A stretch of 64,000 nt of DNA from an uncultured Candidatus Saccharibacteria bacterium. Lineage in GTDB: Bacteria > Patescibacteriota > Minisyncoccia > 2-02-FULL-40-12 > GWA2-44-9. The stretch lies in the NCBI GenBank assembly GCA_964356795.1, contig CAYHIK010000001.1, positions 3,111 through 67,110 of the forward strand, in the 5' to 3' direction. The position numbers were made by a program, and so were the translations under genes. This document shows positions 1 through 64,000 of this stretch, piece after piece (position 1 is the first letter of the stretch; the number at the start of each line of letters is the position of its first letter). The notes below the pieces were generated by a model. It was not told where the DNA came from. It saw only the letters and a program-made list of their open reading frames with translations, and made no database searches.

Positions 1-736
1 GCGAACGCTCGAGTCGCATGTGAATCCACGCGAGCCACCAGAGCGCCTGCTCCCGCGCATTGTCGCTTCCAGCTACTTCTTTTGCGAGGAGCAACCGTTC
101 AGTGATTCCACCCGACAATGTTTTTGAAAATGCATCAATACTCGCCGCAATCTGATTGCGAACCTCAGTATTCGACATCTGAACAACCACACCAGGTCTT
201 CCATCGGAAATAGCGCGTACAAGCGCAGCGTCGGCAGGAGTGAGGGGTGTGCGACTAATGATGACGTCGAGCTCATCGGGGGCGAGTCCGTGGAATGCAA
301 TATGCATGCATCGACTCGCGATTGTGGGGAGTACCTGCGAGGGTAGCGCTGTGATAAAAAAGAACACCACAAATGCGGGTGGCTCCTCGAGCACCTTGAG
401 AATCGTGTTCGCGGCATCCGCGCTCATGAGTTCAGCGTGGTCGATGACGACAACCTTATGCGCTCCATAGAGCGGTCGCTGATACGCCCACTCTCGAACC
501 CTTCGAACATCCTCCACCGCGATAGCGGTTATTTTTTGACTCTCGTCGCTTATACCAGGCTCGAGAACGCGAATATCGGGTACACCCGCAATTGCATGCG
601 CACACTCAAGTGCAAGGAGCTTCTTTCCAATCCCATCGGGACCGTGAAGTGCGTAGGCGTGCGCAAATGCATTGTCACGAATACAACGCTCAAACTCAGC
701 CTTTTGTTCAGTGTGGCCAATGATGTTCCACTGCAT
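1..736 (-). CDS. holB: DNA polymerase III delta' subunit (HolB), 3' end runs off window start
   Basis: Hand translation of the minus strand starting at ATG 736-734. It reads MQWNIIGHTEQKAEFERCIRDNAFAHAYALHGPDGIGKKLL...KVLEEPPAFVVFFFITALPSQVLPTIASRC, the classic delta' AAA+ box plus the LPTIxSRC motif. The ORF track missed this frame, which has no stop before position 1. Confidence 0.7.
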   Translation of the reverse strand, partial: MQWNIIGHTEQKAEFERCIRDNAFAHAYALHGPDGIGKKLLALECAHAIAGVPDIRVLEPGISDESQKITAIAVEDVRRVREWAYQRPLYGAHKVVVIDHAELMSADAANTILKVLEEPPAFVVFFFITALPSQVLPTIASRCMHIAFHGLAPDELDVIISRTPLTPADAALVRAISDGRPGVVVQMSNTEVRNQIAASIDAFSKTLSGGITERLLLAKEVAGSDNAREQALWWLAWIHMRLERS

Positions 737-754
737 GCCAGGACTATAGCACAC

Positions 755-1891
755 CTACCCCGCAAGTATCACCTGGGCAATAGTGTCTGCGGCATCGCTC
801 TTTGCAAATGCACGAATCTTTGTGGAGAGTTCAGCGTATGCCGTTGGCTCAACAATGCGCTCAAGTTGCGAGAGCAACACCTGGACGCTCATATTTGCAC
901 CATCCATCACCACCGCACCGAATCTGCTCATCTCCGCCGCATTCATAACCTGGTGGTCATTTGCGGAACCCGGGAGAGGTACCACAATCATGGGCTTCCC
1001 AGCGTATGCGAGCTCGGTGAGCACTCCTGCAGATGCTCGCGTAACAGCGACGTCGATAGCACCATAGACAGTAGCAAGTTGCGACTGATCGAGGAATGGG
1101 TAGACGCGATACGAGGATGCGATGAGTGGCGCATACGAATCTTTCCCCTCCACCATATATTGCTCAATTGATTTCTTTACAGTTTCGTAGTTTTTCTCGC
1201 CGGTCTGATGGATAACTTGGTATCCCTTTTGAAGAATTTGAACGAGACCGTTGAGCACTACGTCATTGAGCTGTTGCGCACCCAGTGAACCGCCGATAAC
1301 CAGAAGCGTCTTACGCGCGGGATTGAGCTTGAGAGCCTCGTGCGCCGCGCCACGCTCAACGCAACAGAGTTCGGGTCGAAATGGATTACCCGTCAGCATT
1401 GTGGTGCGCCCCGCGCGCTTAAAGAATTCATCCGCAGTCGCAAATGACGTGAAGATGAGTTTACTTCGCTTCGCGAGGATGCGATTGGCGAGCCCAGGCA
1501 CCGAGTCTGACTCGTGCAAAAAGACGGGAATCATATAAAACCTCGCGGCGAGCGTGGGGAACGCGCACGTGTACCCTCCCTTCGCAAATACTGCGTCGGG
1601 CATAAAGAAGAATACTTTTGCGAGTGACTGAACAAGTGCGAGTGGAATTTTGAATATATCAGTGATATTTCCTGCACTTGCGTATCTCCGCAACTTTGGA
1701 GCGATGATGGTGGAATACGGGATACCGTTTTCTTTTGCGGCACGTTCAAAAATCGGACCATCCCCCATCATGCGCAATTGGAGAGCGATCCCGCTCTTCT
1801 GCGCGGCAACTTGAAGTGCGTGCGCAACCGCAATGAGCGGGTACACATGCCCGCCACTCCCGCCACCAACGAGTAAGACTCGAAAAGCCAT
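755..1891 (-). CDS. murG: UDP-GlcNAc:undecaprenyl-PP-MurNAc-pentapeptide GlcNAc transferase MurG
   Basis: N-terminus MAFRVLLVGGGSGGHVYPLIAVA (the GGSGGH motif) and a GT28 C-terminal domain; 378 aa. Confidence 0.85.
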   Translation of the reverse strand: MAFRVLLVGGGSGGHVYPLIAVAHALQVAAQKSGIALQLRMMGDGPIFERAAKENGIPYSTIIAPKLRRYASAGNITDIFKIPLALVQSLAKVFFFMPDAVFAKGGYTCAFPTLAARFYMIPVFLHESDSVPGLANRILAKRSKLIFTSFATADEFFKRAGRTTMLTGNPFRPELCCVERGAAHEALKLNPARKTLLVIGGSLGAQQLNDVVLNGLVQILQKGYQVIHQTGEKNYETVKKSIEQYMVEGKDSYAPLIASSYRVYPFLDQSQLATVYGAIDVAVTRASAGVLTELAYAGKPMIVVPLPGSANDHQVMNAAEMSRFGAVVMDGANMSVQVLLSQLERIVEPTAYAELSTKIRAFAKSDAADTIAQVILAG

Positions 1892-1894
1892 GCC

Positions 1895-2200
1895 TCAAGT
1901 ATACACCACCACACCCTCTTTGAGCAGATGCTCCTTCTTTGCGCGTATGCCCAGCGCGAATCCTCCTAACGTTCCATCGGAGCGAATCACTCGATGACAC
2001 GGCACGTCAGGAGCAAATGGATTCACGTGAAGTGCGCGACCTACGGCACGGGCGGCCTTCGGATTCCCTACGCGACGCGCGACCTCTGCGTACGTCATCA
2101 CATGTCCACGCGGAATACAGGCAACGACGCGATACACGGATTGCGCAAATAAGCTCAAGCCTGGATGTTGTCGTATGCGCTGGTCAATGCTCGGCTTCAT
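1895..2200 (-). CDS. methylated-DNA-protein-cysteine methyltransferase family protein (DNA-binding/active-site domain only)
   Basis: A PCHRV active-site motif (VPCHRVIRSDGTLGGF) sits within a ~100 aa MGMT C-terminal domain. There is no N-terminal domain. Confidence 0.65.
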   Translation of the reverse strand: MKPSIDQRIRQHPGLSLFAQSVYRVVACIPRGHVMTYAEVARRVGNPKAARAVGRALHVNPFAPDVPCHRVIRSDGTLGGFALGIRAKKEHLLKEGVVVYT

Positions 2201-2224
2201 ACGCGGAGCATAGCACGTACAGCG

Positions 2225-2884
2225 CTAGACCGTCGACTGACGATCAGGAAGGGGTTTCACCTGTTGGCGCCCCACGAATCCACGGAGATCGGAATAAATA
2301 CGAATTTGCATAATAGCGCCAAGCACTGCAAAGACACCGCCAATAAGAAACGCGGCTCGAAATCCATAATTCGTTACAATAATTCCTGATAATGCGGCCG
2401 CACCAGCACCGCTAATGCCGATCGCAACCGATTCAAGTGACCACTCGATATTTTCTTTCATCTTATCGATATGGCGCGTAAAGATTGCATACCACGGAGG
2501 GACCGCGAGCGCAGCTCCTACTCCAAACCATGCCTGTATCGCGTAGATGTGCCATGAGGTCGTAGCAAAAAGATATAGAAAAGGAGTCGATGCGATAACG
2601 ATACTGCCTGATACCATGCTATAAAAATCGTCGTACTCGCCGTGATTCTTGTCGAGCCAACGAGCGACGGGAATCTGGAGCGACGCCTTCACGAGTTGCG
2701 CGATAGCAACAGCAAACCCGACAACCTCGATGGTGCCGTCGGTAATTTGATTTGTTACGAATACTGCAAATACGGGCGCAAACACAGAAAGCCCAGAATT
2801 AATTAAAAAGTCGCTCGTAATGAGGACACGAATTGCATGACTGATACGCATGTTATCAGTATACCAAAAAGAGCCGCCCTGCAC
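2225..2884 (-). CDS. 6-TM MFS-like membrane protein (half-size, possibly truncated or split transporter)
   Basis: A hydrophobic 219 aa protein with about six predicted TM segments. Its sequence looks like the C-terminal half of an MFS transporter, and no N-terminal half is encoded upstream. Confidence 0.35.
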   Translation of the reverse strand: MQGGSFWYTDNMRISHAIRVLITSDFLINSGLSVFAPVFAVFVTNQITDGTIEVVGFAVAIAQLVKASLQIPVARWLDKNHGEYDDFYSMVSGSIVIASTPFLYLFATTSWHIYAIQAWFGVGAALAVPPWYAIFTRHIDKMKENIEWSLESVAIGISGAGAAALSGIIVTNYGFRAAFLIGGVFAVLGAIMQIRIYSDLRGFVGRQQVKPLPDRQSTV

Positions 2885-2913
2885 GGCTCTTCCTGTGTAT
2901 GAACTAAGAATAT

Positions 2914-4119
2914 CTACCGATGCAATATATGTGGCATCCCCCAGCCCGTTGCAGAGTCATCACCTTTTAGGTTGATGTCGGCCGCCATTTCACGAAGCAA
3001 GAACCGCGTGGCCTCGGCGGAATTCTTTGCATCGCTCTGCCAGACAAGCGCAGCAAGACCCGCTACATGCGGGGCCGCCATCGATGAGCCAGACAAGATG
3101 GCGTAGCCACCGCCACGATATGTTGATTCAATATTGATGCCAGGCGCAGCAAACTCAACATCTCCTTCATTACGCTGATAGGCACGCGTTGAATCGTTTA
3201 ATCCGCGCGAAGAAAATTCGGCAGGGGCTTGCGCGTTATCAAGAGCACCGACCGACACGACACGCTCGCTTCGCGCAGGCCAATCCAAGCTGTCGTCATA
3301 TGGGCCGTCGTTTCCGGCGGCGGCGATGACGAGCACATCGTGCTCCATCGCGTACACCAACGCGTCATCAATGAACGAGCTCTCCGATTCACCACCAAAT
3401 CCGAGCACGATAATCTGTGCACCATCATCAACTGCGCGCATCATTGCGGCGCCGATGTCGTCGGAGTAGCAGAGGCCATCGCCGTCGCATACGCGATATG
3501 CGGAAATACTTGCCGATGGAGCAAATCCGTAAATACCTTCGCCAAACACTCCGCCGTCAGCTGCGATAATGCCTGCCATGTGCGTACCGTGACCATTTGC
3601 GTCATCGCAAGAATCTTCAACGATGGGCTTTGCACCGTCAGAGAATGAGACGCATCCTACGATTCGGCGGGCCAAGTCGGGATGCTCCCGATCAACGCCG
3701 GTATCCAGCACTGCAACCGTCACACCAGAGCCTCCCGCTGTTTCCTTTGCCTGCGGGTCGTCGAGCATCTCACGAATCCCCCATGACACGAGCTGTGAGG
3801 GTATTGCCTGGGGCGTTGGAGAACTTAATGCGATTGTCTCGGCTAGTATGTTGAACTTTTTCACAGGAATTGGTCGGAGCCCTGCAAGCCGAACAAGTTT
3901 GAGCTGTAAATCGCTCAGCGTTGCGGTAAATCCGTCCTCGAACACATGGCGAGCACCAATAGCGTTCTTCCAGAAAGAACGTGTTGTGGGTATGAAATAG
4001 CGACCGTCAGCATTGACGGAAGCAGCATGAGTCGATGGGGAGCTGGCTAAAACAAACGAAAAAACAAGGAAAATAGCCGCGAATATTGGTTTCATAATTG
4101 CATGGCAAGTATAGCACAT
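2914..4119 (-). CDS. secreted subtilisin-like serine peptidase (S8 family)
   Basis: N-terminal signal peptide. It carries the S8 catalytic triad motifs DTGVD, GHGTHMAGIIAA and GSSMAAPHVAG. Confidence 0.85.
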   Translation of the reverse strand: MCYTCHAIMKPIFAAIFLVFSFVLASSPSTHAASVNADGRYFIPTTRSFWKNAIGARHVFEDGFTATLSDLQLKLVRLAGLRPIPVKKFNILAETIALSSPTPQAIPSQLVSWGIREMLDDPQAKETAGGSGVTVAVLDTGVDREHPDLARRIVGCVSFSDGAKPIVEDSCDDANGHGTHMAGIIAADGGVFGEGIYGFAPSASISAYRVCDGDGLCYSDDIGAAMMRAVDDGAQIIVLGFGGESESSFIDDALVYAMEHDVLVIAAAGNDGPYDDSLDWPARSERVVSVGALDNAQAPAEFSSRGLNDSTRAYQRNEGDVEFAAPGINIESTYRGGGYAILSGSSMAAPHVAGLAALVWQSDAKNSAEATRFLLREMAADINLKGDDSATGWGMPHILHR

Positions 4120-4140
4120 TCAACCCTTGGAAACAATCAA

Positions 4141-4788
4141 TTATTCGCCCGAAATTGCGCCATCTGACACGAGCATTTTCGGCTGAATATTCAGCGTTTT
4201 TAATACCGCAAAGTCGCGTATGAGCGTCTCCTTTGTGGATGCGTTATACACAGCCACGGCGGGGTGGTACAGCGGCACGATTGTAATTGGCCCGTAGGAG
4301 GCTTTCGTCGCAATGACCGTTCCGTGAAGAGCGCTAATTGGGGCGAGTTTATCCTTGCACCCAAAATGCTCCATGAGATATGCAGCAGCATATCTCCCAA
4401 GCGGAATAAGTACCTCGGGTTGAATTAATTGAATCTGTCGATCAAGAAAGGGGCCGTATGATGCAATCTCTTCTGGAAATGGATCGCGATTCGACGGTGG
4501 TCGGTCTTTTACGATATTCGTGATATAGACCGAAGAGCGATCGATATCGATTGACGCAAAGAGTTGGTCTAAAATCTTTCCCGTCGCACCGACGAATGGG
4601 CGACCCGTTGCCGCCTCGTTCCGACCAGGAGCCTCTCCGATAAACATCGCCCGCGCACCATGATGCCCTTCGCCGATGACAGGGTGCGCGCCATTCTTGA
4701 TGCGGTCTTCGTAGAGAGGCGACGTTGTGAGCGCAAGCACTTCATCGCGAATCGCGCGAAGCTGCTCAGTGATGGGAGATGTTTGCAT
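4141..4788 (-). CDS. uracil-DNA glycosylase, family 4
   Basis: GEAPGRNEAATGRPFVGATG motif and a C-terminal HPA motif. The start is likely the internal ATG at 4788 (MQTSPITEQ...). The longer track ORF to 4911 overlaps the upstream gene. Confidence 0.7.
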   Translation of the reverse strand: MQTSPITEQLRAIRDEVLALTTSPLYEDRIKNGAHPVIGEGHHGARAMFIGEAPGRNEAATGRPFVGATGKILDQLFASIDIDRSSVYITNIVKDRPPSNRDPFPEEIASYGPFLDRQIQLIQPEVLIPLGRYAAAYLMEHFGCKDKLAPISALHGTVIATKASYGPITIVPLYHPAVAVYNASTKETLIRDFAVLKTLNIQPKMLVSDGAISGE

Positions 4789-6142
4789 GACGCTTATTGT
4801 ACGGAACCGATGCACGTCCTGCAATGCCAGCGATGAGCGCCCACACTCCCCACCACAATAATCTGCCCTGCTGGAGCGTCCACGTGAAATGATCAAAGAG
4901 CACGATGGCACTCATCGAAAGCGCGAGCATGATAAGCGCAAAACGAACGAGTGGCTCACCCCGCTTCCGCATACGCTCCCGAATGCAGTACGCCATCCAC
5001 GCGATGAATGCAACAACACCGATAATACCTATTTCCGAATACATCAGGAGATACACGTTGTGCGCGGGCTGATACATATACCTGGGCAGGCCTGGATTGT
5101 AGTGGAAGAGCCACATTGGGAAATTACCAATACCGACGCCGAACCAATTAATATTCAACAGCGCCCGCGACCCGCTCGCGAGGGCGTCGATATTATATTG
5201 CACCCGATATCGCACCGCCTCATCAGATGATGAAATAGAAATGCGCGCGACAATGAGCGAAGAGAGCGCGAGACAGATGATTGCGCTCGAAATCGTGAGC
5301 GCAGCAAAGAGCCGTAAAAATCGCGCGCGAATTGTACGCCACCACGAGGCGCCCCGATACGCCTGATATGCGACGTATCCGAGCGTCACCATCAAAGCCG
5401 TCACATGCATTGCAATGATGGTACGGGAAAAAGTAACTACCAGACCCAGCGTAATAATTCCCATCGTGGCAGAATAAATTCCCATCGTGAGGGGCGATTC
5501 GTCGTCGTGCCTCATCCAGAACCACGACCACACCCACAGCGCCACCATCAATACGGCTGCGAGAATATTGGGATGTGGCAGGGTACCGTATGCGCGCAAC
5601 ACCTTCACCTTCGATAAATCATAAAACACTGCGACTCCCCTCATATCTGGGTTCAGGAGCGTCTCTCCAAGCCATCGGAGACCAACGTCGTGCTGGAGAA
5701 CAAACTGAGCAATACCGAGAGACGCTTGCACGAGCGCGCCCACCACAAACGCGAGCGCTGAAGCATCAGCTCGAAATACATACCAGGCATAGTGGCGAAG
5801 ATAGAGGTACAACAGCACACCCTCGATAAGCCGAGCGATAGAGTAGAGCGCAATAGGAAGTTCTTGAGCGTATATCAATGAACCAAGGGACATAGCCAGC
5901 ACGACTCCGAGGCTCCAATCCCACGCATCGAGGCGCCCCACGAACCACGCGCGCAGTCGTATACATGCAATCGTGAACAGGGCGAGCAGTAATACATCAG
6001 ACACATACAGCGCCATGGAGTTCCATTCACTAAATTGCAGGTCGTGCGTCCAGAATATCCAACGCGTTTGCCACGTACACAAACCTAAAAAAACATACCA
6101 CACGCCCTGCTCGAGAGACGGTAGCCACGATGAAGTCTTCAT
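4766..6142 (-). CDS. O-antigen ligase family (Wzy_C) polytopic membrane protein
   Basis: Multi-TM protein with Wzy_C-like FSRT...AHNVYLLMYSEIGIIG motifs. The start is probably ATG 6142 (MKTSSW), giving an ATGA overlap with the upstream permease stop. Confidence 0.55.
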   Translation of the reverse strand: MKTSSWLPSLEQGVWYVFLGLCTWQTRWIFWTHDLQFSEWNSMALYVSDVLLLALFTIACIRLRAWFVGRLDAWDWSLGVVLAMSLGSLIYAQELPIALYSIARLIEGVLLYLYLRHYAWYVFRADASALAFVVGALVQASLGIAQFVLQHDVGLRWLGETLLNPDMRGVAVFYDLSKVKVLRAYGTLPHPNILAAVLMVALWVWSWFWMRHDDESPLTMGIYSATMGIITLGLVVTFSRTIIAMHVTALMVTLGYVAYQAYRGASWWRTIRARFLRLFAALTISSAIICLALSSLIVARISISSSDEAVRYRVQYNIDALASGSRALLNINWFGVGIGNFPMWLFHYNPGLPRYMYQPAHNVYLLMYSEIGIIGVVAFIAWMAYCIRERMRKRGEPLVRFALIMLALSMSAIVLFDHFTWTLQQGRLLWWGVWALIAGIAGRASVPYNKRHANISHH

Positions 6143-7284
6143 CGCAACATGAGTTCGAACACAACCCCCGCAAGGAATATCAACGCGAGGCACCAGACGA
6201 GAAGTGACGGGATTGGAATATTAAACTCTGGTGTCCGCAAACGATTCTTGCGCGAGCGAACATACGCAATCAACACCAGCACCGACTGAAACCCGATAGC
6301 AACCGCGCCCACCAATCCAATGACATCGATAAAATTCCGAAGACCGCTCACGAACATGAGCAATGGCGGTACGAGGGTTAACATCCACGCGTGAATCGGT
6401 CGAATACGGTAATCGCGATGAAATGTTTCAAAGAGTGCAGTACCTAATAATATGTAGGACGTTGTCATGGTCAGCAGTCCAAGACATGAGCCGAGGATGA
6501 TAACCGGCATCCCAAATGTCCCAAAAAGTCCTGCGAATGATTCGGGCGATGTGATGTCGCCACTAATACCCACAATCGTAAATGCGAAGATAAGGTACAA
6601 CACTGCAACAATCGAAACTGCCGTGATAATCGCGGGTCGCATTAAACGCTCACGACCAGAAAGCAACTCGCGCTGCAATGGAATAGCCGACATGCCTGCA
6701 AATGCAAACAGGAGCACGCCATACGGAAGATGCCAATACTCTGGCGTCCACGCAGTGATGTGATCCCACTGGATATGCGGGAATCCAATCCCGGCAATCA
6801 CTGCAATGATAGACGCATACAGTCCAACCAGCACAATCTCAAACACCGCCATCGTGCGAAGGCGTATAAACCACATCAGCGACAACATGGATGCGAAGCC
6901 GATGCTGTACCACTGGGGATTAACTGCGAGAAACTGGGAAAGCACGTTGTGGAGAAATTCTCCTGAGACAATCATGTATGCGAGGAGCGCCCCGTACATA
7001 CTGATAAGAAGCGCGCACGTCATGAGCGCGCGGCCAAGAGGACCAAGCCAAATATTGATATATCCCACGACCTGATGGGTACCGGGCGATGATAGCACCA
7101 GCTCTGCAAACACAAGATCGAATAAAATCACGATAAGGGCCAATCCGACGAGCCAGGCGGTACCAACCCAAAAACCGGCCTTTGCAAATGCGAATGGAAT
7201 TCCAAAGATTCCAACGCCAACCATCGTGCCCACGAGCACGGCAGTCGCATACACAAACTTTCCATCACGTAGGATGCCTCGCAT
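6139..7284 (-). CDS. amino acid permease (Trp/Tyr/Ser-type HAAAP/AAT family)
   Basis: N-terminus MRGILRDGKFVYATAVLVGTMVGVGIFGIPFAFAKAGF, and about 11 TM segments. The track ORF begins at TTG 7314; an ATG at 7284 is preferred. Confidence 0.5.
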   Translation of the reverse strand: MRGILRDGKFVYATAVLVGTMVGVGIFGIPFAFAKAGFWVGTAWLVGLALIVILFDLVFAELVLSSPGTHQVVGYINIWLGPLGRALMTCALLISMYGALLAYMIVSGEFLHNVLSQFLAVNPQWYSIGFASMLSLMWFIRLRTMAVFEIVLVGLYASIIAVIAGIGFPHIQWDHITAWTPEYWHLPYGVLLFAFAGMSAIPLQRELLSGRERLMRPAIITAVSIVAVLYLIFAFTIVGISGDITSPESFAGLFGTFGMPVIILGSCLGLLTMTTSYILLGTALFETFHRDYRIRPIHAWMLTLVPPLLMFVSGLRNFIDVIGLVGAVAIGFQSVLVLIAYVRSRKNRLRTPEFNIPIPSLLVWCLALIFLAGVVFELMLR

Positions 7285-7327
7285 TCTGCTATTGTACCCC
7301 GCGCATTCGTACAATACAAAAGAGTCG

Positions 7328-9685
7328 CTACTTCTTACGAGTTACTGAACTCTTCAGTGCGTGCTTTAGCACATCATCCATGGTAGACACGGGAATGAAG
7401 GTCAGTTTTTGCTTTGCCTCCTTTGGCATATCCACGAGATCCCGCACATTGTCGGCAGGAATAAGAATAGTAGAGATACCCGCACGTAATGCCGCAAGCG
7501 ACTTTTCCTTTAATCCTCCGATAATCGTAACCTTTCCACGAAGGGTAACCTCACCTGTCATAGCAACTTTGCGATGTACGGGAGTTTTCGTAAACAATGA
7601 AATAAGCGCGGTCGTGAGGGCGATGCCAGCTGAAGGACCATCCTTCTTAATCGCGCCCGAAGGCAAGTGAATATGGAGATCCTCCTTGCCCATATCCACC
7701 TCGATACCCTGCTTTGCCACGTATGCACGAGCATAGGAAAGCGCTGCTTGAGCTGACTCTCGCATTACATCGCCAAGTTGACCTGTGAGGATGAGTTTTC
7801 CCTTACCTGGCATGCGAGCGACTTCAATAGGAAGGAGCTCTCCTCCCACGGGTGTCCACGCGAGACCCATAGCCATACCGACTTGGTCTTTCGATTCAGC
7901 AGCATCGTGGACAACTTTTTCAGGTCCGAGCATCCGCTCAACATCACGCACAGTCATCTTCACCTTTGTGGTCGGCGTGTTCGTCTCCACGAGCTTACGT
8001 GTGACCTTACGAGCAAGCGTCCCAATGAGGCGCGCCAACTCGCGCACACCCGCTTCGCGTGTATACTCGCGAATCACCGCGAGCAACACCGAGTCAGCGA
8101 AACGAACTTGGCCCTTCTTGAATCCGTGGTCAGCGAGAGCGCGAGGGACGAGAAATCCTTTTGCGATGGAAAGTTTTTCAGATTCGGTATATCCAGGAAA
8201 ACCAATAATCTCTAAGCGATCGCGGAGTGCGGGCGGAATAGTCTCAAGTGAGTTTGCGGTTGCAACGAACAGTACATCGGAAAGATCCAGTGGCATCTCG
8301 AGGTAATGATCGGAGAACGCGTGGTTCTGCTGTGGGTCGAGCGCCTCAAGAAGTGCGGAGCTTGGATCGCCACGAAAATCCATACCAAGCTTATCGATTT
8401 CATCCAGCAAGAACACGGGGTTCTTCACCTTGGCCGTGTGAATACCCTGCACGATTCGTCCCGGCATTGCGCCGACGTACGTCCTTCGGTGTCCCCGAAT
8501 CTCTGCCTCGTCACGCATACCACCAAGCGATACACGCACAAACTTTCTGCCCAATGCACGAGCAATGCTTTGCCCAATACTCGTCTTCCCTGTTCCGGGA
8601 GGTCCATAAAAACAAAGGATGGGTCCCTTTAATTTGCCGACCTGTTTTTGAACAGCAAGGTACTCGAGAATGCGGTCCTTTACCTTTTCCAATCCTGCAT
8701 GATCTTCGTCTAGGATTTTCTTGGCGCGCTTGAGTTCGATGACATCTTTCGTTGACGTCGTCCAGGGCAATTCAACAAGCCAGTCGAGATAGGTGCGTAC
8801 ATAGGAAACCTCTGGGCTCATTGGTGGCATCTTGGTGAGCCGATTGAATTCTTTCATCGCCTTTGCGTGCACCGATTCGGGCATCTTCGCATCATCAATT
8901 TTCTGCTTGAGCACATCGAACTCCTCGCGCTCATCATCAACACCGAGCTCCTTTTCGATGCTCTTGAGTTGCTCGCGGAGGAAGAACTCTTTTTGCATGC
9001 GTCCAATTTTCTTTTTGGTTTCTCGGGCAAGATCTTTTTCCGCTTCGAGCACTTCCATTTCACGAGAAAGGTGCACGTTGAGTTGACGCAATGCGTCACC
9101 ATGATCGCGCATCTCCAAGATATCCTGCTGTTGGCGGACGTCGAGATTTAAATTTGCCGCCACCAAGCCAATCACCTGCTCGGTGTCGCGGAGCTGTGTC
9201 ATAAGATATACCACCTCCGGCAAAATCGCGGGGAATGAACGTACATCGGCAATGTGTTTGAATTGTTCTAAGACACGACGAAGAAGCGCCGCATTCTCCG
9301 CGCTATCCATACGATCATTTGCAATAATCGCCTCCGCCTGTACCTGGATGTAGGGCACAAATCCGAGGTATTTTGTAATGCGGGCGCGACTCACGCCTTC
9401 GACATCAACCTTGGCACCACCGTCAGGTAAGCGAAATACTGAGATGATCTTGCCCACGGTGCCGACTGAAAAGAGGTCATCTTCACCAATTTCATCCTCT
9501 ATGTTCTTTTGCGTCACAAAAAGCACCATGCGGTCGCCCGCAAGGGCTGCCTCCATAGCGGCAATCGATTTTGATCGTTGCACAATCAATGGAATCACCA
9601 CTTTTGAGAACAACACCGTGTTCTTAAGGGCGATAAGGGGAAGCTGTTCGGATGAGGAATGTTGTGTTGGTTGTGGTTCGTTCAT
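7328..9685 (-). CDS. lon: ATP-dependent Lon protease
   Basis: Lon N-terminal domain, an AAA+ Walker A (GPPGTGKTS) and Walker B (DEIDKLG). The S16 domain carries the catalytic Ser in PKDGPSAGIAL. 785 aa. Confidence 0.9.
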   Translation of the reverse strand: MNEPQPTQHSSSEQLPLIALKNTVLFSKVVIPLIVQRSKSIAAMEAALAGDRMVLFVTQKNIEDEIGEDDLFSVGTVGKIISVFRLPDGGAKVDVEGVSRARITKYLGFVPYIQVQAEAIIANDRMDSAENAALLRRVLEQFKHIADVRSFPAILPEVVYLMTQLRDTEQVIGLVAANLNLDVRQQQDILEMRDHGDALRQLNVHLSREMEVLEAEKDLARETKKKIGRMQKEFFLREQLKSIEKELGVDDEREEFDVLKQKIDDAKMPESVHAKAMKEFNRLTKMPPMSPEVSYVRTYLDWLVELPWTTSTKDVIELKRAKKILDEDHAGLEKVKDRILEYLAVQKQVGKLKGPILCFYGPPGTGKTSIGQSIARALGRKFVRVSLGGMRDEAEIRGHRRTYVGAMPGRIVQGIHTAKVKNPVFLLDEIDKLGMDFRGDPSSALLEALDPQQNHAFSDHYLEMPLDLSDVLFVATANSLETIPPALRDRLEIIGFPGYTESEKLSIAKGFLVPRALADHGFKKGQVRFADSVLLAVIREYTREAGVRELARLIGTLARKVTRKLVETNTPTTKVKMTVRDVERMLGPEKVVHDAAESKDQVGMAMGLAWTPVGGELLPIEVARMPGKGKLILTGQLGDVMRESAQAALSYARAYVAKQGIEVDMGKEDLHIHLPSGAIKKDGPSAGIALTTALISLFTKTPVHRKVAMTGEVTLRGKVTIIGGLKEKSLAALRAGISTILIPADNVRDLVDMPKEAKQKLTFIPVSTMDDVLKHALKSSVTRKK

Positions 9686-9711
9686 ACAAATAAGGTGACG
9701 TTCTAGCGTGT

Positions 9712-9740
9712 CACTATACCATATTTCTCATATTTTGCAA
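9712..9740 (-). promoter_or_regulatory. sigma70-like promoter upstream of lon (TTGCAA-N17-TATAGT on minus strand)
   Basis: Reverse complement of 9712-9740 reads TTGCAA-17 nt-TATAGT, about 25 nt upstream of the lon ATG. Confidence 0.4.
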
Positions 9741-9751
9741 TGATTTCATCT

Positions 9752-9784
9752 AAAAAAGCCCTGTGCGTTATTCACGCACAGGGC
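9752..9784 (-). terminator. rho-independent terminator for the GC-rich gene 9807-10253
   Basis: Perfect 10-bp stem (gccctgtgcg / cgcacagggc) with a 7-nt loop, followed on the minus strand by a U6 run. Confidence 0.65.
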
Positions 9785-9806
9785 ACCAGAGATGGAGTCG
9801 AGGAAC

Positions 9807-10253
9807 CTAACTTGCACGCGCCAGGGCGGGGTCGTTGGGACCGAAGTCGTAGCCCAGCCAGCCGTAGTTCGCGCGCCACCTGCCGCCGCTCCAGTACAGA
9901 CACCGGACGCACGGGTCGCCATCGGAATCGCGGTAGATGGTGCCCCAGAAGAACACCGCCTTGCCCTTCCAGTCATCGGGGACGAGCTTGGGATGAGCCA
10001 GCAGGTAGTCTAGAGCGTTAGCGGGGAGGATGGGCTGGGACTTGAGCTCACGACGGAGGTTGTTGCCCACGACGAGCCTACTGCCCCGCTGCTTCTTGGA
10101 CAGGCGGAGCTTCACCCTGGTGGGGTCCCAGGTGAAGATGCCCTTCACTCGATTGGGGAGCTGGTCCTCTTCGTGATAGCTCCAGCCGTTGGGAATGAAG
10201 GGAAGGGCGTCGCAGTCAATGGCGTACCCACCATCGAACATCAAATCGCTCAT
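9807..10253 (-). CDS. hypothetical protein, compositionally atypical (high GC, Trp-rich C-terminus)
   Basis: ATG at 10253 (MSDLMFDGGYAIDCDALPF...) with an AAGGAG SD 7 nt upstream. The gene is clearly more GC-rich than the flanking genes, with GC-ending codons, and has its own terminator. No recognisable family. Confidence 0.5.
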   Translation of the reverse strand: MSDLMFDGGYAIDCDALPFIPNGWSYHEEDQLPNRVKGIFTWDPTRVKLRLSKKQRGSRLVVGNNLRRELKSQPILPANALDYLLAHPKLVPDDWKGKAVFFWGTIYRDSDGDPCVRCLYWSGGRWRANYGWLGYDFGPNDPALARAS

Positions 10254-10324
10254 AGTCAACTCCTTGGAACGAACACACCTACGCGATGTATTATGCCACA
10301 AATAATGTAGATGTACAAGAATCG

Positions 10325-11692
10325 CTACAGCTCAAATGATTGGCCCATATGGGGCACGATTGCGTCGACGCCAAGCTCCTGATGGGCGCGGTCCGCGAGT
10401 GCTTGGGAAGCTTCTGCCTCACCTTGGACGACAAAGCACTTCTTGAGCGTATTCCCTTGGTTTGCCTGTCGAATGTACTCCATGAGACCGTTTTGATCGG
10501 CATGCGCGGAGTATGCCCCAATCGAGGCGACATGGGCGCGGACCGGGACCTGCTCTCCAAGAATGCTCACCACCTTCTCACCGTCTTTGATTCTGCGTCC
10601 AAGCGAACCTTTTACCTGGTATCCGATAAACAAAATTGTATTTCGATTATCAGGAAGGTATCGACGCTCGTGATGCACGATACGACCACCCTGGCTCATA
10701 CCTGCGCCCGCGATAATAATCTTTGGAGCGGGAATACTATTAATTCCCTTTGATTGTGCGACCGCGGGAGTAAACGTGAGCCATGGGAACTGGAAGATTC
10801 CCCTGTTGTCACTGAGGAGCTCGCGAGCTTCTTCATTGAAGTACCGAGAAAATTTTCCATACTCTTTGGTAATCTCAATCGCAAGCGGACTATCAACGAA
10901 TACGGGCATGCGCGGAAGCTGTCCGGCTTCGAAGAGTGTGTCGAGCTCGAGCATCAGCTCTTGGGTTCGCTCAATAGCAAACGATGGAATCATCAGCACT
11001 CCCCCTCGTTCGTATGTTTGTAGAATTGTGTCGAGAAGTATCTGCCGCCGCTCACCGCGCGCCTCATGGAGACGATTGCCGTAGGCAGATTCAACGAGCG
11101 CATAGTCAACACCGCGCACGTAATCGATGTCGTGCAGGAGTGTGGATGGCGGATTTCCAATATCTCCCGAGAATAAAATTCGCTGTGCACGACCCTGCTC
11201 TTCGACGATGAACTCCCATGCGGTTGAGCCAAGCACATGGCCCGTGTCGTGCCCAATCATGGTCACCGCATGGTTGAGTTTTATTTTTTGACGATACGGG
11301 ACACCACGGAAAAGACTCACCGCGCCATCAAGGTCGTTGCGATCATAGAGCGGAGGCACTCCATGTGAACGCGCCTCAGATACAATCTTATCCAGCGTAT
11401 CGGGAAGCGCGGCAGCAACGATACCAGCGGTGGGCTCTGATGTGTAGATAACCCCACGGAATCCCTCACGATACAATTTTGGAATGCGACCCGTGTGATC
11501 GACGTGACTGTGTGTAATACACACATAGTCGATGGTCGCCGGATCGTACCCGAACTCATCGTAGTTCATCTCATCGTTATACCGAGAACCCTGAATCATC
11601 CCGCAATCAACGATGATGCGAAGCCCACCCGCTTCGAGTAAATAATTTGCTCCTGTCACGTATGCTGCGCCGCCAAAAAATGTAAGCTTCAT
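10325..11692 (-). CDS. MBL-fold beta-CASP family RNA-metabolising hydrolase (COG1236/RNase J-like)
   Basis: HSHVDHTG (the HxHxDH motif) in an N-terminal MBL domain, followed by a beta-CASP/RMMBL-like C-terminus. 455 aa. Confidence 0.65.
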   Translation of the reverse strand: MKLTFFGGAAYVTGANYLLEAGGLRIIVDCGMIQGSRYNDEMNYDEFGYDPATIDYVCITHSHVDHTGRIPKLYREGFRGVIYTSEPTAGIVAAALPDTLDKIVSEARSHGVPPLYDRNDLDGAVSLFRGVPYRQKIKLNHAVTMIGHDTGHVLGSTAWEFIVEEQGRAQRILFSGDIGNPPSTLLHDIDYVRGVDYALVESAYGNRLHEARGERRQILLDTILQTYERGGVLMIPSFAIERTQELMLELDTLFEAGQLPRMPVFVDSPLAIEITKEYGKFSRYFNEEARELLSDNRGIFQFPWLTFTPAVAQSKGINSIPAPKIIIAGAGMSQGGRIVHHERRYLPDNRNTILFIGYQVKGSLGRRIKDGEKVVSILGEQVPVRAHVASIGAYSAHADQNGLMEYIRQANQGNTLKKCFVVQGEAEASQALADRAHQELGVDAIVPHMGQSFEL

Positions 11693-11722
11693 CTCTTCTA
11701 GTATATACCATCCAGCGCAACA

Positions 11723-12556
11723 CTATATCCCCAGGGAGATTGCAAGCGCATACCCGAGAATTGCGGAAACGGCGATGGGAGGAAGGGCCGCCATGGGCGC
11801 AGTGCGCTCTTGGCGCGAGAATAGCCAGTGCATCACCGAGACGCCCACGAGCGAGAAGCCCGAAATCATCAATGCGGCGCCCACCGACTGACTCAATGCT
11901 GACACAGCAAGAATAAGCGGGAGGCCGATATCACCCGAACCAAGCACCATAACGTTCCGCTCCTGAATAGCGACAGAGCGCTTCTTAAAAAATGTGCGAA
12001 TACGTGCAGGAACGAGGAAACCAAATACTGCCCCACTCTGCATCATGCGCCCCGCCATCACTACCATGTGGCGAGAGCGATACACTGAGTAGATGTCATA
12101 TATTGAAAGAAGCGCGAGGAATGCGGACGCGATGAGCGGTGTAAGCGAGAGGCCAATGATTCCAGAGATACCGCCAATACCGAATATGATGGCGATGTTG
12201 TGAATAATTACCAAGGGAACCCGCCACGCGAGAAATGCGATAAGCACACCAGCGAGAAGGCTGTAGGGCATAGGAGTAATAGCTGCAAACACAAACTGCG
12301 CCCCCGCAATCAGCGCGACCATGAGAAAGAACGCGAGCGAGTAGCGTGCCACGCGCGCAAAGCGAACCATGACGTAGGTAAACACCGCAAATACCGCAAT
12401 GAAGATGAATGCACTCTGCATGCTCAGCTCGAGCGCGCCCAATCCTCCGCCAAGCCCCGGGGTTACGATATGCTTCCATGCCGCACACAGCGCAACAGCA
12501 ATCGTGCCAACGTAGAGCACGATCATAGACATAAACACGCGTATCGAATTACTCAT
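11723..12556 (-). CDS. presenilin/signal-peptide-peptidase-like intramembrane aspartyl protease (A22-like)
   Basis: Polytopic membrane protein with a YD motif in one TM (SIYDIYSVY), a GxGD-like motif in another (LGSGDIGLPL) and a PAL-like motif (AALPPIA). Confidence 0.4.
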   Translation of the reverse strand: MSNSIRVFMSMIVLYVGTIAVALCAAWKHIVTPGLGGGLGALELSMQSAFIFIAVFAVFTYVMVRFARVARYSLAFFLMVALIAGAQFVFAAITPMPYSLLAGVLIAFLAWRVPLVIIHNIAIIFGIGGISGIIGLSLTPLIASAFLALLSIYDIYSVYRSRHMVVMAGRMMQSGAVFGFLVPARIRTFFKKRSVAIQERNVMVLGSGDIGLPLILAVSALSQSVGAALMISGFSLVGVSVMHWLFSRQERTAPMAALPPIAVSAILGYALAISLGI

Positions 12557-13008
12557 TCACGAACAATTATAACACCTGCCTCATTTGTATTCGAGGCGTT
12601 CGTATATGCGTAGGTCCCAACAATAGAAAACGTATACGCGTAGTAGCCATTAGGATACACCGTACCAACACTATCAAACTCGGGAGTCCGCTGACCCGGT
12701 TGAAGCTGGGCAGTAATGCGGATAGGAAGTGGGCTTTCGTTTTTCCAGCGTACGGTATCCCCTGCATGAATGCGCAAGTTCGTAGGACTAAACACTCCGA
12801 AACGATAGCTCACATTATAGATACGCGCGTCGCGCTCCGCAGTAGAGGTTGGTGTTGGTTCAGGATTGTATTCAGGAGGACTTCCGAGCATCACCACCGC
12901 ACCAGTCATCATGAGGAGCACGAGCAGAATGAGCGGCCACAAATGAGGCCGTCCAAATGATGGTTCAGGTTCGGTACGACGTACTGCAAGAATAGCCGAT
13001 GTATCCAT
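12553..13008 (-). CDS. membrane-anchored hypothetical protein with cupredoxin-like beta domain (no Cu ligands)
   Basis: N-terminal TM segment, then a beta-rich domain (IHAGDTVRWKN...GVIIV) that resembles a plastocyanin-like fold but lacks the His/Cys/Met copper ligands. Confidence 0.35.
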   Translation of the reverse strand: MDTSAILAVRRTEPEPSFGRPHLWPLILLVLLMMTGAVVMLGSPPEYNPEPTPTSTAERDARIYNVSYRFGVFSPTNLRIHAGDTVRWKNESPLPIRITAQLQPGQRTPEFDSVGTVYPNGYYAYTFSIVGTYAYTNASNTNEAGVIIVRE

Positions 13009-13068
13009 GGCGAATAATCGTGATTGTATACTATTGATCGAATAAAAGCCACGAAGAAAAACCCGATC

Positions 13069-13743
13069 CTAATGGATCGGGAATGCGTTCGCGCGGGTGC
13101 GGATACTTCGAATCATCCTCTTCACAGCGCGGAGCGATGCAGTCTGTGGCATTAGTTGAAAGCATGCGCGGAACGCCCATGCCCGCTCCGGCTCATCGCG
13201 ATACAATCCTTGAATCATCGCACGGAGACTATCGCTATTGAACACCTCGTGAGAGTCATCGGCGTGACGACCAAACACCATGAATAGCGTCATATACCGG
13301 AGCAGACGCTGTGCATGCACGAGATCGGCGCTCCAAAAACAAGTCGCCCATGCCGCGCGCAGGTCTTCAACCGACTGCGCACTCGCCATGTATCGCCGTT
13401 CACATGGCTCAACGTGAAATCGAAATGGAAGGCACCACTCTCGCACGATGTGCGTATCCGTCGAATTGAATACGACGAGATGTACATCAGCGATAACTGC
13501 CCACACCTCACGAATCGTCATGTGGGGAAACAACACGTGGTATGCAGTATGAGCCCTCTCATTCCATGGGAACAAGTTGAACTCACGATCTGGACCATTC
13601 CGACTCCTAGGCTCCATGTGGTGCATCCTAGCATTCGGGTACTTCAGCTTGTACGGCTCTCGGGCTGTCGCATACGCTTGGTGCGGGTCGCCACTGGTAT
13701 GCCTCACGCGAGAAACCTCCTTGCATGAAACGAACTCAAGCAC
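13069..13743 (-). CDS. hypothetical protein
   Basis: 224-codon ORF inside the GC-rich block; no recognisable motifs. Confidence 0.35.
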   Translation of the reverse strand: MLEFVSCKEVSRVRHTSGDPHQAYATAREPYKLKYPNARMHHMEPRSRNGPDREFNLFPWNERAHTAYHVLFPHMTIREVWAVIADVHLVVFNSTDTHIVREWCLPFRFHVEPCERRYMASAQSVEDLRAAWATCFWSADLVHAQRLLRYMTLFMVFGRHADDSHEVFNSDSLRAMIQGLYRDEPERAWAFRACFQLMPQTASLRAVKRMIRSIRTRANAFPIH

Positions 13744-13815
13744 ACGGTATCATGCATACGTATTGTGTCAAAAAAACAGCCCAATCTTGGAGATTGAGCT
13801 GTAACCGAACAAATA

Positions 13816-15543
13816 CTAGGCGAGTACCACGGGATTCACCCCACGCGCGAACACGTAGTGTGGGGTCATGTCGGCGCGAGAGATGCGCGCCCACCACGGA
13901 TAGAACGTTCGAAGCCAGTGCTCGAGCGACAAGAATCGCTGACGCACCTCATCGTTGACGCCCCACTTGGTTCGTTGCCATGCGCAGAATTCGGCCTGAC
14001 GAAGATCAGATGTCATTTGGTACATCACCAAGTTGCCCATCGCCAGCGGGTACTCCGAAATTTCCGCAGGCACATGCGCCTGCACGAACGATGCATAGCA
14101 CTCCGCATCTCGCGCACGAGCGCTCGTACACGCCCGCGTGAACGCCTCGCTCTGAAACTTAGGATACGTGTAGAATCCGAGCAACGGTGTTACCCGGCTC
14201 CGTGCATGGACACTCAAGCTTTGACGCTGAAGGTCGCGCCATCCACGAAACGACATCGCATTCTGCACCATCACCGATGCAACTCGGAACAACTCCGGAA
14301 GTTTATCGTATTCACCACGTGGAACATCCTGGAGCGACGAGATGAAACGCTCAAACTCCTGCTCAATCTTATTCGCGAAGTCGATACCCCCGTAGATACG
14401 ACCATCGCGTGCCAAGAGGAGTCGCTCCATCACGCGACGTTCGTCGAACAAATCGAACACGAGTTCTTCCGTCGTCTCGATATACCGTGGCATGCTCCGC
14501 TCCCACGGAGTCGGATCGCAGTGCCGAAGGAAGTATCCGTGTCCTGCGCGCACCGTTTCATCCTGAATCATCTGTGCGACTGCGACGCACTCGGGAGAGT
14601 TCTCCAGTCGCAAGTGCTTCAAGAGCTCGCCCATTGCCTCGCCTGAAACGGCAAGTCCGAGTTCGGTCAGCGTAGCGCACGGCAACAGATTGCCCAGCAC
14701 GTCGCACGACTCACCAATAACGCCGGCGTTCAAATCTTTCTGATCTGTGACGCGCGACGAAGCCCACTCGCGCACTTCGTTCGGAAACGGTCCATCAAAG
14801 TTCGCACCGATGAGTTCTCGGTACGCTTCAACCGAAGCCTCAATGGTAACCTTGGCTCGGCGTTCGTATGCTTCACCGAAAACGCCAAGCTCGTTCCAGA
14901 TGGGGTACTGGCTCTTTCCCGAGAAGTCGACGTATCGCGTCGAAAGCTCGATGAATGCCGTCCCCGGCCAGGTCCTCTCGATAATCTTTGCGACCAGAAT
15001 CGAAACCTGCTCAACGCACAGAATGAGCCGGGCGGGTCGGATAATCGAGTTGTGGCCATACCGATCCAGGTGCTCATTCTTGAAGTCCTGGATACGCTTC
15101 GATGTGGCGATGTGGCGCCAGTACTCGGGATCGCCTGCAGCACTCACGAAAGACTCGAAGAGCGAGTCGAACGCAGGCGAATGATTACAAACGGCGTCGA
15201 GACCAGAGATGCTGAGCGTTCGGAACATCTTCTGGAGATCACGCCAATCCAGGTGCTGCGCACCTCCTTCGCCCTCACGAATCCCCGCAAACATCAGGAC
15301 GGGAATGAGGTTGTCCACGATATGCCCGCGAAGACCCCGCGAATTCTTGAGTCGCGAGTACATCGCAAGCACCGTCGCAATGACTGACTCGGGAAGCCCC
15401 GACAAGAAGAAAATCTTCCGATCGATGTTCGAACAAATCGCGGCCAATGCTCGCTTTTCGCGATTCGTAAACGTATAACTCACCGGCGCATTCACAAACT
15501 CTCGCGCCGCCGCATCCATCTCCGCCCGCATACTCGCGTCCAT
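13816..15543 (-). CDS. hypothetical protein (575 aa), GC-rich
   Basis: Long uninterrupted ORF with GC-ending codons. No confident family assignment. Confidence 0.45.
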   Translation of the reverse strand: MDASMRAEMDAAAREFVNAPVSYTFTNREKRALAAICSNIDRKIFFLSGLPESVIATVLAMYSRLKNSRGLRGHIVDNLIPVLMFAGIREGEGGAQHLDWRDLQKMFRTLSISGLDAVCNHSPAFDSLFESFVSAAGDPEYWRHIATSKRIQDFKNEHLDRYGHNSIIRPARLILCVEQVSILVAKIIERTWPGTAFIELSTRYVDFSGKSQYPIWNELGVFGEAYERRAKVTIEASVEAYRELIGANFDGPFPNEVREWASSRVTDQKDLNAGVIGESCDVLGNLLPCATLTELGLAVSGEAMGELLKHLRLENSPECVAVAQMIQDETVRAGHGYFLRHCDPTPWERSMPRYIETTEELVFDLFDERRVMERLLLARDGRIYGGIDFANKIEQEFERFISSLQDVPRGEYDKLPELFRVASVMVQNAMSFRGWRDLQRQSLSVHARSRVTPLLGFYTYPKFQSEAFTRACTSARARDAECYASFVQAHVPAEISEYPLAMGNLVMYQMTSDLRQAEFCAWQRTKWGVNDEVRQRFLSLEHWLRTFYPWWARISRADMTPHYVFARGVNPVVLA

Positions 15544-15636
15544 GATTTCTACCCCTTGTTAACGTGCCCGCGCACCGTAACAAATAAAAAAGCCCCGCAC
15601 AACGAGTGCGGGGAATCTGCCTGCCGAGAAGCGCGA

Positions 15637-16020
15637 CTAGAACACGAACGAGGCGAGAATCGACAGAACCGCGACGAGGGCAAGTAGTCCCGCCGACACC
15701 GAAAGGTGACTCATCCCCTCGGGATCCTGCTCAATCGTTGCGTACACCAGAGATGCGTTCACTCCAAATACCAGAGCGCACAGACCAAAGAGAGGTCCGT
15801 ACCACGGATTCCCCGTGAACCCCGTCGTAACACATAGGACTCCGCCAGAAGACATCGCAAGCACACCAAGAAATCGCACCCGTGAAAATTCACCGAGAAC
15901 GGTGTCGAGAAAATACTGCCGCCGAAAATCCCATACACCGAGCGCCACGAGTACAAGCCCGACAATTCCTAGAACCAGCACGACGCACCTCCTACAGAAG
16001 ACTTCGGACGACATCCGCAT
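15637..16020 (-). CDS. small membrane protein
   Basis: 127 aa with 3-4 hydrophobic segments. It overlaps the start of the Mur ligase gene by about 29 nt. Confidence 0.35.
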   Translation of the reverse strand: MRMSSEVFCRRCVVLVLGIVGLVLVALGVWDFRRQYFLDTVLGEFSRVRFLGVLAMSSGGVLCVTTGFTGNPWYGPLFGLCALVFGVNASLVYATIEQDPEGMSHLSVSAGLLALVAVLSILASFVF

Positions 16021-17290
16021 CTGACCAAGGAATCTTGCGCCCTCCAGCCAGTGCGATGCTTGTCTCCGAGCCTTTGCCTGTGATAATTACTATATCTCCT
16101 TTTTTCGCATCAGTCAATGCCTGTGCGATTGCCTCACGACGGTCCATGATGCGTTTTGTTTTTGTGCGACCAGATTCAGAGATGCCCTCCGCCACATCGT
16201 CGAGAATGCGCTTGGGATTTTCATCATAGGGGTCTTCGTTCGTGAGAATAATATTGTCGCAATACTTCTCTGCAAGTGCTCCAAACTTCGGTCGCTTCCA
16301 TGTATCACGTCCGCCCCCTGCAGCACCCAGCACTGCGATAAGGTTCTTAGCATTCGGCCGAAGCGTTGCATACACCGCCTCGAGGGATTCGGGCGTATGA
16401 GCATAATCTACCACCACGCCAAATGGTTCTTTCTGAATCCACTGCAACCGCCCCGGAATTTCCGCGATACTCTCAATAATTGGCTGTGCCGTTGGCAGGT
16501 CTACTCCATACATTGAAGCAGTCGATAGCGCGGCAAGAATATTGAGTACATTAAAATGACCGCCCAAGCGCGCCTCAAAGCGCGTGCCATACACATTGAA
16601 CGCAACGCAGTCTTCATGCACATCGAGCTGACTCGCGCGCATCTCACCACCCTCGACGCCGAAGAATAATTTCTTTTGTGCGGGGAATGATGCAAAGTAA
16701 TGCACCTCGGGATCATCGGCGTTCATGATGTGCACGTGCTGAGTGGTGGTAAATAATTTCCCCTTTGATGCACGATACTGCTCGTACCCTCCATGCGCCT
16801 CAATATGCTCGGGATGGAGATTCGTCCATACGGCACAATCAAACGTGACACCGATGTGACGCCCCTGCGCCAAACCTTCTGACGGAACTTCCATCACTAC
16901 ATGCGTGCAACCCGCAGACACCGCTTCGCGTAAAAACTTTTGAATCTTCCAGCGCCCTGGCATCGTCATCTTGAGTGTATTAGGCCACTCACGCTCTCGA
17001 ATCTTGTATCCAAGCGAACCAATCGCAGCAACTTTGACGCCAGCACCCTCGAGGAGTTTTGTGGTCAGATACACAACCGTGCTCTTCCCCTTAGTACCGG
17101 TGACGCCAATAACCTTGAGTTTCTGCGAGGGGAAGCCATAGCGAAGCGCCCCCGTCCACGCAAGCACTGGATGATACACACGCGCGGCAACACCAAACAC
17201 ACGCTTTGGGATAAAGCGCTTGATAAACCGCAGTGATGCATCAAGAATTCCCTCTTTAAACATGAGCCCAAGGATACTAGCGCGGAGCAA
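15992..17290 (-). CDS. murE: Mur ligase family, MurE-like UDP-MurNAc-tripeptide synthetase (short N-terminus)
   Basis: P-loop VIGVTGTKGKST. The central domain has TNLHPEHIEAHGGYEQYRASKGKLF. The C-terminal domain has DYAHTP...GAAGGGRDTWKRP...NEDPYDENP...GKGSE, matching the MurE DNPR-type signature. Confidence 0.6.
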   Translation of the reverse strand: MLRASILGLMFKEGILDASLRFIKRFIPKRVFGVAARVYHPVLAWTGALRYGFPSQKLKVIGVTGTKGKSTVVYLTTKLLEGAGVKVAAIGSLGYKIREREWPNTLKMTMPGRWKIQKFLREAVSAGCTHVVMEVPSEGLAQGRHIGVTFDCAVWTNLHPEHIEAHGGYEQYRASKGKLFTTTQHVHIMNADDPEVHYFASFPAQKKLFFGVEGGEMRASQLDVHEDCVAFNVYGTRFEARLGGHFNVLNILAALSTASMYGVDLPTAQPIIESIAEIPGRLQWIQKEPFGVVVDYAHTPESLEAVYATLRPNAKNLIAVLGAAGGGRDTWKRPKFGALAEKYCDNIILTNEDPYDENPKRILDDVAEGISESGRTKTKRIMDRREAIAQALTDAKKGDIVIITGKGSETSIALAGGRKIPWSDADVVRSLL

Positions 17291-18197
17291 TCTTGTACAG
17301 CCACGACCAGAATCGCTTGAATGTCATATCAAATGCACCGGGATACTCGATGGTGCGCGCGCCGAAGCCAAGCTTGAATCGCGTAACGCCGGGGTATTGG
17401 TCGGCATCGATTCCCCAGAAGTCATACCACGCGTATCCACGCTGTTTGTATTGCTGCATGAGCGTCCAGTGGAGAAGATGGGGCGCCATCAATGCACGAT
17501 GCTCGCGATCCATTGCACCGTGGAGATAGGTGACGGTCTTGCCGTGTTCAATCATAATTGCGGCGGCAATCGGTGCGCCACCGTAGCGCGCAACGTAGAG
17601 CACCGCACGAACCGCTGAATCAGAAGATGAAAAGTAGCGGAGTAACTTCTTGTAGTAGAGCATCCCGTGCGTACGGAAATCATCGTGCTCTGCGGTTTGC
17701 TGAAGGAGTTTCCAAAAAATATCGATGTCGGAAGATTGCTCGATCGTCACCCCTTTTCGTTCCGCGAGATTTATATTGTAACGATGCTTGTGGTGGAGCT
17801 TGTTGAGGAGTTCGTCATCGGAAAGCGTTAAGTCGGCGACGACCGTGCGTTTCGGCTGCATGTGTCGATACGAATGGCGTAATCGCATGCCGTTGCGAAT
17901 GAGAAGCTCGGGAACCATATCGTGCAGTGGCTCCATCTTGATAAACATACTCCCCTCGCGATGCGCGAGATCTTTGAGGTAGTGCGTAAAATGCGCTACC
18001 TCGTTGCGTAGGCCATCGCGCGCAAGCTCAAGATTCAATTCTGGTCCATAGGGAATATAGAGGAAGTTCTGCCCCATGCGAACATCGTGCCGTATAATAT
18101 TTGCCTTGAGGAATCCATCATCAAGACGCCACACGGGACGACCCAGATGCTTCTGAAATGCGAGCCACTCGATAGACTGTAGAAATGGACGATCCAT
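17277..18197 (-). CDS. FemAB-family aminoacyl-tRNA-dependent peptidoglycan bridge transferase
   Basis: 306 aa with FemAB-like YLHGAMD...WYDFWGI motifs, inside the cell-wall cluster. Confidence 0.6.
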   Translation of the reverse strand: MDRPFLQSIEWLAFQKHLGRPVWRLDDGFLKANIIRHDVRMGQNFLYIPYGPELNLELARDGLRNEVAHFTHYLKDLAHREGSMFIKMEPLHDMVPELLIRNGMRLRHSYRHMQPKRTVVADLTLSDDELLNKLHHKHRYNINLAERKGVTIEQSSDIDIFWKLLQQTAEHDDFRTHGMLYYKKLLRYFSSSDSAVRAVLYVARYGGAPIAAAIMIEHGKTVTYLHGAMDREHRALMAPHLLHWTLMQQYKQRGYAWYDFWGIDADQYPGVTRFKLGFGARTIEYPGAFDMTFKRFWSWLYKIAPR

Positions 18198-18217
18198 AGC
18201 GGTAGTATACCACGCGC

Positions 18218-19297
18218 CTAGCCAGTGCGCTCAGCAACGTTAAGCACCATCCCGAGCCCCGACAGCATGGCGACCATCGAAGTTCCTCCATAGCTAATGA
18301 ACGGCAGTGGAACCCCCGTCAGTGGGCCCAGGCCGGTCACAGCAGTAATATTCACCACCGCCTGAGTCATTACCCATATACACATCCCTGTACACAATAG
18401 CGCCCCAAAACCATCGTGCGCTCGCTGTGCAGTCATCATCAAGAGCGTTGCGAGAAATGCGAATAATGAAAGCGTGACAATACCACCCACAAGACCGAGC
18501 TCCTCCATGAGAATTGCAAAAATAGAATCTCCGATTGGCTCCGGCAAGAATCCTAGTTTTTGCGTACTCTGGCTCAGCCCCACACCCCACACCCCACCCG
18601 AACCAATCGCAATCAGCGATTGGTTTAATTGCCAGCCAGTTCCGCGAACATCCGCCTGCGGATTAAAGATTGTAGTAATACGAGCGAGGCGGAGCGGCGA
18701 CACAAATGCCGCAATGCCAATCATCGCCACTACCGCAATAACAACGGCGACGGAATGACGAATCGGGGTGCCCGCAAAAAAGTAAATACTTCCCGCGATA
18801 ATTGAAATAATGCCCAACGTTCCAAGGTCAGGCTGGAGCAGCAAGAGAAACGCCACAAAACCGGTCACAAGCGCGAAGGGTAAGAAGCCAAGTTGCCAGC
18901 TCTTGATTCGCTCGGAGCGCTCGCCAAGCCATGCCGCCAAATACACAATGAGCGCAAGCTTGAGAAACTCAGCAGGCTGGAATGTGAAGACGCCCAAGCT
19001 CAACCAACTCGTCGCGCCCTTCAGGTGCACACCAATACTCGGAACGAATACCAAAATCATTGCGACCAACGCAACGGCGAGAAACGGAAACGCGAGCACA
19101 CGAAGCTTGCGATAATCAAAACGCCAGAAAAAATAAAGCCCGAGGAGCCCGGGTAATATTCCGTATAACAACTGGTGGCGCCAATAATACGCAGAGGACC
19201 CGAATTGCTTCTCCGCTTGCACAGAGCTCGCGGACGACAACACAATAAGGCCAAAGACGAGCAAGATGAGAACTACCCCGAATATACGTCGAGCCAT
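18218..19297 (-). CDS. ftsW: SEDS-family peptidoglycan glycosyltransferase FtsW/RodA
   Basis: A 10-TM protein with the SEDS QPAEFLKLALIV motif and a SYGGTSM-type C-terminus. Confidence 0.85.
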   Translation of the reverse strand: MARRIFGVVLILLVFGLIVLSSASSVQAEKQFGSSAYYWRHQLLYGILPGLLGLYFFWRFDYRKLRVLAFPFLAVALVAMILVFVPSIGVHLKGATSWLSLGVFTFQPAEFLKLALIVYLAAWLGERSERIKSWQLGFLPFALVTGFVAFLLLLQPDLGTLGIISIIAGSIYFFAGTPIRHSVAVVIAVVAMIGIAAFVSPLRLARITTIFNPQADVRGTGWQLNQSLIAIGSGGVWGVGLSQSTQKLGFLPEPIGDSIFAILMEELGLVGGIVTLSLFAFLATLLMMTAQRAHDGFGALLCTGMCIWVMTQAVVNITAVTGLGPLTGVPLPFISYGGTSMVAMLSGLGMVLNVAERTG

Positions 19298-19318
19298 ACC
19301 GATAGTGTATCACACTCG

Positions 19319-20416
19319 CTATCGGAAAATGGTGCGCATCAAATCCTGAAGAACGGCACCGTTGAGCGGCGGGAGAATGGAGTCGGTGAGAAACAGCGCA
19401 AGCCCAACAATGGAGCCAATTGCACTCACCATCCAGAAACGCATCGTAATTTGGGTCTCATGCCATCCAAGCGCTTCGAAGTGATGGTGAATCGGCGTCG
19501 AAATGAAAATCTTCTTTCCACGAAGCTTCTTGCTCGTCATCTGCACAATGACTGAAAGCGACTCCATAACCAACACAATACCGATGACCGGTAAGAGGAG
19601 CGGAGTATTGGTAAGCATCGCAACAACGCCAACAGTGAAGCCAAGCGCCATCACGCCGGTATCCCCCATGAAAAACCGAGCTGGGTAAATGTTGAACCAC
19701 AAAAATGCAATCAGCGCCCCAATGAGGGCAGCGAGGAATACAACCAAATCCATATGCCCCTGATCAAATGCGATACCCGCGTACGCGGCGAGCATCGTCA
19801 TCAACGTGCCACCTACAAGCCCATCGAGGCCATCGGTTTCATTGCTCGAAAACGCAGTAGCAACAATCACAAAAACAAAGAAGAGTCCGTACCACAGTGG
19901 GCCGATAACCACATCTCCCATGAATGGGATATTGATAGCATCGTATCCGAGCTTTACCACGAACCACCACGCGCCAATCAGTGCGACAAGCGTGTACAAC
20001 AGCATGCGTTGCTTCATGCCAAATCCACCCCTGCGTCGAATGCCGATAATGTCGTCGGCCATTCCCACGAGCCCGGCGACAATCAAAAATCCGAGTGGCA
20101 AATACGTCTCGGAGCGTACGAGGAAATTCATACGACTCCAGAATCCATCAACGGTAAAATGAAGCCCCCAGAACAGGAGCGTGATAGCGACTGCAGTGAA
20201 CCACACCACAAACCCACCCATAGTGGGCGTGCCCTCTTTCTTTGAGTGGAGTGCATTAAATACGGGAGCTCCCTCGCGAGAAATCTGCTTGCCCCGCGCA
20301 AAGTATTTCTGCAACACCTTCATCCAGAGCGGTGTGAGAATTGATGCAACAAAAAACGACAGTGTCGCCACGGTCAGGATTCGCACCACATTAAATATCG
20401 TAAACGTCTCGTCCAT
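19319..20416 (-). CDS. mraY: phospho-N-acetylmuramoyl-pentapeptide transferase MraY
   Basis: MGDTGVMALGFTVG and HHHFE motifs in a polytopic membrane protein of 365 aa. Confidence 0.85.
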   Translation of the reverse strand: MDETFTIFNVVRILTVATLSFFVASILTPLWMKVLQKYFARGKQISREGAPVFNALHSKKEGTPTMGGFVVWFTAVAITLLFWGLHFTVDGFWSRMNFLVRSETYLPLGFLIVAGLVGMADDIIGIRRRGGFGMKQRMLLYTLVALIGAWWFVVKLGYDAINIPFMGDVVIGPLWYGLFFVFVIVATAFSSNETDGLDGLVGGTLMTMLAAYAGIAFDQGHMDLVVFLAALIGALIAFLWFNIYPARFFMGDTGVMALGFTVGVVAMLTNTPLLLPVIGIVLVMESLSVIVQMTSKKLRGKKIFISTPIHHHFEALGWHETQITMRFWMVSAIGSIVGLALFLTDSILPPLNGAVLQDLMRTIFR

Positions 20417-20419
20417 ATA

Positions 20420-21355
20420 TTATTCCCACCGATACGCGACCTGCGCCCACGAAATCAGGGCCCGTGTATCTGCAAATCTTCCACGCGAACCAAGAACAAT
20501 CGATACAAGTGTATCATTCTTTTCGGGTAATTTCACTACAAGCACCAAACACCCGAGCGCCTCATCGGTATAGCCTGTTTTGCCACCAACGATGCCAGGA
20601 ATCTGCCCAAGAAGCTCGTTGGTACTCACTACTTCATGCACGATTTTTCCATCAGCAGACGTCACCGCAATCCGTGATTGCGCCATAATGGGCCATAACT
20701 CCGGCGCCGAATGAAGCGTATCGCGCACCAAGCGAAGCAAGTCCTGAGCGGTACAGAGCGCCGCATCATCAAGCCCTGCGGGATCTATGAACGTACAATT
20801 ATACATTCCAAGTGAGTATGCCTTGCGGTTCATCTGCGCGACGAAATCAATACCACGCTCGCCCGCATATGCCGCGAGTGCGTATGCCGCATCATTACTT
20901 GATTCAACAAGCATCATCTGCACTAAATCACGAACCATGATGCGTTCGCCAAGATAGAGCGTCTGCTTCTGACCATCGACACGAACCGATTGCGAGGCAA
21001 TTGTGACGATTTCTTGTGAGTCAAAAAGGTCGCGGACCACAAGCGCAGTGAGTAACTTCGTAAGCGATGCGATGGGCACTTGAAGATTTGCATTCTTCTC
21101 AAATAATATCCGCCCGCTATCGAGGTGCGCGAGAAGTGCCGCGTTTGCATCGGGGATTGGCTCGACAATATTTGTGTCCCTGCGCGGAGCGTATGCAGGC
21201 TCAGCGATAGGCAGGAGAAAGGCTTGCGCCGCTCGGAGCTGTGGTGTCGCACCAGAAATATACGAGTATGGCTCAGGGTCGGGCGTCTTGAAGACGATCA
21301 CAACCACGGTGAGTCCAGCCAATATGAGCATTGGAAGAATCAATACACGCCGCAT
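20420..21355 (-). CDS. D-alanyl-D-alanine carboxypeptidase (S11, PBP5/6-like)
   Basis: Signal/TM N-terminus with the ASLTK (SxxK), SSND (SxN) and KTGYT (KTG) motifs. Confidence 0.8.
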   Translation of the reverse strand: MRRVLILPMLILAGLTVVVIVFKTPDPEPYSYISGATPQLRAAQAFLLPIAEPAYAPRRDTNIVEPIPDANAALLAHLDSGRILFEKNANLQVPIASLTKLLTALVVRDLFDSQEIVTIASQSVRVDGQKQTLYLGERIMVRDLVQMMLVESSNDAAYALAAYAGERGIDFVAQMNRKAYSLGMYNCTFIDPAGLDDAALCTAQDLLRLVRDTLHSAPELWPIMAQSRIAVTSADGKIVHEVVSTNELLGQIPGIVGGKTGYTDEALGCLVLVVKLPEKNDTLVSIVLGSRGRFADTRALISWAQVAYRWE

Positions 21356-21365
21356 GGGGCAATAA

Positions 21366-22781
21366 TTACTTTTCTATCGTTACGTGCAGCTCACGCAGCT
21401 GTCGGGAAGAAATCGGAGACGGAGAATGCATCATGAGATCGCGCGCGTCTCCTGTCTTTGGAAATGCGAGCACTTCGCGAATGTTTGGCTCATTATGCAA
21501 GAGCGCAATCAAGCGATCCCATCCCCACGCGATACCACCATGCGGAGGCGCACCGTGTTCGAATGCAGTGAGCATGTGACCGAAGTTTTCATCGATGCGC
21601 GCATCCTCAAAGCCCATGATACGAAAGACCGCGCGAAGACCTTCTGCGGTGTGGTTGCGAATTGAACCGCCACCAATCTCCCACCCGTTGAGCACGATGT
21701 CGTATTGGGTTGTGAGAATTTCTCCCACTCGTTCAGCACTGAGGAGTAACGGCATATGCTCTGGCTTGGGAGCCGAGAACGGGTTGTGAGTAAACGTCCA
21801 TCCACCACCATCCTCTTCAGTTTTCTCAAAGAATGGAAAATCAATAACCCAGCAGAACGCCAAGAGATTCTGGTCGTTTTTATCTTCGCGTAAATCGGGA
21901 CGATCGGTGCCGTATTTCTCTATTGCATCCGCATAGCTGATGCGCGGGAATGGAACTTGTTGAATCTTCTTTTCAGGATAGCGCTTCGTCACCAAATCAA
22001 TCAGGAGTGCTTCATTGAGCGCCATCACATCTTCTCGGTTCACAAAGCTCATCTCCATATCGAGCTGTGTAAATTCGGGCTGACGGTCACCGCGCGTGTC
22101 TTCATCGCGGAAGCATCGAGCAAATTGGAAATAGCGCTCCATACCAGCCACCATGAGGAGTTGCTTGTACTGCTGTGGCGACTGAGGAAGCGCATAAAAT
22201 GAGCCCGCGTAGAGACGACTTGGCACCACGTAGTCACGCGCGCCTTCGGGAGTGCTCTTAGTGAGCATAGGCGTCTCAATTTCGATAAACTCATGGGCGT
22301 CGAGCCAATTTCGTACAAATAATTGCCCATCGTGACGCGCCTGCATGTTGCGTGCAAGCCGTGGGCGTCGCAAGTCGAGGTAGCGCCACTCATGGCGAGT
22401 GTCTTCTCCAATCTCGTATCCATCGGTGTCGAGTGGCATCGGAGGAGTTGCCGACATGTTGAGCACTTCGAGCTCGTGCGGCTCGAGTTCGATAGAGCCA
22501 GTTTCGATTTCTGAATTTCGCATCTTCTCGGGACGCTCTTTGATGAGCCCCTTAATGCGCACCACCCATTCACTACGCAGTGTCTGCGCTACCTCGTAGC
22601 AGTCGGGCGTAAACGGACCGAATACCACCTGAATTACTCCGGTGCGGTCACGTAAATCAACGAATACAAGCTTGCCGTGGTCGCGACGATTCGCAACCCA
22701 CCCAAAAAGTTCCACCTCGCTCCCCGCCATGTCCTTGGTCTTGATAATAGATAATTCCTTCATGCCCTCGCATCGTATCAT
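21366..22781 (-). CDS. aspS: aspartate--tRNA ligase (class II, short archaeal/CPR-type; could be non-discriminating)
   Basis: OB anticodon-binding N-terminus (ELFGWVANRRDHGKLVFVDLRDRTG), plus class II motifs FRDEDTRGDRQPEFTQLD and GGSIRNH. 471 aa. Confidence 0.65.
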   Translation of the reverse strand: MIRCEGMKELSIIKTKDMAGSEVELFGWVANRRDHGKLVFVDLRDRTGVIQVVFGPFTPDCYEVAQTLRSEWVVRIKGLIKERPEKMRNSEIETGSIELEPHELEVLNMSATPPMPLDTDGYEIGEDTRHEWRYLDLRRPRLARNMQARHDGQLFVRNWLDAHEFIEIETPMLTKSTPEGARDYVVPSRLYAGSFYALPQSPQQYKQLLMVAGMERYFQFARCFRDEDTRGDRQPEFTQLDMEMSFVNREDVMALNEALLIDLVTKRYPEKKIQQVPFPRISYADAIEKYGTDRPDLREDKNDQNLLAFCWVIDFPFFEKTEEDGGGWTFTHNPFSAPKPEHMPLLLSAERVGEILTTQYDIVLNGWEIGGGSIRNHTAEGLRAVFRIMGFEDARIDENFGHMLTAFEHGAPPHGGIAWGWDRLIALLHNEPNIREVLAFPKTGDARDLMMHSPSPISSRQLRELHVTIEK

Positions 22782-22800
22782 ACGATTTGACGGGTCGCAA

Positions 22801-22829
22801 TTGAAAATGTTTAGTTTTTAGGGTATGAT
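22801..22829 (+). promoter_or_regulatory. sigma70-like promoter for tRNA-Lys (TTGAAA-N17-TATGAT)
   Basis: TTGAAA at 22801-22806, a 17-nt spacer, TATGAT at 22824-22829, then 12 nt to the mature tRNA 5' end. Confidence 0.5.
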
Positions 22830-22841
22830 ATGCGAGCAAAA

Positions 22842-22914
22842 CCGCCCTTAGCTCAGTTGGTAGAGCTGCTCCCTTTTAAGGAGAAGGTCGCTGGTTCGAA
22901 TCCAGCAGGGCGGA
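22842..22914 (+). tRNA. tRNA-Lys (anticodon UUU)
   Basis: Cloverleaf worked out by hand. Acceptor CCGCCCT/AGGGCGG, D-arm GCTC-AGTTGGTA-GAGC, anticodon arm GCTCC-CTTTTAA-GGAGA with U33 and A37, T-arm GCTGG-TTCGAAT-CCAGC, discriminator A. No encoded CCA. Confidence 0.85.
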
Positions 22915-23092
22915 CTATGAATCAACGGCTAATGCCCCTGCGACATTAGCCGTTGATTTTATGATTCATCCTGCTGGATTCGAAGCCCGGAGCGATGTGG
23001 CCGCACCAGCGGACACCGTGAGGGCCGGAACCCGGAGGCATTGATTCGCGACGGCGAATCAATGACCGGAGGGTGAATCCAGCAGGGCGGAC
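22898..23092. repeat. triplicated tRNA 3'-end segment: direct copies 22898-22915 and 23075-23092 (gaatccagcagggcggac), inverted copy 22967-22985
   Basis: Exact 18-bp direct repeat of the tRNA T-arm/acceptor 3' sequence 177 bp downstream, plus a 14/19 inverted copy. This is an att-site-like architecture. Confidence 0.6.
22921..22961 (+). terminator. rho-independent terminator after tRNA-Lys
   Basis: 14-bp perfect stem atcaacggctaatg / cattagccgttgat with a 9-nt loop, followed by TTTT. Confidence 0.6.
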
Positions 23093-23162
23093 AGACATTG
23101 ACATGCGAGCCTTTCTTGTGCATGATTAAGTGTGCTCGAGATATTTTTTTTGGAGGTAGCCT

Positions 23163-23381
23163 ATGAGCGCTCGGTCCCTCGAAAGGATCCAGGAAAAGCT
23201 GTGTCGCAACGATGCGGAGATACGCGCCCTTCAGGAGAAGAGGGAGCAGCTCCTAAAAGAGCTAAAGGCAGCGTGTAGCCATCCAAAGAACAGACGCCTC
23301 CAAACAGGCACCGGTGAGGTATGCGGCGTCTGCACTAAAGTCCTTGAGTGCTATCTGCCACACATCGGAAACCACATTTAG
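23163..23381 (+). CDS. small hypothetical protein (72 aa), coiled-coil N-terminus, C-terminal CGVC...C motif
   Basis: GGAGGT SD 6 nt before the ATG. A TTGACA -35 box lies at 23098-23103, directly after the tRNA-end repeat. The gene has its own hairpin terminator at 23389-23416. Confidence 0.5.
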   Translation: MSARSLERIQEKLCRNDAEIRALQEKREQLLKELKAACSHPKNRRLQTGTGEVCGVCTKVLECYLPHIGNHI

Positions 23382-23523
23382 AATCCTAGCCGACCACATG
23401 GTCGGCCTTTCCTTTGCTCTCTTATACTCATGTCTTAATGACAAATTTCGGAAGCCCGAGCTCATTGACTTTATACAATTATTATGTTATACTTAATATA
23501 GACGTTTTTCAAAGGAGGATGCC

Positions 23524-23835
23524 GTGAATATCGCAGGTATCGACAAGGCGATCGTATTGGCCGCGTTGTACAATCGCGCCCGTACCATCGGACTGGCGGG
23601 CATGATGGACTTCGACCCCACCCCACTGGACGTGCTGGTGGCGAGGAAGATCATCAAGGAACGGCGCGGTGCCAACCCACTGTACTTCGACTACTTCCAG
23701 GGGCGTTGCATGAAGATCGATCTCTCGAGAGATGAGGTCGACACCACGCTCTTCGACAACGAGTATGGCCCGGGTGCCGCCCAGCGAGCCCTCGACGCGG
23801 CATCTGCTGTCGATGCGGACATGAAGAAGAAGTAG
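23524..23835 (+). CDS. small hypothetical protein (103 aa)
   Basis: GTG start with an AAAGGAGG SD 5 nt upstream. Terminator hairpin at 23847-23884. Confidence 0.45.
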   Translation: MNIAGIDKAIVLAALYNRARTIGLAGMMDFDPTPLDVLVARKIIKERRGANPLYFDYFQGRCMKIDLSRDEVDTTLFDNEYGPGAAQRALDAASAVDADMKKK

Positions 23836-23969
23836 AAACCCCAAACGAACCCCACGCCAAACGGTATGGGGTTCAATCTTTTTAATAAAACCTCCCGAAA
23901 CTTGATTATTATCAATAAATATTGTACAGTATTTATGTCGTTTCATAGCGCAGTTAGGAGCGAGTAATT

Positions 23970-24230
23970 ATGCGCATTGAGATTCATGACTATACGCACA
24001 TCTTCGATAGCTTAACACTCAGGCGTCCGCCGACACACACACCCCTACTTCACTCTTGGGGTGTGGACGACAGTGGATATCCACGCGTCGTTGATATCCC
24101 AGGAGCGGATGTACTCCGAATCGAACGGGCATTTGCAGAATTCAAATGGGCACAGGAACGACTTCGAGGACTCAATCGTGGCCCCGAGCCAAATTCCTGC
24201 CAATGCGGAAACTGCCCAGGGAGTAGCTAG
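23970..24230 (+). CDS. small hypothetical protein (86 aa) with C-terminal CQCGNCPG motif
   Basis: AGGAG SD upstream. Followed by the hairpin agtcgcatt-ccgt-aatgcgact and T5 at 24254-24280. Confidence 0.45.
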   Translation: MRIEIHDYTHIFDSLTLRRPPTHTPLLHSWGVDDSGYPRVVDIPGADVLRIERAFAEFKWAQERLRGLNRGPEPNSCQCGNCPGSS

Positions 24231-24286
24231 GTCGTGGTCATCAAAGTCGCATTCCGTAATGCGACTTTTTCTATCACAACAATCAC

Positions 24287-25936
24287 CTACGACTTCCCGA
24301 GCGCTTTTGCGATGAGCGCGCGAAGCTCTTCATCGCTGGTAGTGCGGAATGATGCGCCCGTTGCTGTGGGGCGACTTGGCTTCTGTTCAAACTCTTCAGC
24401 ATCTGGCTTGTGTTCTATTTTCCTCCCCTTAAAGTCGACTGCTCCTTGCAATAGATTTCCCAGCGAAGCGGGAGGGCGCACCTCGGAAGCTTGTTGTTGT
24501 GGGCGCGACTGTTGCGGACGAGGCTGCTGCGGACGCGCCACTGATTGCGATGGGAATTGACCACGAGCGGGGCGCGGTGATGCTGGCCCATCATCTCGGC
24601 GGGGCGGACGCTCGCGAGCATCATCGCGAGGCGCGTAGCCCGCAGGCACGATTGGTGCGCGCCATGCTGATATGGCAGCTTCGACTTCTGCGCGCGGATG
24701 CGCGTACATCGTGCGCGAGTATTCGATAACCTCATTGCGCGTGCTCTGCGCGAGCTTTGCGGGCGTATCCATGGTCATCGCTGAAAACGCATGACTCGTG
24801 ACACCATCAATCATCAGCTTCAGATAAATCTGACGGAACCCAAGGTTCACAATATCAGTCGCCATAAACTCTGGCGCAAACTCTTTTTCCAAAAATTCGG
24901 CGTCTTCAGCTCCAACACGGAATGAAATAATCGTGCCCACGTTTCCAAATGCCGCTTCGGCAACCTTTTCGTCTAACTGCTTGATATATTGATGCCCAAC
25001 GATAAGGGATAGGTTGAATTTACGCGCTTCGGAAAGAATATTCGCAAACGAAGCCGTCGCAAAGTTTTGGAACTCATCAACGATAAGACAGAAGTCTGCG
25101 CGCTCATGCTTGGGAATATCAACGCGACTCATTGCGGCAAGCTGAACCTTGGTGATAATCATGGCCCCCAGCAAGCGCGATGCGTCCTCCCCAATGCGGC
25201 CCTTGGAAATATCGACAAGAATAATCTTCCGCTGGTCCATCGCCTCTCGCATGTTGAACGTGGATTTCGACTGGCCTACCAGGTTACGAATCAACGAGTT
25301 TGAAACGAATTGTCCGACCTTGTTCTGAATTGCTGCCGTCGCTTCACTCGCGAACTTATCAGTGTACTTTGCAAACTCCTGCGTCCAGAATGCCTTCACC
25401 TCGCTATCGGTCACCTGGTCAACAACGGTCTTCCGGTAGTCCTTTTCTGCCAACATGCGGTTGATGCCGAGCAACGTTGAGCCAGGCGCCTCCAAGAGTG
25501 CGAGGATAGTGTTGTTGAGAATGTACTCCATACGTGCCGACCATGCGTCTTCCCAAATCTTCTTGAACACCGCCATCATACCGTCCGCCACGAGGTGACG
25601 CTGATCAAATCCGACCTGTTCCATCACATTGAACCCAACAGGAAACTGCATATCTGCTGGGTTGATGAAGATCACATCTTTGACGCGCTCGGGTGGGATA
25701 TAGTCGAGGAGATCGAACACCGCATCTCCGTGGGGGTCCATAAAGCAGAGTCCACGACCGTCCTGAATATCCTGAATCGCAAGCGTCTTGAGAAGTTCGG
25801 ACTTGCCCATGCCCGATTTGCCAACCACGTACATGTGGCGGCGACGGTCATCGAGCTTGATGCCGAAATGCGTAACAGAATTTCGAAACTCTGTGTTTCC
25901 AAACAGTACTACATCATTGTCAGAATTGGCGTTCAT
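24287..25936 (-). CDS. VirD4/TraD/TraG-like type IV secretion coupling-protein NTPase (T4SS-DNA_transf domain), no TM segments; P/R/Q-rich C-terminal tail
   Basis: Walker A GKSGMGKS and Walker B LIVDEFQNF in a TrwB/TraD-type ATPase core. The low-complexity tail is RPQQPRPQQSRPQQQ. Confidence 0.65.
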   Translation of the reverse strand: MNANSDNDVVLFGNTEFRNSVTHFGIKLDDRRRHMYVVGKSGMGKSELLKTLAIQDIQDGRGLCFMDPHGDAVFDLLDYIPPERVKDVIFINPADMQFPVGFNVMEQVGFDQRHLVADGMMAVFKKIWEDAWSARMEYILNNTILALLEAPGSTLLGINRMLAEKDYRKTVVDQVTDSEVKAFWTQEFAKYTDKFASEATAAIQNKVGQFVSNSLIRNLVGQSKSTFNMREAMDQRKIILVDISKGRIGEDASRLLGAMIITKVQLAAMSRVDIPKHERADFCLIVDEFQNFATASFANILSEARKFNLSLIVGHQYIKQLDEKVAEAAFGNVGTIISFRVGAEDAEFLEKEFAPEFMATDIVNLGFRQIYLKLMIDGVTSHAFSAMTMDTPAKLAQSTRNEVIEYSRTMYAHPRAEVEAAISAWRAPIVPAGYAPRDDARERPPRRDDGPASPRPARGQFPSQSVARPQQPRPQQSRPQQQASEVRPPASLGNLLQGAVDFKGRKIEHKPDAEEFEQKPSRPTATGASFRTTSDEELRALIAKALGKS

Positions 25937-25939
25937 AGA

Positions 25940-27268
25940 TTAGCGAGTAGGAAGCATCGTGGGTGGCTGACCCTTCTTCGACTGTACGCGTGGAAGAAGT
26001 GGAGCTTTTACATTAAGGCCTGGCATGTGCCACAACGTGGCGAGCTCTTCAACATTGAGGATGAGTGGGAAATCTTTCGGATTTTTTGACGGCTTGGCGA
26101 ACGCGCGCTTTCGATACGAGCCGTACATACCCTTCTTCTTTTTCAGCGTCCCCTCATCGGCACCAAATCCTTTGTCATTCGGGAAGAGCCAGGGGAATGT
26201 GCCCTTGTCCTTAGTGCCCGCTCCCGGCTTGAAGGTGTTCATGTTGTTGTAGAACAACTGCTTAAACATTGCGGTAATACTGGATGGACGCGCGCCATTG
26301 AATGCGTCTTTGCGAGCCACATACAGTACGCGAAGCGTTGTCTTGAATGCAACCAGCGAAAGCTTTCGCTGTATGCCTTCGAGCGCAAGCTTGTCTGCAG
26401 GCGTGAGATTCCCCATCGTGAATGGTTTCTCTTCTTTCTTTTTCTCCTCCGCAGGTGTAATCAAGCCGAACTCTGTGGCGAGAAACCCAAGAAGGGTGAA
26501 TGGAGCAAGCGCAATCGTCTGCACGAGCGGAGCTTCTGGCTTCTTGGGCTCCTTGCCAATCATCTTATCGACAACCGCTTGACCGTCTTTCACCCAATCG
26601 CCACCGGTGGGGCGGAAGATGTACTGCAACCACAAATACTCCCCAGGTCGAAGGGCGCTCATCATTTCAAGCAGTGGCGCGAGTGGATCAAGTCGAGCGT
26701 ACTCATCCTTACCTCCCGCGTCTTCAAATTCAGTCCAACTCCTGATGGGGTATGCGGGTGGCTGGGAGCCGACGAACTCGGTGCCCGACACATCGTATTG
26801 CGTTGAATCAAACTCATCGGGCAAAAGCGAGATGTAATCACCCGTCATCTTAATCTCGGCTTGCGGGTATTGCGCGAACAGAAGCGCCTCAACGGTATTC
26901 CGCTGACCCTCAGTGCATCGAATATAGAAATGAGTCTCTCCCCCATGCGAGACAATCTCGAGCGAGAACCAATCCGGGACTTTGCCCACAAAATATTGAT
27001 CCTTCCACTTAATACCTCCACCGTAGCTCGCATGAAGCCCGGCAAAAAAGTTTTGCGCTGCCATCGGACTGCTATAGAGAATCTCAGGCGGTGGAACAAT
27101 CTCGAGCACCACCCATTTCATACCAGCAAGATACGCGTCTTTGAGGTAATCAAGCCAGAGTGAACGAGCAACCGCTCCAAGAATCAGCGGGAACCACACC
27201 CACCAAAACTCAAACGCGAGCAAAAAGCCCTGTCGTAATACGCTGAGAATTGACGTCGCATCATACAT
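25940..27268 (-). CDS. membrane protein genetically coupled to the VirD4-like ATPase (possible split N-terminal membrane module of coupling protein)
   Basis: Two N-terminal TM helices, then a 400 aa soluble domain with a Lys-rich tail. Its stop lies 4 nt from the ATPase start, so the two are translationally coupled. Confidence 0.45.
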   Translation of the reverse strand: MYDATSILSVLRQGFLLAFEFWWVWFPLILGAVARSLWLDYLKDAYLAGMKWVVLEIVPPPEILYSSPMAAQNFFAGLHASYGGGIKWKDQYFVGKVPDWFSLEIVSHGGETHFYIRCTEGQRNTVEALLFAQYPQAEIKMTGDYISLLPDEFDSTQYDVSGTEFVGSQPPAYPIRSWTEFEDAGGKDEYARLDPLAPLLEMMSALRPGEYLWLQYIFRPTGGDWVKDGQAVVDKMIGKEPKKPEAPLVQTIALAPFTLLGFLATEFGLITPAEEKKKEEKPFTMGNLTPADKLALEGIQRKLSLVAFKTTLRVLYVARKDAFNGARPSSITAMFKQLFYNNMNTFKPGAGTKDKGTFPWLFPNDKGFGADEGTLKKKKGMYGSYRKRAFAKPSKNPKDFPLILNVEELATLWHMPGLNVKAPLLPRVQSKKGQPPTMLPTR

Positions 27269-27359
27269 AGTCTCTTGATAAAGTATACCACATTACGCGC
27301 AAAGGCCCCGTGTATACGGAGCCTTTGCGAACCCGCCGGATTTCTCCCGGACATGTTTT

Positions 27360-28421
27360 CTATTTCTTGCGAAGATGGAAGTGGCCGTTTTCGTCTTTCA
27401 CGAATGTGCCAGAATCCTGGAGATTCAATAGAATCGTATTCTCCTTTACCAAGCGTACCGAGCTCACGCGAGCAACCAACTCCACGCGTGGCAATGGCTT
27501 GCCATGTGAGCGAAGGATATCTACTAGCACATCTTTGACGGTGCCCGATTTATATCCCCACTCGGAGAGCGCATACATACCGCGGCCAACGAGCACAAAT
27601 CGCTTGTCCTTGATGAGCTCATTGTGCACGGTCTGCACGTTCACCTTCTTTGCATCAAATTTTGCCACGTTGATAAGCTTCGCAATCTGGCTGAAGTGCT
27701 GAGGCTTTTCTGCCTGCTTGATCACCAAATACGCCTTATCGCGAACACCCTTGGGACGAATCTGGCTCCAGTGGGTCAATCCCATCTGGCCAAAAATATT
27801 GCATCCGAGGTCCTTGCAAATAGCAGAAATCGTTGCGAGGTGCTTATCGGTAAACTTTGAACCATCGAGTGCGGATACATTATTTTTCGTCGCAAGCTCA
27901 ATGACCTGGCCCACGGGAATAACCGAATTATGAGACTGAAGGGCGGACGTGAGCGCCGCAACCTGCGCGCGGAACGCATCGAGGGTCGCGCGGCTACGCG
28001 TCCAAAACGCGTGGTAGTGGTCGTTGTCCGCCATACGAATCAATTCAGTGTCGAGTGTAAGTGCAAAAATAAGAGAGGCATTGGCGACGGTGTCCTTGTC
28101 GTTTCCTGACACCATTTTGAACAATGCTCGCTCACGAACAACCCCACCCTCCCGAGCAATCAAATCCTTCATACTTGATGTAAATCGAGTCAATTCACGA
28201 ATATCTGAAGCATGCTTTGCGAGCTGAGCAAGCGCGAACTCTTCAATCTGTCGAACGCGTTCACGAGTGATTCCGTACCCCTTACCGATGGATTCGAGCG
28301 TTTCCTTGGTGCCTGTCTTCAAACCAAAGCGCCGTGAGACGATATCACGGTTACGCGGATTGAGCGTTTTGACCAACTGTGCGACTGACTTGGTCAGGGT
28401 TTTTACATCGATAGTTGCCAT
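27360..28421 (-). CDS. sigma-70 region-4-like HTH domain protein
   Basis: N-terminal ...GITRERVRQIEEFALAQL, the sigma r4 HTH signature, followed by a ~300 aa domain of unknown function. Likely ATG at 28421; the track ORF starts at TTG 28487. Confidence 0.45.
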   Translation of the reverse strand: MATIDVKTLTKSVAQLVKTLNPRNRDIVSRRFGLKTGTKETLESIGKGYGITRERVRQIEEFALAQLAKHASDIRELTRFTSSMKDLIAREGGVVRERALFKMVSGNDKDTVANASLIFALTLDTELIRMADNDHYHAFWTRSRATLDAFRAQVAALTSALQSHNSVIPVGQVIELATKNNVSALDGSKFTDKHLATISAICKDLGCNIFGQMGLTHWSQIRPKGVRDKAYLVIKQAEKPQHFSQIAKLINVAKFDAKKVNVQTVHNELIKDKRFVLVGRGMYALSEWGYKSGTVKDVLVDILRSHGKPLPRVELVARVSSVRLVKENTILLNLQDSGTFVKDENGHFHLRKK

Positions 28422-28526
28422 ACGTTTGCATCTGTTATCTAAAGCAATGCCGTCCTCTCGGGGCAGCACGCCTACATACAGTAGCAATTATTATTAAACT
28501 CGTCAAGCCCTCCCGCCAGACACTCC

Positions 28527-29471
28527 CTACCGAGACTTATTTCGACGACTCATCCACACAAGAACCGGTGATGCGATAAAGATTGAGGAATACGCCCCCA
28601 GGCCAATCCCGAGCATAAGCGCAAGGGCAAAATACTTGATACTGTCCCCTCCAAACAAGAACACCGCAAGGGATGACAGGATCACCACGAGCGTATTATT
28701 GATAGAGCGAACCAGCGTTTGCATGACACTTTCGTGTACCAAGTCTGGCAGGGAAAGCTTCGAGCCACGAAGGATATTCTCGCGGACGCGGTCATAGATA
28801 ACCACCTTGTCGGAGACGGTGTAGCCCAAGATGGTCAAGATTGCGGCAACATAGATACCAGTGATTTGGACATCGTAGAAATGCCCAAGTACCGCGAAGA
28901 CGCCCATAGGGATAATGATGTCGTGCGCGAGGCCGAGAAGCGTCCCCGCGGTCATCGCCCACAGCGAGAGTGACCGTGAAAGCGTTCTAAACATCCACGC
29001 GATGTACACGAGCACCGCCGTCAATAAGATAAAAATTGCGAGCTTACTCTTTTGCACAAGCTCGTCTCCAAGCGCAGGTCCGATGGAATCGAATCGCACC
29101 TCGGTGATTGTTGTCGTTGGAAATGCCTTCGTAAGCCCCTCCAGGAGCGCCTGATGTTCAGTCTCGCTCAGTGGACCACTTCGAATAATGGTCTCGGAAT
29201 CGCCCGACGGGCTTACGGTGATATCGAGATACGACTTCCCATCAAGCTGTGCAATCGCCTTGATGACATCGTCATTCGCTGGTCGCTCGCTAAATTGCAC
29301 CTCGAGAATACTCCCGCCCGTGAAGTCAACGCCCCAATTCAAGCCCCATACTTTCAATACGCCAAACGACGCAATGAGTATGATGACCGAAGCCGCGAAC
29401 ATGACAGAATAAAATCGTTTCATGGAATCAAGAGAATAATGCTCGATACTTACCAAGACGGCTCGATGCAA
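28527..29471 (-). CDS. secF: protein translocase subunit SecF
   Basis: GLNWGVDFTGGSILEVQF motif and an RND-like 6-TM topology. The start could instead be ATG at 29423. Confidence 0.8.
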   Translation of the reverse strand: MHRAVLVSIEHYSLDSMKRFYSVMFAASVIILIASFGVLKVWGLNWGVDFTGGSILEVQFSERPANDDVIKAIAQLDGKSYLDITVSPSGDSETIIRSGPLSETEHQALLEGLTKAFPTTTITEVRFDSIGPALGDELVQKSKLAIFILLTAVLVYIAWMFRTLSRSLSLWAMTAGTLLGLAHDIIIPMGVFAVLGHFYDVQITGIYVAAILTILGYTVSDKVVIYDRVRENILRGSKLSLPDLVHESVMQTLVRSINNTLVVILSSLAVFLFGGDSIKYFALALMLGIGLGAYSSIFIASPVLVWMSRRNKSR

Positions 29472-30786
29472 ACACTCGCAAGAATGTACGCGTTACCACG
29501 ATAGAGGTAAACAAGCTTATAATAACGCCCGTCCCCAACGTGAGTGCAAACCCTCGAACAATCGACGCCGTGAATGCATACAGGACCAATGCGCTAATGA
29601 ATGCCGTCACGTGACTGTCGCGAATCGATGGCCACGACCGACGGAATCCCTCTGCCATCGCCGCACTGAGCGAGCGCCCTGCAGAAAGCTCCTCTTTCAT
29701 ACGAGCAAAAATAAGGACATTTGCATCAAGCGCCATGCCCAGCGAAAGAATGAATCCAGCTACACCCGCGAGCGTCAATGTGACGGGTAATGCCTTATAT
29801 ACAGAAAGCGTAATAAGAAGATAGACACCCAATGCAAGAAGCGACGTGACACCGGGAAGACGGTAAAAGGCAATCATGAAGAGGCCCACAAGAATGAGTC
29901 CCCATACTCCCGCATTCATACTATTCTGAAGCGATTCCTGACCCAGCGATGCTCCAATCGTCTGCTGTGAAATAAGCTTGATTGGCACGGGAAGCGCTCC
30001 GCTATTGAGGCGGGTTGCAAGCAACTTCGATTCTGGGGCTGTGAAGTTTCCGCTAATGACGGCGCTTCCATCCACAATCTCACTCTGAACAACAGGGATA
30101 CTAATAGGAACCCCGTCGAGGAAGATCGCGACCGGCTTCCCAAGATTGCGTCGCGTAATATCGGCAAATAACTTTGCGCCTTCATCGTTGAGCTCAAGAC
30201 TCACCTGGGGTCGTCCCGTCTGAGGGTCGAATGACACCAGCGCGCGTTTTAATTGTTTGCCAGAAAGGCCTGTTGAAATCCACGCATTTGGATCGGTAGC
30301 GCTCTGCTCTTTGAATTCCAAGAATGGCGTCTCCCCGATGAGCTTGATTGCCTCGTTCACATCCTTTACACCCGCAATCTCAACAATGAGTCTATCCGAG
30401 CCGCTGATTTGCACGACTGGCTCTGCAACACCAAAGAAGTTCACCCGACGCTCGACGACATCGCGAACACCCTGCATCGCAGAGGCGCGGTCAATATCGG
30501 CGGCAAGGCCTGAGAAGTCCGCCTGATACAGTAAGTGTGCACCTCCGAGTAAATCGAGCCCAAGGGTAAACGGTTGCGCGGGAACACTCGGAATCGGTCC
30601 GAGCCATGAAGGGAGATACTGATTCGTAAATCCAATACCGCGATTTACTGCACTCGGAGACACGTACACAAACAACGCCAACGATATGAGAATTATGCTT
30701 GAGAGAATTTTTGAGTTTCGCGTCATGCGTGGAACATCAATTACGGGCTTCATGATGACAATACTGACCGTTCTTGTCAAATCCAC
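29428..30786 (-). CDS. secD: protein translocase subunit SecD
   Basis: LGLDLLGGAHLLYQAD motif, a periplasmic domain and a C-terminal 6-TM bundle. Start ambiguous between GTG 30786, ATG 30753 and ATG 30726. Confidence 0.8.
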   Translation of the reverse strand: MDLTRTVSIVIMKPVIDVPRMTRNSKILSSIILISLALFVYVSPSAVNRGIGFTNQYLPSWLGPIPSVPAQPFTLGLDLLGGAHLLYQADFSGLAADIDRASAMQGVRDVVERRVNFFGVAEPVVQISGSDRLIVEIAGVKDVNEAIKLIGETPFLEFKEQSATDPNAWISTGLSGKQLKRALVSFDPQTGRPQVSLELNDEGAKLFADITRRNLGKPVAIFLDGVPISIPVVQSEIVDGSAVISGNFTAPESKLLATRLNSGALPVPIKLISQQTIGASLGQESLQNSMNAGVWGLILVGLFMIAFYRLPGVTSLLALGVYLLITLSVYKALPVTLTLAGVAGFILSLGMALDANVLIFARMKEELSAGRSLSAAMAEGFRRSWPSIRDSHVTAFISALVLYAFTASIVRGFALTLGTGVIISLFTSIVVTRTFLRVFASSRLGKYRALFS

Positions 30787-31002
30787 GGCTCTTCATGACG
30801 TCCTCCATATGGGTCCTTCGCCGATAGTCCCTGCTCGGAACTTGGTCACAAAGAACGCTCACCTCGCGAACCGTAGAACATGTTGCAATATTGGGGATGC
30901 AACATTCTGCGGCTCGCCATCAGCTCGCATCTATCATTTCTGCCAAGATTCCTAGGGCAGGGGCTACCGGCTACGGATCACTCGATATATGCTCTTACTA
31001 AT

Positions 31003-31030
31003 GAAAAGGCGGAGATGGTTAGTCTCCGCC
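31003..31030 (-). terminator. rho-independent terminator after small membrane protein gene
   Basis: ggcggaga/tctccgcc stem followed, on the minus strand, by TTTTCATT. Confidence 0.5.
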
Positions 31031-31055
31031 GAGGACGCACTACCGCCGACGCTTT

Positions 31056-31430
31056 CTACGAGATGCCGGCGTTATCTGGCTTCCGCCTGGTGAAGAACCC
31101 GCGGAGATAGTAGTAAGCCACCCCCTGCAAGGAGCCGATGATCATGAAGATCCCCGGGGAAAGGACGTAGAACAAGCGGATGTGCCACTCAAGTCCGCCC
31201 GTCGTGATCGTCCACATGGGAATGCCGCCGATTACGAGACCCAGCGGACCCCATACCAACACCTCCCGAGTGGACAGGTAACCCGAACCACCCGCTCTCT
31301 TCATGTGAATCTTCGCCAGTGTGAACCCGAGGAGCACTGCGCATGGCCACTCAGCCAGCCACACCAGACTACCCACAAACCCGAGCGCCACGAACACTAC
31401 GAGCAACGTAAATTCCATGCAAACCTCCAC
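31056..31430 (-). CDS. small 4-TM membrane protein (hypothetical)
   Basis: 124-codon ORF, four hydrophobic segments; no CrcB or SMR signature. Confidence 0.4.
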   Translation of the reverse strand: MEVCMEFTLLVVFVALGFVGSLVWLAEWPCAVLLGFTLAKIHMKRAGGSGYLSTREVLVWGPLGLVIGGIPMWTITTGGLEWHIRLFYVLSPGIFMIIGSLQGVAYYYLRGFFTRRKPDNAGIS

Positions 31431-31466
31431 TGCACATGATACGCCATAATTTGTATCATGTCAAGT

Positions 31467-31629
31467 TTCCCGCTAACCCATTCCAGCGCAGGGGTCTTGG
31501 CGGAAATAATAGTTGCGAGGCGAAATCAACCGCAGTAGTGTTGCATCTTCAAAACTGCAACATCTACTACGGTCGATAAGCCGAGAACTCCTTACGACCA
31601 AGCCCCGAGCAGGGATGGGTTAGCGGGGA
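31467..31629 (-). other. ~160-nt nested inverted-repeat / structured element in the intergenic region between the nuclease gene and the small membrane protein gene
   Basis: Outer 15-bp inverted repeat ttcccgctaacccat / atgggttagcgggga, and a second tier ggggtcttgg / ccaagcccc. The inner hairpin is ccgcagtag-tgttgca...tgcaaca-tctactacgg. Confidence 0.5.
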
Positions 31630-31635
31630 AGTTGA

Positions 31636-33111
31636 CTACTCTGCCTCATCGAGCTTTTCACGAGACTTGCGGGGCTTCTGGGAGGCGAGCCAATCGCGGA
31701 GGAGCATCGTGGCGCGTACATCGTCTTCGTTGTAGCGAATGATTCTATCAAGCGATGCGCGATCCCCCGTGCGAAGCCACGTGTCGTACCATACGACAGA
31801 CTCCGCTCCGCCCGCCTCCGAATCTGCCCATGCATACCCAAGATACTTTGCCACATCTTTCAATGTATAGAAGTAGAGCGGAAGCACTACGGAATCAATC
31901 GTCTTCTGGTGGAGATCAACCGAGTGTTCGTGGAATTTCTGCACGAGATGCGATGGCGCACCGTGGCGCTGTGCGAGACGGTCAAACACCATCTTTTCAT
32001 AAAACGCATAGTGATAAATCGCAAAATTCTCCCACCCTGCGAGCAGGTCGAGGAATTTGCCCCACATCACGGCTTCATCTTCGGGCTTTTCTGCAATCAG
32101 CGTAGAGTAGGTCACGGCACCAGACGCAGTATCGCGAATCAAAAGCCCAAGCAAATAATCGACGTCGCGCGTCGGATCAGATTCAATATCGAAGAAAATT
32201 TCAGTGGCAACCTCGGGAAATGCCCCCTTTCGGATAATCTTTGGCTCTCCGCTCATGAGGACGCGCGCCTGATTCTGGAAACGGACAATCTTATCGTACG
32301 GCCAATCTTCAAATTTACCACGGAGATCGTCGGCATCGGCTTGTGCAAGGTCGGCAACCGTATGAATCCCAACGCTATACAAACGACGCTGATCGGCCTG
32401 CGAGAGGCGATAGATAAGCGAGACGTCATTGCATCCTTCGGCACCCTCAAGGCAAAGCGAGTACCACGGAGTACGCTTACAGCTCGATTTCAAGAACGGC
32501 GCGGGCTTATCCCCCGATAAGATGCGCTCGATGTCTTCGCGCGTTGTGTGAAATTGCGAAATAAAATCCCCTACCAAAAACGAACGCTCATGGCCCTGTG
32601 GATCAATCACGTATGCCTCGGTCGGCCGCACACCCTGAATCTTCTCTAAAATCAAAGAATAGAACACGAGCGGAAACTTATGCTCATCTTTAAGCTCAAG
32701 ATTTCGCTGTACATCGTACGTGACATATTGAAAGTCCCCCAGCGTACTCTTCCCGGGTCGAGCTTCGAGTAAATCGGGCATCCCCACCCAATCTTCCGTC
32801 ATGAGCACACCGTGGTAAATGTTTTTCCCCTGCTTCATCAGCTCGAGCGTTGCCAAGTAGGCCTCTTCCAAGTCGCGATACTGCTCGGGCTTGAGTTCCT
32901 CGAACTTCTTATGCGCTCCAAGTGAGCCGACGGCATCCTGCATCTTACCTTTGTAGATAATATCCAGGAGTGGGGATGGCTCTTTCTTATGCGCGCTATC
33001 GGCGTAAATGTCGTACCAAATCCAATGCGGGCACTGAAAGAATTTATAGAAGTGCTGAGCGGTTAGTTTCTGTGTTGGTTCCATGGGGGCATTGTACCGT
33101 GCGCGCAGCAA
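31636..33111 (-). CDS. TM0106-family RecB-like nuclease (RNase H-like/YprB-type domain)
   Basis: 491 aa. The C-terminal region EIFFDIESDP...YHYAFYEKMVFDRL...YNEDDVRAT resembles the TM0106 putative RecB-family nuclease. Confidence 0.45.
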   Translation of the reverse strand: MLRARYNAPMEPTQKLTAQHFYKFFQCPHWIWYDIYADSAHKKEPSPLLDIIYKGKMQDAVGSLGAHKKFEELKPEQYRDLEEAYLATLELMKQGKNIYHGVLMTEDWVGMPDLLEARPGKSTLGDFQYVTYDVQRNLELKDEHKFPLVFYSLILEKIQGVRPTEAYVIDPQGHERSFLVGDFISQFHTTREDIERILSGDKPAPFLKSSCKRTPWYSLCLEGAEGCNDVSLIYRLSQADQRRLYSVGIHTVADLAQADADDLRGKFEDWPYDKIVRFQNQARVLMSGEPKIIRKGAFPEVATEIFFDIESDPTRDVDYLLGLLIRDTASGAVTYSTLIAEKPEDEAVMWGKFLDLLAGWENFAIYHYAFYEKMVFDRLAQRHGAPSHLVQKFHEHSVDLHQKTIDSVVLPLYFYTLKDVAKYLGYAWADSEAGGAESVVWYDTWLRTGDRASLDRIIRYNEDDVRATMLLRDWLASQKPRKSREKLDEAE

Positions 33112-33129
33112 AAAAGAAACGACCCGTCC

Positions 33130-34509
33130 TTAGAGGGCGGGTCGAACGACGGAGCACACGAAGCGGTCGCGGTGCAGATACTTCGCAGCAACCGCGCGAA
33201 GCATGCGATGTGTTACGCGTCTAATGTCATCGTAATAGGACGAAAACCGCGAAAGATCTTCATCTCCATTTGCGAGCGACATAAGGATACGGTCAGAGAG
33301 TGCACCCGGTGAGAAGCGATAGTGCTCGAGGAACAGATGCGCGAGGAAGAATGTTGCATCCTCGACATCCTCTTCGAGTTCGGAGCTAGGCCCCGAAACG
33401 ATATCGCTGATCACATCAAGCATTCGCTCGATGAGATACTCACAGTGAGCGCGATCCCCACGAGTTGCGAATTCAACGAGCATCACCCCGTGACTCGACG
33501 AACAGTCCCAGACAACATCGGAATGATAGATGCCACCGGGATGCACGAGGTTCCCCTCTCGAAGCGCCGCATCAATGCGATCCTTCAGGATGCCTTCGAG
33601 CACTTCGAGCGCGAATGCGTCTCTCGTACTAAAGGTCTCGGTCGGCCACAGCATGCACACGTGGTGCATCGTTGCACCGCTGCGGTCTGTAGTGATGCGA
33701 CGGATATCGGTGAGTACGGGCACATCATCCGAACGATTGTAGCTCCACGAAGTTGCGGGCCATGGTGGCAATTCATTCAAACGAGCATCACGCACCATCC
33801 GCACCGCGTCGTGCTGATTGGGGCCGATGAGCACCACACACATCGTCGCGGGCACACAGTTCACCTGCGCCCACTGCTTCATCGTTCCAACCTTCACGCG
33901 CGCCAGCTGTTCGGGATCAGAATCGCCCCAGTGCCGAGCAGGATTCGTCGTGTATAGCGCGCGGAGTGCCGCACGATACCCAGCCATGCCCGGCCATTCG
34001 TCGTTCAAGCCCGTCTCATTGTCGACTGCAGAACGTTCAACCGAAAGTGCACGGGCATTCACAATCGCATCGTCACGATTCCGCATGTCGCGAATATCGT
34101 ACATTGCATCGCGCACCATGCCAGCCATGATTTGGAACACTTCGTTCCGATGGCGTGCATGGAACAAATCCTGATGACCGTATCCCGTATAGCTATGCTC
34201 GGTGTGCACGTTGATGCCCGAACCGCTCGACCCACCGAAGTATCGACGGAACATGCGGTCAGCCTGACGAGCGCTAATCGGTTGCGGTCGTTCCGGGTAT
34301 CGACGCGCCCAGCGCGCAACGACTCGTGGTGACGCGCCACGGCAGAACAAATGCTCAACCGCATGCGCCATCCCGATGAACGACACAGGATCGTTGCGGG
34401 TCCCCCGCAAAAATCCAACCTGTGATGCGCTCAGAAGCCTATTGGAAACATTCACCAGTCTGACGCCGTTTTCGAACAGCGTAATGACGGGCGGGTTCTT
34501 ATCCGCCAT
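33130..34509 (-). CDS. M16-family zinc metallopeptidase (insulinase/pitrilysin-like)
   Basis: Inverted zincin motif HAVEHLFCRG (HxxEH). ATG at 34509 with an AAGGAGGTG SD 7 nt upstream. About 460 aa. Confidence 0.6.
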   Translation of the reverse strand: MADKNPPVITLFENGVRLVNVSNRLLSASQVGFLRGTRNDPVSFIGMAHAVEHLFCRGASPRVVARWARRYPERPQPISARQADRMFRRYFGGSSGSGINVHTEHSYTGYGHQDLFHARHRNEVFQIMAGMVRDAMYDIRDMRNRDDAIVNARALSVERSAVDNETGLNDEWPGMAGYRAALRALYTTNPARHWGDSDPEQLARVKVGTMKQWAQVNCVPATMCVVLIGPNQHDAVRMVRDARLNELPPWPATSWSYNRSDDVPVLTDIRRITTDRSGATMHHVCMLWPTETFSTRDAFALEVLEGILKDRIDAALREGNLVHPGGIYHSDVVWDCSSSHGVMLVEFATRGDRAHCEYLIERMLDVISDIVSGPSSELEEDVEDATFFLAHLFLEHYRFSPGALSDRILMSLANGDEDLSRFSSYYDDIRRVTHRMLRAVAAKYLHRDRFVCSVVRPAL

Positions 34510-34598
34510 AACGCTCACCTCCTTCAGATGAGAAAGAACGATGGAACGACAATAAAGAAAAAACCCATCCGCCACAAGAGCGAATGGGTATCGACTGT

Positions 34599-35186
34599 TT
34601 AGTCGAAGCAGAGATACATGAGGCGATAATTCGAGTACTCCCAATCGCCGTCATCGTAGTCGTAACGGTCGGCGGGTCTCCGATTCGTCGGAACCCAGTA
34701 CCAGCCACATCCGACGTTCGGACGATACCAGTACGGCCAGTAGAAGCTCACCCACGAAGAACGGTCGTAGTGCCAGAGCCGATAGTGCGGACCGAAGTTG
34801 CGTCCGTAGAACCGGGTCCTGCCGTACCAATCGGCGCCACGATACGAGCGAGGGAAGCGATACCAGCGGCCCCGGTCAGGACGCTGATAGTTCCTCCAGT
34901 GATACTGATCATATCGATTGCGATCATCGCGACGGTCGTACTGCCCAGGACGCGGATGACGGTCCTGTGCGCCACGACGGTCTCGCTCGCTCTGTGCGCG
35001 AGGCACTGCACGGTTCGACGGTGGCGCCTCGTGAGCTCGCTCGCGGGGCTGAGCCTTCCGCTCGCGATTGCCATCGCTCGAACGCGGCCTGCCCTGCTGC
35101 TGTGCGTTTGCGGCGGTACCCGTACACCACAGGGCAGTGAGTACCACGAAGAACGCGATGAGCAGAATGCGTGTTCTGCGTCCCAT
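34599..35186 (-). CDS. secreted low-complexity Arg/Asp/Tyr/Trp-rich protein
   Basis: Strong AGGAGG SD 6 nt before the ATG. Sec signal peptide MGRRTRILLIAFFVVLTALWCTGTAANA-QQ. The mature region is dominated by R, D, Y and W in RY/WY-type repeats. Confidence 0.6.
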   Translation of the reverse strand: MGRRTRILLIAFFVVLTALWCTGTAANAQQQGRPRSSDGNRERKAQPRERAHEAPPSNRAVPRAQSERDRRGAQDRHPRPGQYDRRDDRNRYDQYHWRNYQRPDRGRWYRFPRSYRGADWYGRTRFYGRNFGPHYRLWHYDRSSWVSFYWPYWYRPNVGCGWYWVPTNRRPADRYDYDDGDWEYSNYRLMYLCFD

Positions 35187-35236
35187 GCGAATCCTCCTAA
35201 CAAGGAAAAGAACAACGCCTACATTGTAGCACTAAG

Positions 35237-35692
35237 TCAAGCGGTTGCAACACGCCCCGGCACCGAAACGCTTGGGTATCGCTTCACCTCGTGCTTCGGT
35301 ATAAACGACTTCAAATACCTTCGCTGTGAAGCGGAAAACTGCCGGACGAGAATTCCCTCAATAGAAAGGATGGAACGCTCCCCGGCGCGAGGGAGAATGA
35401 CATGCGCAAGCTCATGAATGAGTGTCTCAACCTCGTCATCCCGGCAGCGATGCGTGTTTTTTGCTGGATTTATGAGGATTTGCACCCAATTACCCGATGG
35501 GTGGATATCAGGGTCCATAAGGCCTCGAATGACCTTACGATGTGGGTCGTCGGGGTTCACTAGGCGCTTCTTTCGGGAGATTTTCACACGCTCGCTCCGA
35601 AGTACCACCACGAATTGCCTGAATACCCAGTCAACAAGCGCATCACCGCTTCTCGGTAGACTTGTCATGTATTTTGATGCAGCTCGTTTCAT
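35237..35692 (-). CDS. small putative zincin-like metallopeptidase (HExxH)
   Basis: LIHELAHVILP motif in a 151 aa soluble protein, in the same operon as the M16 peptidase. Confidence 0.35.
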   Translation of the reverse strand: MKRAASKYMTSLPRSGDALVDWVFRQFVVVLRSERVKISRKKRLVNPDDPHRKVIRGLMDPDIHPSGNWVQILINPAKNTHRCRDDEVETLIHELAHVILPRAGERSILSIEGILVRQFSASQRRYLKSFIPKHEVKRYPSVSVPGRVATA

Positions 35693-35815
35693 GGATTTGG
35701 AGGGTGTAGCTGCGGCATGGTATACGGCTCCTGGGTTCTTCGCAACCTTGACCTATAGGCTCGATTTGTGGCATGAAAAAACACCCTCACGGGTGCTTTT
35801 TCATATCCGCCAGAA

Positions 35816-36004
35816 CTACATCTGCATTTTCTTCTGACCCATCACCTGATAAATCGCTGATAATGCCACGAGCGCATACAATACGCGCGCGAGGGTGAGG
35901 CCGAGGTATTGCCCGACACCGAGACCGAACAACACGAGACCCCAGTTGAGGCCACCGATCACCAACAGCCAAAACGTTACTTTATTGAGATTCACATAAA
36001 TCAC
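35816..36004 (-). CDS. DUF378-family small membrane protein
   Basis: LLVIGGLNWGLVLFGL, the DUF378 signature, in a 62 aa two-TM protein. Confidence 0.55.
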   Translation of the reverse strand: MIYVNLNKVTFWLLVIGGLNWGLVLFGLGVGQYLGLTLARVLYALVALSAIYQVMGQKKMQM

Positions 36005-36071
36005 CCCCTCTATGTAGCTCCCCTAATTATCGCATACATCGACAGCGCGTCGAGCAATATTCATCCACACC

Positions 36072-36968
36072 TCACTGCGACTCATAGAGTAACCGATGTA
36101 TAACTTCACGGACATTATGATGATCCACCAGAATCGATTCGAGCGCATTCAGGAGTATTAAATCGGGATGATGGCCAATCATCTGTAGTATCGGCATCAG
36201 CGACGTAATTCCCTCGCACGAGACGTGCGTTACGCCGGACCGCGCAAGCTCAACGCCCGCGGTGTGGTTCTTCGAATGCTTCGAAATACCTGTTGCAACC
36301 AAGTCACCGATGCCCGCAATCGAAAGTATAATCTCACGGTCAATGCGAATATGGCGCGCAATTGCAATCATCTCTCGAACTGCCTGAGAAAAGAGCCAGC
36401 CCCGAGCATTTCCACCCAATGCAAGCCCATCCCCCATACCCATCATGATTGCATAGATGTTTTTAAGTACACCGGCATACGAAACCGAGCGCATATCCGA
36501 CGTTATTTGTGTTCGAAGTGGCGACCCATCAAATACCGAGGAAACTTTGTGTGCGCAGTCATCAGACGATGAAGCAATGAGTGCCATTCCGGGAAGTCCC
36601 GATGCCAACTCATGCGCAAGCATCGCACCACTCATCACCACAATGCAGTGTTTGGGCAGTAGCTCTTCGCACACCTGATACATTGCGAGCCCAGAAGGTG
36701 CTTCAATCCCTTTCGCAAGAGTAACAATAGGGGTCAACGAAGGCACGAGTGCAGAAATACGCGTCACCGCGGTACGCATCGCGCCACTGGGCACACAAAG
36801 AAAAATCACATCTACAGTAGGAACAGTTGATTCAAGCGGAGCACATCCTCCAGGGCACTTGCTTGCATCAATATCCCAATACGAAACTGCGGCATGCTCA
36901 CTCGAGATAATTCCGCCCAGTGACGTGCCAAGCGCCCCTGCGCCAATAATGAGAACGTGTTGTTGCAT
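36072..36968 (-). CDS. gpsA: NAD(P)H-dependent glycerol-3-phosphate dehydrogenase GpsA
   Basis: VLIIGAGALGTSLG Rossmann motif, AKGIE, LKNIYAIMMGMGDGLALGGNA. The preferred start is MQQHV (about 36968), because the TTG at 37001 lies inside the maf terminator U-tract. Confidence 0.65.
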   Translation of the reverse strand: MQQHVLIIGAGALGTSLGGIISSEHAAVSYWDIDASKCPGGCAPLESTVPTVDVIFLCVPSGAMRTAVTRISALVPSLTPIVTLAKGIEAPSGLAMYQVCEELLPKHCIVVMSGAMLAHELASGLPGMALIASSSDDCAHKVSSVFDGSPLRTQITSDMRSVSYAGVLKNIYAIMMGMGDGLALGGNARGWLFSQAVREMIAIARHIRIDREIILSIAGIGDLVATGISKHSKNHTAGVELARSGVTHVSCEGITSLMPILQMIGHHPDLILLNALESILVDHHNVREVIHRLLYESQ

Positions 36969-37000
36969 GTGTTGCACCTCTCTATAAAGTATAGCACGCA

Positions 37001-37028
37001 AAAAAAGACCAACCCACGCGGGTTGGTC
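37001..37028 (-). terminator. rho-independent terminator after maf
   Basis: gaccaaccc-acgc-gggttggtc hairpin, followed on the minus strand by a U7 run. Confidence 0.5.
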
Positions 37029-37035
37029 ACATCCC

Positions 37036-37626
37036 CTAATCCTTCAGCAGATGCAGGGTCAAATGCAGGAACCGACTCGGAAGCCCCTGAATCGTCTCTG
37101 GGTCTCCGGCCACGTCCAAGATGTGGTCGGAAAATAGCGGATGCTCCATCGTGAATGCGCCCGACCACCCCATCGCGGTCCCGTCAGCGATAATCTCGTC
37201 GATGCGCTGTGGCGAAAAGGGAGTGAACGCGATTGAAGCAGTATCTACGACGAGCGCGGAATAGTCCTTTGAAGCTCCGCCATGCCCATCGACACGAAGC
37301 GCATACATCGCGGTCACGCACTCAGGAACAAATCGTCGATACGACCGTAGCCATACACGCGCCTCATTCTCAGATGATGGCTTCTCACGAATACTACCAT
37401 CCATCATCTGAACTACCGTATCGGCAGTGAAGATGAGCGCCGGCTCAGAAAGCATCGCCGCAATCGCCTCTGCCTTCGCACACGCAACCTTGATGGTCAC
37501 GGAGTGCGCCGACGTTCGCGGAAACACGTTCTCGTCGATGTTCGGGGCGATGATGTCAAACTCTGGCACCACCCTCCGCATAATCTCCGCACGTCTCACC
37601 GAACTCGAACCAAGAATGATTCTCAA
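37036..37626 (-). CDS. maf: Maf-like nucleoside triphosphate pyrophosphatase
   Basis: MRIILGSSSVRRAEIM...IFTADTVV is the Maf family signature; 196 aa. Confidence 0.65.
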   Translation of the reverse strand: MRIILGSSSVRRAEIMRRVVPEFDIIAPNIDENVFPRTSAHSVTIKVACAKAEAIAAMLSEPALIFTADTVVQMMDGSIREKPSSENEARVWLRSYRRFVPECVTAMYALRVDGHGGASKDYSALVVDTASIAFTPFSPQRIDEIIADGTAMGWSGAFTMEHPLFSDHILDVAGDPETIQGLPSRFLHLTLHLLKD

Positions 37627-37684
37627 TGCACCCTCCTTGCAAGGGTTTTATTATGACATATTTCGTGATATTTGCAATATCACC

Positions 37685-40372
37685 CTACGCGCCGTGGCAC
37701 TTCTTGTATTTCTTTCCACTACCACAGGGGCAGGGGTCGTTGCGGCCGATGTGCTCGCTGTGAATTTCCGATTCCGATGCGCCCGCATCGCCTGATTGAA
37801 GCGATGCGATTGGCTTCTCGCCAGAAATATCGGGGCGGAGCTCGATAACATTCTTCGGTCGCTCATCGTGCATCACCTGCACACGGAATATGACGCTCGC
37901 AACGCGGGCGGCAACACTTGCGAGCAGTTGCACGTACATCTGCTGAGATTCGATTTTGTATTCAACTAAGGGGTCTCGCTGACCATACGCGCGAAGACGC
38001 ACCGACTCTCGCAAGTATTCCATCGCCTCGATGTGGTCTACCCACACATCATCAATCGTGCGCAAGATGACCGCTGTCTCAATCTGTCGTAGTTGCTCTG
38101 CACCGACGCGCTGTTCGTGGACACCATAGAGACGCTCAATTTCATCCTGCAAAAACGCGATAAGCTCTTCAGGGTCAGCGACACCACTCGAAGTGCAGTC
38201 AAGAAGTAATTGGTGAAGAGAATCCTCAAATGGAGCAACCGCTTTGCACGCTTCGGTAATTTCTTCGGTGTTGACCTCGCCCGTCTCAGCGCTCACATGA
38301 GCGCGCACGACATGCTCAACCTGCGACTGGAGGTAGTCAACGACTCGGTCGCGACTACTCGCACCCATGAGCACCTCGCGACGAAGCGCGTACATCGTCT
38401 CGCGATGCTTGTTCATCACATCGTCATACTCGAGCACGTATTTGCGCATATCGAAGTTGTGTCCCTCGATGCGACTCTGCGCTTGCGCAATTGAGCTTGA
38501 AACAAAACGATTCTCGATGACATCTTCATCGGTCACGCCAAGCGTATTCATCATATTGGTGAGTCGGTCTCCACCGAAGATTCTCACGAGCTCGTCTTGC
38601 GTTGATACGAAGAATTGACTCGCGCCTGGATCCCCTTGTCGGCCCGCACGGCCACGAAGCTGGTCATCAATACGGCGAGCTTCATGACGCTCAGTACCAA
38701 ACACCGCAAGCCCACCGAGCTCGCGTACACGAATAGCTTCTGCCTCATCGACAGGATTTCCACCTAAGATAATATCGACACCACGACCAGCCATGTTGGT
38801 GGCGACCGTGACTGCACCCACCCTGCCTGCCTGCGCAATGATTTCGGCCTCACGCTCGTGGTTCTTTGCATTGAGCATTTGGTGACGCACGCCTGAACGC
38901 GTAAGCAACAACGAGAGCGTCTCGTTCTTTTCGATAGAGACCGTACCTACCAGCACCGGCTGACCGGTTTCATTTCTCTTTTTGATTTCTTCCGCGAGTG
39001 CGCGAAACTTCCCCTCTTCGGTTTTATAAATTCGGTCGGGTAAATCCTTGCGAACCATCGGCTTGTTGGTGGGCACGATGACGACATCAAGCTTATATAC
39101 TTTGTGGAATTCTTCTGCGGATGTGCGGGCGGTTCCCGTCATGCCTGAAAGCTTCGTGTAGAGACGGAAGTAATTCTGGAATGTCACCGTCGCAAGCGTG
39201 CGACTCTCGCGCTGAACCTTGACGCCTTCCTTTGCCTCGATTGCTTGATGAAGTCCATCTGACCAGCGACGGCCCGGCATAAGGCGACCCGTGAACTCAT
39301 CGACGATAATCACCTCGTCATTCTTCACCACGTAGTCGCGGTCGAGCTTGAAGAGCACCTGAGCACGAAGCGCCTGCTCGAGGTGATGCACATACCGAGC
39401 GCCACCCTCTTCATAGATATTGGCGATACCCATACGTCCCTGAACTTTTTCTATTCCTGCATCCGTGATACTGACAGCCTTGAGTTTTTCGTCGATATTG
39501 TAATCTTCGCCCTCTTTCAGGTGTGGTACGACGCGAGAAAATGATGCGTAGAGTTGTCCTGATTCTTCGTCGGGACTTGAGATGATGAGCGGGGTGCGCG
39601 CTTCATCGATAAGAATTGAGTCGACTTCGTCGACGATGGCAAAATGATGAGTATGCTCGGGGCGCTGTGCCATCGCGGACACCTGGCTCGCCATGTTATC
39701 GCGCAGATAATCGAATCCGTATTCGTTATTGGTTCCATAGGTGATATCTGCCTCGTATGCCTGCCTACGCTCTACGGGGCGAAGGAACTCATGCACCACA
39801 CGGAATGAGCCGGTCGCATCGCGCTCTTCATCGAGCGCCTCTTCCTGCTCTGGCTTCACGTGTGACGGATCGTAGAGATAACTCGAATCATGATTAAGGA
39901 CACCGACGCTCATGCCAAGCGCATAATAAATCTGGCCCATCCACGTCGCATCGCGACGACTGAGGTAGTCGTTCACAGTGACCACGTGCACGCCTTTGCC
40001 AGAAAGCGCATTCAGATACGCGGGAAGTGTCGCAACAAGCGTCTTTCCCTCTCCAGTGCCCATCTGCGCGATGGAACCGCGGTGCAACGCGATACCACCC
40101 ATCAACTGCACATCGAAGTGGCGCTTCCCCGATACGCGTCGAGATACCTCGCGCACCGCGGCAAATGCCTCGGGGAGAATATCGTTGAGGGTTTCCCCCT
40201 CGCTGAGGCGTGCCTTAAAAATCTTCGACAACTCTCGAAGCTCGATATCGGTGCGGGCGCGCATACCCTCTTCGTGGCCGTTGATAGCCGCTACGGTGGG
40301 CTGCATCGCTCGAATGGTTCGAGCGTTTGCGTCGGGAAATAGTTTTGAGATGAATTCAAACATGAGATGCAT
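37685..40372 (-). CDS. secA: preprotein translocase ATPase SecA
   Basis: 895 aa with DEAD-motor motifs (MGTGEGKTLVATLPAYLNAL, DEVDSILIDEARTPLIIS) and a C-terminal zinc finger CPCGSGKKYKKCHG. Confidence 0.9.
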   Translation of the reverse strand: MHLMFEFISKLFPDANARTIRAMQPTVAAINGHEEGMRARTDIELRELSKIFKARLSEGETLNDILPEAFAAVREVSRRVSGKRHFDVQLMGGIALHRGSIAQMGTGEGKTLVATLPAYLNALSGKGVHVVTVNDYLSRRDATWMGQIYYALGMSVGVLNHDSSYLYDPSHVKPEQEEALDEERDATGSFRVVHEFLRPVERRQAYEADITYGTNNEYGFDYLRDNMASQVSAMAQRPEHTHHFAIVDEVDSILIDEARTPLIISSPDEESGQLYASFSRVVPHLKEGEDYNIDEKLKAVSITDAGIEKVQGRMGIANIYEEGGARYVHHLEQALRAQVLFKLDRDYVVKNDEVIIVDEFTGRLMPGRRWSDGLHQAIEAKEGVKVQRESRTLATVTFQNYFRLYTKLSGMTGTARTSAEEFHKVYKLDVVIVPTNKPMVRKDLPDRIYKTEEGKFRALAEEIKKRNETGQPVLVGTVSIEKNETLSLLLTRSGVRHQMLNAKNHEREAEIIAQAGRVGAVTVATNMAGRGVDIILGGNPVDEAEAIRVRELGGLAVFGTERHEARRIDDQLRGRAGRQGDPGASQFFVSTQDELVRIFGGDRLTNMMNTLGVTDEDVIENRFVSSSIAQAQSRIEGHNFDMRKYVLEYDDVMNKHRETMYALRREVLMGASSRDRVVDYLQSQVEHVVRAHVSAETGEVNTEEITEACKAVAPFEDSLHQLLLDCTSSGVADPEELIAFLQDEIERLYGVHEQRVGAEQLRQIETAVILRTIDDVWVDHIEAMEYLRESVRLRAYGQRDPLVEYKIESQQMYVQLLASVAARVASVIFRVQVMHDERPKNVIELRPDISGEKPIASLQSGDAGASESEIHSEHIGRNDPCPCGSGKKYKKCHGA

Positions 40373-40399
40373 GTCGCCTGCGGTGCAGGCGACGTATAC

Positions 40400-40732
40400 C
40401 TACTCTTCCGAGGGCTTCCGCTGGGCGTCTGAGTGCTTTTCTTTGACCTTTTTAATCTGCACCTTCATCGCATCCTTGGCATCAACGATTGCTGCATGGA
40501 GGTCGTAGTTATTCGACTCAGTGCGAAGAAGTTGACCTGGAATTGAGATATTGATTTCAGCGTAATAGATGGCTCCACTCTGATGATGATTCGATGGAAT
40601 CGAAACTTCGACACGTGCACTCGCCTCACCCATTTCTCCGATAAGATGCTCGAGATCTGCGACTTTCTCCTCAATAAATGCGCGGAGCGGGGCGTTAAGC
40701 TCGATATTTTTCGCGTGAATATCAATATTCAT
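40400..40732 (-). CDS. hpf: ribosome hibernation promoting factor (short HPF/RaiA)
   Basis: MNIDIHAKNIELNAPLRAFIEEKV, an S30AE-family N-terminus; 110 aa. Confidence 0.7.
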   Translation of the reverse strand: MNIDIHAKNIELNAPLRAFIEEKVADLEHLIGEMGEASARVEVSIPSNHHQSGAIYYAEINISIPGQLLRTESNNYDLHAAIVDAKDAMKVQIKKVKEKHSDAQRKPSEE

Positions 40733-40773
40733 AGTATCTATATTATACGCTTTTTCCTTTGATTTTTCAACCG

Positions 40774-42525
40774 CTACCGCAGGATATCAGCACCCGTCGC
40801 ATACCATGAAACCTCTGCATCGTTCACCGTGAATATCGCTCCCCAGTCTCGACCTGAGGCGTCCCACTGGGTTGCAGTGATGTTCATCCAGTGCTTCGTG
40901 CCATCCGGCCACACCGCATATACTTTTTTCTGGCTTTGCGCACGCACGTAGTTGCTCGTGGTGTATCGGGCGAAGATATCGTCAGGCACTTCTATTACCG
41001 GCCTCGACTCAAATCCATACAACTCAAGCACGCCCCTCGGAAGATAGCGCCGATACGCGCCCCACACGACATAAACCTCATCCTGCCCCGCACGACGAAT
41101 TAAATCACCATCAGAAAGTTGCACGTATTGTGGGGCGGGCACATTTGGAGTCGGAGTCGGACTCTGCGCTATATTCGTCGACACCAACGAAGCGTCACCT
41201 ATACCGACAGAGACTGACACCGCCCGCACATCAACACTCCGCGTCCCAACGGGTTGCATCGAACCATAGGATATCGCGACCGCGACGGATGTGAGCGGGA
41301 CTCCGCTTCGTTGAGCGGGTATGGGCACATCTGCTATACCCCCAACTGATACAAATGGCACTATCGAAATCTGCGAATTCTGATAGGTCCCAATCACAGC
41401 GCCACGCCACGCCACATCTGAAGCTCCCTGGATACGAATGCGAGCATCAGGATGAGATGCTGTGGTGTTCGTCATTATCGCCTTGAACCAAAGAGGCTGC
41501 CACTCTCGAACTGAATACGTGAAGTTTGCGCGCGTCGAAACATCGATAGTTGCCTGTAATGTCGGCGGAACATGAAGCGCCTGCAATCCACTTCGGATGT
41601 AGCCGTACTTTGAATTGGTTGTTCGATCGTTGAGATATGATGCAACCATCCAGTCGACAAACACGTCACCAAATGAGCGAGCCTCCCCGCCTTGGCGAAG
41701 CGCCGACTCCACCGCCGAAACTCCTGCCATATCGTTGTGCATCGAATTCGCAATGACATCGGCTCCATAGTGATCCACAATATAATGCGCAAAGAGCGAA
41801 GCGACGGCATAATCATTCGACGTGTTGGGCCACTCTACGAGCGAGTCGGAAGGTGACTGCGCAAACGTATCCATCCGACGCTGAAGCGTACTTCCTCCAA
41901 ATGGCTCGCTGTACCCGGCCAGCGTGATTGCGTATTCACTGCGCGCCTCGTTGAGCCACACGTCATCCATGACATCACGCAAAAGTTCTTTCTGATTAAA
42001 TGAGATGAGATGCTGGAACTCATGCACGAGAAATGTCTTCGCATTCCCCGTGAGCGCGCTCTCTGCGCTGACAAATATCATCTCGCGCGCATTACTCGCC
42101 GATGCCCGCTCTTGTGAGTAGTTGTGGATCGTCTCAAAGTACCCACCGCTCCCGCCCACAAGGCGCTCGAGGAGAATGACTACGTGCGGATCTCCGTCAA
42201 CGCCAGGGTTTGCCTCTTTACCCCAAAATTCCGTGGAGCGAGGATAGATGACAGCATCGAATTCATTCGCAAGCGTTGTAAGATTCGCCGCGTAGCGTTG
42301 CTGCTGATCAAATGGGAGCGATGACCAATATCGATCGTCAACATAAAAATATGCGTGCTGGCTCACGTTCCGAAGCGTGGCAGAAAGAGTGTTCGCGCCG
42401 CTCGCATCGTAGAGTACGTTTACTCGAAATGTCTGAATTTGACCAAGTGTATCGGCATACACAGCCCGAGCGCCACTCAAAAAGAGCGTAAGTATGAGGC
42501 CGGTAGCAACAACGTATCGCTTCAT
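40774..42525 (-). CDS. secreted zincin-like metallopeptidase (HExxH), 583 aa
   Basis: Signal peptide MKRYVVATGLILTLFLSGARAVYA and an FLVHEFQHLISF motif. The C-terminal region is beta-rich. Confidence 0.4.
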   Translation of the reverse strand: MKRYVVATGLILTLFLSGARAVYADTLGQIQTFRVNVLYDASGANTLSATLRNVSQHAYFYVDDRYWSSLPFDQQQRYAANLTTLANEFDAVIYPRSTEFWGKEANPGVDGDPHVVILLERLVGGSGGYFETIHNYSQERASASNAREMIFVSAESALTGNAKTFLVHEFQHLISFNQKELLRDVMDDVWLNEARSEYAITLAGYSEPFGGSTLQRRMDTFAQSPSDSLVEWPNTSNDYAVASLFAHYIVDHYGADVIANSMHNDMAGVSAVESALRQGGEARSFGDVFVDWMVASYLNDRTTNSKYGYIRSGLQALHVPPTLQATIDVSTRANFTYSVREWQPLWFKAIMTNTTASHPDARIRIQGASDVAWRGAVIGTYQNSQISIVPFVSVGGIADVPIPAQRSGVPLTSVAVAISYGSMQPVGTRSVDVRAVSVSVGIGDASLVSTNIAQSPTPTPNVPAPQYVQLSDGDLIRRAGQDEVYVVWGAYRRYLPRGVLELYGFESRPVIEVPDDIFARYTTSNYVRAQSQKKVYAVWPDGTKHWMNITATQWDASGRDWGAIFTVNDAEVSWYATGADILR

Positions 42526-42581
42526 GCGTACAGCATAGCAAAATAGCCATCCCCGTTCGAGCTTCTTTCCACAGGCAGAGT

Positions 42582-42610
42582 TTGACTAATTAGCAGTTTA
42601 TCTATATAAT
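42582..42610 (+). promoter_or_regulatory. consensus sigma70 promoter TTGACT-N17-TATAAT giving a (near-)leaderless transcript of the sugar transferase gene
   Basis: TTGACT at 42582-42587, a 17-nt spacer, TATAAT at 42605-42610. The ATG at 42621 lies only about 3-4 nt from the predicted +1. Confidence 0.55.
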
Positions 42611-42620
42611 ATAGTATCCT

Positions 42621-43985
42621 ATGAGGAAGATTTCCCTCTTATTTTCTGACTTTTTGGCATTTTATGGGGCTCTAGCGCTCATACTTTTGGCACGATATGG
42701 CGCCTCCCAATGGTCTAACCAGTGGGATGTCCACGTCGCGCCATTCTCGATTTTGCTCGTGGTATGGATTTTTGCACTCTACATCGCAAATCTCTATGAA
42801 CAGCGCACCATGCGTAATGACCGTGCGTTCTTCGAGCGACTCGCCCAGGCAATGACCGTTGCAACCATTGCGTCGATTATCTTCTTCTATCTTATCCCTA
42901 CGTTCGGCATCGCCCCAAAGCTAAACCTATTCTTGTTCCTCATCACACTCGCCGCGCTCATGTGGGCGATCCGACTCGGCTACAACCGCGTACTCGCATC
43001 GGGCTCAAAGAAAAACATCCTCGTCGTTGGCCATAATCAAGAATCACTTGAGCTTGTTCAGTTCATTTCCGAAAATCCCCAGTTCGGATACCGTGTTGCG
43101 GGAATCCTCCGCATCGGCCAGCATGAGCTCCCACTCGATGAACGCCCCATCTTGTGCCCCATCATCGAATCTCTCCAGGACGCGCCTGCGTTCATCGACA
43201 CAGAAGATATTGCGCTTGTCGTCATTAGCCCGTCAGCGTATGCGATGCGGGAAGTGGTAGACCTCTTCTTTGGCACGCTTTCCCAGCGCGTCGACTTCAC
43301 GAAGCTCGCCACATTCACCGAGACACTCACCGGCACCGTGCCATTGGGAGCCATCGACCAAACATGGTTCCTCGACAATATCTCGCAACACTCTCGTCGT
43401 GCATTCGACGTCATCAAGCGCGCCACGGATATCGCAGCCGTCGTCGTGCTTGGAATTCCAACGCTCGCGATACTACCATTCGTAGCGCTTGCAATTTATG
43501 CCGAATCCCCGGGCCCCATCTTCTTCACCAATCGACGCACTGGCCGAGGCGGTAAGCCGTTTGATATGTTGAAGTTCCGCTCCATGCGACCCGACGCTGA
43601 ACGCACCACCGGTGCTGTGTGGGCATCACAGAACGACCCCCGCGTAACCCGCGTCGGCAAATTCCTTCGCACCACTCGAATTGATGAACTCCCTCAACTC
43701 GTCAACATTCTCCGCGGAGAAATGTCCCTTGTTGGTCCGCGAGCAGAACGCCCAGAATTCGACTCTCAACTCGCTACCCAAATCCCCTTCTATCGAGAGC
43801 GCTATCTCATCAAACCAGGACTCTCAGGTTGGGCACAAATTAACTACCCGTATGGGTCTTCCGTGCAGGACGCGGAGCATAAGCTCGAGTACGATCTCTA
43901 CTATATCAAGCATCGTTCACTCGTGCTTGATGTCGAGATTATCCTCAAAACAATCAATATCTCGATTCGACGGGCGGGGCGCTAG
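42621..43985 (+). CDS. polyprenyl-phosphate sugar phosphotransferase (bacterial sugar transferase/WbaP family)
   Basis: N-terminal TM helices and a C-terminal DELPQLVNILRGEMSLVGPR...PGLSGWAQ signature. Confidence 0.8.
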   Translation: MRKISLLFSDFLAFYGALALILLARYGASQWSNQWDVHVAPFSILLVVWIFALYIANLYEQRTMRNDRAFFERLAQAMTVATIASIIFFYLIPTFGIAPKLNLFLFLITLAALMWAIRLGYNRVLASGSKKNILVVGHNQESLELVQFISENPQFGYRVAGILRIGQHELPLDERPILCPIIESLQDAPAFIDTEDIALVVISPSAYAMREVVDLFFGTLSQRVDFTKLATFTETLTGTVPLGAIDQTWFLDNISQHSRRAFDVIKRATDIAAVVVLGIPTLAILPFVALAIYAESPGPIFFTNRRTGRGGKPFDMLKFRSMRPDAERTTGAVWASQNDPRVTRVGKFLRTTRIDELPQLVNILRGEMSLVGPRAERPEFDSQLATQIPFYRERYLIKPGLSGWAQINYPYGSSVQDAEHKLEYDLYYIKHRSLVLDVEIILKTINISIRRAGR

Positions 43986-46255
43986 GGGCGACCGCCAAGA
44001 GAAATGATGAATTGCGTTGCTGCGTCAATCACCGCCTGATCACCATTCGCCAGCTCAATCACCTTACGCGCCGCAGTAATCGCATCTTGAACCCTACCAA
44101 GATTGGCATAGGTATCTGCGAGTAACCTCATATACTCAAGATTCGCGGGGAAATTTTTCACCATGAGCTCAAGTACTTGGGCCGCGTTTGCCATATCGTT
44201 GAGTCGAAGATGAGTATCGAGCAGCCGCTGCGCATCCTCCTCGCTCATTGCGTATCCCTTGTTCACGGCCATCGTCATTAATTTTGCAGCATCCTTGAGA
44301 ATCACCGGGTCATTCCCCTTGCCCGCCATCGCAAGCCGTACGGAACCAAGATACCAATATGAAACTCCCACCTCTGGTTGTAGGTCTACTGCTTTCTTGA
44401 ACCACTGGTATGCCGAGAGATAGTCGGCCTTGTTGAGATACACCTGCGCAATTTCATAATACGTGCGCACAAAGGTTGGGCTAATATCGAGCGCCTTCAT
44501 AGATTGCTCGAGTGCCATGTCGTTGTACGGACTCTTAGAGCTTGTGGAGCCCAGCGTACTATACACGCGCGAGAGGTAGAGGTAGGGCAAGTAGTCGAGC
44601 GGATTCTCCTGGATATTCTTTTTTACATCCTCCGCGACGCGCAGAGAAACTTTCTCAAAATCTGGAATCTTGGAAATATCAGTTGTAGAACCAAGTTCGA
44701 GCAAGTACTGCGCGAAGCGATGGCGATATTCGTATCGTCCAGGCACATCGTACTCAATCGCTTCTCGGTATTTATTCACCGCGCCAACCCAATCGCCGTC
44801 CCAACTCGCAACAATCGCGCGAGTTGAGGCATAGTTCGCAAACGATGGCCGCACATTTGTGCCATACACGAATAGCGCCGTAACGATAGCCAGGAGTCCC
44901 GCAACGAATATCTGCGGAGCGGACCACGACACACGCCGAGCAATCTTGAGCGGGGCAGCATCGACGGAGCGCCACGCAACGTGAATGACGTACCCAAGCA
45001 ACGTGAAGAACGTGATGAAATTGGCGCTCGTATCGAAGATAAAGGAATTGTGCACGACGTAGGCAATCGTCATCGCAGTAAATCCAATACCAAGCACACG
45101 CTCATCGCCACCACGCTTCATCATGTGAGCCAACGCGATAAAGAGCATCGCAAACATCGAGAGATATGAGAGCAACCCCACCAGACCCATCGTCACGAGC
45201 ACCTCCATAAACATATTATGGGCGCGATCAAAGAAAGTCTCCGATCCTGGTCCATTGAAGAACTTCGGATTGAAGTGCTTGCTAAACGGTATATTGAAGT
45301 TTTCCGGACCCCAGCCGACGAGCATCGTCTTCGGGCTTTCGCTCCATCCCTTAAGCCCCGCTGACCATGCCCAAAAACGAGTTTGCACGGTAAAGGTACT
45401 CGAAGAGAAATCGGTTACACGACGCAAGTACGGCGAATTCTGTACGAGTGAGGTCGGGCGAAGTGCAAGCCCGAGGAATACGAACACGATAACGCTCGTC
45501 AATCCTCCGAGAAGCAACTTCTTCGCAAGCTTGCTCCGATTGAGTACACTCCAGAGAAGGGCCCAGCTAATACCACCCAAGACAATACCAATGAGCGATC
45601 CGCGGACAGCGGTCGAAATAACCGCTCCAAGCATGAGGGCGGCCGCGCCTCGATACCATATCCTCCAATTCTTCGTCGTGCGACTCATGAATGACATCGT
45701 GAGCGCTAAAAATGCAACAAGAATCTGATATCCCGCAAAGAGCGCCGTGTTCCCAATAGTTCCGAAAATTCTCGCTCTTCCCCCGCCACCCATAATAAAG
45801 CTCAAGTCGGTCTTCTGGAGCACGCCGTACATTGCTGAAAGAAAACCAACGCCCACAAAAAGATTCAAAAGAATATCCCAATCATTGCGCGTTCGCACCA
45901 CAGAAACGAGCATCACTAGGTACGCCACATAGTGCCAAAAAGTGAACAGGCCACCCATACGCTCGAGCGTGCCCCAGAAACTCTGGAGAAATGCCACAGA
46001 TGTTGCGGTGGTGAGCGAGAATGCGGCCGCAAATGCAAGGAACGCCCACAGAATCGGGTGGCCTTTCGGTAAATAGCTCCGATCACGCCATACCAGCAAG
46101 GCGTAGAGCGGAATCATGATTTGAACGATGCTTCGAAATATAACCACCTTTCCGAAATGGAACGGCGAAACGTACTGACTAAAAATAATCAGCGGTACAA
46201 ACGCGATTGCGTAGATTGCATAGCGCAAGCACCGAGAGAGGAATGATTCGTTCAT
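43982..46255 (-). CDS. Wzy/O-antigen-ligase-like polytopic membrane protein with C-terminal TPR repeats
   Basis: About 12 TM segments with a Wzy_C-like region, then a ~250 aa TPR-like helical repeat domain. Probable ATG at 46255 (MNESFLSR). Confidence 0.5.
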   Translation of the reverse strand: MNESFLSRCLRYAIYAIAFVPLIIFSQYVSPFHFGKVVIFRSIVQIMIPLYALLVWRDRSYLPKGHPILWAFLAFAAAFSLTTATSVAFLQSFWGTLERMGGLFTFWHYVAYLVMLVSVVRTRNDWDILLNLFVGVGFLSAMYGVLQKTDLSFIMGGGGRARIFGTIGNTALFAGYQILVAFLALTMSFMSRTTKNWRIWYRGAAALMLGAVISTAVRGSLIGIVLGGISWALLWSVLNRSKLAKKLLLGGLTSVIVFVFLGLALRPTSLVQNSPYLRRVTDFSSSTFTVQTRFWAWSAGLKGWSESPKTMLVGWGPENFNIPFSKHFNPKFFNGPGSETFFDRAHNMFMEVLVTMGLVGLLSYLSMFAMLFIALAHMMKRGGDERVLGIGFTAMTIAYVVHNSFIFDTSANFITFFTLLGYVIHVAWRSVDAAPLKIARRVSWSAPQIFVAGLLAIVTALFVYGTNVRPSFANYASTRAIVASWDGDWVGAVNKYREAIEYDVPGRYEYRHRFAQYLLELGSTTDISKIPDFEKVSLRVAEDVKKNIQENPLDYLPYLYLSRVYSTLGSTSSKSPYNDMALEQSMKALDISPTFVRTYYEIAQVYLNKADYLSAYQWFKKAVDLQPEVGVSYWYLGSVRLAMAGKGNDPVILKDAAKLMTMAVNKGYAMSEEDAQRLLDTHLRLNDMANAAQVLELMVKNFPANLEYMRLLADTYANLGRVQDAITAARKVIELANGDQAVIDAATQFIISLGGRP

Positions 46256-46271
46256 AGTGATATATTCTATT

Positions 46272-47537
46272 TTATTTGCACCCCCGAAGCAACGCACGCT
46301 CATACCACTCAAGTGCGCGTTGCGTGTGAATTGCTCGAGTAAAATGCGCTTCGACACGCTCGCGACCAGCAACGCCCATACGCTGTCGAAGCTCGTCATC
46401 GCCTAAGAGTTTCGAAATTGTTTCCGCCATTCCGTCGGCATCAAATGGATTCACCACAAAACCCGTAACACCATCGGCAATAATCTCCGGAGTCCCTCCA
46501 AAGCGTGTACCAACAACGGGCTTTCCCGCAGACATCGCTTGCATGACCATGAGCGGAGCTGGGTCGAAATAAATCGACGGCACCACAACAATGGTTGCAG
46601 CTGAAAACAATGCGGCACGCTCCCTTTCGTGGAGGAGATCGATGCAACGCAGGGCGTGAGATGCGCCCTTCTGTTCTGCGTAACGAATCAGGGAATCCCG
46701 ATACCCACCACGTTCAATTGCCATCACCACGAGAGCGCCTGGGTGAGACTTAAGCACCTGGGGAAGCGTATTGATGAGCACCTCGGACCCCTTATCCTGC
46801 ATGGCACGCCCTCCAAATAGCACGATGGGGCGATTCCCAAAACCAAGCCGCTCACGCAAAGCTACAACCTCGCTATCTGACGCCTGAAACTCAAGCGGCT
46901 CGACACCATTGTAGAGTGTCGTGACGTTCTGAATACCATTTTGGCGAAGCGCATTCCCCAGCGCATCCGAGACGGAAAAAATTGCATGCGCGCTTCGGAG
47001 CGACCGCCGGATACTCCACCTTCGAAATGGATTAAAGGCCTTCCCAACTTGGCGGATAGTAAACAGTATTGGGACGCGATAATCAAACGGACCACGCTGA
47101 TGCGCATTGCTCGAATCAATAAAGTGATAGAGACGCGTATACGCAAAACTCAACGTGTCATGCAGTGTAATGAACACGGGAATGCCAATCGCGTGAATCC
47201 ATCGAAGCGCCGCAAATGAAAAATGCTCGTGCACATTGTGGGCGTGCACAATATCCGGTTTGAGTTTTTGTATAATTGAAAGAGTCGCTGAGCGTATAAA
47301 TGGATTGTTTGCGGAAAGATACGAACGCACAAACTGTGATGTTCGTGGGGCATAGATTCGATGCACCGATATGCCCGCATACGTCGAAACGCCCTCGCCT
47401 TCCTTGTTCTGCGTCGTGGTAATCACATCTATGCTATGCCCGCGCGCCATCATGCCCGATGCCATGTCGAGGGCAACCTGTCCCGCGCCTCCCACACTTT
47501 CAGGCGCAAACGAATCGGTAATATATACAATCTTCAT
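46272..47537 (-). CDS. glycosyltransferase family 4
   Basis: MKIVYITDSFAPESVGGAGQV N-terminus and a GT4 C-terminal EX7E region (...FGGTPEII...). ATG at 47537. Confidence 0.75.
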   Translation of the reverse strand: MKIVYITDSFAPESVGGAGQVALDMASGMMARGHSIDVITTTQNKEGEGVSTYAGISVHRIYAPRTSQFVRSYLSANNPFIRSATLSIIQKLKPDIVHAHNVHEHFSFAALRWIHAIGIPVFITLHDTLSFAYTRLYHFIDSSNAHQRGPFDYRVPILFTIRQVGKAFNPFRRWSIRRSLRSAHAIFSVSDALGNALRQNGIQNVTTLYNGVEPLEFQASDSEVVALRERLGFGNRPIVLFGGRAMQDKGSEVLINTLPQVLKSHPGALVVMAIERGGYRDSLIRYAEQKGASHALRCIDLLHERERAALFSAATIVVVPSIYFDPAPLMVMQAMSAGKPVVGTRFGGTPEIIADGVTGFVVNPFDADGMAETISKLLGDDELRQRMGVAGRERVEAHFTRAIHTQRALEWYERALLRGCK

Positions 47538-48154
47538 TATTTCTTTTTCACAATGATGAAGCTGTCCGAAAACACCTTCCGGGGATGCGACCACTGATCA
47601 AACCAGAGAAGCGCGCCGTCGATTCGCCGCATTAACCCCTTTCGTATGCGCGACTGCTTCTTGTAGGGATCAAAGACGAGAAACTTCAGATATGAAGACA
47701 GAAGTGCCCATATGCCGCCATACACCCCCCTCTCTACAACATCGCACTGATGGCGCCGAGCGATAGCGCTCAATCCTTCGGGGGTGTACCGGAAAAAGTC
47801 GCCCGGATCTGCGTGCACAGGCTGGGTGAATGGCGCAGTAATAATCGCATGACCGCCAGAGCGCACCACGCGCGAAATCTCACTCATGAGCTGTTCGGGA
47901 TGAGGAACGTGTTCAAATACTTGATTACAAATGACCGTATCAAATTCCCCCTCTCCGAATGGCATATGCAAAACATCGCCCACGACGTCGACGCCGCCGC
48001 CTGCGGATGTATCGATGCATGTGTACGACGTGGCATGTTGAAGGATAAACGATTTGTATTTTGTCGCTGAGCCGCCACCCGCATCAAGTACCCGCCCAGA
48101 GATATATGCGCTTGCATGCACTAATACATCTCGCGTTGTGTGAATATTTTTCAT
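47537..48154 (-). CDS. class I SAM-dependent methyltransferase (type 11)
   Basis: VLDAGGGSATKY motif I and DTVICNQVFEHVPHPEQ. It is a paralogue of the MTs at 48151-48795 and 58314-58973. Confidence 0.7.
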   Translation of the reverse strand: MKNIHTTRDVLVHASAYISGRVLDAGGGSATKYKSFILQHATSYTCIDTSAGGGVDVVGDVLHMPFGEGEFDTVICNQVFEHVPHPEQLMSEISRVVRSGGHAIITAPFTQPVHADPGDFFRYTPEGLSAIARRHQCDVVERGVYGGIWALLSSYLKFLVFDPYKKQSRIRKGLMRRIDGALLWFDQWSHPRKVFSDSFIIVKKK

Positions 48155-48795
48155 TTCTTGAGAATGGCAAGCCAGCCCATAGTATGCTTTTTATTTGCGG
48201 CGCTCGTATCAATCCTGTCTAAGAATATCGCGCAACGCCCTACAATGGAAAAACATCGGCTCGCGATGGCGCCAATAATTCTATGTCGGTAGAGTCCACC
48301 ACGATCAATGAAGTATCTGATGCAGAATTGCGTCATCATAGAGAACATCCCGCCACGGGGAACGAATCGCACAACCGAAAGACCACACTCGCCCGCGATA
48401 CTCTCAATCCAATACTTTGTGAACCGAGAAAAATCATACGGCTCTTCATGTAGTTCGCACGCCTGCGGAACCGTTAGCAAGATCGTACCCCTAGGTCGAA
48501 GCACCCTGCTCATTTCGTGCATTGCCTGCTCAGGATGCACAACATGTTCGAGCACCTGTGTGCACACAATTCCATCGAATGACGCATCGGGAAATGGAAT
48601 GTGTTCGGCCGAACCGACGACATCAATGCCGTCCTCCTTTCGGATATCCATTCGAACATATGAATCAAATGTAAAGTAGTGTCGGTAACGCGCGACCGAA
48701 CCAGCCCCAACATCAAGCACCGCGCCTCCGATGTGCGATGCATGTTCTTTGATGTGCCGGTCAAGCAACATGCGATCAATTTGGAAGATTTGCAT
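48151..48795 (-). CDS. class I SAM-dependent methyltransferase (type 11), tandem paralogue
   Basis: VLDVGAGSVARY and DGIVCTQVLEHVVHPEQ. ATG at 48795, 4 nt from the flippase stop. Confidence 0.7.
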   Translation of the reverse strand: MQIFQIDRMLLDRHIKEHASHIGGAVLDVGAGSVARYRHYFTFDSYVRMDIRKEDGIDVVGSAEHIPFPDASFDGIVCTQVLEHVVHPEQAMHEMSRVLRPRGTILLTVPQACELHEEPYDFSRFTKYWIESIAGECGLSVVRFVPRGGMFSMMTQFCIRYFIDRGGLYRHRIIGAIASRCFSIVGRCAIFLDRIDTSAANKKHTMGWLAILKK

Positions 48796-48799
48796 AGCG

Positions 48800-50131
48800 T
48801 TATGCTGCTGACGCCGTACGTAGATAGCGCCGCGTATACAAGAATATCGTAGCGTGAGCAATGACATACCATGCCGTCACAATTCCAATCGTACCCCACG
48901 CGCCAAAGTGTTTTATCGCAAACAACGCAAGAGGTACGCCGACTCCTAGGTTCACCGTGTGCATTATGATAGAAACATGAACCTTATTGAGCGCTCTCAA
49001 AATTGAACCAAGACCTACGCCAAGACCCATGAGCGCACCGTAGGGAACAAGCGCGTACACATAGCGCACGCTCTGCGCAAATTCAGGGCCATAGAATATC
49101 TTAAACGCTATCGGGGCCACAAGCGCGGCCCCAAGAGTGAGCCCCGTCGAGATGCCGACCGCATACATAGTGACGCGGACAAAGTTTCTCGAGAGTCGCG
49201 CAACTCCCTGTACTTTCATTTTTGGAAATTCAACATTGAGGAGCATTCCTATGGGACCGAGAAATCCAAGCGCCAGGTTAATGTACGCAAATGCGAGTTT
49301 GAAAAACGTAACTTCCGACGGTGATACATAAATACCCGTGAGAAGGATGGGGAGGATGTTGTAGAGATTCGAGAGATTCCTATCAACGGCAATCCAGAAG
49401 CTATATCGCAAATATTTCTGAATAGAAGCTTCGCGCGCATACGCAAGCAAATCTCGAATCCTCGGAAGTATCGAAAAATCTCGCTGTAATCTCTTCCACA
49501 CAACGACTGACGCGATGCAGAGAATGCTTGCACCAACAAAATGACCAGACACGATACCGCCCACACCAAACCCCGCTATCACAAACGAGAGAGCAAACGT
49601 GGTGCGCAACATCTGATCACTCAATCCAAGTATCGTCATCTGGCGAATGCGCCCCACAACCTGGGAGCCAATCGTCGAAAAAGAATACGCCGTCGTCGAG
49701 ACGATCGATGCACAGATAACAACCGCCGCGAACCATCCAATCGCGGTCGTGCCATAGAGCTGATACGAGATAAGTGGTGCCAGCGCCGCACCAAAGAGCG
49801 TTACAAAACTCATGATAACGGTAATCTTCACAAGAAACGCCAGCGCGTCACGGATTTCTCGCGCATCTTTCCGCGCATACGCCTCGCCCAGAATCGTCGT
49901 CACTGCATCCTGCGCTCCTACGCCAAGAAAAATTGAAATGAACCCCGCGAGACTGAATGTAAGCGCGTATACGCCAAATGCTTCGGGCTGAAGCACGCGA
50001 GCCATAATAATACCCGCAATAGCTTGGAATACGTTTCCAAACATGCTCCCCGCCTGAAGAATGGCAGTATTTCGGACAAATGTATGGGTGCGAAAATACT
50101 CGATTTTCTCTCGAATCTGCGCGATTGACAT
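48800..50131 (-). CDS. Wzx-type oligosaccharide flippase (MOP/polysaccharide biosynthesis protein family)
   Basis: 443 aa with about 12 TM segments and a typical PST-family N-terminus. Confidence 0.6.
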   Translation of the reverse strand: MSIAQIREKIEYFRTHTFVRNTAILQAGSMFGNVFQAIAGIIMARVLQPEAFGVYALTFSLAGFISIFLGVGAQDAVTTILGEAYARKDAREIRDALAFLVKITVIMSFVTLFGAALAPLISYQLYGTTAIGWFAAVVICASIVSTTAYSFSTIGSQVVGRIRQMTILGLSDQMLRTTFALSFVIAGFGVGGIVSGHFVGASILCIASVVVWKRLQRDFSILPRIRDLLAYAREASIQKYLRYSFWIAVDRNLSNLYNILPILLTGIYVSPSEVTFFKLAFAYINLALGFLGPIGMLLNVEFPKMKVQGVARLSRNFVRVTMYAVGISTGLTLGAALVAPIAFKIFYGPEFAQSVRYVYALVPYGALMGLGVGLGSILRALNKVHVSIIMHTVNLGVGVPLALFAIKHFGAWGTIGIVTAWYVIAHATIFLYTRRYLRTASAA

Positions 50132-50166
50132 GCGCGCATACTAGCACGGAATGACGCGAAAATAAA

Positions 50167-53100
50167 CTAAAATAGCGACTTTATATATTCTTGCGTCAGC
50201 ACCCCCGCATACTCAAATAGCACCGTGTGCTCCCCTGCAGGGATGGGGAGACCGTGGAAGAGGTAGTTTGCCATGTAGGATTGTGTGGGGGCGCCGTCGA
50301 TGGTGATACGCCATCCGGGGAGATTTGATTCGGAGAAGACGAGCCAGCGATCATGATTTGTTTTTGTCATGAGGCGAAGGTATCCGTCACGGTATGCTTC
50401 GATGGTAATGGAGTCGGATGAGGTGTGTTGATTCTTGATTGCTCCACAATCTGCGCATTCGATGAATGTGGTGTTTGCGAAGTTTGCATTTGATTCGATG
50501 ATTGTTTTGAAATTCTTCTCTTCATCAGTCTCGGATACATGCGTAATGCCCCGTGCAAAGTAGATGCGGGGCATGACAGTCGTGTTCTCGTAGAGATAGA
50601 TGGGGATGTTGAATCGCGTAGATGATGCCTCTTCGAGTAGCTGCAGACCAGAGGTTGCGGGGAGCTCATACGCGGAGATGAGGTACTTCACGTTCAGCAT
50701 GGAGAGGACGGGGAGGCGGTGTGAGAAAAGAGATAGTTTTTCGGGTAGCGAAATGCTTTCATTTGCGAGCGATGCAAACCGCTGGTTCGATTCACTCCCC
50801 ACAAATGCCAGAACTCGCTGCCCCCTTCGTGGCGCCATCGGCTCATAGCCGTCGATGGTCGCAATGCCTCGCAGAAGGCCGGTATTGGGCATGAGCGAAT
50901 CAATGCCATACATCATCGCATCTCTGGATGCACCCTCATTGATTGCGGATATGCGCTGAGATCCTGCAGAACCATAGAGGAAGCTAAACGTACGAAAACT
51001 CATCGCATCATCGCCTCTCGAAAGAATCGCATCCGCGATTGGGGGCGACGAAGAGAGCGTATCAGACCGCGCAAACGTGTGCCCCATCATTCCCGATACA
51101 CCAAGCAACACACACGAAGTAACCACGGACGCCACGGCAAATGCCTTCGCATCTCTCGCATATTGGGCCACCAGATAGACCGCAGCGATAGATGCTAGAG
51201 CGATCAAGAAACTTGCATCTCCGAGCGAAAAATTATCGAAAGAATTTTTCACGATTCGCTCGATGAGTGCGTGGTAGTACTCAAGAGGAAGCCCCGTCGT
51301 GCCCTGATACATTTTCTCTGTGAATTGATGCTGAACGTATCGGATAATGCTCTCGCCCGCCACTGCAAATACCAGAGTTGCTGTCGTGGCAATGCCAAGC
51401 ACGCTAATAAACGCACGTCTTGAATATAGCTGGATACTCGCCCTCACACCCTCCCAATGCTCTATCGTCCACTTCATGCCATAGCCCGCCAGAATTGCCA
51501 TCGAAAAATTAAGAACAAACGTCCATCGAGCTGGCCCACGGAAATACTCCAACACGGGGAGCTGATGGAGTACCCAAAATATGGGGGAGTATTTAAATGA
51601 AGCAATAATCACACCAGCGCTCAGCAAGGCAAAGAATCTAACACTGGATTCGCTCTTGTACATCTTTGCCACCGCAATGAATGCAAATACGAGACCAAAG
51701 ATACCGATATACGGCAAAAATTCGGCGGACACACCGTATCGAAATGAAAAATACGGAAATACAAACTTTATCAAATCCAATGGCGTCGCCGCATCGACAC
51801 TTGCCTGCGCAAGAGTAAGACCGCCGACTCTCGTTGAAAGCGGAGTAAATACCGCCACATATATAAACTGCGGGAGTCCAATAATAAACGCCACGAGAAG
51901 CGCACCAATTGCACGCCCACTATCCCAGATGATGCCCCTCAGGCTCTTTCCCGCCTTGCGCGCCGCAGACTCAAGCCACAGCCAATAGAGCGCAGCGACC
52001 ATGAGCGCCATAATCACGAACTGTTGATGCGACCCCAAGAACGAGAGTCCAACGAGTGCCGAGTAAAACAGCGCCGCCCACCGTGACCCCCTCACCATAC
52101 TCCGCGCCATGAGCAATGATGCGGGCAACACATACACTGCGGAAACAACAGCGATATTTCCAAGCCAATGCGCGGTGAATTGGCCCAGTGTAAACGTAAT
52201 CGCGACAAAAAAGCTTACGAGCCGACTTGAGAATAATTGCCGAGCAAGTGCGTAGCTTAAATATCCCGCAAGGAGAGCAAAGAATACTACGAGTGCATTA
52301 TAACTTCCAGAAAAAGCGCGATAGATTGGATGAAAGAACCCCCACTGAAATGACGATGGAATCGGAAATCCCGAAAGAATCCCAGAAGTCCACTGAGTTC
52401 CCATGATTGAGCTATCCGGATAAAATACCCCAACCGCGTCTCCATCAAAGAAGATATATCTCTGCCCAAAGAATACGCCGAGACAAATGAGCGCAAATAC
52501 ACCAAGCAGTATAAATCTTCGACGCAACGGATTCTCATCATACGCGCCAAAAAAGCGCCGAGTCCAAACTTGAAGAAGTTCCCAGAGCGTGTAGACGTAT
52601 GATCCAATCGATATTCGAGATATAATTGGCGCCGTATACGTAATAGGTATCTCACGAATATCTAAGCCTCGAGCATTTGCAATTGCGAGCATCTCTATAT
52701 CAAACCCCCAACGCATGAGCGAAAGCCGCGAGAATAGTTCATGCGCCAAACTCCCACGAATCATTTTCAAGCCACGTTGAGTGTCGATGATATTCCAACC
52801 CATAACGAATCGGATTAATCGCTTTGCAAGAAGCCCCAATACGCCTCTTTTCCAAAATTGACCGCCAGGGGCGATGCCGGGAGCGGACGCGATTAATACA
52901 TCCGCGCCGTCACAGCATTGAGGCCAGAACTTATCCAGCTCTAAAACACTAATCTGCAAATCTGCATCTATGAAGAGTCGGCAGTCTCCCTGTGCCGCCA
53001 GCATTCCCGTTTTTACAGCTGCTCCCTTTCCTCGGTTTCGCTCATGCGACTTGATTTGGACATGTGAAAGATGGAGCCCTTCAACTACAGACCTCGTATC

Positions 53101-53253
53101 GTCCATAGATCCATCATCAACAACAATAATCTCACACGCCATATTCTTTGCATTGAAATAATCCGTAATCGTTTGAATGGTGCGAATAATACCCCTCCCC
53201 TCATTAAAGGCGGGTATAATAACTGACGTCAGTGTGGGTAGCGCTGATTTCAT
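50167..53253 (-). CDS. fusion protein: N-terminal GT2 (DPM1-like polyprenyl-P glycosyltransferase) + C-terminal YfhO-like GT-C polytopic membrane glycosyltransferase
   Basis: N-terminus SVIIPAFNEG...VVDDGSMDDT...DADLQ (the GT2 DxD motif). The remaining ~800 aa have more than 10 TM segments and a YfhO-like C-terminus. 1028 aa. Confidence 0.6.
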   Translation of the reverse strand: MKSALPTLTSVIIPAFNEGRGIIRTIQTITDYFNAKNMACEIIVVDDGSMDDTRSVVEGLHLSHVQIKSHERNRGKGAAVKTGMLAAQGDCRLFIDADLQISVLELDKFWPQCCDGADVLIASAPGIAPGGQFWKRGVLGLLAKRLIRFVMGWNIIDTQRGLKMIRGSLAHELFSRLSLMRWGFDIEMLAIANARGLDIREIPITYTAPIISRISIGSYVYTLWELLQVWTRRFFGAYDENPLRRRFILLGVFALICLGVFFGQRYIFFDGDAVGVFYPDSSIMGTQWTSGILSGFPIPSSFQWGFFHPIYRAFSGSYNALVVFFALLAGYLSYALARQLFSSRLVSFFVAITFTLGQFTAHWLGNIAVVSAVYVLPASLLMARSMVRGSRWAALFYSALVGLSFLGSHQQFVIMALMVAALYWLWLESAARKAGKSLRGIIWDSGRAIGALLVAFIIGLPQFIYVAVFTPLSTRVGGLTLAQASVDAATPLDLIKFVFPYFSFRYGVSAEFLPYIGIFGLVFAFIAVAKMYKSESSVRFFALLSAGVIIASFKYSPIFWVLHQLPVLEYFRGPARWTFVLNFSMAILAGYGMKWTIEHWEGVRASIQLYSRRAFISVLGIATTATLVFAVAGESIIRYVQHQFTEKMYQGTTGLPLEYYHALIERIVKNSFDNFSLGDASFLIALASIAAVYLVAQYARDAKAFAVASVVTSCVLLGVSGMMGHTFARSDTLSSSPPIADAILSRGDDAMSFRTFSFLYGSAGSQRISAINEGASRDAMMYGIDSLMPNTGLLRGIATIDGYEPMAPRRGQRVLAFVGSESNQRFASLANESISLPEKLSLFSHRLPVLSMLNVKYLISAYELPATSGLQLLEEASSTRFNIPIYLYENTTVMPRIYFARGITHVSETDEEKNFKTIIESNANFANTTFIECADCGAIKNQHTSSDSITIEAYRDGYLRLMTKTNHDRWLVFSESNLPGWRITIDGAPTQSYMANYLFHGLPIPAGEHTVLFEYAGVLTQEYIKSLF
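50193..50716. repeat. ~524-bp direct repeat, copy 1 (identical to 53255-53778)
   Basis: The two copies are offset by 3062 bp. The encoded C-terminal ~174 aa of both YfhO-like proteins are identical. The antisense 100-aa ORFs at 50367-50669 and 53429-53731 are also identical in the track. Confidence 0.85.
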
Positions 53254-55643
53254 CGCGTCAGCACCCCCGCATACTCAAATAGCACCGTGTGCTCCCCTGC
53301 AGGGATGGGGAGACCGTGGAAGAGGTAGTTTGCCATGTAGGATTGTGTGGGGGCGCCGTCGATGGTGATACGCCATCCGGGGAGATTTGATTCGGAGAAG
53401 ACGAGCCAGCGATCATGATTTGTTTTTGTCATGAGGCGAAGGTATCCGTCACGGTATGCTTCGATGGTAATGGAGTCGGATGAGGTGTGTTGATTCTTGA
53501 TTGCTCCACAATCTGCGCATTCGATGAATGTGGTGTTTGCGAAGTTTGCATTTGATTCGATGATTGTTTTGAAATTCTTCTCTTCATCAGTCTCGGATAC
53601 ATGCGTAATGCCCCGTGCAAAGTAGATGCGGGGCATGACAGTCGTGTTCTCGTAGAGATAGATGGGGATGTTGAATCGCGTAGATGATGCCTCTTCGAGT
53701 AGCTGCAGACCAGAGGTTGCGGGGAGCTCATACGCGGAGATGAGGTACTTCACGTTCAGCATGGAGAGGACGGGGAGGTGGCGTGAGAATATTTGTAATT
53801 TCTCTTGCAGAGGCATCGAGGCATACGCCAATGAAGCACCCGTCGTAGCTCGCTCACTTCCAAGAAGCGCTATCGTTCGCGCAATGCGCCGCGTCATAAT
53901 ATTGGAAAAACCATCAATACTCAAAGCTCCGTACTGAATGCCAATATTGGGCACCATGAGGTCTCGCTGAAATTCAATAGAATCCGAGATTGAATACGTT
54001 CCCGAAAATGGCTGGTTCAATTTCTGATCTACAGCCGAGCCCGAAAGAACACTCAAATATCTGCCATCAGCGCCCTGCATACGCTCAGAGAATACTGGAG
54101 ATTTAGCAATGACTGATGCAGGAATAATTTGCGTTATATTGGGGTGCACAAAGAAAAGCGAGCACGCTGTGAGCGCAATCGTCGCACCACGTGCATAGCC
54201 GTCAAAGCCACGAACCGCCACCCGTCGAGCAATGAGAATTGCGACTCCGATAGATGCGAATCCAACGAAAAACACGGGATTGAATATGTCAGCATTGGAG
54301 ATAAGAGTATTGAAGAGCGATGAGATTGCGTTGTGGTAATGCTCCGCCGAGAGCCCACCCGTACGCGATGCGAGAAAATGCTCATCAAAATATGCATAGG
54401 CATATGAGAGGATGTGTGGACGAAGCGGAATAATAATCAAGCGCACAACAAGCGCGATAATAGCCAATCCCCCGAACATCCAGCGAAGCACTCGTTGAGC
54501 CCTACCCCATACAGAGTGCGCACCATGCGCTCTCGCGAAATCAAAGCCGATACCAGCCATAATCGCTAATCCAAAATTTCCGATATACATCCACCGATTT
54601 GAGCCACGGAATAGTTCGAGCACGGGAAGTTGATGCATGAGCCAGAACAAGGGGGAAAAGCGGAGTGCTGATAGTATCCCAAATCCAAACAAAAGCAGCA
54701 TCGGTAAAACACGTGAATCTAATCTACGAATCGTATACGCCACGCACGCCAGTATGACGGCAATAATCCCGATATAGAGCGTTGGCTCGGGTGCGTTTAG
54801 CTTGAGAAGTTGCACCCCTGGCATCACATACCACACCCAATCAAATGGGGTCAGAGAAGATATCTGCGCATCCTGAAAGCTCAGCCCCTGCGAGCGAGCG
54901 CTCAGCTCGGTGAATATTTGGGATGGAGAGATTTGGGGCCATGCAAGCAGAAAACCAAGACCCGCGCAGACACATATCAGTGCGAGTGATTTGAGTATGT
55001 TGCGCCTCATAAGCCTATCACTCTTCGCGCGCAAGAACTCAAAGACAGCGAGCAAGCCGACTCCGATATACGCCAAAACAACCCACTGAGGCTGGCCCGC
55101 GATAAGCGCATACCAGGTTGCAAGGAGCGCGATAATCGAAAATGCATAACGCCCGCTCATCCCCCTCCGAAGCGCGATAACGAGAATCGGGAGAAGATAT
55201 ATGGAATTCGCAACGGTTATATTATTGCTCCAATTCGCATTATGAGATCCGAATGAATACGCGATTGCAGTAAAGAGTGATGCCTGTCGAGATAGCGCAT
55301 AGCTTCGCGCGGCTCCAAATGACGCGACGAAAAGGACAGCCAGCGAAATAAATATCTCGATATTGTACGCCCCAACAACGTCAAACGTCCGAAATAGAAA
55401 TTGCGTTAGCGGAGATTCGAGACCACCGATGAGATCGATAAACATGGGGAACCCGCCCAGCATACCAGACGACCACAGAAACGAATTACCATCGCGCAAC
55501 TGCTCCGCAAAAAAAGTAAGACCTGGATAAAAAGACTGAATAGCATCGCCATTTGAATACGCGTAGCCAAATATCTGCGGAATAAAAAAGAGAATCATGA
55601 CTGCGCCAAGCGAAGCAATAGTTAAAATCTTTTTACTCTTCAT
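53250..55643 (-). CDS. YfhO-like GT-C family polytopic membrane glycosyltransferase
   Basis: 797 aa with more than 12 TM segments. Its C-terminal domain is identical to that of the upstream fusion protein. Confidence 0.55.
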   Translation of the reverse strand: MKSKKILTIASLGAVMILFFIPQIFGYAYSNGDAIQSFYPGLTFFAEQLRDGNSFLWSSGMLGGFPMFIDLIGGLESPLTQFLFRTFDVVGAYNIEIFISLAVLFVASFGAARSYALSRQASLFTAIAYSFGSHNANWSNNITVANSIYLLPILVIALRRGMSGRYAFSIIALLATWYALIAGQPQWVVLAYIGVGLLAVFEFLRAKSDRLMRRNILKSLALICVCAGLGFLLAWPQISPSQIFTELSARSQGLSFQDAQISSLTPFDWVWYVMPGVQLLKLNAPEPTLYIGIIAVILACVAYTIRRLDSRVLPMLLLFGFGILSALRFSPLFWLMHQLPVLELFRGSNRWMYIGNFGLAIMAGIGFDFARAHGAHSVWGRAQRVLRWMFGGLAIIALVVRLIIIPLRPHILSYAYAYFDEHFLASRTGGLSAEHYHNAISSLFNTLISNADIFNPVFFVGFASIGVAILIARRVAVRGFDGYARGATIALTACSLFFVHPNITQIIPASVIAKSPVFSERMQGADGRYLSVLSGSAVDQKLNQPFSGTYSISDSIEFQRDLMVPNIGIQYGALSIDGFSNIMTRRIARTIALLGSERATTGASLAYASMPLQEKLQIFSRHLPVLSMLNVKYLISAYELPATSGLQLLEEASSTRFNIPIYLYENTTVMPRIYFARGITHVSETDEEKNFKTIIESNANFANTTFIECADCGAIKNQHTSSDSITIEAYRDGYLRLMTKTNHDRWLVFSESNLPGWRITIDGAPTQSYMANYLFHGLPIPAGEHTVLFEYAGVLTR
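53255..53778. repeat. ~524-bp direct repeat, copy 2
   Basis: See copy 1; sequence identity is inferred from identical translations in two frames and from visual comparison. Confidence 0.85.
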
Positions 55644-57193
55644 GATTTCTTTGCAATCACGAACACGTTGTCATACAGATTAATAGGGATGCTAAGCGAT
55701 GCGAGCCACGACCGCTCGATGACGCGCGCAAAACGACGCACCACAGCAATGCCAGACCAAGAAGCAAGTATCGAGAAGACATACGGAACTGAAAATGATT
55801 TACCAATTGCACCCATTGAGATAACGGTAAAGCCAGCGCGCTCTAGAGCCGTACGCAGTCCAGTCCTAGAAAAAAGCACGAGATGCTCGGGTGGCACGAT
55901 GAGGTGCCAGTGAACACCCCATAATCGAGCCCAAACGCTTCCACTATCCGGCGTGTTTATTGCGATAACTCCATCAGAATTCAAAAGCTTATGCGCAGCA
56001 GCAAGCGCATCGTGTGCGCTCGGCACGTGCTCAAGCACGTCCCACATAGTTACCACTTCGTAGCGCTCACCGGAATCACCCATTGACTCAATCGTTCCCT
56101 GTCGAATATCGAGACCTCTCTCGCGACCCTCCCCAGATGCAGACTCAGATATCTCCACTCCACGAGCGCGCATACCGTATCGATTCGCAAGCGCCACAAA
56201 ATATCCATTCGCCGCTCCAACGTCAAGAAGTGTAGCATCCAACTTCACGCGCTCCTGAATCGCACGAATATATGCGACAAATGTCGATTCTTGGGATTGC
56301 TTGTCACGCTCATAGTCCGCATATCCAAAGCCACCGCCCGCCCCGTGAAAATAGTCCTCTCCATACACGTAGCTCGTGTTGTGAGGTATGGGAAATACAA
56401 ATACCGATCCGCACCTCTTTGATCGATACACCGAGTGTCCATTTCGTCGGCCCATCAATTGGCCATCGCGCTCATCACAAACAGGACATGTAACTTTTTG
56501 TGCCCGTATCTTCCATGGCCCCATAATTCCCTCCCGAATTATGAATCCCGAAATTTTTGATTCGCCCTCTCGACGAGCTTGGAAAATGATGGGGGTCTCG
56601 CGAAATGTAGCACCAGATGACACCAGGGCATATTTAAGCTCCTGAAGAAATGCGTAGCCGGATAAATCGATAGCATCGAGGTCGATGGCGCGAAGGGCAC
56701 GAGTAGTGATGCATTGGTATCCTGTCGTCCAATCTCGAATTGGGTAGCGTAAAATCGTCCGCACGTATAGGTTGGCCCAATAGCTTAATTGCCGACGCCA
56801 TAATTCCCACTTCGCAATTCCCCCTCCCTTCACATAGCGAGAACCTATCGCAAGATCAACGTTCTTCGCTGTTGAAATGAGCTCTGGCAGATATTTGGGA
56901 TGATGCGAAAAATCAGCGTCCATCGTTACAACTCGCTCGACTGATCCATCCTTGAGCACCTCTTTGAATGCTGAAATGTAGGCAGCGCCGAGCCCTTGCT
57001 TGCCAGGGCGAGACATTAATCGAACCGATGCGTGCTTCTGCATACTCGCCCGAACCGCATCAGCGGTACCATCAGGAGAATTATCATCAACCACCAAGAC
57101 GCCCACATCGGGCGCACTCCGAAGAATCTCCTCAATCAGAGATGAGATGTTTCCTCTTTCGTTATATGTGGGCAGAATGACGACCGTTTTCAT
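55640..57193 (-). CDS. fusion protein: GT2 polyprenyl-phosphate glycosyltransferase + class I SAM methyltransferase
   Basis: N-terminus VVILPTYNERGNI...VVDDNSPDGT...DADFS (GT2). C-terminus TLLDVGAANGYF...VVTMWDVLEHV (methyltransferase motifs I and post-I). Confidence 0.65.
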   Translation of the reverse strand: MKTVVILPTYNERGNISSLIEEILRSAPDVGVLVVDDNSPDGTADAVRASMQKHASVRLMSRPGKQGLGAAYISAFKEVLKDGSVERVVTMDADFSHHPKYLPELISTAKNVDLAIGSRYVKGGGIAKWELWRRQLSYWANLYVRTILRYPIRDWTTGYQCITTRALRAIDLDAIDLSGYAFLQELKYALVSSGATFRETPIIFQARREGESKISGFIIREGIMGPWKIRAQKVTCPVCDERDGQLMGRRNGHSVYRSKRCGSVFVFPIPHNTSYVYGEDYFHGAGGGFGYADYERDKQSQESTFVAYIRAIQERVKLDATLLDVGAANGYFVALANRYGMRARGVEISESASGEGRERGLDIRQGTIESMGDSGERYEVVTMWDVLEHVPSAHDALAAAHKLLNSDGVIAINTPDSGSVWARLWGVHWHLIVPPEHLVLFSRTGLRTALERAGFTVISMGAIGKSFSVPYVFSILASWSGIAVVRRFARVIERSWLASLSIPINLYDNVFVIAKKS

Positions 57194-57196
57194 GCG

Positions 57197-58321
57197 CTAC
57201 TTCATTAATGAATCAAATGCCGCGCACACATCTTCAACCGTAATGCGCTCAACCTGACGGCGCGCTTCGGTATAATCATAGATGCGCGCGTTCATAATAT
57301 GCACCACTGGCTCCTTTCGCTCTTTCCAGAGCACCACTACGTGCCCCCGGCCCCGCGGAGGCTGCTCGCGCTCATCAACAGGCCCCACAATATCAACGGT
57401 CTTCACTCCGAATGCTTCGGCAATGTATACAGGACCCGTATCAACAGCAACAAAGACCTGCATTCGAGCCATGAGCGCTTTTAGTGCATCGAGGGAGAGC
57501 GCATGTGATGCATCAATGATTGGCGTACCGCTTGAAACAGCACCCTTGAACGCGATAACTTCTTCCGTGTCAGCTGGCCCACCGATGAGAATAATGCGCG
57601 CCGCATAGTGCGCATAGATATAATCGGCAACTCGCGCAAATCGATCAGCTCCCCAATTTTTTATTTTATTTCCGCTCGATACCGAAATACCAACGACAAC
57701 GTCATTCTCGCTGATAGAATTCTTTTGGAAAAAATTATCAATCTCCTCTCCTGCTTCGGAGGAAAATCCGAGATGCTTCTGCGTGTCGTCTGTAGTGATT
57801 CCAAGCGGCTCAAGAAGTCGTAAATACTCAGCCGGAGCATACGACCCCATGCGATGAGGTCGTGTGATCGCCACGATACTTAATAGTCGATACATCCGCG
57901 TATCGTTTGGGCTAAAGCCATTTTCAACGCGTGGAACCATAATCGCTTTTGCACCACCAAGATACGCGATAGCGAGCGCGGTAAAACTCGGAGCAACCGA
58001 AATGGCCACATCTACTGATAGTTGAGAAAAGCGCGCAAGAACCTCATCGAATTCTGTGAACGGTATATATTCATCAACGTCCTGATTATGACGAAGCAGT
58101 TCTTGATACTGTGGCTGGCCAACTACATACAGTTGAGATTTGGGATATGCCGACTTGAGCGCTCGGAACACGGGAGTCGTGCACACCATATCGCCAAGCT
58201 GCGCCATCTGAAATACAACAATGACTTTTGGGTTCTTTGGAGGCGTCTTTGCGAATCCGTGCAGCACGGCGTGGGCAACACCTCGAAGTAATATCGAGAA
58301 ATACGAGATTTTTTTATGCAT
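57197..58321 (-). CDS. glycosyltransferase family 9 (heptosyltransferase-like)
   Basis: QLGDMVCTTPVFRALK and DTGPVYIAEAFG, the GT9 signatures. Confidence 0.55.
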   Translation of the reverse strand: MHKKISYFSILLRGVAHAVLHGFAKTPPKNPKVIVVFQMAQLGDMVCTTPVFRALKSAYPKSQLYVVGQPQYQELLRHNQDVDEYIPFTEFDEVLARFSQLSVDVAISVAPSFTALAIAYLGGAKAIMVPRVENGFSPNDTRMYRLLSIVAITRPHRMGSYAPAEYLRLLEPLGITTDDTQKHLGFSSEAGEEIDNFFQKNSISENDVVVGISVSSGNKIKNWGADRFARVADYIYAHYAARIILIGGPADTEEVIAFKGAVSSGTPIIDASHALSLDALKALMARMQVFVAVDTGPVYIAEAFGVKTVDIVGPVDEREQPPRGRGHVVVLWKERKEPVVHIMNARIYDYTEARRQVERITVEDVCAAFDSLMK

Positions 58322-58973
58322 GATCGTGCTTGCTTGCTACGAGAAAAAAGGCGCTCGCAAACGCATCCTTTTCTTTTATCGATTTCTTGATGTCGCCATA
58401 GATAGCTCGAAACATCGAGGGCATCTTCTGTAGTATTTTCGCAAATGCAAAAAGTAAGAATTTACTCACCGCATTGAATCGCATACGACTTTGATATCCA
58501 GCTCGCTGTGCAAGAATGGCAAATGATGTTTGTGCGTCAGCCTCTGCTTCGAGTTTTTCTATTGTCCATCCTGAATGAAAAAGCTCTTGAAGTCCGTACT
58601 TTGTAAATCTCCAAAAATCTCCCGGGGCATCGTGTATGGGAAAGAGAAATGGAACGGAAACAATAATACGGCCACCCGCCTTCAGGCATCGACGCATCTC
58701 TGTGATAGCTCGGGCGGGTTCTTTGAGGTGCTCGAGAACCGACATGCATAGAACGACGTCGAATTCCCCATCTTGGAATGGAAGATCGTACACACTAGCT
58801 ACGATGTCTACGCCTGGGCCCGGCTTAATATCGATTCCCGTTCGGTGTTGGAAATACGAGCCATAGCTGGGCTTCCCATAGGAGCCAACCTCCAGCACCC
58901 GCGCATCCGAAGCGTACGGGGCAATGAGTGTGTCGAGCCTTTTTCTGCTTATTTTGTCTGTGAGAAAGCTCAT
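58314..58973 (-). CDS. class I SAM-dependent methyltransferase (type 11)
   Basis: RVLEVGSYG and DVVLCMSVLEHLKEP. Paralogous to the two MTs at 47.5-48.8 kb. Confidence 0.7.
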   Translation of the reverse strand: MSFLTDKISRKRLDTLIAPYASDARVLEVGSYGKPSYGSYFQHRTGIDIKPGPGVDIVASVYDLPFQDGEFDVVLCMSVLEHLKEPARAITEMRRCLKAGGRIIVSVPFLFPIHDAPGDFWRFTKYGLQELFHSGWTIEKLEAEADAQTSFAILAQRAGYQSRMRFNAVSKFLLFAFAKILQKMPSMFRAIYGDIKKSIKEKDAFASAFFLVASKHDHA

Positions 58974-59054
58974 TTTTGCTAGACTTTACGATACCACGCT
59001 CGCACAAAAACAAAAAGCCTTGTATTTACTACTGTATACTATTAAGATTTCTCC

Positions 59055-59828
59055 ATGGAACAGAAGAGTGAAGCATATTATTACGACCTATCCCATAAGG
59101 AGGAACGCTGGGATCAGGGCGATAATAAGCGATTTATTACCCTCATCAACGAAACCGCCAAAGACGTACTCGAAATTGGGTGCGGCACCGCCAGTATCGT
59201 GCCATGGCTCAAGAAAGAGATTACCTATACAGGCGTGGACATTTCCGCGCTCGCTATTCAGCGAGCAAAGCAATTCCATGCAGGACGAGAGCGCACATCT
59301 TTTATTTGCGAATCAGTTGATTCGCTTAATCTTCGACCTGAAAGCTACGACGTCGTTGCAGCGTTCAACTCCCTTGAGCATGTGCGAAATCCCAAAAAAA
59401 TGCTGACACTTATACTGCGCGCATTAAAACCAAATGGCCACATCATACTCACAGGCCCAAATCTAGATTTACCGTGGAGCACACCGAATGGCATACGTCA
59501 TTATAAGGCTCATCAAATCTTCTTCTTTCGATTACTAAGAATGGGCGATTATATAAAAAGGATATTTGGATTTCTTCCTTTTCGCACGATTCCTGAAAAT
59601 TACACGGAATCAACAGGGAAATATGAGAAGCCAGACGATGATTTACGGCACGTACTATCCTCTTTTGAAGTTATCACATGGCTCACACGCAATCACATTG
59701 AAATAACATACACCCCTCAATTCCCTGCGTGCAGGAGCTACAAAGACTACATCAAGCGCGCAATCACATTTCTCCCAGGAATGCGCTACTACGGACGACA
59801 TTTTACTGTTATCGGAAAGAAGAAGTAA
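59055..59828 (+). CDS. class I SAM-dependent methyltransferase
   Basis: [12 protein letters not shown] motif I and [12 protein letters not shown]. It is the only plus-strand gene in the locus and overlaps the GT4 gene convergently by about 20 nt. Confidence 0.65.
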
Positions 59829-60942
59829 ATTCTTGTATGCTACGAGCTCGCTTCGTCCAAGAATATTTCTGAACTTCCTCGCGAGCGCGGACTGCTCGCT
59901 GGGCACCATCAGTCATCGCAGTGCGAATGCCCTGCGCCATTGATTCGCTGTCATCAGGAGTCACGAACACCGCACACTCATCGGATAACACCTCGCGCAA
60001 TGAAGGCAAATCAGATGCGACAATGGGCGTGCCCGACGCCATGTATTCGAATAACTTCAGAGGAGATGTGTAGCGACTCGATATTTTTTCCTTCTGTGAA
60101 TTCGGTAGCGCCACGACATCACCCGCCGACAAATACAACGGCACCTGCTGATGCGGAACAAACCCCCTGAATATAACGTTGGCGCTACCCCCATGCTTCA
60201 TTTTATATACTTGTATATCTTCTGGCGTTCCACCGACAAATACAAAAAGCATATCGGGCAGTGTTACCGCCGCCCCCAAGAGCGTGTCGACTCCCTTCCA
60301 TCCATAGAGATGGCCCGCGTATACGACTATTTTTTTATCCTGCGGCAAATCGAGCATAGTCCGAGCATCGGCACGATGTGGAACATTCTTAAACATCTCG
60401 AGGTCCACACCGTCGGGAGCCACCAGCACCCGCCCCATGTACACCCTCTCAATATCCTCGCACAACCCATTCGATATGGTGATAATCCCGCGAATTGCGT
60501 GGAGCACCTTTCTATATATATAGGACTGAATATTCTTAGGCATTGAATGCATCTCCCAATACATAGGAAGCTTGAGCGACCGAAGCACGAAAAGCGAAAA
60601 TGGGTCGCGCGAATAAATCACGCCTTGCGCGTGAGCGAGGTGTCGGCGTACGGCAAACCCAAATGCTAATTGCTGAAGCCAAAAAAAGAATTTCGCCAGT
60701 GGCGCGAACGTGGTCACCGTAATGAAATCGGCGGAGGATAATTTCGTTATTTTGAATCCATGCTTTATTCCATAATATTTGATTGGATCTTTTTCGGTGA
60801 TTGATGGGTATGTGCGCCTATCAGGAATGATGAGCTCACACTCAACACCAAGCGATGCAAACGCTTCGCACGTCTTCATAATCTGAAGGCCGTGCGCCTT
60901 TGGTGTGGGGAGTTGATTATTCGCGACGTAGTAGAGCTTCAT
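59809..60942 (-). CDS. glycosyltransferase family 4
   Basis: GT-B fold with a C-terminal EX7E motif ([19 protein letters not shown]). Confidence 0.75.
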
Positions 60943-61967
60943 ATGCTTAGTCCCGTTATTCGGAGCACCTCGGACATTCTATCGAGATACGTATGCGAAG
61001 CTCGCGTGCGCTCAAATCCCGCCCGCGCAATTCGCATGCGCTCTTCATCGTGGGCGAGGTAGTGTGCAACTTTTTCTCGTATATCGTGCTTGTCGTGAAA
61101 TGGAATAAATTCTTCGCCCTCCCTGAAGAGATTAAAAATCTCCTTCTTATCGTCTCGATTCAGTAAGAATCCGCCCGCACCCGTGATTTCAAATGGGCGC
61201 ACATTCACGCCCGTGCCGAGCACGTCGGATACATGCATACTAATCACCACCTTACTGCGAGCGTAGATACTCGCCATCTCCGAGCTCGAAGGATACCCAT
61301 GGTATACATCGTAGAGACTCGTATCCTTCCAGGCCTTGTTTCCCCATACGTGCAGACCCAAGTCTTTCACGCACGCGAGAATGTGCTCACGATCCGCATA
61401 TCGCACGCGGTCATACGACCCGATAAATGAAATGGGATATTCGTAGTTGGTATCGGGAAATGCCATATCCTTGGCAATATCGGCACAGAATGGAAGATAG
61501 TGGGCGTGCTGATATCCAGAATCAGCGAGCGTGGACACAACCAGCGGGTCAAAGTTAAAAAAATGAGAATAGTGCGGTGCGATTCGGAGCATCCGCTGGA
61601 GGTGGTCCATCGTTTCCGGATACCAGTTCACGACAACCGACCTCTGGCGAAGCTCGTCGAGCATATCGAGTCCGAGCGTCTTCCCCTTTGATACGAAGAC
61701 GAGGTCGGGCTGGAAACGACGAGCAACATCGAGAATATGGCGGTCTACTTTCCGAAGCTCTCTTCGGTGAAGTGGCTCGCGGATTACGCTCGGGAGCTTA
61801 TCGAATACTCGCTGAGGCAACGTATTCGTCATCAACAGCGTTGTCCCTAAATAATCAGCAAACTGAACCTCGCACCCGAGCTGTTGGAATGCTCGCGTGA
61901 TTGGTTCGGTGAAGATTGAATATCGCTGACTAATGAGGAGTACCTTTTTCATGAGATGGCTCGCCAA
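60939..61967 (-). CDS. CgeB-like / DUF3880 glycosyltransferase family protein
   Basis: The C-terminal third (...[13 protein letters not shown]...) resembles the GT1-like domain of the CgeB family; 342 aa. Confidence 0.4.
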
Positions 61968-62802
61968 GTAATGCGATACGAATTCTGAATTTTACAGAGC
62001 CGTACAGAAGTAGCCACTTATACTGAATGCGGCGAAATTCGTACATAGGCGGAAGTGTCTCCGAAAAACCGTGACGCGCATACATCCACGCAATACGAAA
62101 CAGTGTCCGCACTAATCCGCCAACATTCCGATATACAATCCAATACATAAACGTGCCGAGTGGAATTTTCACCGCTTCACGGATCTGAATTTGAATATGC
62201 CCACGATTCAAATTTGGCTCATAGGGCGGAATCCCGCCGTTCGGCTCCACGATAACGAACCACGGATTCTTCATAGTCCCTACGGGAAACTTCTTTGCAT
62301 CAAATGCTAGTCGAGAATGAGGCGTCCGCTCGTGTCGTATTCCTGACGCCCGATTCATGAGTCTCATCTGGTATCCGGGATATGCCGTTGAATGTCTAAT
62401 CTCCCGACCATTGTAATTAATGTGCCCAGGCAATTGGTAGATGTAGTGCTTGATGGGGGTCGTCGTAACGATTGCGCGAATTTCTTCGGCAGTTCTTGCG
62501 GGAAGCTCCTCGTCTGTATCAAGGTAAAAATTCCAATCATAGCGCCCCCCCTCGATGGCCTTGTTCCGAAGTGCCGCAACGTCTTTGAGTCGATAATTCG
62601 GCTGGTCAGTATCGGCTTGCTTCACGATGTGATTCGTATACTCCCGAGCAATCGCGAGCGTATCATCGGTGCTATTGCCATCGAGAATGAGAATATCATC
62701 GAACTCTTTCAGGCTCTCAAGGCATCGACGAAGCACGCGACCCGAATTGAGCGTAAACACCTGCGCAGTACACGGTATCTTGTTGTTATCGCTTGGCGAC
62801 AT
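61930..62802 (-). CDS. glycosyltransferase family 2
   Basis: ATG at 62802 (MSPSDNNKIPCTAQVFTLNSG...) with ILDGNSTDDT and DTDEEL (DxD). The longer track ORF, reaching 62997, overlaps the downstream GT4. Confidence 0.6.
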   Translation of the reverse strand: MSPSDNNKIPCTAQVFTLNSGRVLRRCLESLKEFDDILILDGNSTDDTLAIAREYTNHIVKQADTDQPNYRLKDVAALRNKAIEGGRYDWNFYLDTDEELPARTAEEIRAIVTTTPIKHYIYQLPGHINYNGREIRHSTAYPGYQMRLMNRASGIRHERTPHSRLAFDAKKFPVGTMKNPWFVIVEPNGGIPPYEPNLNRGHIQIQIREAVKIPLGTFMYWIVYRNVGGLVRTLFRIAWMYARHGFSETLPPMYEFRRIQYKWLLLYGSVKFRIRIALLGEPSHEKGTPH

Positions 62803-63970
62803 CGTGAAATAATGAAAACATTTTCTTACTAATGACCTCATTGCTGAAGTGGGAGACAATGTATTCTCGCCCATTCGCTCCATACTGCCGTGCTCTTTCC
62901 GGATTCTGCACCAATGCAACCATTGCCGCGTAGAGCGCATCCTCATCGTTGGGTGGAACCATGATGCCCGTCTTCTGATCAAGCAGAACCTCATCAATGG
63001 ATCCCGTATGGGTTGAAATCACAGGAACACCGCACAGTGAGGCCTCGGCAATTGAGTATCCAAACTGCTCCTCCCACCCGTCGAGCGGAATGCTGGGATA
63101 GAGAAATACATCCGCTGCATTATACAGTGCTGGCAATTTCTCATTTTCGGTAATCCAGGGCACAAATATAACTTCAGACTGTAATCCAAGACTATCTACG
63201 AGTGCTCGCAGTTCCGACTCATACTCTCCGCTCCCTACAATCAAGAATTTTACAGCATACTCGCCCTTCATGCGCGCCAGAGCACGCAATGCAATATGAA
63301 TTCCCTTGCGCTTTCCGAGGGCGCCGATAAAGAGAAACACCTTACTCCCCGTCAAACCGTACTGCCGAGAGACGTCTTCATGATTGATGCCTGGACGGAA
63401 TCGTTGCACATCAAATCCTGCGTGCAAAAATGTGCCTATCGCTATGTCTGACCCAAATGACTTCAGAATGCGCTCAGCTTTATGCATACCGCAAATCGCA
63501 CCATCCGACAGGGCGAGCGTTGCGCGTATAATCCATTGCTTCAGCCGATACCTTAGGCCTCTATCCTTCTCTTTATAGGGAATATTCTCCCAGTAGTGGA
63601 ATACATGCTTCATGCCAAACAACTTCGCCCAGAAGGCATTATAGAGCGTTGAGAGCACATTGGGCTCTCCTGTAGTGAAGAGGATATCTACTCCCTTCGT
63701 GAATCGAATCCACGCGAGCCGAACGACAAAAAATGGCATCCATCCCTTCAGGAGTCCGCCAATCACTGGGTACTGAGAATGCGTGAAGAATGCCGGCGAG
63801 TGGAAGATGTGAAACCCCTTTCGCGTGAACGGCTTGAACACGACTTTTCCATGCTTTGCCGTCCAGTTACTCGGCAAAATAAAGAAGAGGTGCTCCCGCT
63901 CGGGATACGACTCGAATACATCAAAGAGATTCTGACGTGTGTAGGTGTAGCCTGAAACGACGATATTCAT
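62786..63970 (-). CDS. glycosyltransferase family 4
   Basis: LFIGALGKRKG and the EX7E region FGYSIAEASLCGVPVISTHTGS. Confidence 0.75.
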   Translation of the reverse strand: MNIVVSGYTYTRQNLFDVFESYPEREHLFFILPSNWTAKHGKVVFKPFTRKGFHIFHSPAFFTHSQYPVIGGLLKGWMPFFVVRLAWIRFTKGVDILFTTGEPNVLSTLYNAFWAKLFGMKHVFHYWENIPYKEKDRGLRYRLKQWIIRATLALSDGAICGMHKAERILKSFGSDIAIGTFLHAGFDVQRFRPGINHEDVSRQYGLTGSKVFLFIGALGKRKGIHIALRALARMKGEYAVKFLIVGSGEYESELRALVDSLGLQSEVIFVPWITENEKLPALYNAADVFLYPSIPLDGWEEQFGYSIAEASLCGVPVISTHTGSIDEVLLDQKTGIMVPPNDEDALYAAMVALVQNPERARQYGANGREYIVSHFSNEVISKKMFSLFHDVAKR

Positions 63971-64000
63971 GGGCGCTCGCAGAGTGTGTTTATCGATGAA

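Follow-up and report, generated by a model that had tools for sequence, protein, structure and literature searches.

A conserved DUF8128–ATPase gene pair in Patescibacteria: a probable split coupling-protein-type ATPase of the type IV secretion family

Background

A large part of bacterial diversity belongs to the Patescibacteria, many of whose conserved genes lack an assigned function. The window analyzed here, a stretch of 64,000 nucleotides from an uncultured Candidatus Saccharibacteria bacterium, contains an adjacent gene pair whose conservation matches that of SecD or AspRS, although its members are labelled only as a DUF and, generically, as a ‘T4SS DNA-binding domain’. What kind of machine do these two genes encode? 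The initial annotation read them as a split type IV coupling protein (T4CP), and in outline this reading has held up: a coupling-protein-branch ATPase devoid of transmembrane segments (TMs) is accompanied by a conserved membrane partner, and the two have fused counterparts elsewhere.

Organization of the gene pair

Both ORFs are found on the minus strand where the initial annotation placed them (Table 1). The membrane protein gene does lie upstream on the same strand, but the distance is 3 nt rather than 4 nt because, in the junction sequence ...CGC TAA TCT ATG..., TCT alone separates the TAA stop codon from the ATG; both ORFs share one reading frame. Across related loci, the spacing ranges from -4 to 387 nt, with a median of about 15 nt and values of 20 nt or less in 40 of 67 loci, and the frame is shared in 33 of 67. 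Given these spacings and frames, a natural fusion by stop-codon read-through was rejected; an apparent fusion of 1016 aa at one related locus (L057) was also rejected, as a masked run of N spans the junction. No paralog of either protein is encoded within the 64 kb.

Table 1. Positions of the gene pair, its conserved neighbors and their sequence features in the window
Feature	Position	Strand	Remarks
DUF8128 gene	25940..27268	minus	442 aa, stop included; N-terminal TM anchor and VirB4-N-terminal-domain-like soluble module; upstream partner of ATPase
VirD4/TrwB-type (coupling-protein-like) P-loop ATPase gene	24287..25936	minus	549 aa, TM-less
DUF8128/ATPase junction	25934..25942	minus	TAA stop, spacer TCT, ATG; read from sequence
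Sigma70_r4 + HARE-HTH DNA-binding protein gene	27360..28487	minus	375 aa; Pfam; upstream neighbor of DUF8128
SecD and SecF genes	28527..30786	minus	Pfam; upstream members of conserved block
Conserved N-terminal TM helix of DUF8128	27167..27226	minus	aa 15-34; KD19 maximum 1.83
Variable hydrophobic, Lys/Glu-rich linker of DUF8128	26414..26533	minus	aa 246-285; ‘second TM’ of the initial annotation
Conserved C-terminal peptide of DUF8128	25943..26065	minus	aa 402-442, ILNVEELATLWHMPGLNVKAPLLPRVQSKKGQPPTMLPTR; candidate ATPase docking segment
Walker A (G39-KSGMGK-S46)	25799..25822	minus	G39, K40, G42, G44, K45 invariant in 39 homologs
Walker B (L284-IVDEF-289)	25070..25087	minus	D287, E288, F289, Q290 invariant in 39 homologs
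All-alpha domain inserted in nucleotide-binding domain	25235..25600	minus	aa ~113-234; AF2, TrwB alignment
Disordered P/R/Q-rich tail of ATPase	24335..24658	minus	aa 427-534; pLDDT 37-69; length and sequence variable among homologs
Conserved C-terminal amphipathic helix of ATPase (…SDEELRALIAKALGKS)	24290..24334	minus	aligned motif; AF2 helix 535-546

The ATPase

Comparisons with Pfam, NCBIfam, PDB and predicted structures support the assignment of the ATPase to the VirD4/TraD/TrwB branch, as the initial annotation proposed, and not to FtsK/SpoIIIE, with modest scores to T4CP models. In Pfam, the protein matches TrwB_AAD_bind (PF10412) with 41.5 bits (cut-off 20.5) and TraG-D_C (PF12696) with 25.5 bits (cut-off 22), and DUF87 just over its cut-off; the best NCBIfam matches are all TraD/VirD4-like models, at scores far below the equivalog cut-offs. 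The best PDB sequence match is TrwB (E 9e-8), aligned over the NBD and AAD. With TrwB/VirD4/TraD (R388 TrwB, PDB 1E9R), the ATPase thus shares the TrwB_AAD_bind and TraG-D_C signatures, as well as a P-loop NBD with an inserted all-alpha domain: in the AF2 model, only helices are predicted at H113-H234, flanked by the strands E88-91 and E238-242, and residues ~113-234 align through the TrwB all-alpha region. Neither the FtsK_SpoIIIE motor signature nor a closest structural similarity to FtsK/SpoIIIE was found for the ATPase, the motor structure being equally near the VirB4-CTD, the DndH/DptH C-domain and TrwB. Searches of either protein for CagE_TrbE_VirB, AAA_10, TIGR00929 or conju_CD1110 (E<=0.1) produced no match; the sole VirB4-model match of the window pair in Pfam/NCBIfam at E<=0.1 is VirB4_plasma, with 15 bits.

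Both Walker motifs described by the initial annotation were located, with K45, D287 and E288 invariant in 39 homologs; the protein is a catalytically intact, TM-less motor. The solubility of the ATPase is likewise borne out: the Kyte-Doolittle 19-residue mean (KD19) peaks at 1.15, and a value of 1.6 is reached by 0 of 120 homologs. Unlike in TrwB/VirD4/TraD, there is no N-terminal TM domain in the chain; Walker A begins at residue 39. The P/R/Q-rich tail noted previously corresponds to the C-terminal ~120 aa, which are predicted to be disordered, except that the very end is a conserved short helix: the terminal motif (D/E)-L-(K/R)-x-(L/I)-(I/L)-x-x-(A/S)-L-(G)-K closes nearly all 39 homologs, and L538 is invariant. 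In TraD, too, the C-terminal tail is unstructured and ends in a docking-type motif.

Other families of motors come up in the same searches. In PADLOC, the best match of the ATPase is the defence component mad8 (E 1.8e-19), accompanied by weak HerA/DndH matches, and most plasmid homologs reside on plasmids typed ‘non-mobilizable’; together with the DUF87 match, these observations are compatible with a HerA/DndH/mad8-like defence or DNA-repair ATPase, or an FtsK-like chromosome-segregation motor. However, in none of 80 related loci is a nuclease, methyltransferase, Sir2 or other defence partner adjacent. Unlike DptH/DndH (C-domain, 7ES4), MADS mad8 or HerA, the pair belongs to a conserved core synteny, with a block order that is maintained across classes in a manner foreign to defence islands, and the partner has the fold of a T4SS component. 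Such a function accordingly appears highly unlikely.

The DUF8128 partner

The upstream protein belongs to DUF8128 (Pfam PF26449), as do 120 of the 120 homologs listed; the assignment is the precomputed annotation of an identical protein (P0121) and of the listed homologs. A Foldseek search started with the AF2 model of this protein (pLDDT 82.9, pTM 0.77) retrieves TrwK chains as all 14 best matches, the first 13 with E 2e-5 to 6e-4, and the modelled soluble fold matches the N-terminal domain (NTD) of VirB4/TrwK. Thus, DUF8128 is a homolog of the VirB4 NTD with one conserved TM helix and not a generic two-TM anchor. Sequence searches reveal nothing of this kinship: the best PDB match has E 0.14, tblastn against phage and plasmid records gives no match, and PADLOC and IMG/VR yield none, so that the relationship to VirB4 and to the fused proteins described below is seen at the profile and structure level only.

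The two-TM topology suggested previously stands for the first helix (aa 15-34) but not for the second. Among 113 members of the family, the N-terminal segment reaches a hydrophobicity of at least 1.2 in 85% and of at least 1.6 in 58%, whereas the middle stretch (aa 246-270) reaches 1.6 in 21% of the homologs and belongs to a variable linker inside one fold, which probably does not span the membrane. The protein does contain Lys-rich patches (EEKKKEEK, KKKK), but its C-terminus is not poly-Lys as previously described; it is a highly conserved peptide with the consensus ILNxEELATLWHxPG..AP..PRV..KKGQPP..LP across homologs, where the invariant columns include E408, A410, T411, P416, A422, R427, P435, P436, L439 and P440. 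When modelled in isolation, this peptide has low pLDDT.

In pIP501 (TraI + TraJ) and pGO1 (TrsJ + TrsK), too, the gene for a soluble T4CP directly follows that for a membrane protein proposed as its anchor (PMC12857230). However, TraI and TrsJ are small, have two TMs and lack a VirB4-NTD-like domain, and these pairs, unlike the one in the window, sit inside conjugation operons. The hhalign probability is 0.1% for DUF8128 against TrsJ and 6% (E 0.006) for the ATPase against TrsK, and the resemblance is architectural only. A homology of DUF8128 to pGO1 TrsD or TrsJ was rejected, the hhalign probability being 0.1%.

Single-chain relatives

Both modules are joined, in the same order, in single-chain proteins that are mostly plasmid- or phage-borne. 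The profile phrog_5156 (PHROG 5156, 824 positions) covers both, DUF8128 being matched by positions 74-316 and the ATPase by positions 406-804. An hhalign comparison of the DUF8128 profile detects similarity to the N-termini of gp156 of Bacillus phage G (825 aa; 97%, E 1e-10), WP_213380696 from the B. subtilis plasmid NZ_OX419568 (913 aa; 96%, E 3e-9), WP_331738717 from an Embleya plasmid (812 aa; 71%) and WP_227380633 from Haladaptatus (1193 aa; 76%), which places fusions in phage G as well as on plasmids of Bacillus, Embleya and haloarchaea. CP-51 gp91 is another protein of this kind. Identity between the fused proteins and the window pair is 20-31% for the ATPase, whereas similarity of the NTD is apparent at the profile level only; a database search with the N-terminal 335 aa of gp156 returned nothing, and the fused family is represented here by five examples. 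Hydrophobic segments in these proteins vary, being absent, N-terminal or central. The C-terminal motif of DUF8128 (...EELA..-H-P...) stands directly before the ATPase domain and Walker A in the fused homologs. These observations support a Rosetta-stone relationship, in which the split pair corresponds to a single chain in other lineages.

The genomic context of the fusions is informative with respect to function. On the Embleya plasmid, the fusion adjoins genes for Replic_Relax (126 bits, Pfam), a P-loop_TraG/AAA_10 ATPase and PrgI; on the B. subtilis plasmid, it adjoins genes for an annotated replication-relaxation protein (for which Pfam/NCBIfam searches gave no match), AAA_10 (280 bits) and TcpE; and next to phage G gp156 is gp155, VirB4-like at 3e-51. 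Thus, unlike the window pair, the Bacillus and Embleya plasmid fusions adjoin relaxase-type and VirB4/VirB3-like genes, one of which encodes a separate VirB4-like ATPase; this is where a coupling protein usually lies.

This arrangement bears on the possibility that the pair is a split VirB4, i.e., the NTD and C-terminal ATPase of the assembly or energising ATPase of a T4SS. Jointly, the two proteins do give the VirB4 domain order, NTD followed by motor, as in VirB4/TrwK of R388 (PDB 7O42, 8RTD; VirB4-CTD, 4AG5), and TrsD-type ‘VirB4 N-terminus-like’ genes apart from VirB4 are common in Patescibacteria (PMC12102498). However, the ATPase is recognized by T4CP models and not by CagE_TrbE_VirB, AAA_10, TIGR00929 or conju_CD1110, whereas gp155 matches these VirB4 models at 1e-51; the fused relatives occupy the T4CP slot and coexist with a bona fide VirB4; Patescibacteria VirB4 form a monophyletic clade of their own (PMC12102498); and DUF8128 is not similar to pGO1 TrsD. 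The pair further differs from VirB4/TrwK in comprising two polypeptides, and DUF8128 brings its own TM helix instead of relying on VirB3. A split VirB4 is therefore highly improbable.

Genomic context and distribution

The linkage of the membrane protein and the ATPase is conserved in other genomes: in 71 of the 76 Patescibacteria loci with sufficient room, the ATPase gene is directly downstream of DUF8128 on the same strand. Many matches in the two homolog lists lie on common contigs, and one pair bears the adjacent locus tags A2750_03750/03755. With the ATPase in the VirD4 branch and this linkage conserved, neither outcome that the initial annotation regarded as fatal to its reading, an ATPase of the FtsK/SpoIIIE or another AAA family or a partner without conserved linkage, was observed. 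DUF8128 is present without an adjacent ATPase in 5 of the 76 loci; at one of these (L062), an MltG-like gene is in the next place.

The pair belongs to the conserved block SecD-SecF-[sigma70_r4/HARE-HTH]-DUF8128-ATPase. The Sigma70_r4/HARE-HTH gene, whose ORF cluster was found in 64 related loci, is the immediate same-strand upstream neighbor of DUF8128 in 61 of 70 and, across a gap of 91 nt, is possibly part of the same operon; a promoter and terminator scan of positions 22700-31200 gave counts not above those in shuffled sequences and was uninformative for the operon limits. Homologs of SecD/SecF are present in 51-53 of 80 related loci, with an unchanged order in a relative of 65% identity, and synteny of the pair with SecDF, the sigma70_r4/HARE-HTH gene and AspRS holds in distant relatives. 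Across CPR classes, the identity of the ATPase is 51-61%, comparable to that of SecD (57%). The DUF8128-ATPase pair is, then, a phylum-wide core gene pair that is not peculiar to the source genome, and in Patescibacteria the module resides on the chromosome, is inherited vertically and experiences strong purifying selection. The gene order is kept together with SecDF, so synteny at this locus can reflect ancestry rather than function.

A tRNA-Lys gene is located 1.4 kb downstream of the ATPase gene, and the interval contains orphan small ORFs and a direct repeat (18 nt) of the tRNA 3' end, as might be expected if an integrated conjugative element were decaying here. The repeats, however, are separated by only 177 nt and leave the gene pair outside, so a mobile-element origin via these repeats was rejected. 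Moreover, synteny of the pair and its upstream neighbors extends to relatives of as little as 30% identity, neither gene is disrupted and both are strongly conserved, GC content is uniform over the window, and no integrase or relaxase was detected in Pfam scans of the window; a remnant of this kind is barely credible. Relatives of the pair were not found in IMG/VR.

As the initial annotation observed, VirB4, VirB6 and relaxase genes are absent from the 64 kb, where Pfam scans of the large ORFs identified housekeeping, envelope and glycosylation genes only. T4SS, relaxase, pilin and competence genes were found neither in the window nor in 80 related loci (+/-6 kb), nor was a PrgI/VirB3/TcpE-like gene that would point to a VirB4-type context. 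The T4CP-type association with relaxase or VirB4 genes is seen in the fused plasmid relatives only and not in the chromosomal pair, which also departs from TrwB/VirD4/TraD in its vertical inheritance and in its N-terminal module, which is encoded separately and shows a VirB4-NTD-like fold where those proteins have a two-helix TMD.

The pair is not a new kind of machine, and orphan T4CP-like genes have already been published (Quinonero-Coronel et al. 2025, PMC12102498). That paper counts 5,713 VirD4-like genes, distributed over 2,918 (96%) of the 3,035 Patescibacteria genomes, with only 148 of these genes near virB4, and VirB4 in fewer genomes (2,417 of 3,035), and suggests exaptation for the orphan ‘t4cp’ genes; these are very probably the same gene family as the ATPase. 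The DUF8128 partner, the VirB4-NTD fold, the split/fused relation and the SecDF-sigma/HARE block are not described in the accessible part of the paper.

In S. epibionticum, SEML1_0293 (921 aa, PF10412 at 402-719) has the Tn-seq score NE/NE/NE, i.e., is non-essential, whereas SEML1_0142, a second T4CP-like gene, is scored ES (PMC10633639). Directly upstream of SEML1_0293 is SEML1_0294, an essential gene with Sigma70_r4 and HARE-HTH domains. From its domain coordinates and synteny, SEML1_0293 is likely the Saccharibacteria ortholog of the pair, probably in fused form.

Functional prediction

Taken together with the family assignment, these comparisons suggest that the two proteins are probably halves of one translocation ATPase of the type IV secretion family, a split variant of the coupling-protein type. 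Coupled translation would produce them in a fixed ratio; the conserved C-terminal peptide of DUF8128 would dock on the N-terminal strands of the ATPase and tether a hexameric motor to the membrane on its cytoplasmic side, with an N-out/C-in topology; and the motor, powered by ATP, would recruit a substrate and drive it towards a channel in the membrane. The substrate is most likely DNA because relaxase-type genes adjoin the Bacillus and Embleya fusions. The homology to the VirB4 NTD and the equivalence to a single polypeptide provide a core CPR module with a model that is concrete and can be tested. In addition, the pair represents a lineage of T4SS ATPases in which VirB4-type and VirD4-type parts are combined, which bears on the divergence of the two T4SS motors.

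A DNA cargo is compatible also with a T4SS-independent minimal DNA translocase or DNA-uptake motor acting via, e.g., ComEC or the type IV pilus machinery, where the tethered hexamer would pull DNA in or out and a nucleotide-auxotrophic epibiont would scavenge DNA. The lack of virB4/T4SS linkage in the window and the 80 loci and the excess of genomes with T4CP-like genes over those with VirB4 (PMC12102498) favor this possibility, as do the dispensability of the putative ortholog in S. epibionticum, where comEC is non-essential as well (PMC12857230), and a weak match of the ATPase to CedD, the NCBIfam model of an archaeal DNA-import ATPase (E 4e-6). However, the pair is not linked to competence or pilus genes, and the difference in genome counts is explained by about two T4CP-like copies per genome and by MAG incompleteness. 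In R388, the VirB4 NTD docks on VirB3/VirB8 of the T4SS (structure 7O42/8RTD) and, for this reason, the VirB4-NTD-like partner suggests a T4SS-type platform. We consider the uptake motor unlikely, though worth keeping in view. Somewhat less probable still is a phylum-wide, T4SS-independent translocase near the common ancestor of both T4SS ATPases, in which a VirB4-type NTD and a VirD4-type motor, perhaps with the essential sigma70_r4/HARE-HTH protein, would move DNA or another polymer across the membrane of CPR bacteria in a host-dependent life.

If the pair is a split coupling-protein-type ATPase, as we favor, the Patescibacteria module most likely plays an accessory part, as an alternative receptor for substrates or as an alternative translocase. 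The essential coupling ATPase of the CPR T4SS is probably another protein, given that the apparent ortholog of the pair is dispensable in S. epibionticum, whereas the second T4CP-like gene and T4SS genes are essential.

The gene pair and its setting

The DUF8128 and ATPase genes meet at the junction CGC-TAA-TCT-ATG, where the two ORFs share a frame and, as initially annotated, a strand, although the spacer is 3 nt, not 4 nt, long; there is no Shine-Dalgarno-like sequence at the junction. The window represents a housekeeping region with an even base composition (GC 0.46-0.56) and includes genes for MurG, Lon, a Mur ligase, FemAB, FtsW, MraY, a PBP, AspRS, tRNA-Lys, SecDF and SecA. VirB4, VirB6 and relaxase genes are indeed absent from these 64 kb, as had been noted from the sequence, and so are pilin genes, competence genes and paralogs of either member of the pair.

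Features of the window and proteins of the comparison contigs (L004, L005, L057), plasmids and phages
Feature	Position	Strand	Length	Remarks
DUF8128 ORF	25940-27268	-	442 aa	upstream member of the pair
ATPase ORF	24287-25936	-	549 aa	downstream of the DUF8128 ORF
Sigma70_r4/HARE-HTH protein	27360-28487	-	375 aa	Pfam domains Sigma70_r4 (aa 40-90), HARE-HTH (aa 250-310)
tRNA-Lys(UUU) 3' end	22898-22915			GAATCCAGCAGGGCGGAC
Exact copy of the 3' end	23075-23092		18 nt	177 nt away
Inverted copy of the 3' end	22970-22984
Second repeat	22826-22837 / 23099-23110		12 nt	flanks the whole tRNA-Lys repeat region
tRNA-Lys repeat region	22826-23110	+
Three small ORFs	23163-24230	+	72, 103, 86 aa	between tRNA-Lys and the ATPase gene
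ORF with partial Thy1/ThyX match	13816-15543	-	575 aa	match at aa 149-309
ORF with no Pfam match	40774-42525	-	583 aa
Envelope-glycosylation cluster	43982-63970		20 kb	mostly co-directional; GC slightly lower (0.46-0.51)
Bacillus phage G gp155 and gp156 (fused; length and hhalign values are those of gp156)	L004 1223-5365		825 aa	hhalign, DUF8128 profile vs N-terminus: probability 97%, E 1e-10
SPO1-like Bacillus phage CP-51 gp91, fused	L005 2753-5488		911 aa
B. subtilis plasmid protein, fused			913 aa	hhalign, as above: 96%, E 3e-9
Embleya (Actinomycetota) plasmid protein, fused			812 aa	hhalign, as above: 71%, E 4e-5
Haladaptatus (haloarchaeal) plasmid protein, fused			1193 aa	hhalign, as above: 76%, E 2e-5
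Apparent DUF8128-ATPase fusion, rejected	L057 5242-8292		1016 aa	artefact of a masked N run in the GTDB contig

The ATPase

The downstream product is a VirD4/TrwB-type motor devoid of TMs. It is soluble, as proposed in the initial annotation, with a top 19-residue Kyte-Doolittle (KD) mean of 1.15 and no hydrophobic segment, and contains both the Walker motifs (Walker A, GKSGMGKS, residues 39-46; Walker B, LIVDEF, residues 284-289) and the P/R/Q low-complexity tail recognized there. The suggested HMM searches yield matches to TrwB_AAD_bind (41.5 bits, with a cut-off of 20.5) and TraG-D_C, as well as DUF87, and the top NCBIfam matches are the TraD/VirD4-like models SXT_TraD, conju_CD1115 and TOL_TraD, all far under the equivalog cut-offs. 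The nearest PDB sequence is TrwB, the coupling protein of R388 (E 9e-8); the alignment spans the nucleotide-binding and all-alpha regions and begins right behind the site where the TM domain of TrwB had been removed. The AF2 model, built from an alignment of 39 homologs (pLDDT 77.7), consists of a RecA-like core with an all-helical insertion (residues ~113-234), a disordered region (residues 427-534) and a terminal helix. These matches, combined with the modelled fold, therefore assign the ATPase to the VirB4/VirD4 clade, with sequence profiles favouring VirD4/TrwB and not the FtsK/SpoIIIE affiliation considered earlier. The tail varies in length and sequence across the homologs but in nearly all cases terminates with (D/E)-L-(K/R)-x-(L/I)-(I/L)-x-x-(A/S)-L-G-K. 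By analogy with the C-terminus of TraD, where a docking motif is known, this conserved end looks like a docking motif.

The DUF8128 protein

The precomputed Pfam assignment PF26449 (DUF8128) is present on the identical protein and on all 120 homologs listed; no mention of this family was found in the literature searched. An alignment of 42 homologs reveals very strong conservation, most strikingly in the C-terminal peptide ILNxEELATLWHLPGLNVKAPxxPRVxAKKGQPPxxLPTR. The window protein contains hydrophobic stretches at residues 15-34 and 246-270, and the surroundings of the second one are gapped and variable in the same alignment. Among 113 family members, the N-terminal segment reaches a KD value of at least 1.6 in 58% and at least 1.2 in 85%, and the central segment in 21% and 33%, respectively.

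In a structural comparison started with the DUF8128 model, there is no P-loop protein among the 60 listed fold matches; therefore the match is to the N-terminal domain (NTD) of VirB4 and not to the VirB4 motor. A separate Foldseek search is concordant, the 14 top matches all being chains of TrwK, the VirB4 protein of R388 (E 2e-5 to 6e-4 for the first 13). The alignment covers 248 residues, more than either half of the protein contains, from which we infer that both halves belong to one cytoplasmic fold and that the central hydrophobic stretch probably does not span the membrane. Thus, of the two TMs assigned initially, the N-terminal one stands and the second, located in a variable, gapped region inside a single predicted fold, probably does not; the protein has Lys-rich patches but not the poly-Lys C-terminus described initially. 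Our reading is that the protein has a single N-terminal anchor, with the N-out/C-in orientation, and bears a VirB4-NTD-like domain, making it the predicted TM-anchored partner of the motor.

Linkage in Patescibacteria and single-chain relatives

A scan of the GTDB species representatives with the DUF8128 alignment identified at least 485 relatives, and the best 80, all from Patescibacteria (among them Yanofsky-, Wolfe-, Colwell-, Moran-, Uhr-, Nomura- and Kerfeldbacteria, and Microgenomates), served as loci for comparison. Several MAGs of this set bear unreliable, auto-assigned titles (Saccharibacteria, Gammaproteobacteria, Bdellovibrionales) and are evidently mislabelled Patescibacteria. The linkage of the pair, on which the initial proposal depended, is tight and phylum-wide: the ATPase gene is directly downstream of the DUF8128 gene, on the same strand, in 71 of the 76 loci with room downstream, and the spacing is 20 nt or less in 40 of 67. 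The five exceptions retain DUF8128, followed in one case (L062) by an MltG-like gene. The two ORFs are in one frame in 33 of 67 loci compared to about 22 expected; this excess may be a trace of a fused-gene ancestor or may reflect the mere relatedness of the loci. Read-through at the junction was rejected because such frame sharing is too inconsistent. When compared over the same evolutionary distance, the ATPase (51-61% identity) is much more conserved than DUF8128 (29-39%), and its level of conservation resembles that of SecD (57%) and AspRS (65%) in these loci. A search of 1.84 billion proteins with the DUF8128 profile gives 3,122 representatives of clusters formed at 50% identity, of which 944 have E<=1e-30; every one of the best 150 is a stand-alone protein, 277-605 aa long.

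In other lineages, the pair is equivalent to one polypeptide. PHROG 5156, an 824-position profile, matches DUF8128 over positions 74-316 and the ATPase over 406-804, and tblastn leads to the fused single-chain proteins of the table. All four hhalign alignments are collinear and finish at the ...ELA..-H-P... motif right before Walker A. Among SPO1-like Bacillus phages, which like phage G are virulent, JL, Shanette and SP-10 encode the fused protein along with CP-51. On the B. subtilis plasmid, the fused gene precedes one annotated as "replication-relaxation family", for which scans gave no Pfam or NCBIfam match; further on come genes for conjugal transfer, a gene of the TcpE family and an AAA_10 VirB4-like ATPase (280 bits). 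In Embleya, the fused gene has a VirB4/TraC-like ATPase on one side, close to which lies a PrgI family gene, and a Replic_Relax protein (126 bits) on the other, followed by an NlpC/P60 hydrolase. Thus, in these two plasmids, the fused family fills the coupling-protein slot of T4SS-type clusters that have a separate VirB4. In the jumbo phage G, the gene directly preceding the fused one encodes the VirB4-like gp155 (conju_CD1110, E 3e-51). The possibility that the pair is itself a split VirB4 is less likely, given that the sequence models disagree with it and that fused relatives coexist with a separate VirB4. The fused proteins differ in their hydrophobic segments, which are absent, N-terminal or central; this inconsistency fits a VirB4-like peripheral association with the membrane.

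Chromosomal context

In Patescibacteria, the pair forms the end of a co-directional block, SecD-SecF-[Sigma70_r4 + HARE-HTH protein]-DUF8128-ATPase. In 61 of 70 loci, DUF8128 has the sigma/HARE gene as its immediate upstream neighbour; the product of the latter may be either a factor resembling RNAP delta or a DNA-binding protein that partners the ATPase module. Clustering of the ORFs from the 80 loci recovers members of the block in 77, 70, 64 and 53 of them, with no T4SS-like families among the recurrent neighbours. In a relative with 65% identity, the order RNase_H_2-SecD-SecF-sigma/HARE-DUF8128-ATPase...AspRS-PBP-MraY-FtsW is kept, and no relatives of the pair were found in IMG/VR. The pair belongs to the core chromosomal synteny and not to an island. 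A remnant of an ICE, the less likely origin, is excluded because the synteny is conserved. An ATPase of a defence or repair system, suggested by similarities to mad8, DndH and HerA, is also less likely for a pair that lies within core synteny and has no defence or repair neighbours.

The repeats of the tRNA-Lys 3' end look like an att-site scar or a tRNA-derived duplication; they do not bracket the ATPase pair. The three small ORFs, convergent with the ATPase gene, have no Pfam match, and none of the 80 related loci contains a homolog of them. They are also present in the near-identical contigs L001 and L002 and look like a lineage-specific insertion.

Functional implications

Quinonero-Coronel et al. 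2025 (PMC12102498) report VirB4 in 2,417 of 3,035 Patescibacteria genomes and 5,713 VirD4-like genes in 2,918 genomes, with no more than 148 of these genes close to virB4, and remark that exaptation of the orphan genes "cannot be ruled out". By these counts, a genome carries on average about two T4CP-like genes. An architectural precedent for a split T4CP is the two-protein arrangement of the pIP501 TraI/TraJ and pGO1 TrsJ/TrsK type, although no similarity links DUF8128 to its pGO1 counterparts or to TrsD.

In Southlakia epibionticum, the supplements of Wang et al. 2023 (PMC10633639) describe SEML1_0293, a 921-aa protein with PF10412 at 402-719, a P-loop domain at 361-795 and residues 1-360 unassigned, which was non-essential in all three Tn-seq analyses. 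The gene immediately upstream, the essential SEML1_0294 (349 aa; Sigma70_r4, 27-72; HARE-HTH, 225-283), is the counterpart of the window sigma70_r4/HARE-HTH protein, with the same domains. Because its domain sizes and synteny fit, SEML1_0293 is likely a fused ortholog of the pair, an assignment made from these two features. A second T4CP-like gene of the same dataset, SEML1_0142 (1019 aa, TraM-recognition domain), is essential, and of the two small proteins encoded ahead of it in the SEML1_0140-0142 locus, one is essential and the other growth-defective; SEML1_0142 may be the true coupling protein of an essential CPR T4SS. The non-essentiality of the likely ortholog, together with the essentiality of the T4SS and of the second T4CP-like gene, argues against the pair being the main CPR coupling protein.

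The C-terminal peptide of DUF8128 is disordered in isolation yet nearly invariant, and could be the element through which the two proteins assemble. Once assembled, the pair would be a hexameric motor tethered to the membrane, recruiting a substrate and pushing it, with DNA as the most plausible substrate. The VirB4-NTD-like partner suggests a T4SS-type docking platform. The pair could serve the same T4SS as an alternative receptor of substrates, or it could be a translocase that works independently of the T4SS, for example, in DNA uptake. The component families are already known, and orphan T4CP-like genes of Patescibacteria have been reported. Apparently new, with no description found, are DUF8128 as the partner protein, with its VirB4-NTD fold; the relationship between split and fused forms across CPR, Bacillota, Actinomycetota, haloarchaea and Bacillus phages; and the conserved block with the essential sigma70_r4/HARE-HTH protein.

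Other features of the window

The ORF with the partial Thy1/ThyX match is unusually long for ThyX. The large glycosylation cluster encodes a Wzy_C-TPR protein, GT4, GT2 and GT9 transferases, a flippase, five class-I methyltransferases and two large GT2/YfhO-type membrane proteins (1028 and 797 aa).

Follow-up and report, generated by a model that had tools for sequence, protein, structure and literature searches.

Within the window (the whole 64-kb stretch of DNA that was analysed), the minus strand carries, in this order, the stop codon of a RecB-like nuclease gene, a long palindromic rod designated copy A, a predicted promoter, a GGAGG motif, a small open reading frame (ORF), a predicted terminator, a second palindromic rod designated copy B, a 35-nt spacer, and the predicted promoter of secD (Table 1). 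The small ORF starts at the ATG at 31418, not at 31430, and GGAGG, its ribosome-binding site, stands 5 nt ahead of that ATG. The predicted ORF promoter would leave a leader of ~10 nt, which carries the GGAGG motif; copy A does not belong to this leader, because the promoter lies downstream of A. The promoter region is itself palindromic, with 14-nt arms, and the weaker promoter-like site on the plus strand, whose predicted start at ~31466 coincides with the base of A on its plus strand, is therefore the mirror image of the ORF promoter.

Table 1. Features of the RecB-like/secD junction and of three rods in related loci; positions refer to the window unless a locus is named.
Feature	Position	Strand	Basis or remark
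RecB-like nuclease gene, TM0106 family	31636-33111	-	Stop codon 31638-31636 abuts copy A
Palindromic rod, copy A	31460-31636	+	Inverted-repeat search, RNA/ssDNA folding, covariance model
Core palindrome of copy A	31466-31630
Predicted near-consensus sigma-70 promoter of small ORF, TTGACA-17-TATCAT	31436-31464	-	Promoter prediction; 11/12 consensus positions
Weaker promoter-like site, TGCACA-17-TATCAT	31431-31459	+	Promoter prediction; 9/12 consensus positions
Palindrome of the promoter region	31429-31466
Ribosome-binding site of small ORF, GGAGG	31424-31428	-
Small hydrophobic ORF, 120 aa, 3-4 predicted membrane helices	31056-31418	-	Translation, helix prediction
Predicted intrinsic terminator of small ORF, 8-bp GC-rich stem then TTTT	31008-31030	-	Terminator scan
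Palindromic rod, copy B (same element, inverted relative to A)	30820-30971	-	blastn, repeat search, covariance model
Predicted SecD promoter, TTGACA-17-CATCAT, upstream TG	30752-30780	-	Conserved in L002, L003, L008, and L117
Lineage-specific insertion of ~840 bp, from A via promoter, ORF, and terminator to B	30798-31635	.	Comparison with relatives
Family-2 rod, 165 nt	L002, 6156-6320		Between secD -10 and ATG, inside secD 5' UTR
Family-2 rod	L037, 3624-3787		secD 5' UTR; orientation opposite to that of the L002 rod
Family-2 rod	L043, 977-1166		Unrelated intergenic region

The small ORF has a GC content of 58%, compared with 52% for the whole window. No Pfam match was obtained for its product, and a word-index protein search returned only the protein itself. 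A full HMMER search of 1.8 billion representative proteins yielded only two remote homologues, with 35% and 29% identity. Both homologues (P0122 and P0123) are encoded in other gene contexts, with intergenic distances of 74-95 nt and no long hairpins. The small ORF is a genuine gene, though a rare one, and rods do not regularly accompany it, given that the loci of its two homologues are without hairpins.

The first-pass annotation had described a nested inverted repeat between the RecB-like stop codon and the small hydrophobic ORF. Its location holds, and all three tiers of the repeat were found in the sequence. The outer tier pairs TTCCCGCTAACCCAT (31467-31481) with ATGGGTTAGCGGGGA (31615-31629), including one T-G pair; the second tier pairs GGGG-T-CTTGG with CCAAG-CCCC (CCAAGCCCC), with a 1-nt bulge; and the inner hairpin pairs CCGCAGTAG-TGTTGCA with TGCAACA-T-CTACTACGG and ends in a 10-nt loop. 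By repeat search, the outer arms extend over 34 nt with 82% complementarity (31460-31493 and 31603-31636), which makes copy A a rod of 177 nt. The last 5 bp of the stem (GTCAA/TTGAC) reach the RecB-like stop codon at one end and, at the other, the -35 element of the ORF promoter. RNA folding, which had been proposed as a check, predicted a single rod with a z-score of about -10 on either strand: the 186-nt stretch around A folded with -92.8 kcal/mol (z -9.8) on the minus strand and -96.4 kcal/mol (z -10.7) on the plus strand, and none of 200 shuffled sequences equalled the RNA fold of A. As single-stranded DNA, A was predicted to fold with -49.6 kcal/mol (z -8.2).

Neither rod contains an ORF of at least 50 aa, and the two elements, at 152-177 nt, have no transposase gene within them. 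The annotation had also considered a terminator, a reading that is weak for A, since neither strand has a T-run within 2 nt of the stem. A U-tract was likewise not found after rod A or rod B on either strand, and the terminator scan, in which A was considered as an intrinsic terminator and rejected, listed only the ORF's own terminator (31030-31008). An Rfam search of the whole window at the gathering threshold found only a tRNA elsewhere and no match to A, and a search of 401 nt around A at E <=10 returned only two chance matches.

Copy B was first found by blastn of the element against its own contig and then by repeat search. It occupies the next intergenic region, downstream of the small-ORF terminator and upstream of the SecD promoter. 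A covariance model built from the plus strand of A and the minus strand of B (model R1) matched B at 30809-30985 with 143 bits (E 8e-33), compared with 68 bits for A's own reverse strand. B is a 152-nt rod whose ssDNA fold has a z-score of -4.9; its predicted RNA fold amounts to -75.3 kcal/mol on the minus strand versus -65.7 kcal/mol on the plus strand, that is, B- is more stable than B+ by 9.6 kcal/mol. The relative orientation of the two copies is settled because their loop and bulge sequences align only as A+ with B-: the apical loop (UCUUCAAAAC versus UCCCCAAUAU) and the asymmetric internal loops are included in this alignment, and no alignment was obtained between A+ and B+.

The structure-guided alignment of A+ and B- comprises 150 aligned positions with 69% identity and 53 comparable pairs. 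Of these pairs, 31/53 are identical in both copies, 11/53 changed on both sides and are still paired, 5/53 were kept via a one-sided change to a wobble pair, and 6/53 are broken, being present in one copy only. Thirteen pairs differ on both sides between A and B, and 11 of the 13 still pair; covariation, which the first-pass annotation had named as something to look for, is thus seen between the two copies in the form of 11 two-sided compensations. A gapless model-fitted alignment, which puts one helix off by a base, gave 9 two-sided changes (0-3 with the partners slid; at least 9 in 2 of 500 shuffles). Seven G-U pairs occur on A+/B-, compared with 2 A-C oppositions, which represent G-U on the other strand. 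By this wobble asymmetry, together with the greater stability of B-, the folding strand is defined by the element itself (A+, B-). Relative to the genes, this strand is antisense in A and sense in B. Conservation is strongest in the interior, namely in TCTTGGCRGAAATRATAG, the TGTTGCA/TGCAACA stem, and GACCAAGNNCCGAGCAGGGA; the single-stranded stretches GAAAUAAUAG and CCGAGCAGGGA are also kept while the stems vary. The termini are the least conserved part, with an outer stem of 16 bp in A and 8 bp in B and 3 two-sided changes. Judged by these alignments, A and B are homologous and inverted copies, and their rod fold was kept through many two-sided substitutions.

The window belongs to an uncultured member of the Patescibacteria (Paceibacteria/Yanofskybacteria-like) from Hainich groundwater, well H41. 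We compared the junction with 80 loci (535 kb) that encode relatives of the RecB-like protein in GTDB species representatives. The seven closest relatives that keep both genes (L003-L008 and L071; 76-88% RecB-like protein identity) have 38-117 nt between the RecB-like stop and secD, compared with ~910 nt here. DNA homology with the relatives ends at the RecB-like stop and restarts at ~30797-30785, immediately ahead of the conserved secD promoter. By this sequence comparison, the A-ORF-B block is an insertion relative to close relatives and is lineage-specific, because the seven closest relatives are without it and homology resumes at the SecD promoter. The same junction contains unrelated insertions of 0.5-2.2 kb with unrelated ORFs in ~20 of the 80 related genomes, several of them with long hairpins of their own; unrelated rods stand directly after the RecB-like stop in L009, L019, L042, and L072. 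Rfam searches of nine related loci carrying rods gave no match. As for the A/B element itself, neither blastn nor R1 detected any similar sequence in the 80 orthologous loci, so that the conservation in orthologous intergenic regions that the first-pass annotation had proposed to look for was not found: the hairpin is absent from 80/80 loci.

Further copies were sought at several scales. The annotation had proposed a search for additional copies of the 15-bp terminal repeats; no more such arms were found in the window, where TTCCCGCTAACCCAT with up to 3 mismatches matched only A's two arms, and what did emerge was the diverged copy B. R1 found nothing beyond A and B in the 64-kb window and had no match on four flanking contigs (~8 kb beyond the window ends). 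The known copies of the element therefore number two, adjacent to each other, in ~72 kb of this genome. A search of JGI metagenomes with the 18-base block GACCAAGNNCCGAGCAGGGA gave 8 chance matches, one of which (L094) falls in coding sequence, and none of the eight loci fits R1. IMG/VR gave 0 matches with GACCAAGNNCCGAGCAGGGA, 0 matches with the apical-stem pattern, and 20 chance matches with TCTTGGCNGAAATNATAG, and R1 was negative on these twenty viral loci. The 851-bp block had no blastn match in phage and plasmid collections, and no transposase, recombinase, or RAYT was found among the 20 window proteins scanned.

Rods of a second kind, here called family 2, were found in three related loci (Table 1). 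The closest relative, L002 (89% RecB-like identity, same aquifer), has a different insertion at the junction plus the 165-nt rod. L117, with 97.7% identity to L002 over 7.3 kb, has an empty site: the sequence reads GTCGTTA-CGGA-ACTGCGCATG in L117 and GTCGTTA-[165 nt]-ACTTCGCATG in L002, such that CGGA is replaced and no target duplication is present. Rod mobility in this clade follows from the clean absence of the L002 rod in the 97.7%-identical L117; rods of such size and shape come and go there as separate units. The three family-2 copies are ~85% identical in the core and covary heavily in the outer stem. Irrespective of how the host gene runs, each of the three copies has its more stable fold on the family-defined strand (for the L037 rod, -86.9 versus -62.0 kcal/mol between strands), and no consistent promoter was found in the rods' own orientation.

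The family-2 rods resemble A and B in having ~165 nt, a full-length rod, an outer stem with extensive covariation, and a better-folding strand that is defined by the element, and in lying, in either orientation, at distances of a few to 40 nt from sigma-70-type promoters of the RecB-SecD hotspot. They differ in that the family-2 rod sits inside the SecD 5' UTR whereas B sits upstream of the SecD promoter, and in that mobility was shown for family 2 only. Sequence similarity between the two families was not detected: R1 had no match to family 2, and model R2 had no match to A or B.

Several well-described groups of small palindromic elements offer themselves for comparison. REPINs form hairpins in ssDNA or mRNA, frequently show compensatory changes, undergo excision events, and depend on a transposase supplied in trans (PMC3116915). 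Like A and B, they are non-coding and extragenic, with an imperfect palindrome over the whole element and no internal transposase (PMC3116915); A and B, too, are hairpin-forming palindromes with compensatory arm changes. Excision or absence alleles exist for REPINs, as they do here in family 2, and the lack of a target duplication is shared and is as expected for an IS200-type mechanism. REPINs are, however, shorter (~80-110 nt versus 152-177 nt for A and B), and they have highly conserved terminal REP 16-mers around a less conserved spacer; A and B are without two such terminal sequences, their termini varying and their inner loops and stems being conserved. REPINs also reach copy numbers of tens to hundreds and accompany a RAYT gene, whereas two copies are known here and no RAYT was seen in the 20 proteins. 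Their descriptions come from Proteobacteria and Cyanobacteria and do not extend to Patescibacteria.

ERIC, YPAL (RU-2), and Correia elements are imperfect intergenic palindromes of 104-168 bp that occur, like A and B, in either orientation (PMC3184786). They are co-transcribed with neighbouring genes as long RNA hairpins and show presence/absence differences between strains (PMC3184786). As at the present locus, their sites are plastic parts of the genome and the vicinity of promoters (PMC3184786). Their terminal inverted repeats are conserved, they produce a target duplication (TA or other), and each genome has many copies, none of which was found for A and B. A MITE is defined as a small element without a transposase, with terminal inverted repeats, a target-site duplication, and multiple copies, that is mobilised by a transposase acting in trans (PMC3184786). 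A and B agree with this definition in size (under ~400 bp) and in having no transposase gene. Their ends are complementary within each copy, and they are the most diverged part between the copies. The 5-nt direct repeat AACTT flanks A on both sides but also belongs to the palindrome GTCAA(C/G)TTGAC and is no convincing target-site duplication, and B has none. Sequence similarity of A and B to any collection searched was not detected.

MITE pairs that flank genes are known, for example in integron mobilisation units (PMC3184786). The A-ORF-B unit resembles such MITE-bounded composite units in that two inverted palindromic copies bracket a cargo gene that close relatives lack. MITE-bounded units differ, however, in having near-identical copies and flanking target duplications; identity is ~70% here, no such duplication was seen, and the A-ORF-B unit was seen at no second site. 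A and B are not filed as MITEs or as REPINs, because of their variable termini, the lack of an evident target duplication, the copy number of two, and the absence of a transposase among the 20 proteins.

Two further candidates were rejected. Integron attC sites carry R''/R' boxes (RYYYAAC/GTTRRRY) at their ends, have the same orientation in arrays, and lie near an integrase or an array; A's GCTAAC/GTTAGC lies inside the stem, with 8-13 more paired bases outside it, B has GGTAGC/ACTATC, the copies are inverted, and no integrase gene is nearby. For 6S RNA (RF00013 and relatives), no match was obtained at E <=10 on the 401 nt, and the element lies inside an insertion that relatives lack.

The reading that we prefer, at a probability of roughly 0.5, is that A and B are two old, diverged palindromic non-coding elements of ~155-175 nt and of the REPIN/ERIC/MITE type that flank a recently acquired gene cassette. 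The two copies, in opposite orientations, would bracket a self-contained cassette of promoter, 120-aa membrane ORF, and terminator, placed at the variable RecB-like/secD junction. RAYT is believed to serve REPINs, and TnpA serves IS200/IS605 elements. By analogy with both systems, the element may spread, or may once have spread, via a single-stranded hairpin intermediate on the A+/B- strand, with the mobilising enzyme supplied in trans. The first-pass annotation had suggested a MITE-like insert. This was the closest of its three readings and is partly supported, in a loose sense: the second copy with compensatory changes, the insertion of the block, and the presence/absence polymorphism of rods in sister genomes agree with it, but conserved termini, a target-site duplication, and many dispersed copies were not found. 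Several observations count against mobile elements of this type. The only two copies are adjacent, variable termini with a conserved interior are the reverse of what a transposase-bound MITE or a REPIN presents, and the analogy with family 2 concerns size, shape, and location and does not extend to sequence homology.

Any effects of A and B on the host would be side effects of such elements. A minus-strand transcript of A would form a hairpin of about -90 kcal/mol right after the RecB-like stop codon, which may shield the 3' end of the RecB-like mRNA from 3' exonucleases and act as a partial transcription barrier that hinders read-through into the cassette. Both rods may insulate the cassette from its neighbours, with B placed between the cassette terminator and the secD promoter. 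Extrusion or pairing of the outermost stem of A could influence the ORF promoter, with whose -35 element this stem overlaps.

A different view of the same arrangement is that A, the ORF, and B constitute one composite non-autonomous mobile cassette, with the rods as long terminal inverted repeats and the membrane-protein gene as cargo, all of which would have come in together. The only copies found sit exactly at both ends of a ~840-bp block that is missing from close relatives, in the arrangement of terminal inverted repeats, and the cargo comes with its own promoter, ribosome-binding site, terminator, and higher GC content; gene-flanking MITE pairs provide a precedent. However, arms that are ~70% identical would be unusual for ends recognised by one enzyme, no target-site duplication surrounds the unit, the ORF's two remote homologues stand in other contexts without hairpins, and it is single rods, not pairs, that move in the sister family, and thus we regard the composite as possible yet rather improbable. 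A purely local origin, in which a palindromic terminator-like sequence underwent inverted duplication when the ORF was inserted, and in which the rods have no mobility and only block read-through, would account for the existence of just two adjacent copies, each at a gene boundary, and hairpin-templated repair might keep the arms of a long palindrome complementary without selection. The ~30% divergence and 11 two-sided compensations nevertheless point to a long independent history under pairing constraint. The stems are followed by no U-tract, a normal intrinsic terminator already serves the ORF, and similar rods are gained and lost in sister species, all of which makes a local accident distinctly unlikely. 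Sites for recombination of an invertible segment that flips the promoter-ORF cassette are suggested by the inverted repeats around a promoter-containing segment, but known invertase sites are short and near-identical. The repeats here are 150 nt long, ~70% identical, and each self-complementary; with no recombinase gene nearby and the same orientation in 3/3 assemblies of this population, inversion is a very improbable explanation.

Two readings would place the function of the rods at the RNA level. They may be two paralogous structured small-RNA genes, 6S-like or RNase III substrates, with A transcribed against the direction of the flanking genes, from the weak plus-strand promoter at 31431-31459, and B from the minus strand. 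Covariation is consistent with a conserved fold, the G-U asymmetry favours one strand, and the conservation of single-stranded stretches amid variable stems would suit an RNA; moreover, a promoter-like site on the correct strand ends 7 nt before the base of A, and the size and rod shape recall 6S RNA. On the other hand, B- has no recognisable promoter, a terminator follows neither copy, and Rfam gave no match even at E <=10. The element is absent from every related locus searched and lies inside an insertion, the plus-strand promoter simply mirrors, inside a palindrome, the strong ORF promoter, and the family-2 rods likewise have no consistent promoter in their own orientation. Small-RNA genes are accordingly a doubtful, though not a far-fetched, explanation. 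The proposal of the first-pass annotation that hairpin A is a 5' leader, riboswitch, or attenuator of the small membrane protein started from a highly structured element upstream of the ORF on the coding strand. It fares worst in our assessment and is hardly credible: a predicted promoter with 11/12 consensus positions lies between A and the ORF, no Rfam family was matched, the element is absent in 80/80 loci, the upstream regions of the ORF homologues (80-95 nt) have no hairpin, and the second copy is inverted and located downstream of the ORF.

With A and B read as old mobile palindromes around an acquired cassette, the direct biological consequence is probably modest, consisting of a stable hairpin that ends the RecB-like mRNA and an insulated orphan membrane-protein gene. 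The wider interest lies in the host group. Genomes of Candidate Phyla Radiation (CPR) bacteria are tiny and are regarded as poor in mobile DNA. Descriptions of small palindromic mobile elements from these bacteria are scarce, and our literature search on palindromic mobile elements in CPR found no specific paper; on the present reading, A and B would belong to a known kind of element, of which there is essentially no description from this phylum. It is a tentative idea, to which we give a low probability, that Paceibacteria (CPR) carry an undescribed class of ~165-nt rod-shaped mobile palindromes, made up of several unrelated families, that insert near promoters or in 5' UTRs without target duplication, maintain their fold by compensatory change on an element-defined strand, and in pairs bracket orphan cassettes. 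If this were true, rod pairs would perhaps help to capture orphan gene cassettes at hotspots such as RecB-SecD, and a hairpin-guided single-strand mechanism, acting on DNA or RNA with an enzyme yet to be identified, would operate in reduced genomes.

The locus also provides a hotspot between two conserved genes at which the cargo differs by lineage. Together with its relatives, it documents rods that are gained or lost between near-identical strains and a fold that is maintained by compensatory change. For annotation, this means that a highly significant, covarying RNA-like hairpin beside a gene of such a genome is not necessarily a riboswitch or a small RNA.

The junction between the RecB-like gene and secD is a hotspot whose content varies across Paceibacteria and Yanofskybacteria, as seen in 80 loci carrying RecB-like relatives (L002-L081). 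The two genes are separated by a gap of 38-117 nt in some genomes, and in about 20 others the gap holds 0.5-2.2 kb together with unrelated ORFs. A second family of palindromic rods was polymorphic between two 97.7%-identical strains, being present (filled) in the closest relative (L002) and absent (empty) from its near-identical strain (L117), with no target duplication at the filled/empty site. In two distant genomes members of this family lie within the 5' UTR of secD, one oriented oppositely to the other. The family's outer stem displays strong covariation, and the family had no match in Rfam.

Coordinates of rods, hairpins, direct copies and the tRNA
Feature	Locus	Positions
Second-family rod, ~165 nt	L002	6156-6320
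Second-family rod, ~165 nt	L037	3624-3787
Second-family rod, ~165 nt	L043	977-1166
Empty site corresponding to the L002 rod	L117	7146-7149
Hairpin with common inner motif, 110-120 nt	L019	4449-4559
Hairpin with common inner motif, 110-120 nt	L030	1062-1173
Hairpin with common inner motif, 110-120 nt	L021	2820-2936
Direct copies of hairpin halves	L053	1060-1114, 1215-1249, 1250-1288
tRNA	window	22842-22914

Three hairpins from further relatives (L019, L030 and L021) have in common the inner motif GGCAUAAAUUYCU...GAAAUUUUGCC, and their outer stems, of at least 20 bp, are perfectly paired and entirely different in sequence. Possibly they make up a third family, one in which the core is conserved and the outer stem is free. 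A hairpin roughly 120 nt long in another of the loci (L053, 943-1288) is followed just downstream by perfect or near-perfect direct copies of its halves, a pattern that points to palindromic units arrayed locally. L002 also carries, at 4947-5166, a structure that is rich in GC and roughly 220 nt long (-123 kcal/mol on the minus strand; 25-nt outer arms, 92% complementary); it is likewise found in L117 and sits between two orphan ORFs within the sister species' own insertion.

Within the window itself, the final 18 nt of a tRNA (GAATCCAGCAGGGCGGAC, 22898-22915) are repeated without mismatch, in direct orientation, at 23075-23092, and an inverted copy of this 3'-end repeat, CCTGCTGGATTCGAA, lies at 22970-22984. 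These direct and inverted copies give rise to two nested long hairpins (22895-22984, -57 kcal/mol; 22970-23086, -70 kcal/mol). The arrangement, spanning 22842-23092, resembles what is left of an att-site duplication (about 160-177 nt), or else a miniature insertion at the 3' end of the tRNA. Small orphan ORFs adjoin this tRNA with its duplicated 3' ends; they belong to a region (23509-27268), downstream of a sigma-factor gene, that also encodes a TrwB/TraG-like coupling ATPase and a DUF8128 protein, the latter assigned from the ENA gene call on L001/L082. Possibly this region belongs to an element that is integrated or related to conjugation.

The promoter of the small membrane-protein ORF is itself spanned by a palindrome (31429-31466) with 14-nt arms, ACTGCACATGATAC / GTATCATGTCAAGT, which places promoter-like sites in mirror image on both strands and could serve as an operator or a bidirectional promoter.

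Follow-up and report, generated by a model that had tools for sequence, protein, structure and literature searches.

Gene content of the locus

The DNA that we analysed, hereafter the window, is a stretch of 64,000 nucleotides which can be assigned to a Candidatus Yanofskybacteria (Patescibacteria) genome. The initial annotation had described three co-directional genes, possibly four, and the locus does comprise four co-directional ORFs on the minus strand. In gene order, these encode a predicted DUF378 small membrane protein (35816..36004; a 62-aa ORF of which gene callers take 59 aa), a putative cytosolic 151-aa zincin with a HELAH motif (35237..35692), a 195-aa protein with a predicted signal peptide, an Arg-rich disordered half and an aromatic beta domain (34599..35186), and a 459-aa M16B peptidase (33130..34509). 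The third protein is rich in Arg, Asp, Tyr and Trp and is called RDYW here.

We compared 66 anchor loci, all of them from Yanofskybacteria or Paceibacteria metagenome-assembled genomes. The gene ordering DUF378-HExxH-[TM]-RDYW-M16-RecB-like was seen in only one subclade. RDYW and the peptidase occupy a variable stretch bordered by two highly conserved genes, those of the HExxH protein and of a TM0106 RecB-like nuclease.

Transcription signals and gene boundaries

The four genes had been proposed to form a single operon. The signals detected argue against it, with terminators after DUF378 and RDYW and promoter-like elements before HExxH and RDYW. Directly after the DUF378 stop, a terminator-like hairpin (GCACCC-GTGA-GGGTG followed by T6) can be read from the sequence at 35775..35797 on the minus strand; the terminator scan flagged it on the opposite strand. 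An equivalent hairpin with its T-tract was present in 12/12 orthologous DUF378-HExxH spacers. Having its own terminator, DUF378 would not belong to a common unit with the rest. A putative promoter, TCAAGGTTGCG-N16-TATACCAT (35717..35751, minus strand), was placed ahead of the HExxH gene; it is kept as TCAAGGTTGCG...TATAC[CG]AT in most orthologous spacers.

No hairpin was found in the HExxH-RDYW spacer, so that these two genes may be partly co-transcribed. The promoter scan detected a site TTGCAA-N16-(TG)cTACAAT before the RDYW gene (35223..35250, minus strand). An extended -10 (TGnTATAGT) occurs at the equivalent position in loci L006, L013 and L014, and in a looser form in L015, L018 and L049. 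The very strong AGGAGG Shine-Dalgarno reported initially was confirmed by reading the sequence at 35193..35198 (minus strand), 6 nt before the RDYW ATG at 35186. Downstream, in the RDYW-M16 spacer, the terminator scan detected an intrinsic-terminator-like hairpin of 11 bp with a T-tract (34553..34589, minus strand). All 12 orthologous spacers contain such a hairpin and T-tract, with co-varying stems and a CTTGCGG loop that is usually kept. The M16 gene is preceded by a Shine-Dalgarno of its own, GAAGGAGG, read at 34517-34524 (minus strand).

With its own promoter-like site, strong Shine-Dalgarno and terminator, the RDYW gene appears to be a self-contained unit, and read-through into M16 may occur despite the predicted terminator. 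The terminators and promoters at this locus are sequence predictions, from which we infer the transcription boundaries.

The DUF378 and HExxH proteins

The assignment to DUF378 stands, with a match to PF04070 at an E-value of 4.9e-8 (33.2 bits for a cutoff of 25). The protein is encoded in all loci of the subclade, at 48-66% identity. Like PF04070 members it is small and hydrophobic with nothing notable otherwise, and it is probably an independent small membrane protein.

The second gene had been described as encoding a small zincin-motif protein, and its HELAH motif is indeed strictly kept: 41 homologues show no change at H93, E94 and H97, and E105 and E112 are invariant as well. No signal peptide was found in this protein. 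Its invariant HExxH is carried by a helix that packs against a small sheet, and a ligand helix follows downstream, as in the zincin fold. It resembles the minimal zincins (the minigluzincins projannalysin, proabylysin and selecase; IrrE/CapP; Wss1/SprT) in that the HExxH helix follows a small beta-sheet, the next helix bears an invariant Glu and the size falls near ~100-150 aa. Unlike them, it has no sequence-level membership, third His, or DNA-binding or HTH extension. Assignment to the SprT-like/Wss1 family (PF10263) was rejected, the score being 13.7 bits for a cutoff of 25.6 and the third His being missing. Assignment to the aKG-HExxH peptide beta-hydroxylases (TIGR04267) was also rejected, with 16.4 bits for a cutoff of 40 over the HExxH region only. 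Members occur in a single Yanofskybacteria subclade and show unusually high conservation; we consider them to be candidate cytosolic minimal zincins.

The M16B peptidase

The M16 identity proposed from the HxxEH motif holds. The zinc motif is HAVEH (residues 49-53, nt 34351-34365) and the distal Glu lies in an E(x6)E segment, VERSAVDNE, containing E158 and E165. H49, E52, H53, E158 and E165 are all invariant in 17 orthologues. The window protein matches PF05193 above the cutoff (8.6e-7) and its N-domain is below Pfam detection. M16_C was matched in 15/17 orthologues and PF00675 in 10/17, so that the two homologous domains in one chain (M16 and M16_C) are recognised by way of the orthologue PF00675 matches. 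The best PDB sequence matches were 3amj/3ami, at 4.5e-6, and 3hdi. The probable start is the ATG at 34509 behind GAAGGAGG, which gives 459 aa, and a start at the overlapping TTG 34644 was judged unlikely. It had been asked whether the peptidase is secreted or cytosolic. Judged by rule, none of the 17 orthologues has a signal peptide, and the chain opens directly with the catalytic domain, with no hydrophobic N-terminus, which points to the cytosol.

The protein is thus comparable to the prokaryotic M16B peptidases (the BH2405/YmxG-type homodimer 3hdi; Sphingomonas SPH2681/2682, 3amj/3ami) in its ~50 kDa size, two domains, HxxEH motif, distal Glu in E(x6)E and lack of a signal peptide, while being very divergent from them in sequence. 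Among the defining features of M16B, the distal Glu usually lies ~76 residues after the motif (PMC12731061); here it lies 112 residues after it, a longer spacing due to insertions. No second M16 gene is adjacent in the window, from which we infer a homodimer. M16B peptidases have been presented as a general "peptidasome" (PMC12731061). The window enzyme would be a cytosolic clam-shell oligopeptidase that simply occupies the slot next to RDYW.

The RDYW family

A 277-aa ORF overlaps the RDYW gene on the plus strand (34584..35417). It had been considered a shadow ORF, and our results agree, leaving RDYW as the true conserved gene. The plus-strand ORF has no family match, and the codon-aligned antisense frame is interrupted in 4/10 orthologues (L006, L013, L014 and L015). 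No orthologue interrupts the RDYW frame, whose alignment keeps W, C, P and Y columns invariant, and dN/dS is 0.23 overall and 0.095 in the C-terminal domain. This stretch is rich in GC and in Arg codons and has several open frames, as it would if RDYW were an artefact of composition and coding belonged to the plus-strand ORF or to neither; the conservation pattern, together with the Shine-Dalgarno, start codon, terminator and signal peptide of RDYW, already refutes this idea, whose probability we regard as negligible.

Searching for the family returned 36 matches among 1.84e9 representatives, corresponding to ~30 clusters (15 billion proteins), with homologues at 35-44% identity. RDYW matched nothing in Pfam, NCBIfam, PADLOC or PHROG, the last two showing no resemblance to a known toxin or defence protein. 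As far as these searches extend, RDYW is a tiny orphan family confined to one Yanofskybacteria subclade. Compared with its neighbours, it changes faster by an order of magnitude. Between L015 and L016 RDYW is 73% identical for flanks at 98-100% and an M16 at 100%, and between L009 and L080 the flanks are 85-87% identical, RDYW 56% and M16 31%.

Architecture of the RDYW protein

The mature protein, of ~167 aa and pI ~10, had been described as almost entirely made of Arg, Asp, Tyr and Trp in RY/WY/DR repeats. The enrichment is real (R 20.5, Y 11.4, D 9.6 and W 6.0%, together 47.5%), although "almost entirely" overstates it. Repeats were not recovered: Tandem Repeats Finder found no array, and enrichment of dipeptides was modest and limited to DR, WY and YD.

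The canonical Sec signal peptide of the initial annotation was retained. Using hydropathy and the -3/-1 rule, we assigned it to residues 1-28 (35103..35186, minus strand), reading MGRRTR / ILLIAFFVVLTALWC / TGTAANA followed by Q. The n-region MGRRTR is positively charged, the hydrophobic core spans 15 aa with a mean Kyte-Doolittle value of 2.85, and positions -3/-1 fit the rule with ANA|Q. An AF2 model, built on 30 sequences, places a helix at residues 3-28, and the cleavage region is conserved across the family as xxA|Q[DE] in the 30-sequence alignment A3. RDYW is therefore predicted to be exported by Sec and is probably cut by signal peptidase I after ANA28. A lipoprotein was rejected: the lipobox [LVI][ASTVI][GAS]C is not matched, a W or F directly precedes the Cys, and at least 8 members lack that Cys.

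From pLDDT and composition, residues ~29-95 (34902..35102, minus strand) would form a disordered polycationic half, pLDDT being below 50 at residues 38-88 in the AF2 model. The first 70 mature residues contain 26% R and have a pI of ~11.3. Near its N-terminus this half carries a degenerate motif, [AR]xPR, which most homologues show as AKPR (consensus AQ[DE][RH]AKPR in A3), and it also has a RHPRP motif, R76 being invariant and P78 nearly so in A3. Residues ~96-195 (34602..34901, minus strand) form a C-terminal aromatic beta-rich domain, FYWPY..GCGWYWVPT..YLCFD-end, predicted confidently by AF2. C160 and C193 are invariant and presumably staple it by a disulfide. Structure comparison of this domain found no relative in the PDB.

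Relationship between RDYW and the M16 peptidase

The initial annotation raised the idea that the peptidase processes the secreted protein encoded next to it. In the most specific form, M16 would mature the adjacent RDYW and the two genes would be one functional operon. We consider this improbable, the distribution of the genes having already refuted it in part. In the window and 13 related loci, RDYW and M16 lie side by side in the same orientation, and M16 is among the next two genes after RDYW in 14/18 RDYW loci. RDYW is found without M16 in L007, L008 and L079. Downstream of RDYW there is a JAMM gene in L007, a Metallophos gene in L079 and other genes in L008 and L078. Conversely, conservation of M16 away from these neighbours had been put forward as evidence against the pairing, and 11 more distant Yanofskybacteria loci do carry M16 close to the RecB-like anchor while being devoid of RDYW, HExxH and DUF378. 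RDYW and M16 are missing together from L012 and L068, which encode a TM protein and a JAMM; this joint loss is compatible with linkage, and adjacent genes are also lost together trivially.

We also compared pairwise divergences. Between RDYW and M16 the Spearman coefficient was 0.08 (55 pairs), and -0.006 once the flank signal was removed, whereas between RDYW and the flanking RecB-like gene it was 0.59. Consistently, M16 alleles at the locus share 25-55% identity between otherwise close genomes and appear swapped, whereas RDYW follows the genome. The terminator conserved between the two genes (12/12) and the different compartments predicted for the peptidase and the exported RDYW argue in the same direction. 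Consistent co-occurrence, a shared compartment and correlated evolution, by which an enzyme-substrate pair would be recognised, were thus all lacking.

Some M16B peptidases are encoded beside their substrates, PqqF for PQQ among them. As in the PqqF-PQQ and AlbE/AlbF-subtilosin systems, the peptidase gene here adjoins that of a small exported or processed product. Unlike them, the locus has no modifying enzyme, leader-type precursor or heterodimer partner, a terminator stands between the genes, and neither co-occurrence nor co-variation is observed. The M16B proteins AlbE/AlbF act on subtilosin, encoded nearby, and the Rickettsia M16B RPP prefers positively charged peptides (PMC12731061). A cytosolic peptidase could in principle act on RDYW before its export.

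A membrane-anchored partner in relatives

In five loci (L009, L011, L017, L067 and L080), a gene for a TM protein lies 3-13 nt from RDYW. A homologue is found just upstream of RDYW in L005, and the gene lies downstream in L049 and L078. In L018, a single case, the TM protein is fused in frame to RDYW; this genome being metagenome-assembled, the fusion could be an assembly error. No such partner gene is present in the window. The membrane-anchored partner and the L018 fusion suggest that RDYW is retained on the producer's surface.

Possible functions of RDYW

The account that we favour, with moderate confidence, is that of four separately controlled neighbour genes forming no peptidase-substrate operon, among which RDYW encodes an exported surface binding module. 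After Sec export and cleavage behind ANA28, a ~65-residue disordered Arg-rich arm and a ~95-residue aromatic beta domain stapled by the invariant Cys pair would stay on the cell surface or close to it. There the arm, being polycationic, would hold anionic envelope polymers, and the aromatic domain would touch a ligand carried by the envelope of the cell itself or of a host. In most relatives, the module would team with the membrane-anchored partner, which is missing from this genome. Binding is our best guess from composition and architecture, and surface retention is deduced in a similar manner; the surface-adhesive or nucleic-acid-binding role suggested initially may apply.

A comparable layout is found in RcnB/YohN-like and YXWGXW-repeat proteins, which combine a signal peptide, a charged low-complexity (Arg/Asp-rich) linker and a W/Y-rich C-terminal module. 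The resemblance is an analogy. P0156, a weak match to the RDYW profile (E-value 9e-4), has a C-terminus that we take to be RcnB-like, and the CVPG[HY]W..WV.G.C loops of L039 and L040 recall YXWGXW. RDYW differs from these proteins by its motifs (FYWPY, GCGWYWVPT, YLCFD-end) and by its lack of a Pfam match and of a PDB fold relative.

Alternatively, RDYW could be a cationic Arg/Trp/Tyr-rich effector harming the envelope of a host or competitor, with the cytosolic M16B or JAMM protecting the producer by degrading mislocalised or re-entering protein. Its strongly basic, aromatic composition (pI ~10), its evolution much faster than its flanks (73% versus 98-100% in L015/L016) and its place in an island of variable content, occupied by either M16B or JAMM, would fit. 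Members of the Yanofskyibacteriaceae live as parasites of methanogens and express secreted proteins at high levels (PMC10936435), and the M16 enzymes HrrP and RPP can degrade cationic peptides (PMC12731061). We nevertheless judge an effector unlikely: the C-terminal domain has a compact fold under purifying selection (dN/dS 0.095) and is not an amphipathic peptide, RDYW and M16 do not co-vary, no likeness to known toxins or defence proteins was detected, and the membrane-anchored partner and L018 fusion suggest retention on the producer's surface.

RDYW might instead bind extracellular nucleic acids, through Arg-phosphate contacts and stacking of Tyr/Trp on bases, and so aid DNA/RNA scavenging by a nucleotide-auxotrophic Patescibacterium. 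This role, part of the initial proposal, agrees with the composition, and in Yanofskyibacterium both ComEC and pili are important and strongly expressed (PMC10936435). We judge it unlikely, as no competence or pilus genes are linked at the locus, RDYW occurs in a small subclade only, DNA uptake being a general trait, and no fold similarity to known nucleic-acid-binding domains was found.

Finally, that RDYW is the precursor of a ribosomally made modified peptide or bacteriocin matured by the metallopeptidases is very improbable: M16B enzymes do occur in some such clusters (PMC12731061) and the HExxH protein gives the sub-threshold TIGR04267 match (16.4 bits for a cutoff of 40), but RDYW is a 195-aa protein with a Sec signal peptide and no leader peptide, no radical-SAM, cyclase, transporter or other modifying gene is nearby, terminators separate the genes, and HExxH and RDYW are distributed independently (RDYW without HExxH in L011 and L049, HExxH without RDYW in L012 and L068).

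Returning to the surface binding module, a bolder version would make RDYW and its membrane-anchored partner a new host-contact module of episymbiotic Yanofskybacteria, joining the polycationic disordered arm to an aromatic, disulfide-stapled beta fold not seen before. It would lie in a recombination-prone island where M16B and JAMM, as alternative cytosolic metallopeptidases, are exchanged next to it, maybe for quality control of the exported protein or self-protection against it. We regard this as a long shot. Relatives of these bacteria parasitise methanogens (PMC10936435).

Had the M16-RDYW pairing held, it would have provided a rare bacterial M16B with a known natural substrate. The locus illustrates instead that in Patescibacteria tightly packed co-directional genes can each have their own promoter and terminator, adjacency on its own arguing only weakly for an operon. 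Host recognition would most obviously be sought among fast-evolving surface or secreted proteins, which makes the RDYW family a reasonable, if unproven, target. As a well-delimited orphan exported family with a predicted domain that has no PDB relative, it would lend itself to studies of binding and localisation.

Gene content and gene starts

All genes considered here lie on the minus strand. A small membrane protein of the DUF378 family (35816-36004; Pfam E 4.9e-8) is followed by two genes delimited by ORF reading, namely a 151-aa protein with the zincin motif HELAH (35237-35692), referred to as the HExxH protein, and the 195-aa protein RDYW (34599-35186), whose ATG is preceded at 6 nt by AGGAGG, the Shine-Dalgarno sequence already recognised in the initial annotation. 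Next come a long ORF ending at 33130 and matching the M16 C-terminal domain (Pfam, 1.1e-6) and a 491-aa RecB-like nuclease of the TM0106 family (31636-33111; NCBIfam 5.5e-99). Neighbouring genes matched GpsA, Maf and an RNase_H_2 domain (Pfam). For the M16 gene, the most plausible start codon is ATG 34509, preceded by GAAGGAGG; translation from there gives 459 aa with the N-terminus MADKNPPVITLFENG, where the catalytic domain begins.

Conservation in the region is highest for the RecB-like nuclease gene, with up to 89% identity across the subclade. A TACAAT element (33085-33094) lies only about 6 nt ahead of its ATG, which suggests a leaderless or near-leaderless mRNA. The region upstream of the HExxH gene (35693-35751) has no recognisable Shine-Dalgarno sequence; CCCTCCAAATCC stands before the ATG, and a promoter-like element further upstream is conserved in most orthologous spacers. 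The GC content of the window is about 52-53%, with a local peak of 0.66 within the RDYW gene. Among the related loci of other genomes (handles L005 to L080), L005, L010, L011, L017, L049 and L067 of the Yanofskybacteria subclade reach 60-69%, which seems high for Patescibacteria.

Characterisation of the RDYW family

RDYW had no match in Pfam, NCBIfam, PADLOC or PHROGs, and neither a second copy nor a membrane-anchored (TM) partner was found within the 64-kb window. An identical 195-aa protein is encoded on Hainich groundwater contigs (well H41, 0.1 um fraction). A word-indexed search gave nine homologues with 35-44% identity, and an exhaustive profile search against 1.84 billion cluster representatives recovered only 36 matches, 28 of them at 1e-10 or below. 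Scanning the GTDB genomes for patterns from the RDYW alignment yielded 0 confirmed loci; since a scan anchored on the RecB-like gene did recover RDYW loci, this negative result reflects a failure of sensitivity and not absence.

In an alignment of 30 sequences, the signal peptide is followed by a conserved AQ[DE][RH]AKPR directly past the predicted cleavage site, then by a variable R/Q/P/D-rich linker and an A[EQ]RRHP[RQ]PD motif that is duplicated in some members. The conserved C-terminal region comprises DRFPRxY, YRGxxFGPHYRLWY and FYWPY.Y.P..GCGWYWVPT.R, and YW.Y.DY..YLCFD ends the protein; two cysteines, C160 and C193, are invariant. The Sec signal proposed at the outset fits what Sec and SPase I require: MGRRTR is followed by 15 core residues of mean hydropathy 2.85 and by ANA|Q. 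The conserved cysteine of the signal peptide was considered as a lipobox and rejected on the alignment. With a pI of about 10.1 the mature protein is basic; it contains 20.5% R, 11.4% Y, 9.6% D, 8.4% P, 7.2% G and 6.0% W. It had been described as almost entirely R, D, Y and W in RY/WY/DR repeats; these four residues amount to 47.5%, and a tandem-repeat search found no repeat array.

The RDYW sense frame is unbroken in all orthologues, and for the close pair L015/L016 the dN/dS ratio was 0.23 overall and 0.095 in the C-terminal domain. The antisense 277-aa ORF had been taken for a shadow ORF; consistently, the codon-aligned antisense frame is interrupted in 4 of 10 cases and has no Pfam or NCBIfam match. 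By these sequence criteria the coding status of RDYW is secure. RDYW belongs to a tiny, lineage-restricted family of predicted-exported proteins whose predicted domain has no known structural relative.

The two putative metalloproteases

In the 17 M16 orthologues, H49, E52, H53, E158 and E165 are invariant, corresponding to HxxEH and to the E(x6)E helix that supplies the distal zinc ligand, so that the assignment to M16 (HxxEH) peptidases made by the initial annotation holds. PF05193 was matched by 15 of these orthologues and PF00675 by 10. The closest matches of solved structure are M16B proteins, the Sphingomonas subunit 3amj/3ami (4.5e-6) and BH2405 (3hdi). Whether the peptidase carries a signal peptide or is cytosolic had been raised as a question, and an N-terminal hydrophobic segment is present in none of the 17. 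In prokaryotes, M16B subunits of about 50 kDa pair into a clam-shell dimer, which is thought to be a "peptidasome" for peptides no longer than about 70 residues; few of these enzymes have known natural substrates (2025 review, PMC12731061). The M16B of the window is predicted to be a normal-looking, cytosolic enzyme, most simply a cytosolic oligopeptidase.

The HExxH protein has 112 homologue clusters, each at least 50% identical and each unnamed, with H93, E94, H97, E105 and E112 invariant. Its AF2 model is good (pLDDT 82.5, pTM 0.78), and the comparison figures were 6.5 for CapP, 6.1 for YbeY-like proteins, 5.3-5.6 for minigluzincins, 5.2 for both Wss1 and ArdC, 4.9 for IrrE and 4.7 for Spartan. 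No match was found in a sequence search of the PDB, and no signal peptide was detected. Assignments as SprT-like (13.7 bits) and TIGR04267 (16.4 bits) were rejected, both scores falling below threshold. As predicted from its model, the protein is a conserved minimal zincin.

Predicted transcription units

The DUF378 stop codon is followed by a GC-rich hairpin and T6, a layout found in all 12 orthologous spacers, and in most DUF378-HExxH spacers a conserved TCAAGGTTGCG...TATAC[CG]AT lies past the hairpin, ahead of HExxH. Upstream of RDYW, the promoter scan identified a promoter-like TTGCAA-N16-TGcTACAAT site, and extended -10 elements occupy the same position in loci where HExxH directly precedes RDYW. 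Downstream, the terminator scan detected an 11-bp hairpin with a T-tract; hairpins are present in 12 of 12 orthologous RDYW-M16 spacers, their stems varying but compensating around a loop that is mostly CTTGCGG. The HExxH-RDYW junction has no hairpin, so partial co-transcription of these two genes is possible. The predicted signals argue against the single operon originally proposed for the peptidase and its neighbours.

Between the RDYW terminator and the start of M16 (34510-34562 and orthologous positions), the spacer retains TTTCTTTAT.GT...CGTTCTCTAACAA..GAAGGAGG despite M16 identities of only 30-55%, and may be a promoter or 5' leader element. It has no match in Rfam, and an Rfam search with the locus gave nothing beyond a chance-level hit (E 0.2). 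The published Yanofskyibacterium metatranscriptome tables include a DUF378 gene in PMX_810_sub and an M16B in a Minisyncoccus genome; no entry could be mapped to the window locus (PMC10936435).

Distribution of the locus and the variable island

The RecB-like anchor scan of GTDB genomes gave 66 loci, all in metagenome-assembled genomes of Candidatus Yanofskybacteria or other Paceibacteria/Patescibacteria. Gene content was established by tblastn over 70 related loci, ORF inspection and contig look-ups. The order DUF378-HExxH-(TM protein)-RDYW-M16-RecB-like occurs only in a subclade with RecB-like proteins that share at least 72% identity with that of the window. The next gene after RDYW is M16 in 13 loci; in L049 the TM gene stands between the two, and elsewhere RDYW is followed by a JAMM/MPN-type metalloprotease (L007), a metallophosphatase (L079), the TM protein (L078) or an unrelated gene (L008). 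L012 and L068 keep HExxH, with a TM protein and JAMM and neither RDYW nor M16; L011 and L049 have RDYW and M16 and no HExxH. The parts of the locus therefore assort independently. The pairing of M16 with these neighbours also fails in 11 more distant Yanofskybacteria loci, where an M16B (24-34% identical) lies 0.5-3 kb upstream of RecB-like without DUF378, HExxH or RDYW; among these, only in L039 does an analogous small secreted protein adjoin M16B. Conservation of M16 apart from these neighbours had been named in the initial annotation as an outcome that would refute its reading.

Compared with L006-L019, L049, L067 and L078-L080, the stretch from HExxH to RecB-like (33130-35186) is a variable island, whose modules (TM protein, RDYW, M16B or JAMM) combine differently among genomes. 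Between genomes whose flanks are 80-90% identical, M16 alleles share only 25-55% identity. The JAMM/MPN protein of about 200 aa (L012 8256-8861; L068 6467-7144; L007 605-1213) occupies the M16B slot directly upstream of RecB-like and has the motif HSHPHP..S..D (Prok-JAB 6.4e-5, just under the Pfam cutoff). A defence island was considered and rejected for the variable slot, its support being limited to the weak JAB match of the L012 JAMM and a Cas4-like PD-(D/E)XK signal in RecB-like. More distant Yanofskybacteria encode analogous small secreted proteins near M16 and RecB-like (L039 8373-8852, L040 9314-9880, L019 7996-8328). These combine a signal peptide with a linker that is rich in R/Q/P and carries AVPR or RRHPRPD, and with a Cys-Cys loop rich in W/Y, CVPG[HY]W..WV.G.C; they are possibly remote RDYW relatives.

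Divergence and recombination

Identity to the window is 72-89% for RecB-like, 61-82% for HExxH and 68-79% for SecA, HExxH and SecA being equally conserved across the subclade, and 28-42% for RDYW and 24-55% for M16. Pairwise values (%) were 98 for HExxH, 99 for RecB-like, 73 for RDYW and 100 for M16 in L015/L016; 85-87 for the flanks, 56 for RDYW and 31 for M16 in L009/L080; 51 for RDYW and 27 for M16 in L013/L014; and 50 for RDYW and 74 for M16 in L013/L015. When clustered, the M16 sequences fall into several deep lineages at odds with the flanks. Over 55 locus pairs, which are not independent and give p-values that are nominal only, RDYW identity correlated with RecB-like identity (Spearman 0.59) and not with M16 identity (0.08, or -0.006 with the flank signal removed). 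RDYW thus diverges fast but with its genome, and the peptidase slot is exchanged, a pattern that is the opposite of that expected for a dedicated enzyme-substrate pair. In the otherwise near-identical loci L015 and L016 (7100-11500), synonymous divergence was 0.08 for M16, 0.50 for RecB-like and 0.66 for RDYW, and this roughly eight-fold spread from gene to gene points to mosaic recombination.

A more consistent candidate partner, anchored in the membrane

Next to RDYW, nine distinct loci carry a TM-protein gene, full-length in eight and partial in one. Its product of 160-220 aa has a transmembrane helix at the N-terminus, joined by an A/P/Q-rich linker to a conserved C-terminal part with the pattern ...PL.GW.DQP.K..PG...C...C. 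The stop codon of this gene lies 3-13 nt away from the start of RDYW in L009, L011, L017, L067 and L080, and the gene is located just downstream of RDYW in L049 and L078. In L018 (7369-8451), TM protein and RDYW form an in-frame fusion of 360 aa in which the RDYW signal peptide is lost; the fusion is either genuine or produced by an assembly error or a frameshift. Gene order and this single MAG fusion suggest that RDYW acts on the cell surface, together with a membrane anchor.

Proposed role of RDYW

The RDYW gene is conserved and carries its own sequence signals; its product is a basic protein with an N-terminus of Sec type, a disordered half rich in Arg and a structured domain of aromatic character. 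The protein would be exported and cut at A28|Q29, its two cysteines would form a disulfide, and it would be held on the envelope by charge or, in relatives, by the TM partner, serving as a binding module for envelope or host-surface material. Relatives of the lineage parasitise Methanothrix and express secreted proteins highly (PMC10936435), which makes a predicted role in host contact plausible. We lean slightly towards this picture of separate genes, with RDYW a predicted surface binding module and M16B cytosolic; any specific ligand would be named with much less confidence.

That RDYW is a cationic effector, with the peptidase providing self-protection to the producer, would fit its fast evolution and the alternation of M16 and JAMM, but squares poorly with purifying selection on a compact domain and with a membrane partner, and we consider it unlikely. 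An operon in which M16 acts on RDYW as its substrate, as initially annotated, is contradicted by compartment, terminators, distribution and the absence of co-variation, which leaves it improbable; the observations behind that annotation largely stand, and the functional pairing is not supported. A nucleic-acid scavenging protein, a reading based on composition alone, is just as improbable. A RiPP precursor is effectively excluded, and a non-coding artefact even more firmly so.

The lasting interest lies in a lineage-restricted orphan family that occupies a variable stretch flanked by two highly conserved genes. For Patescibacteria, in whose genomes unknown secreted proteins abound, this is a modest finding.
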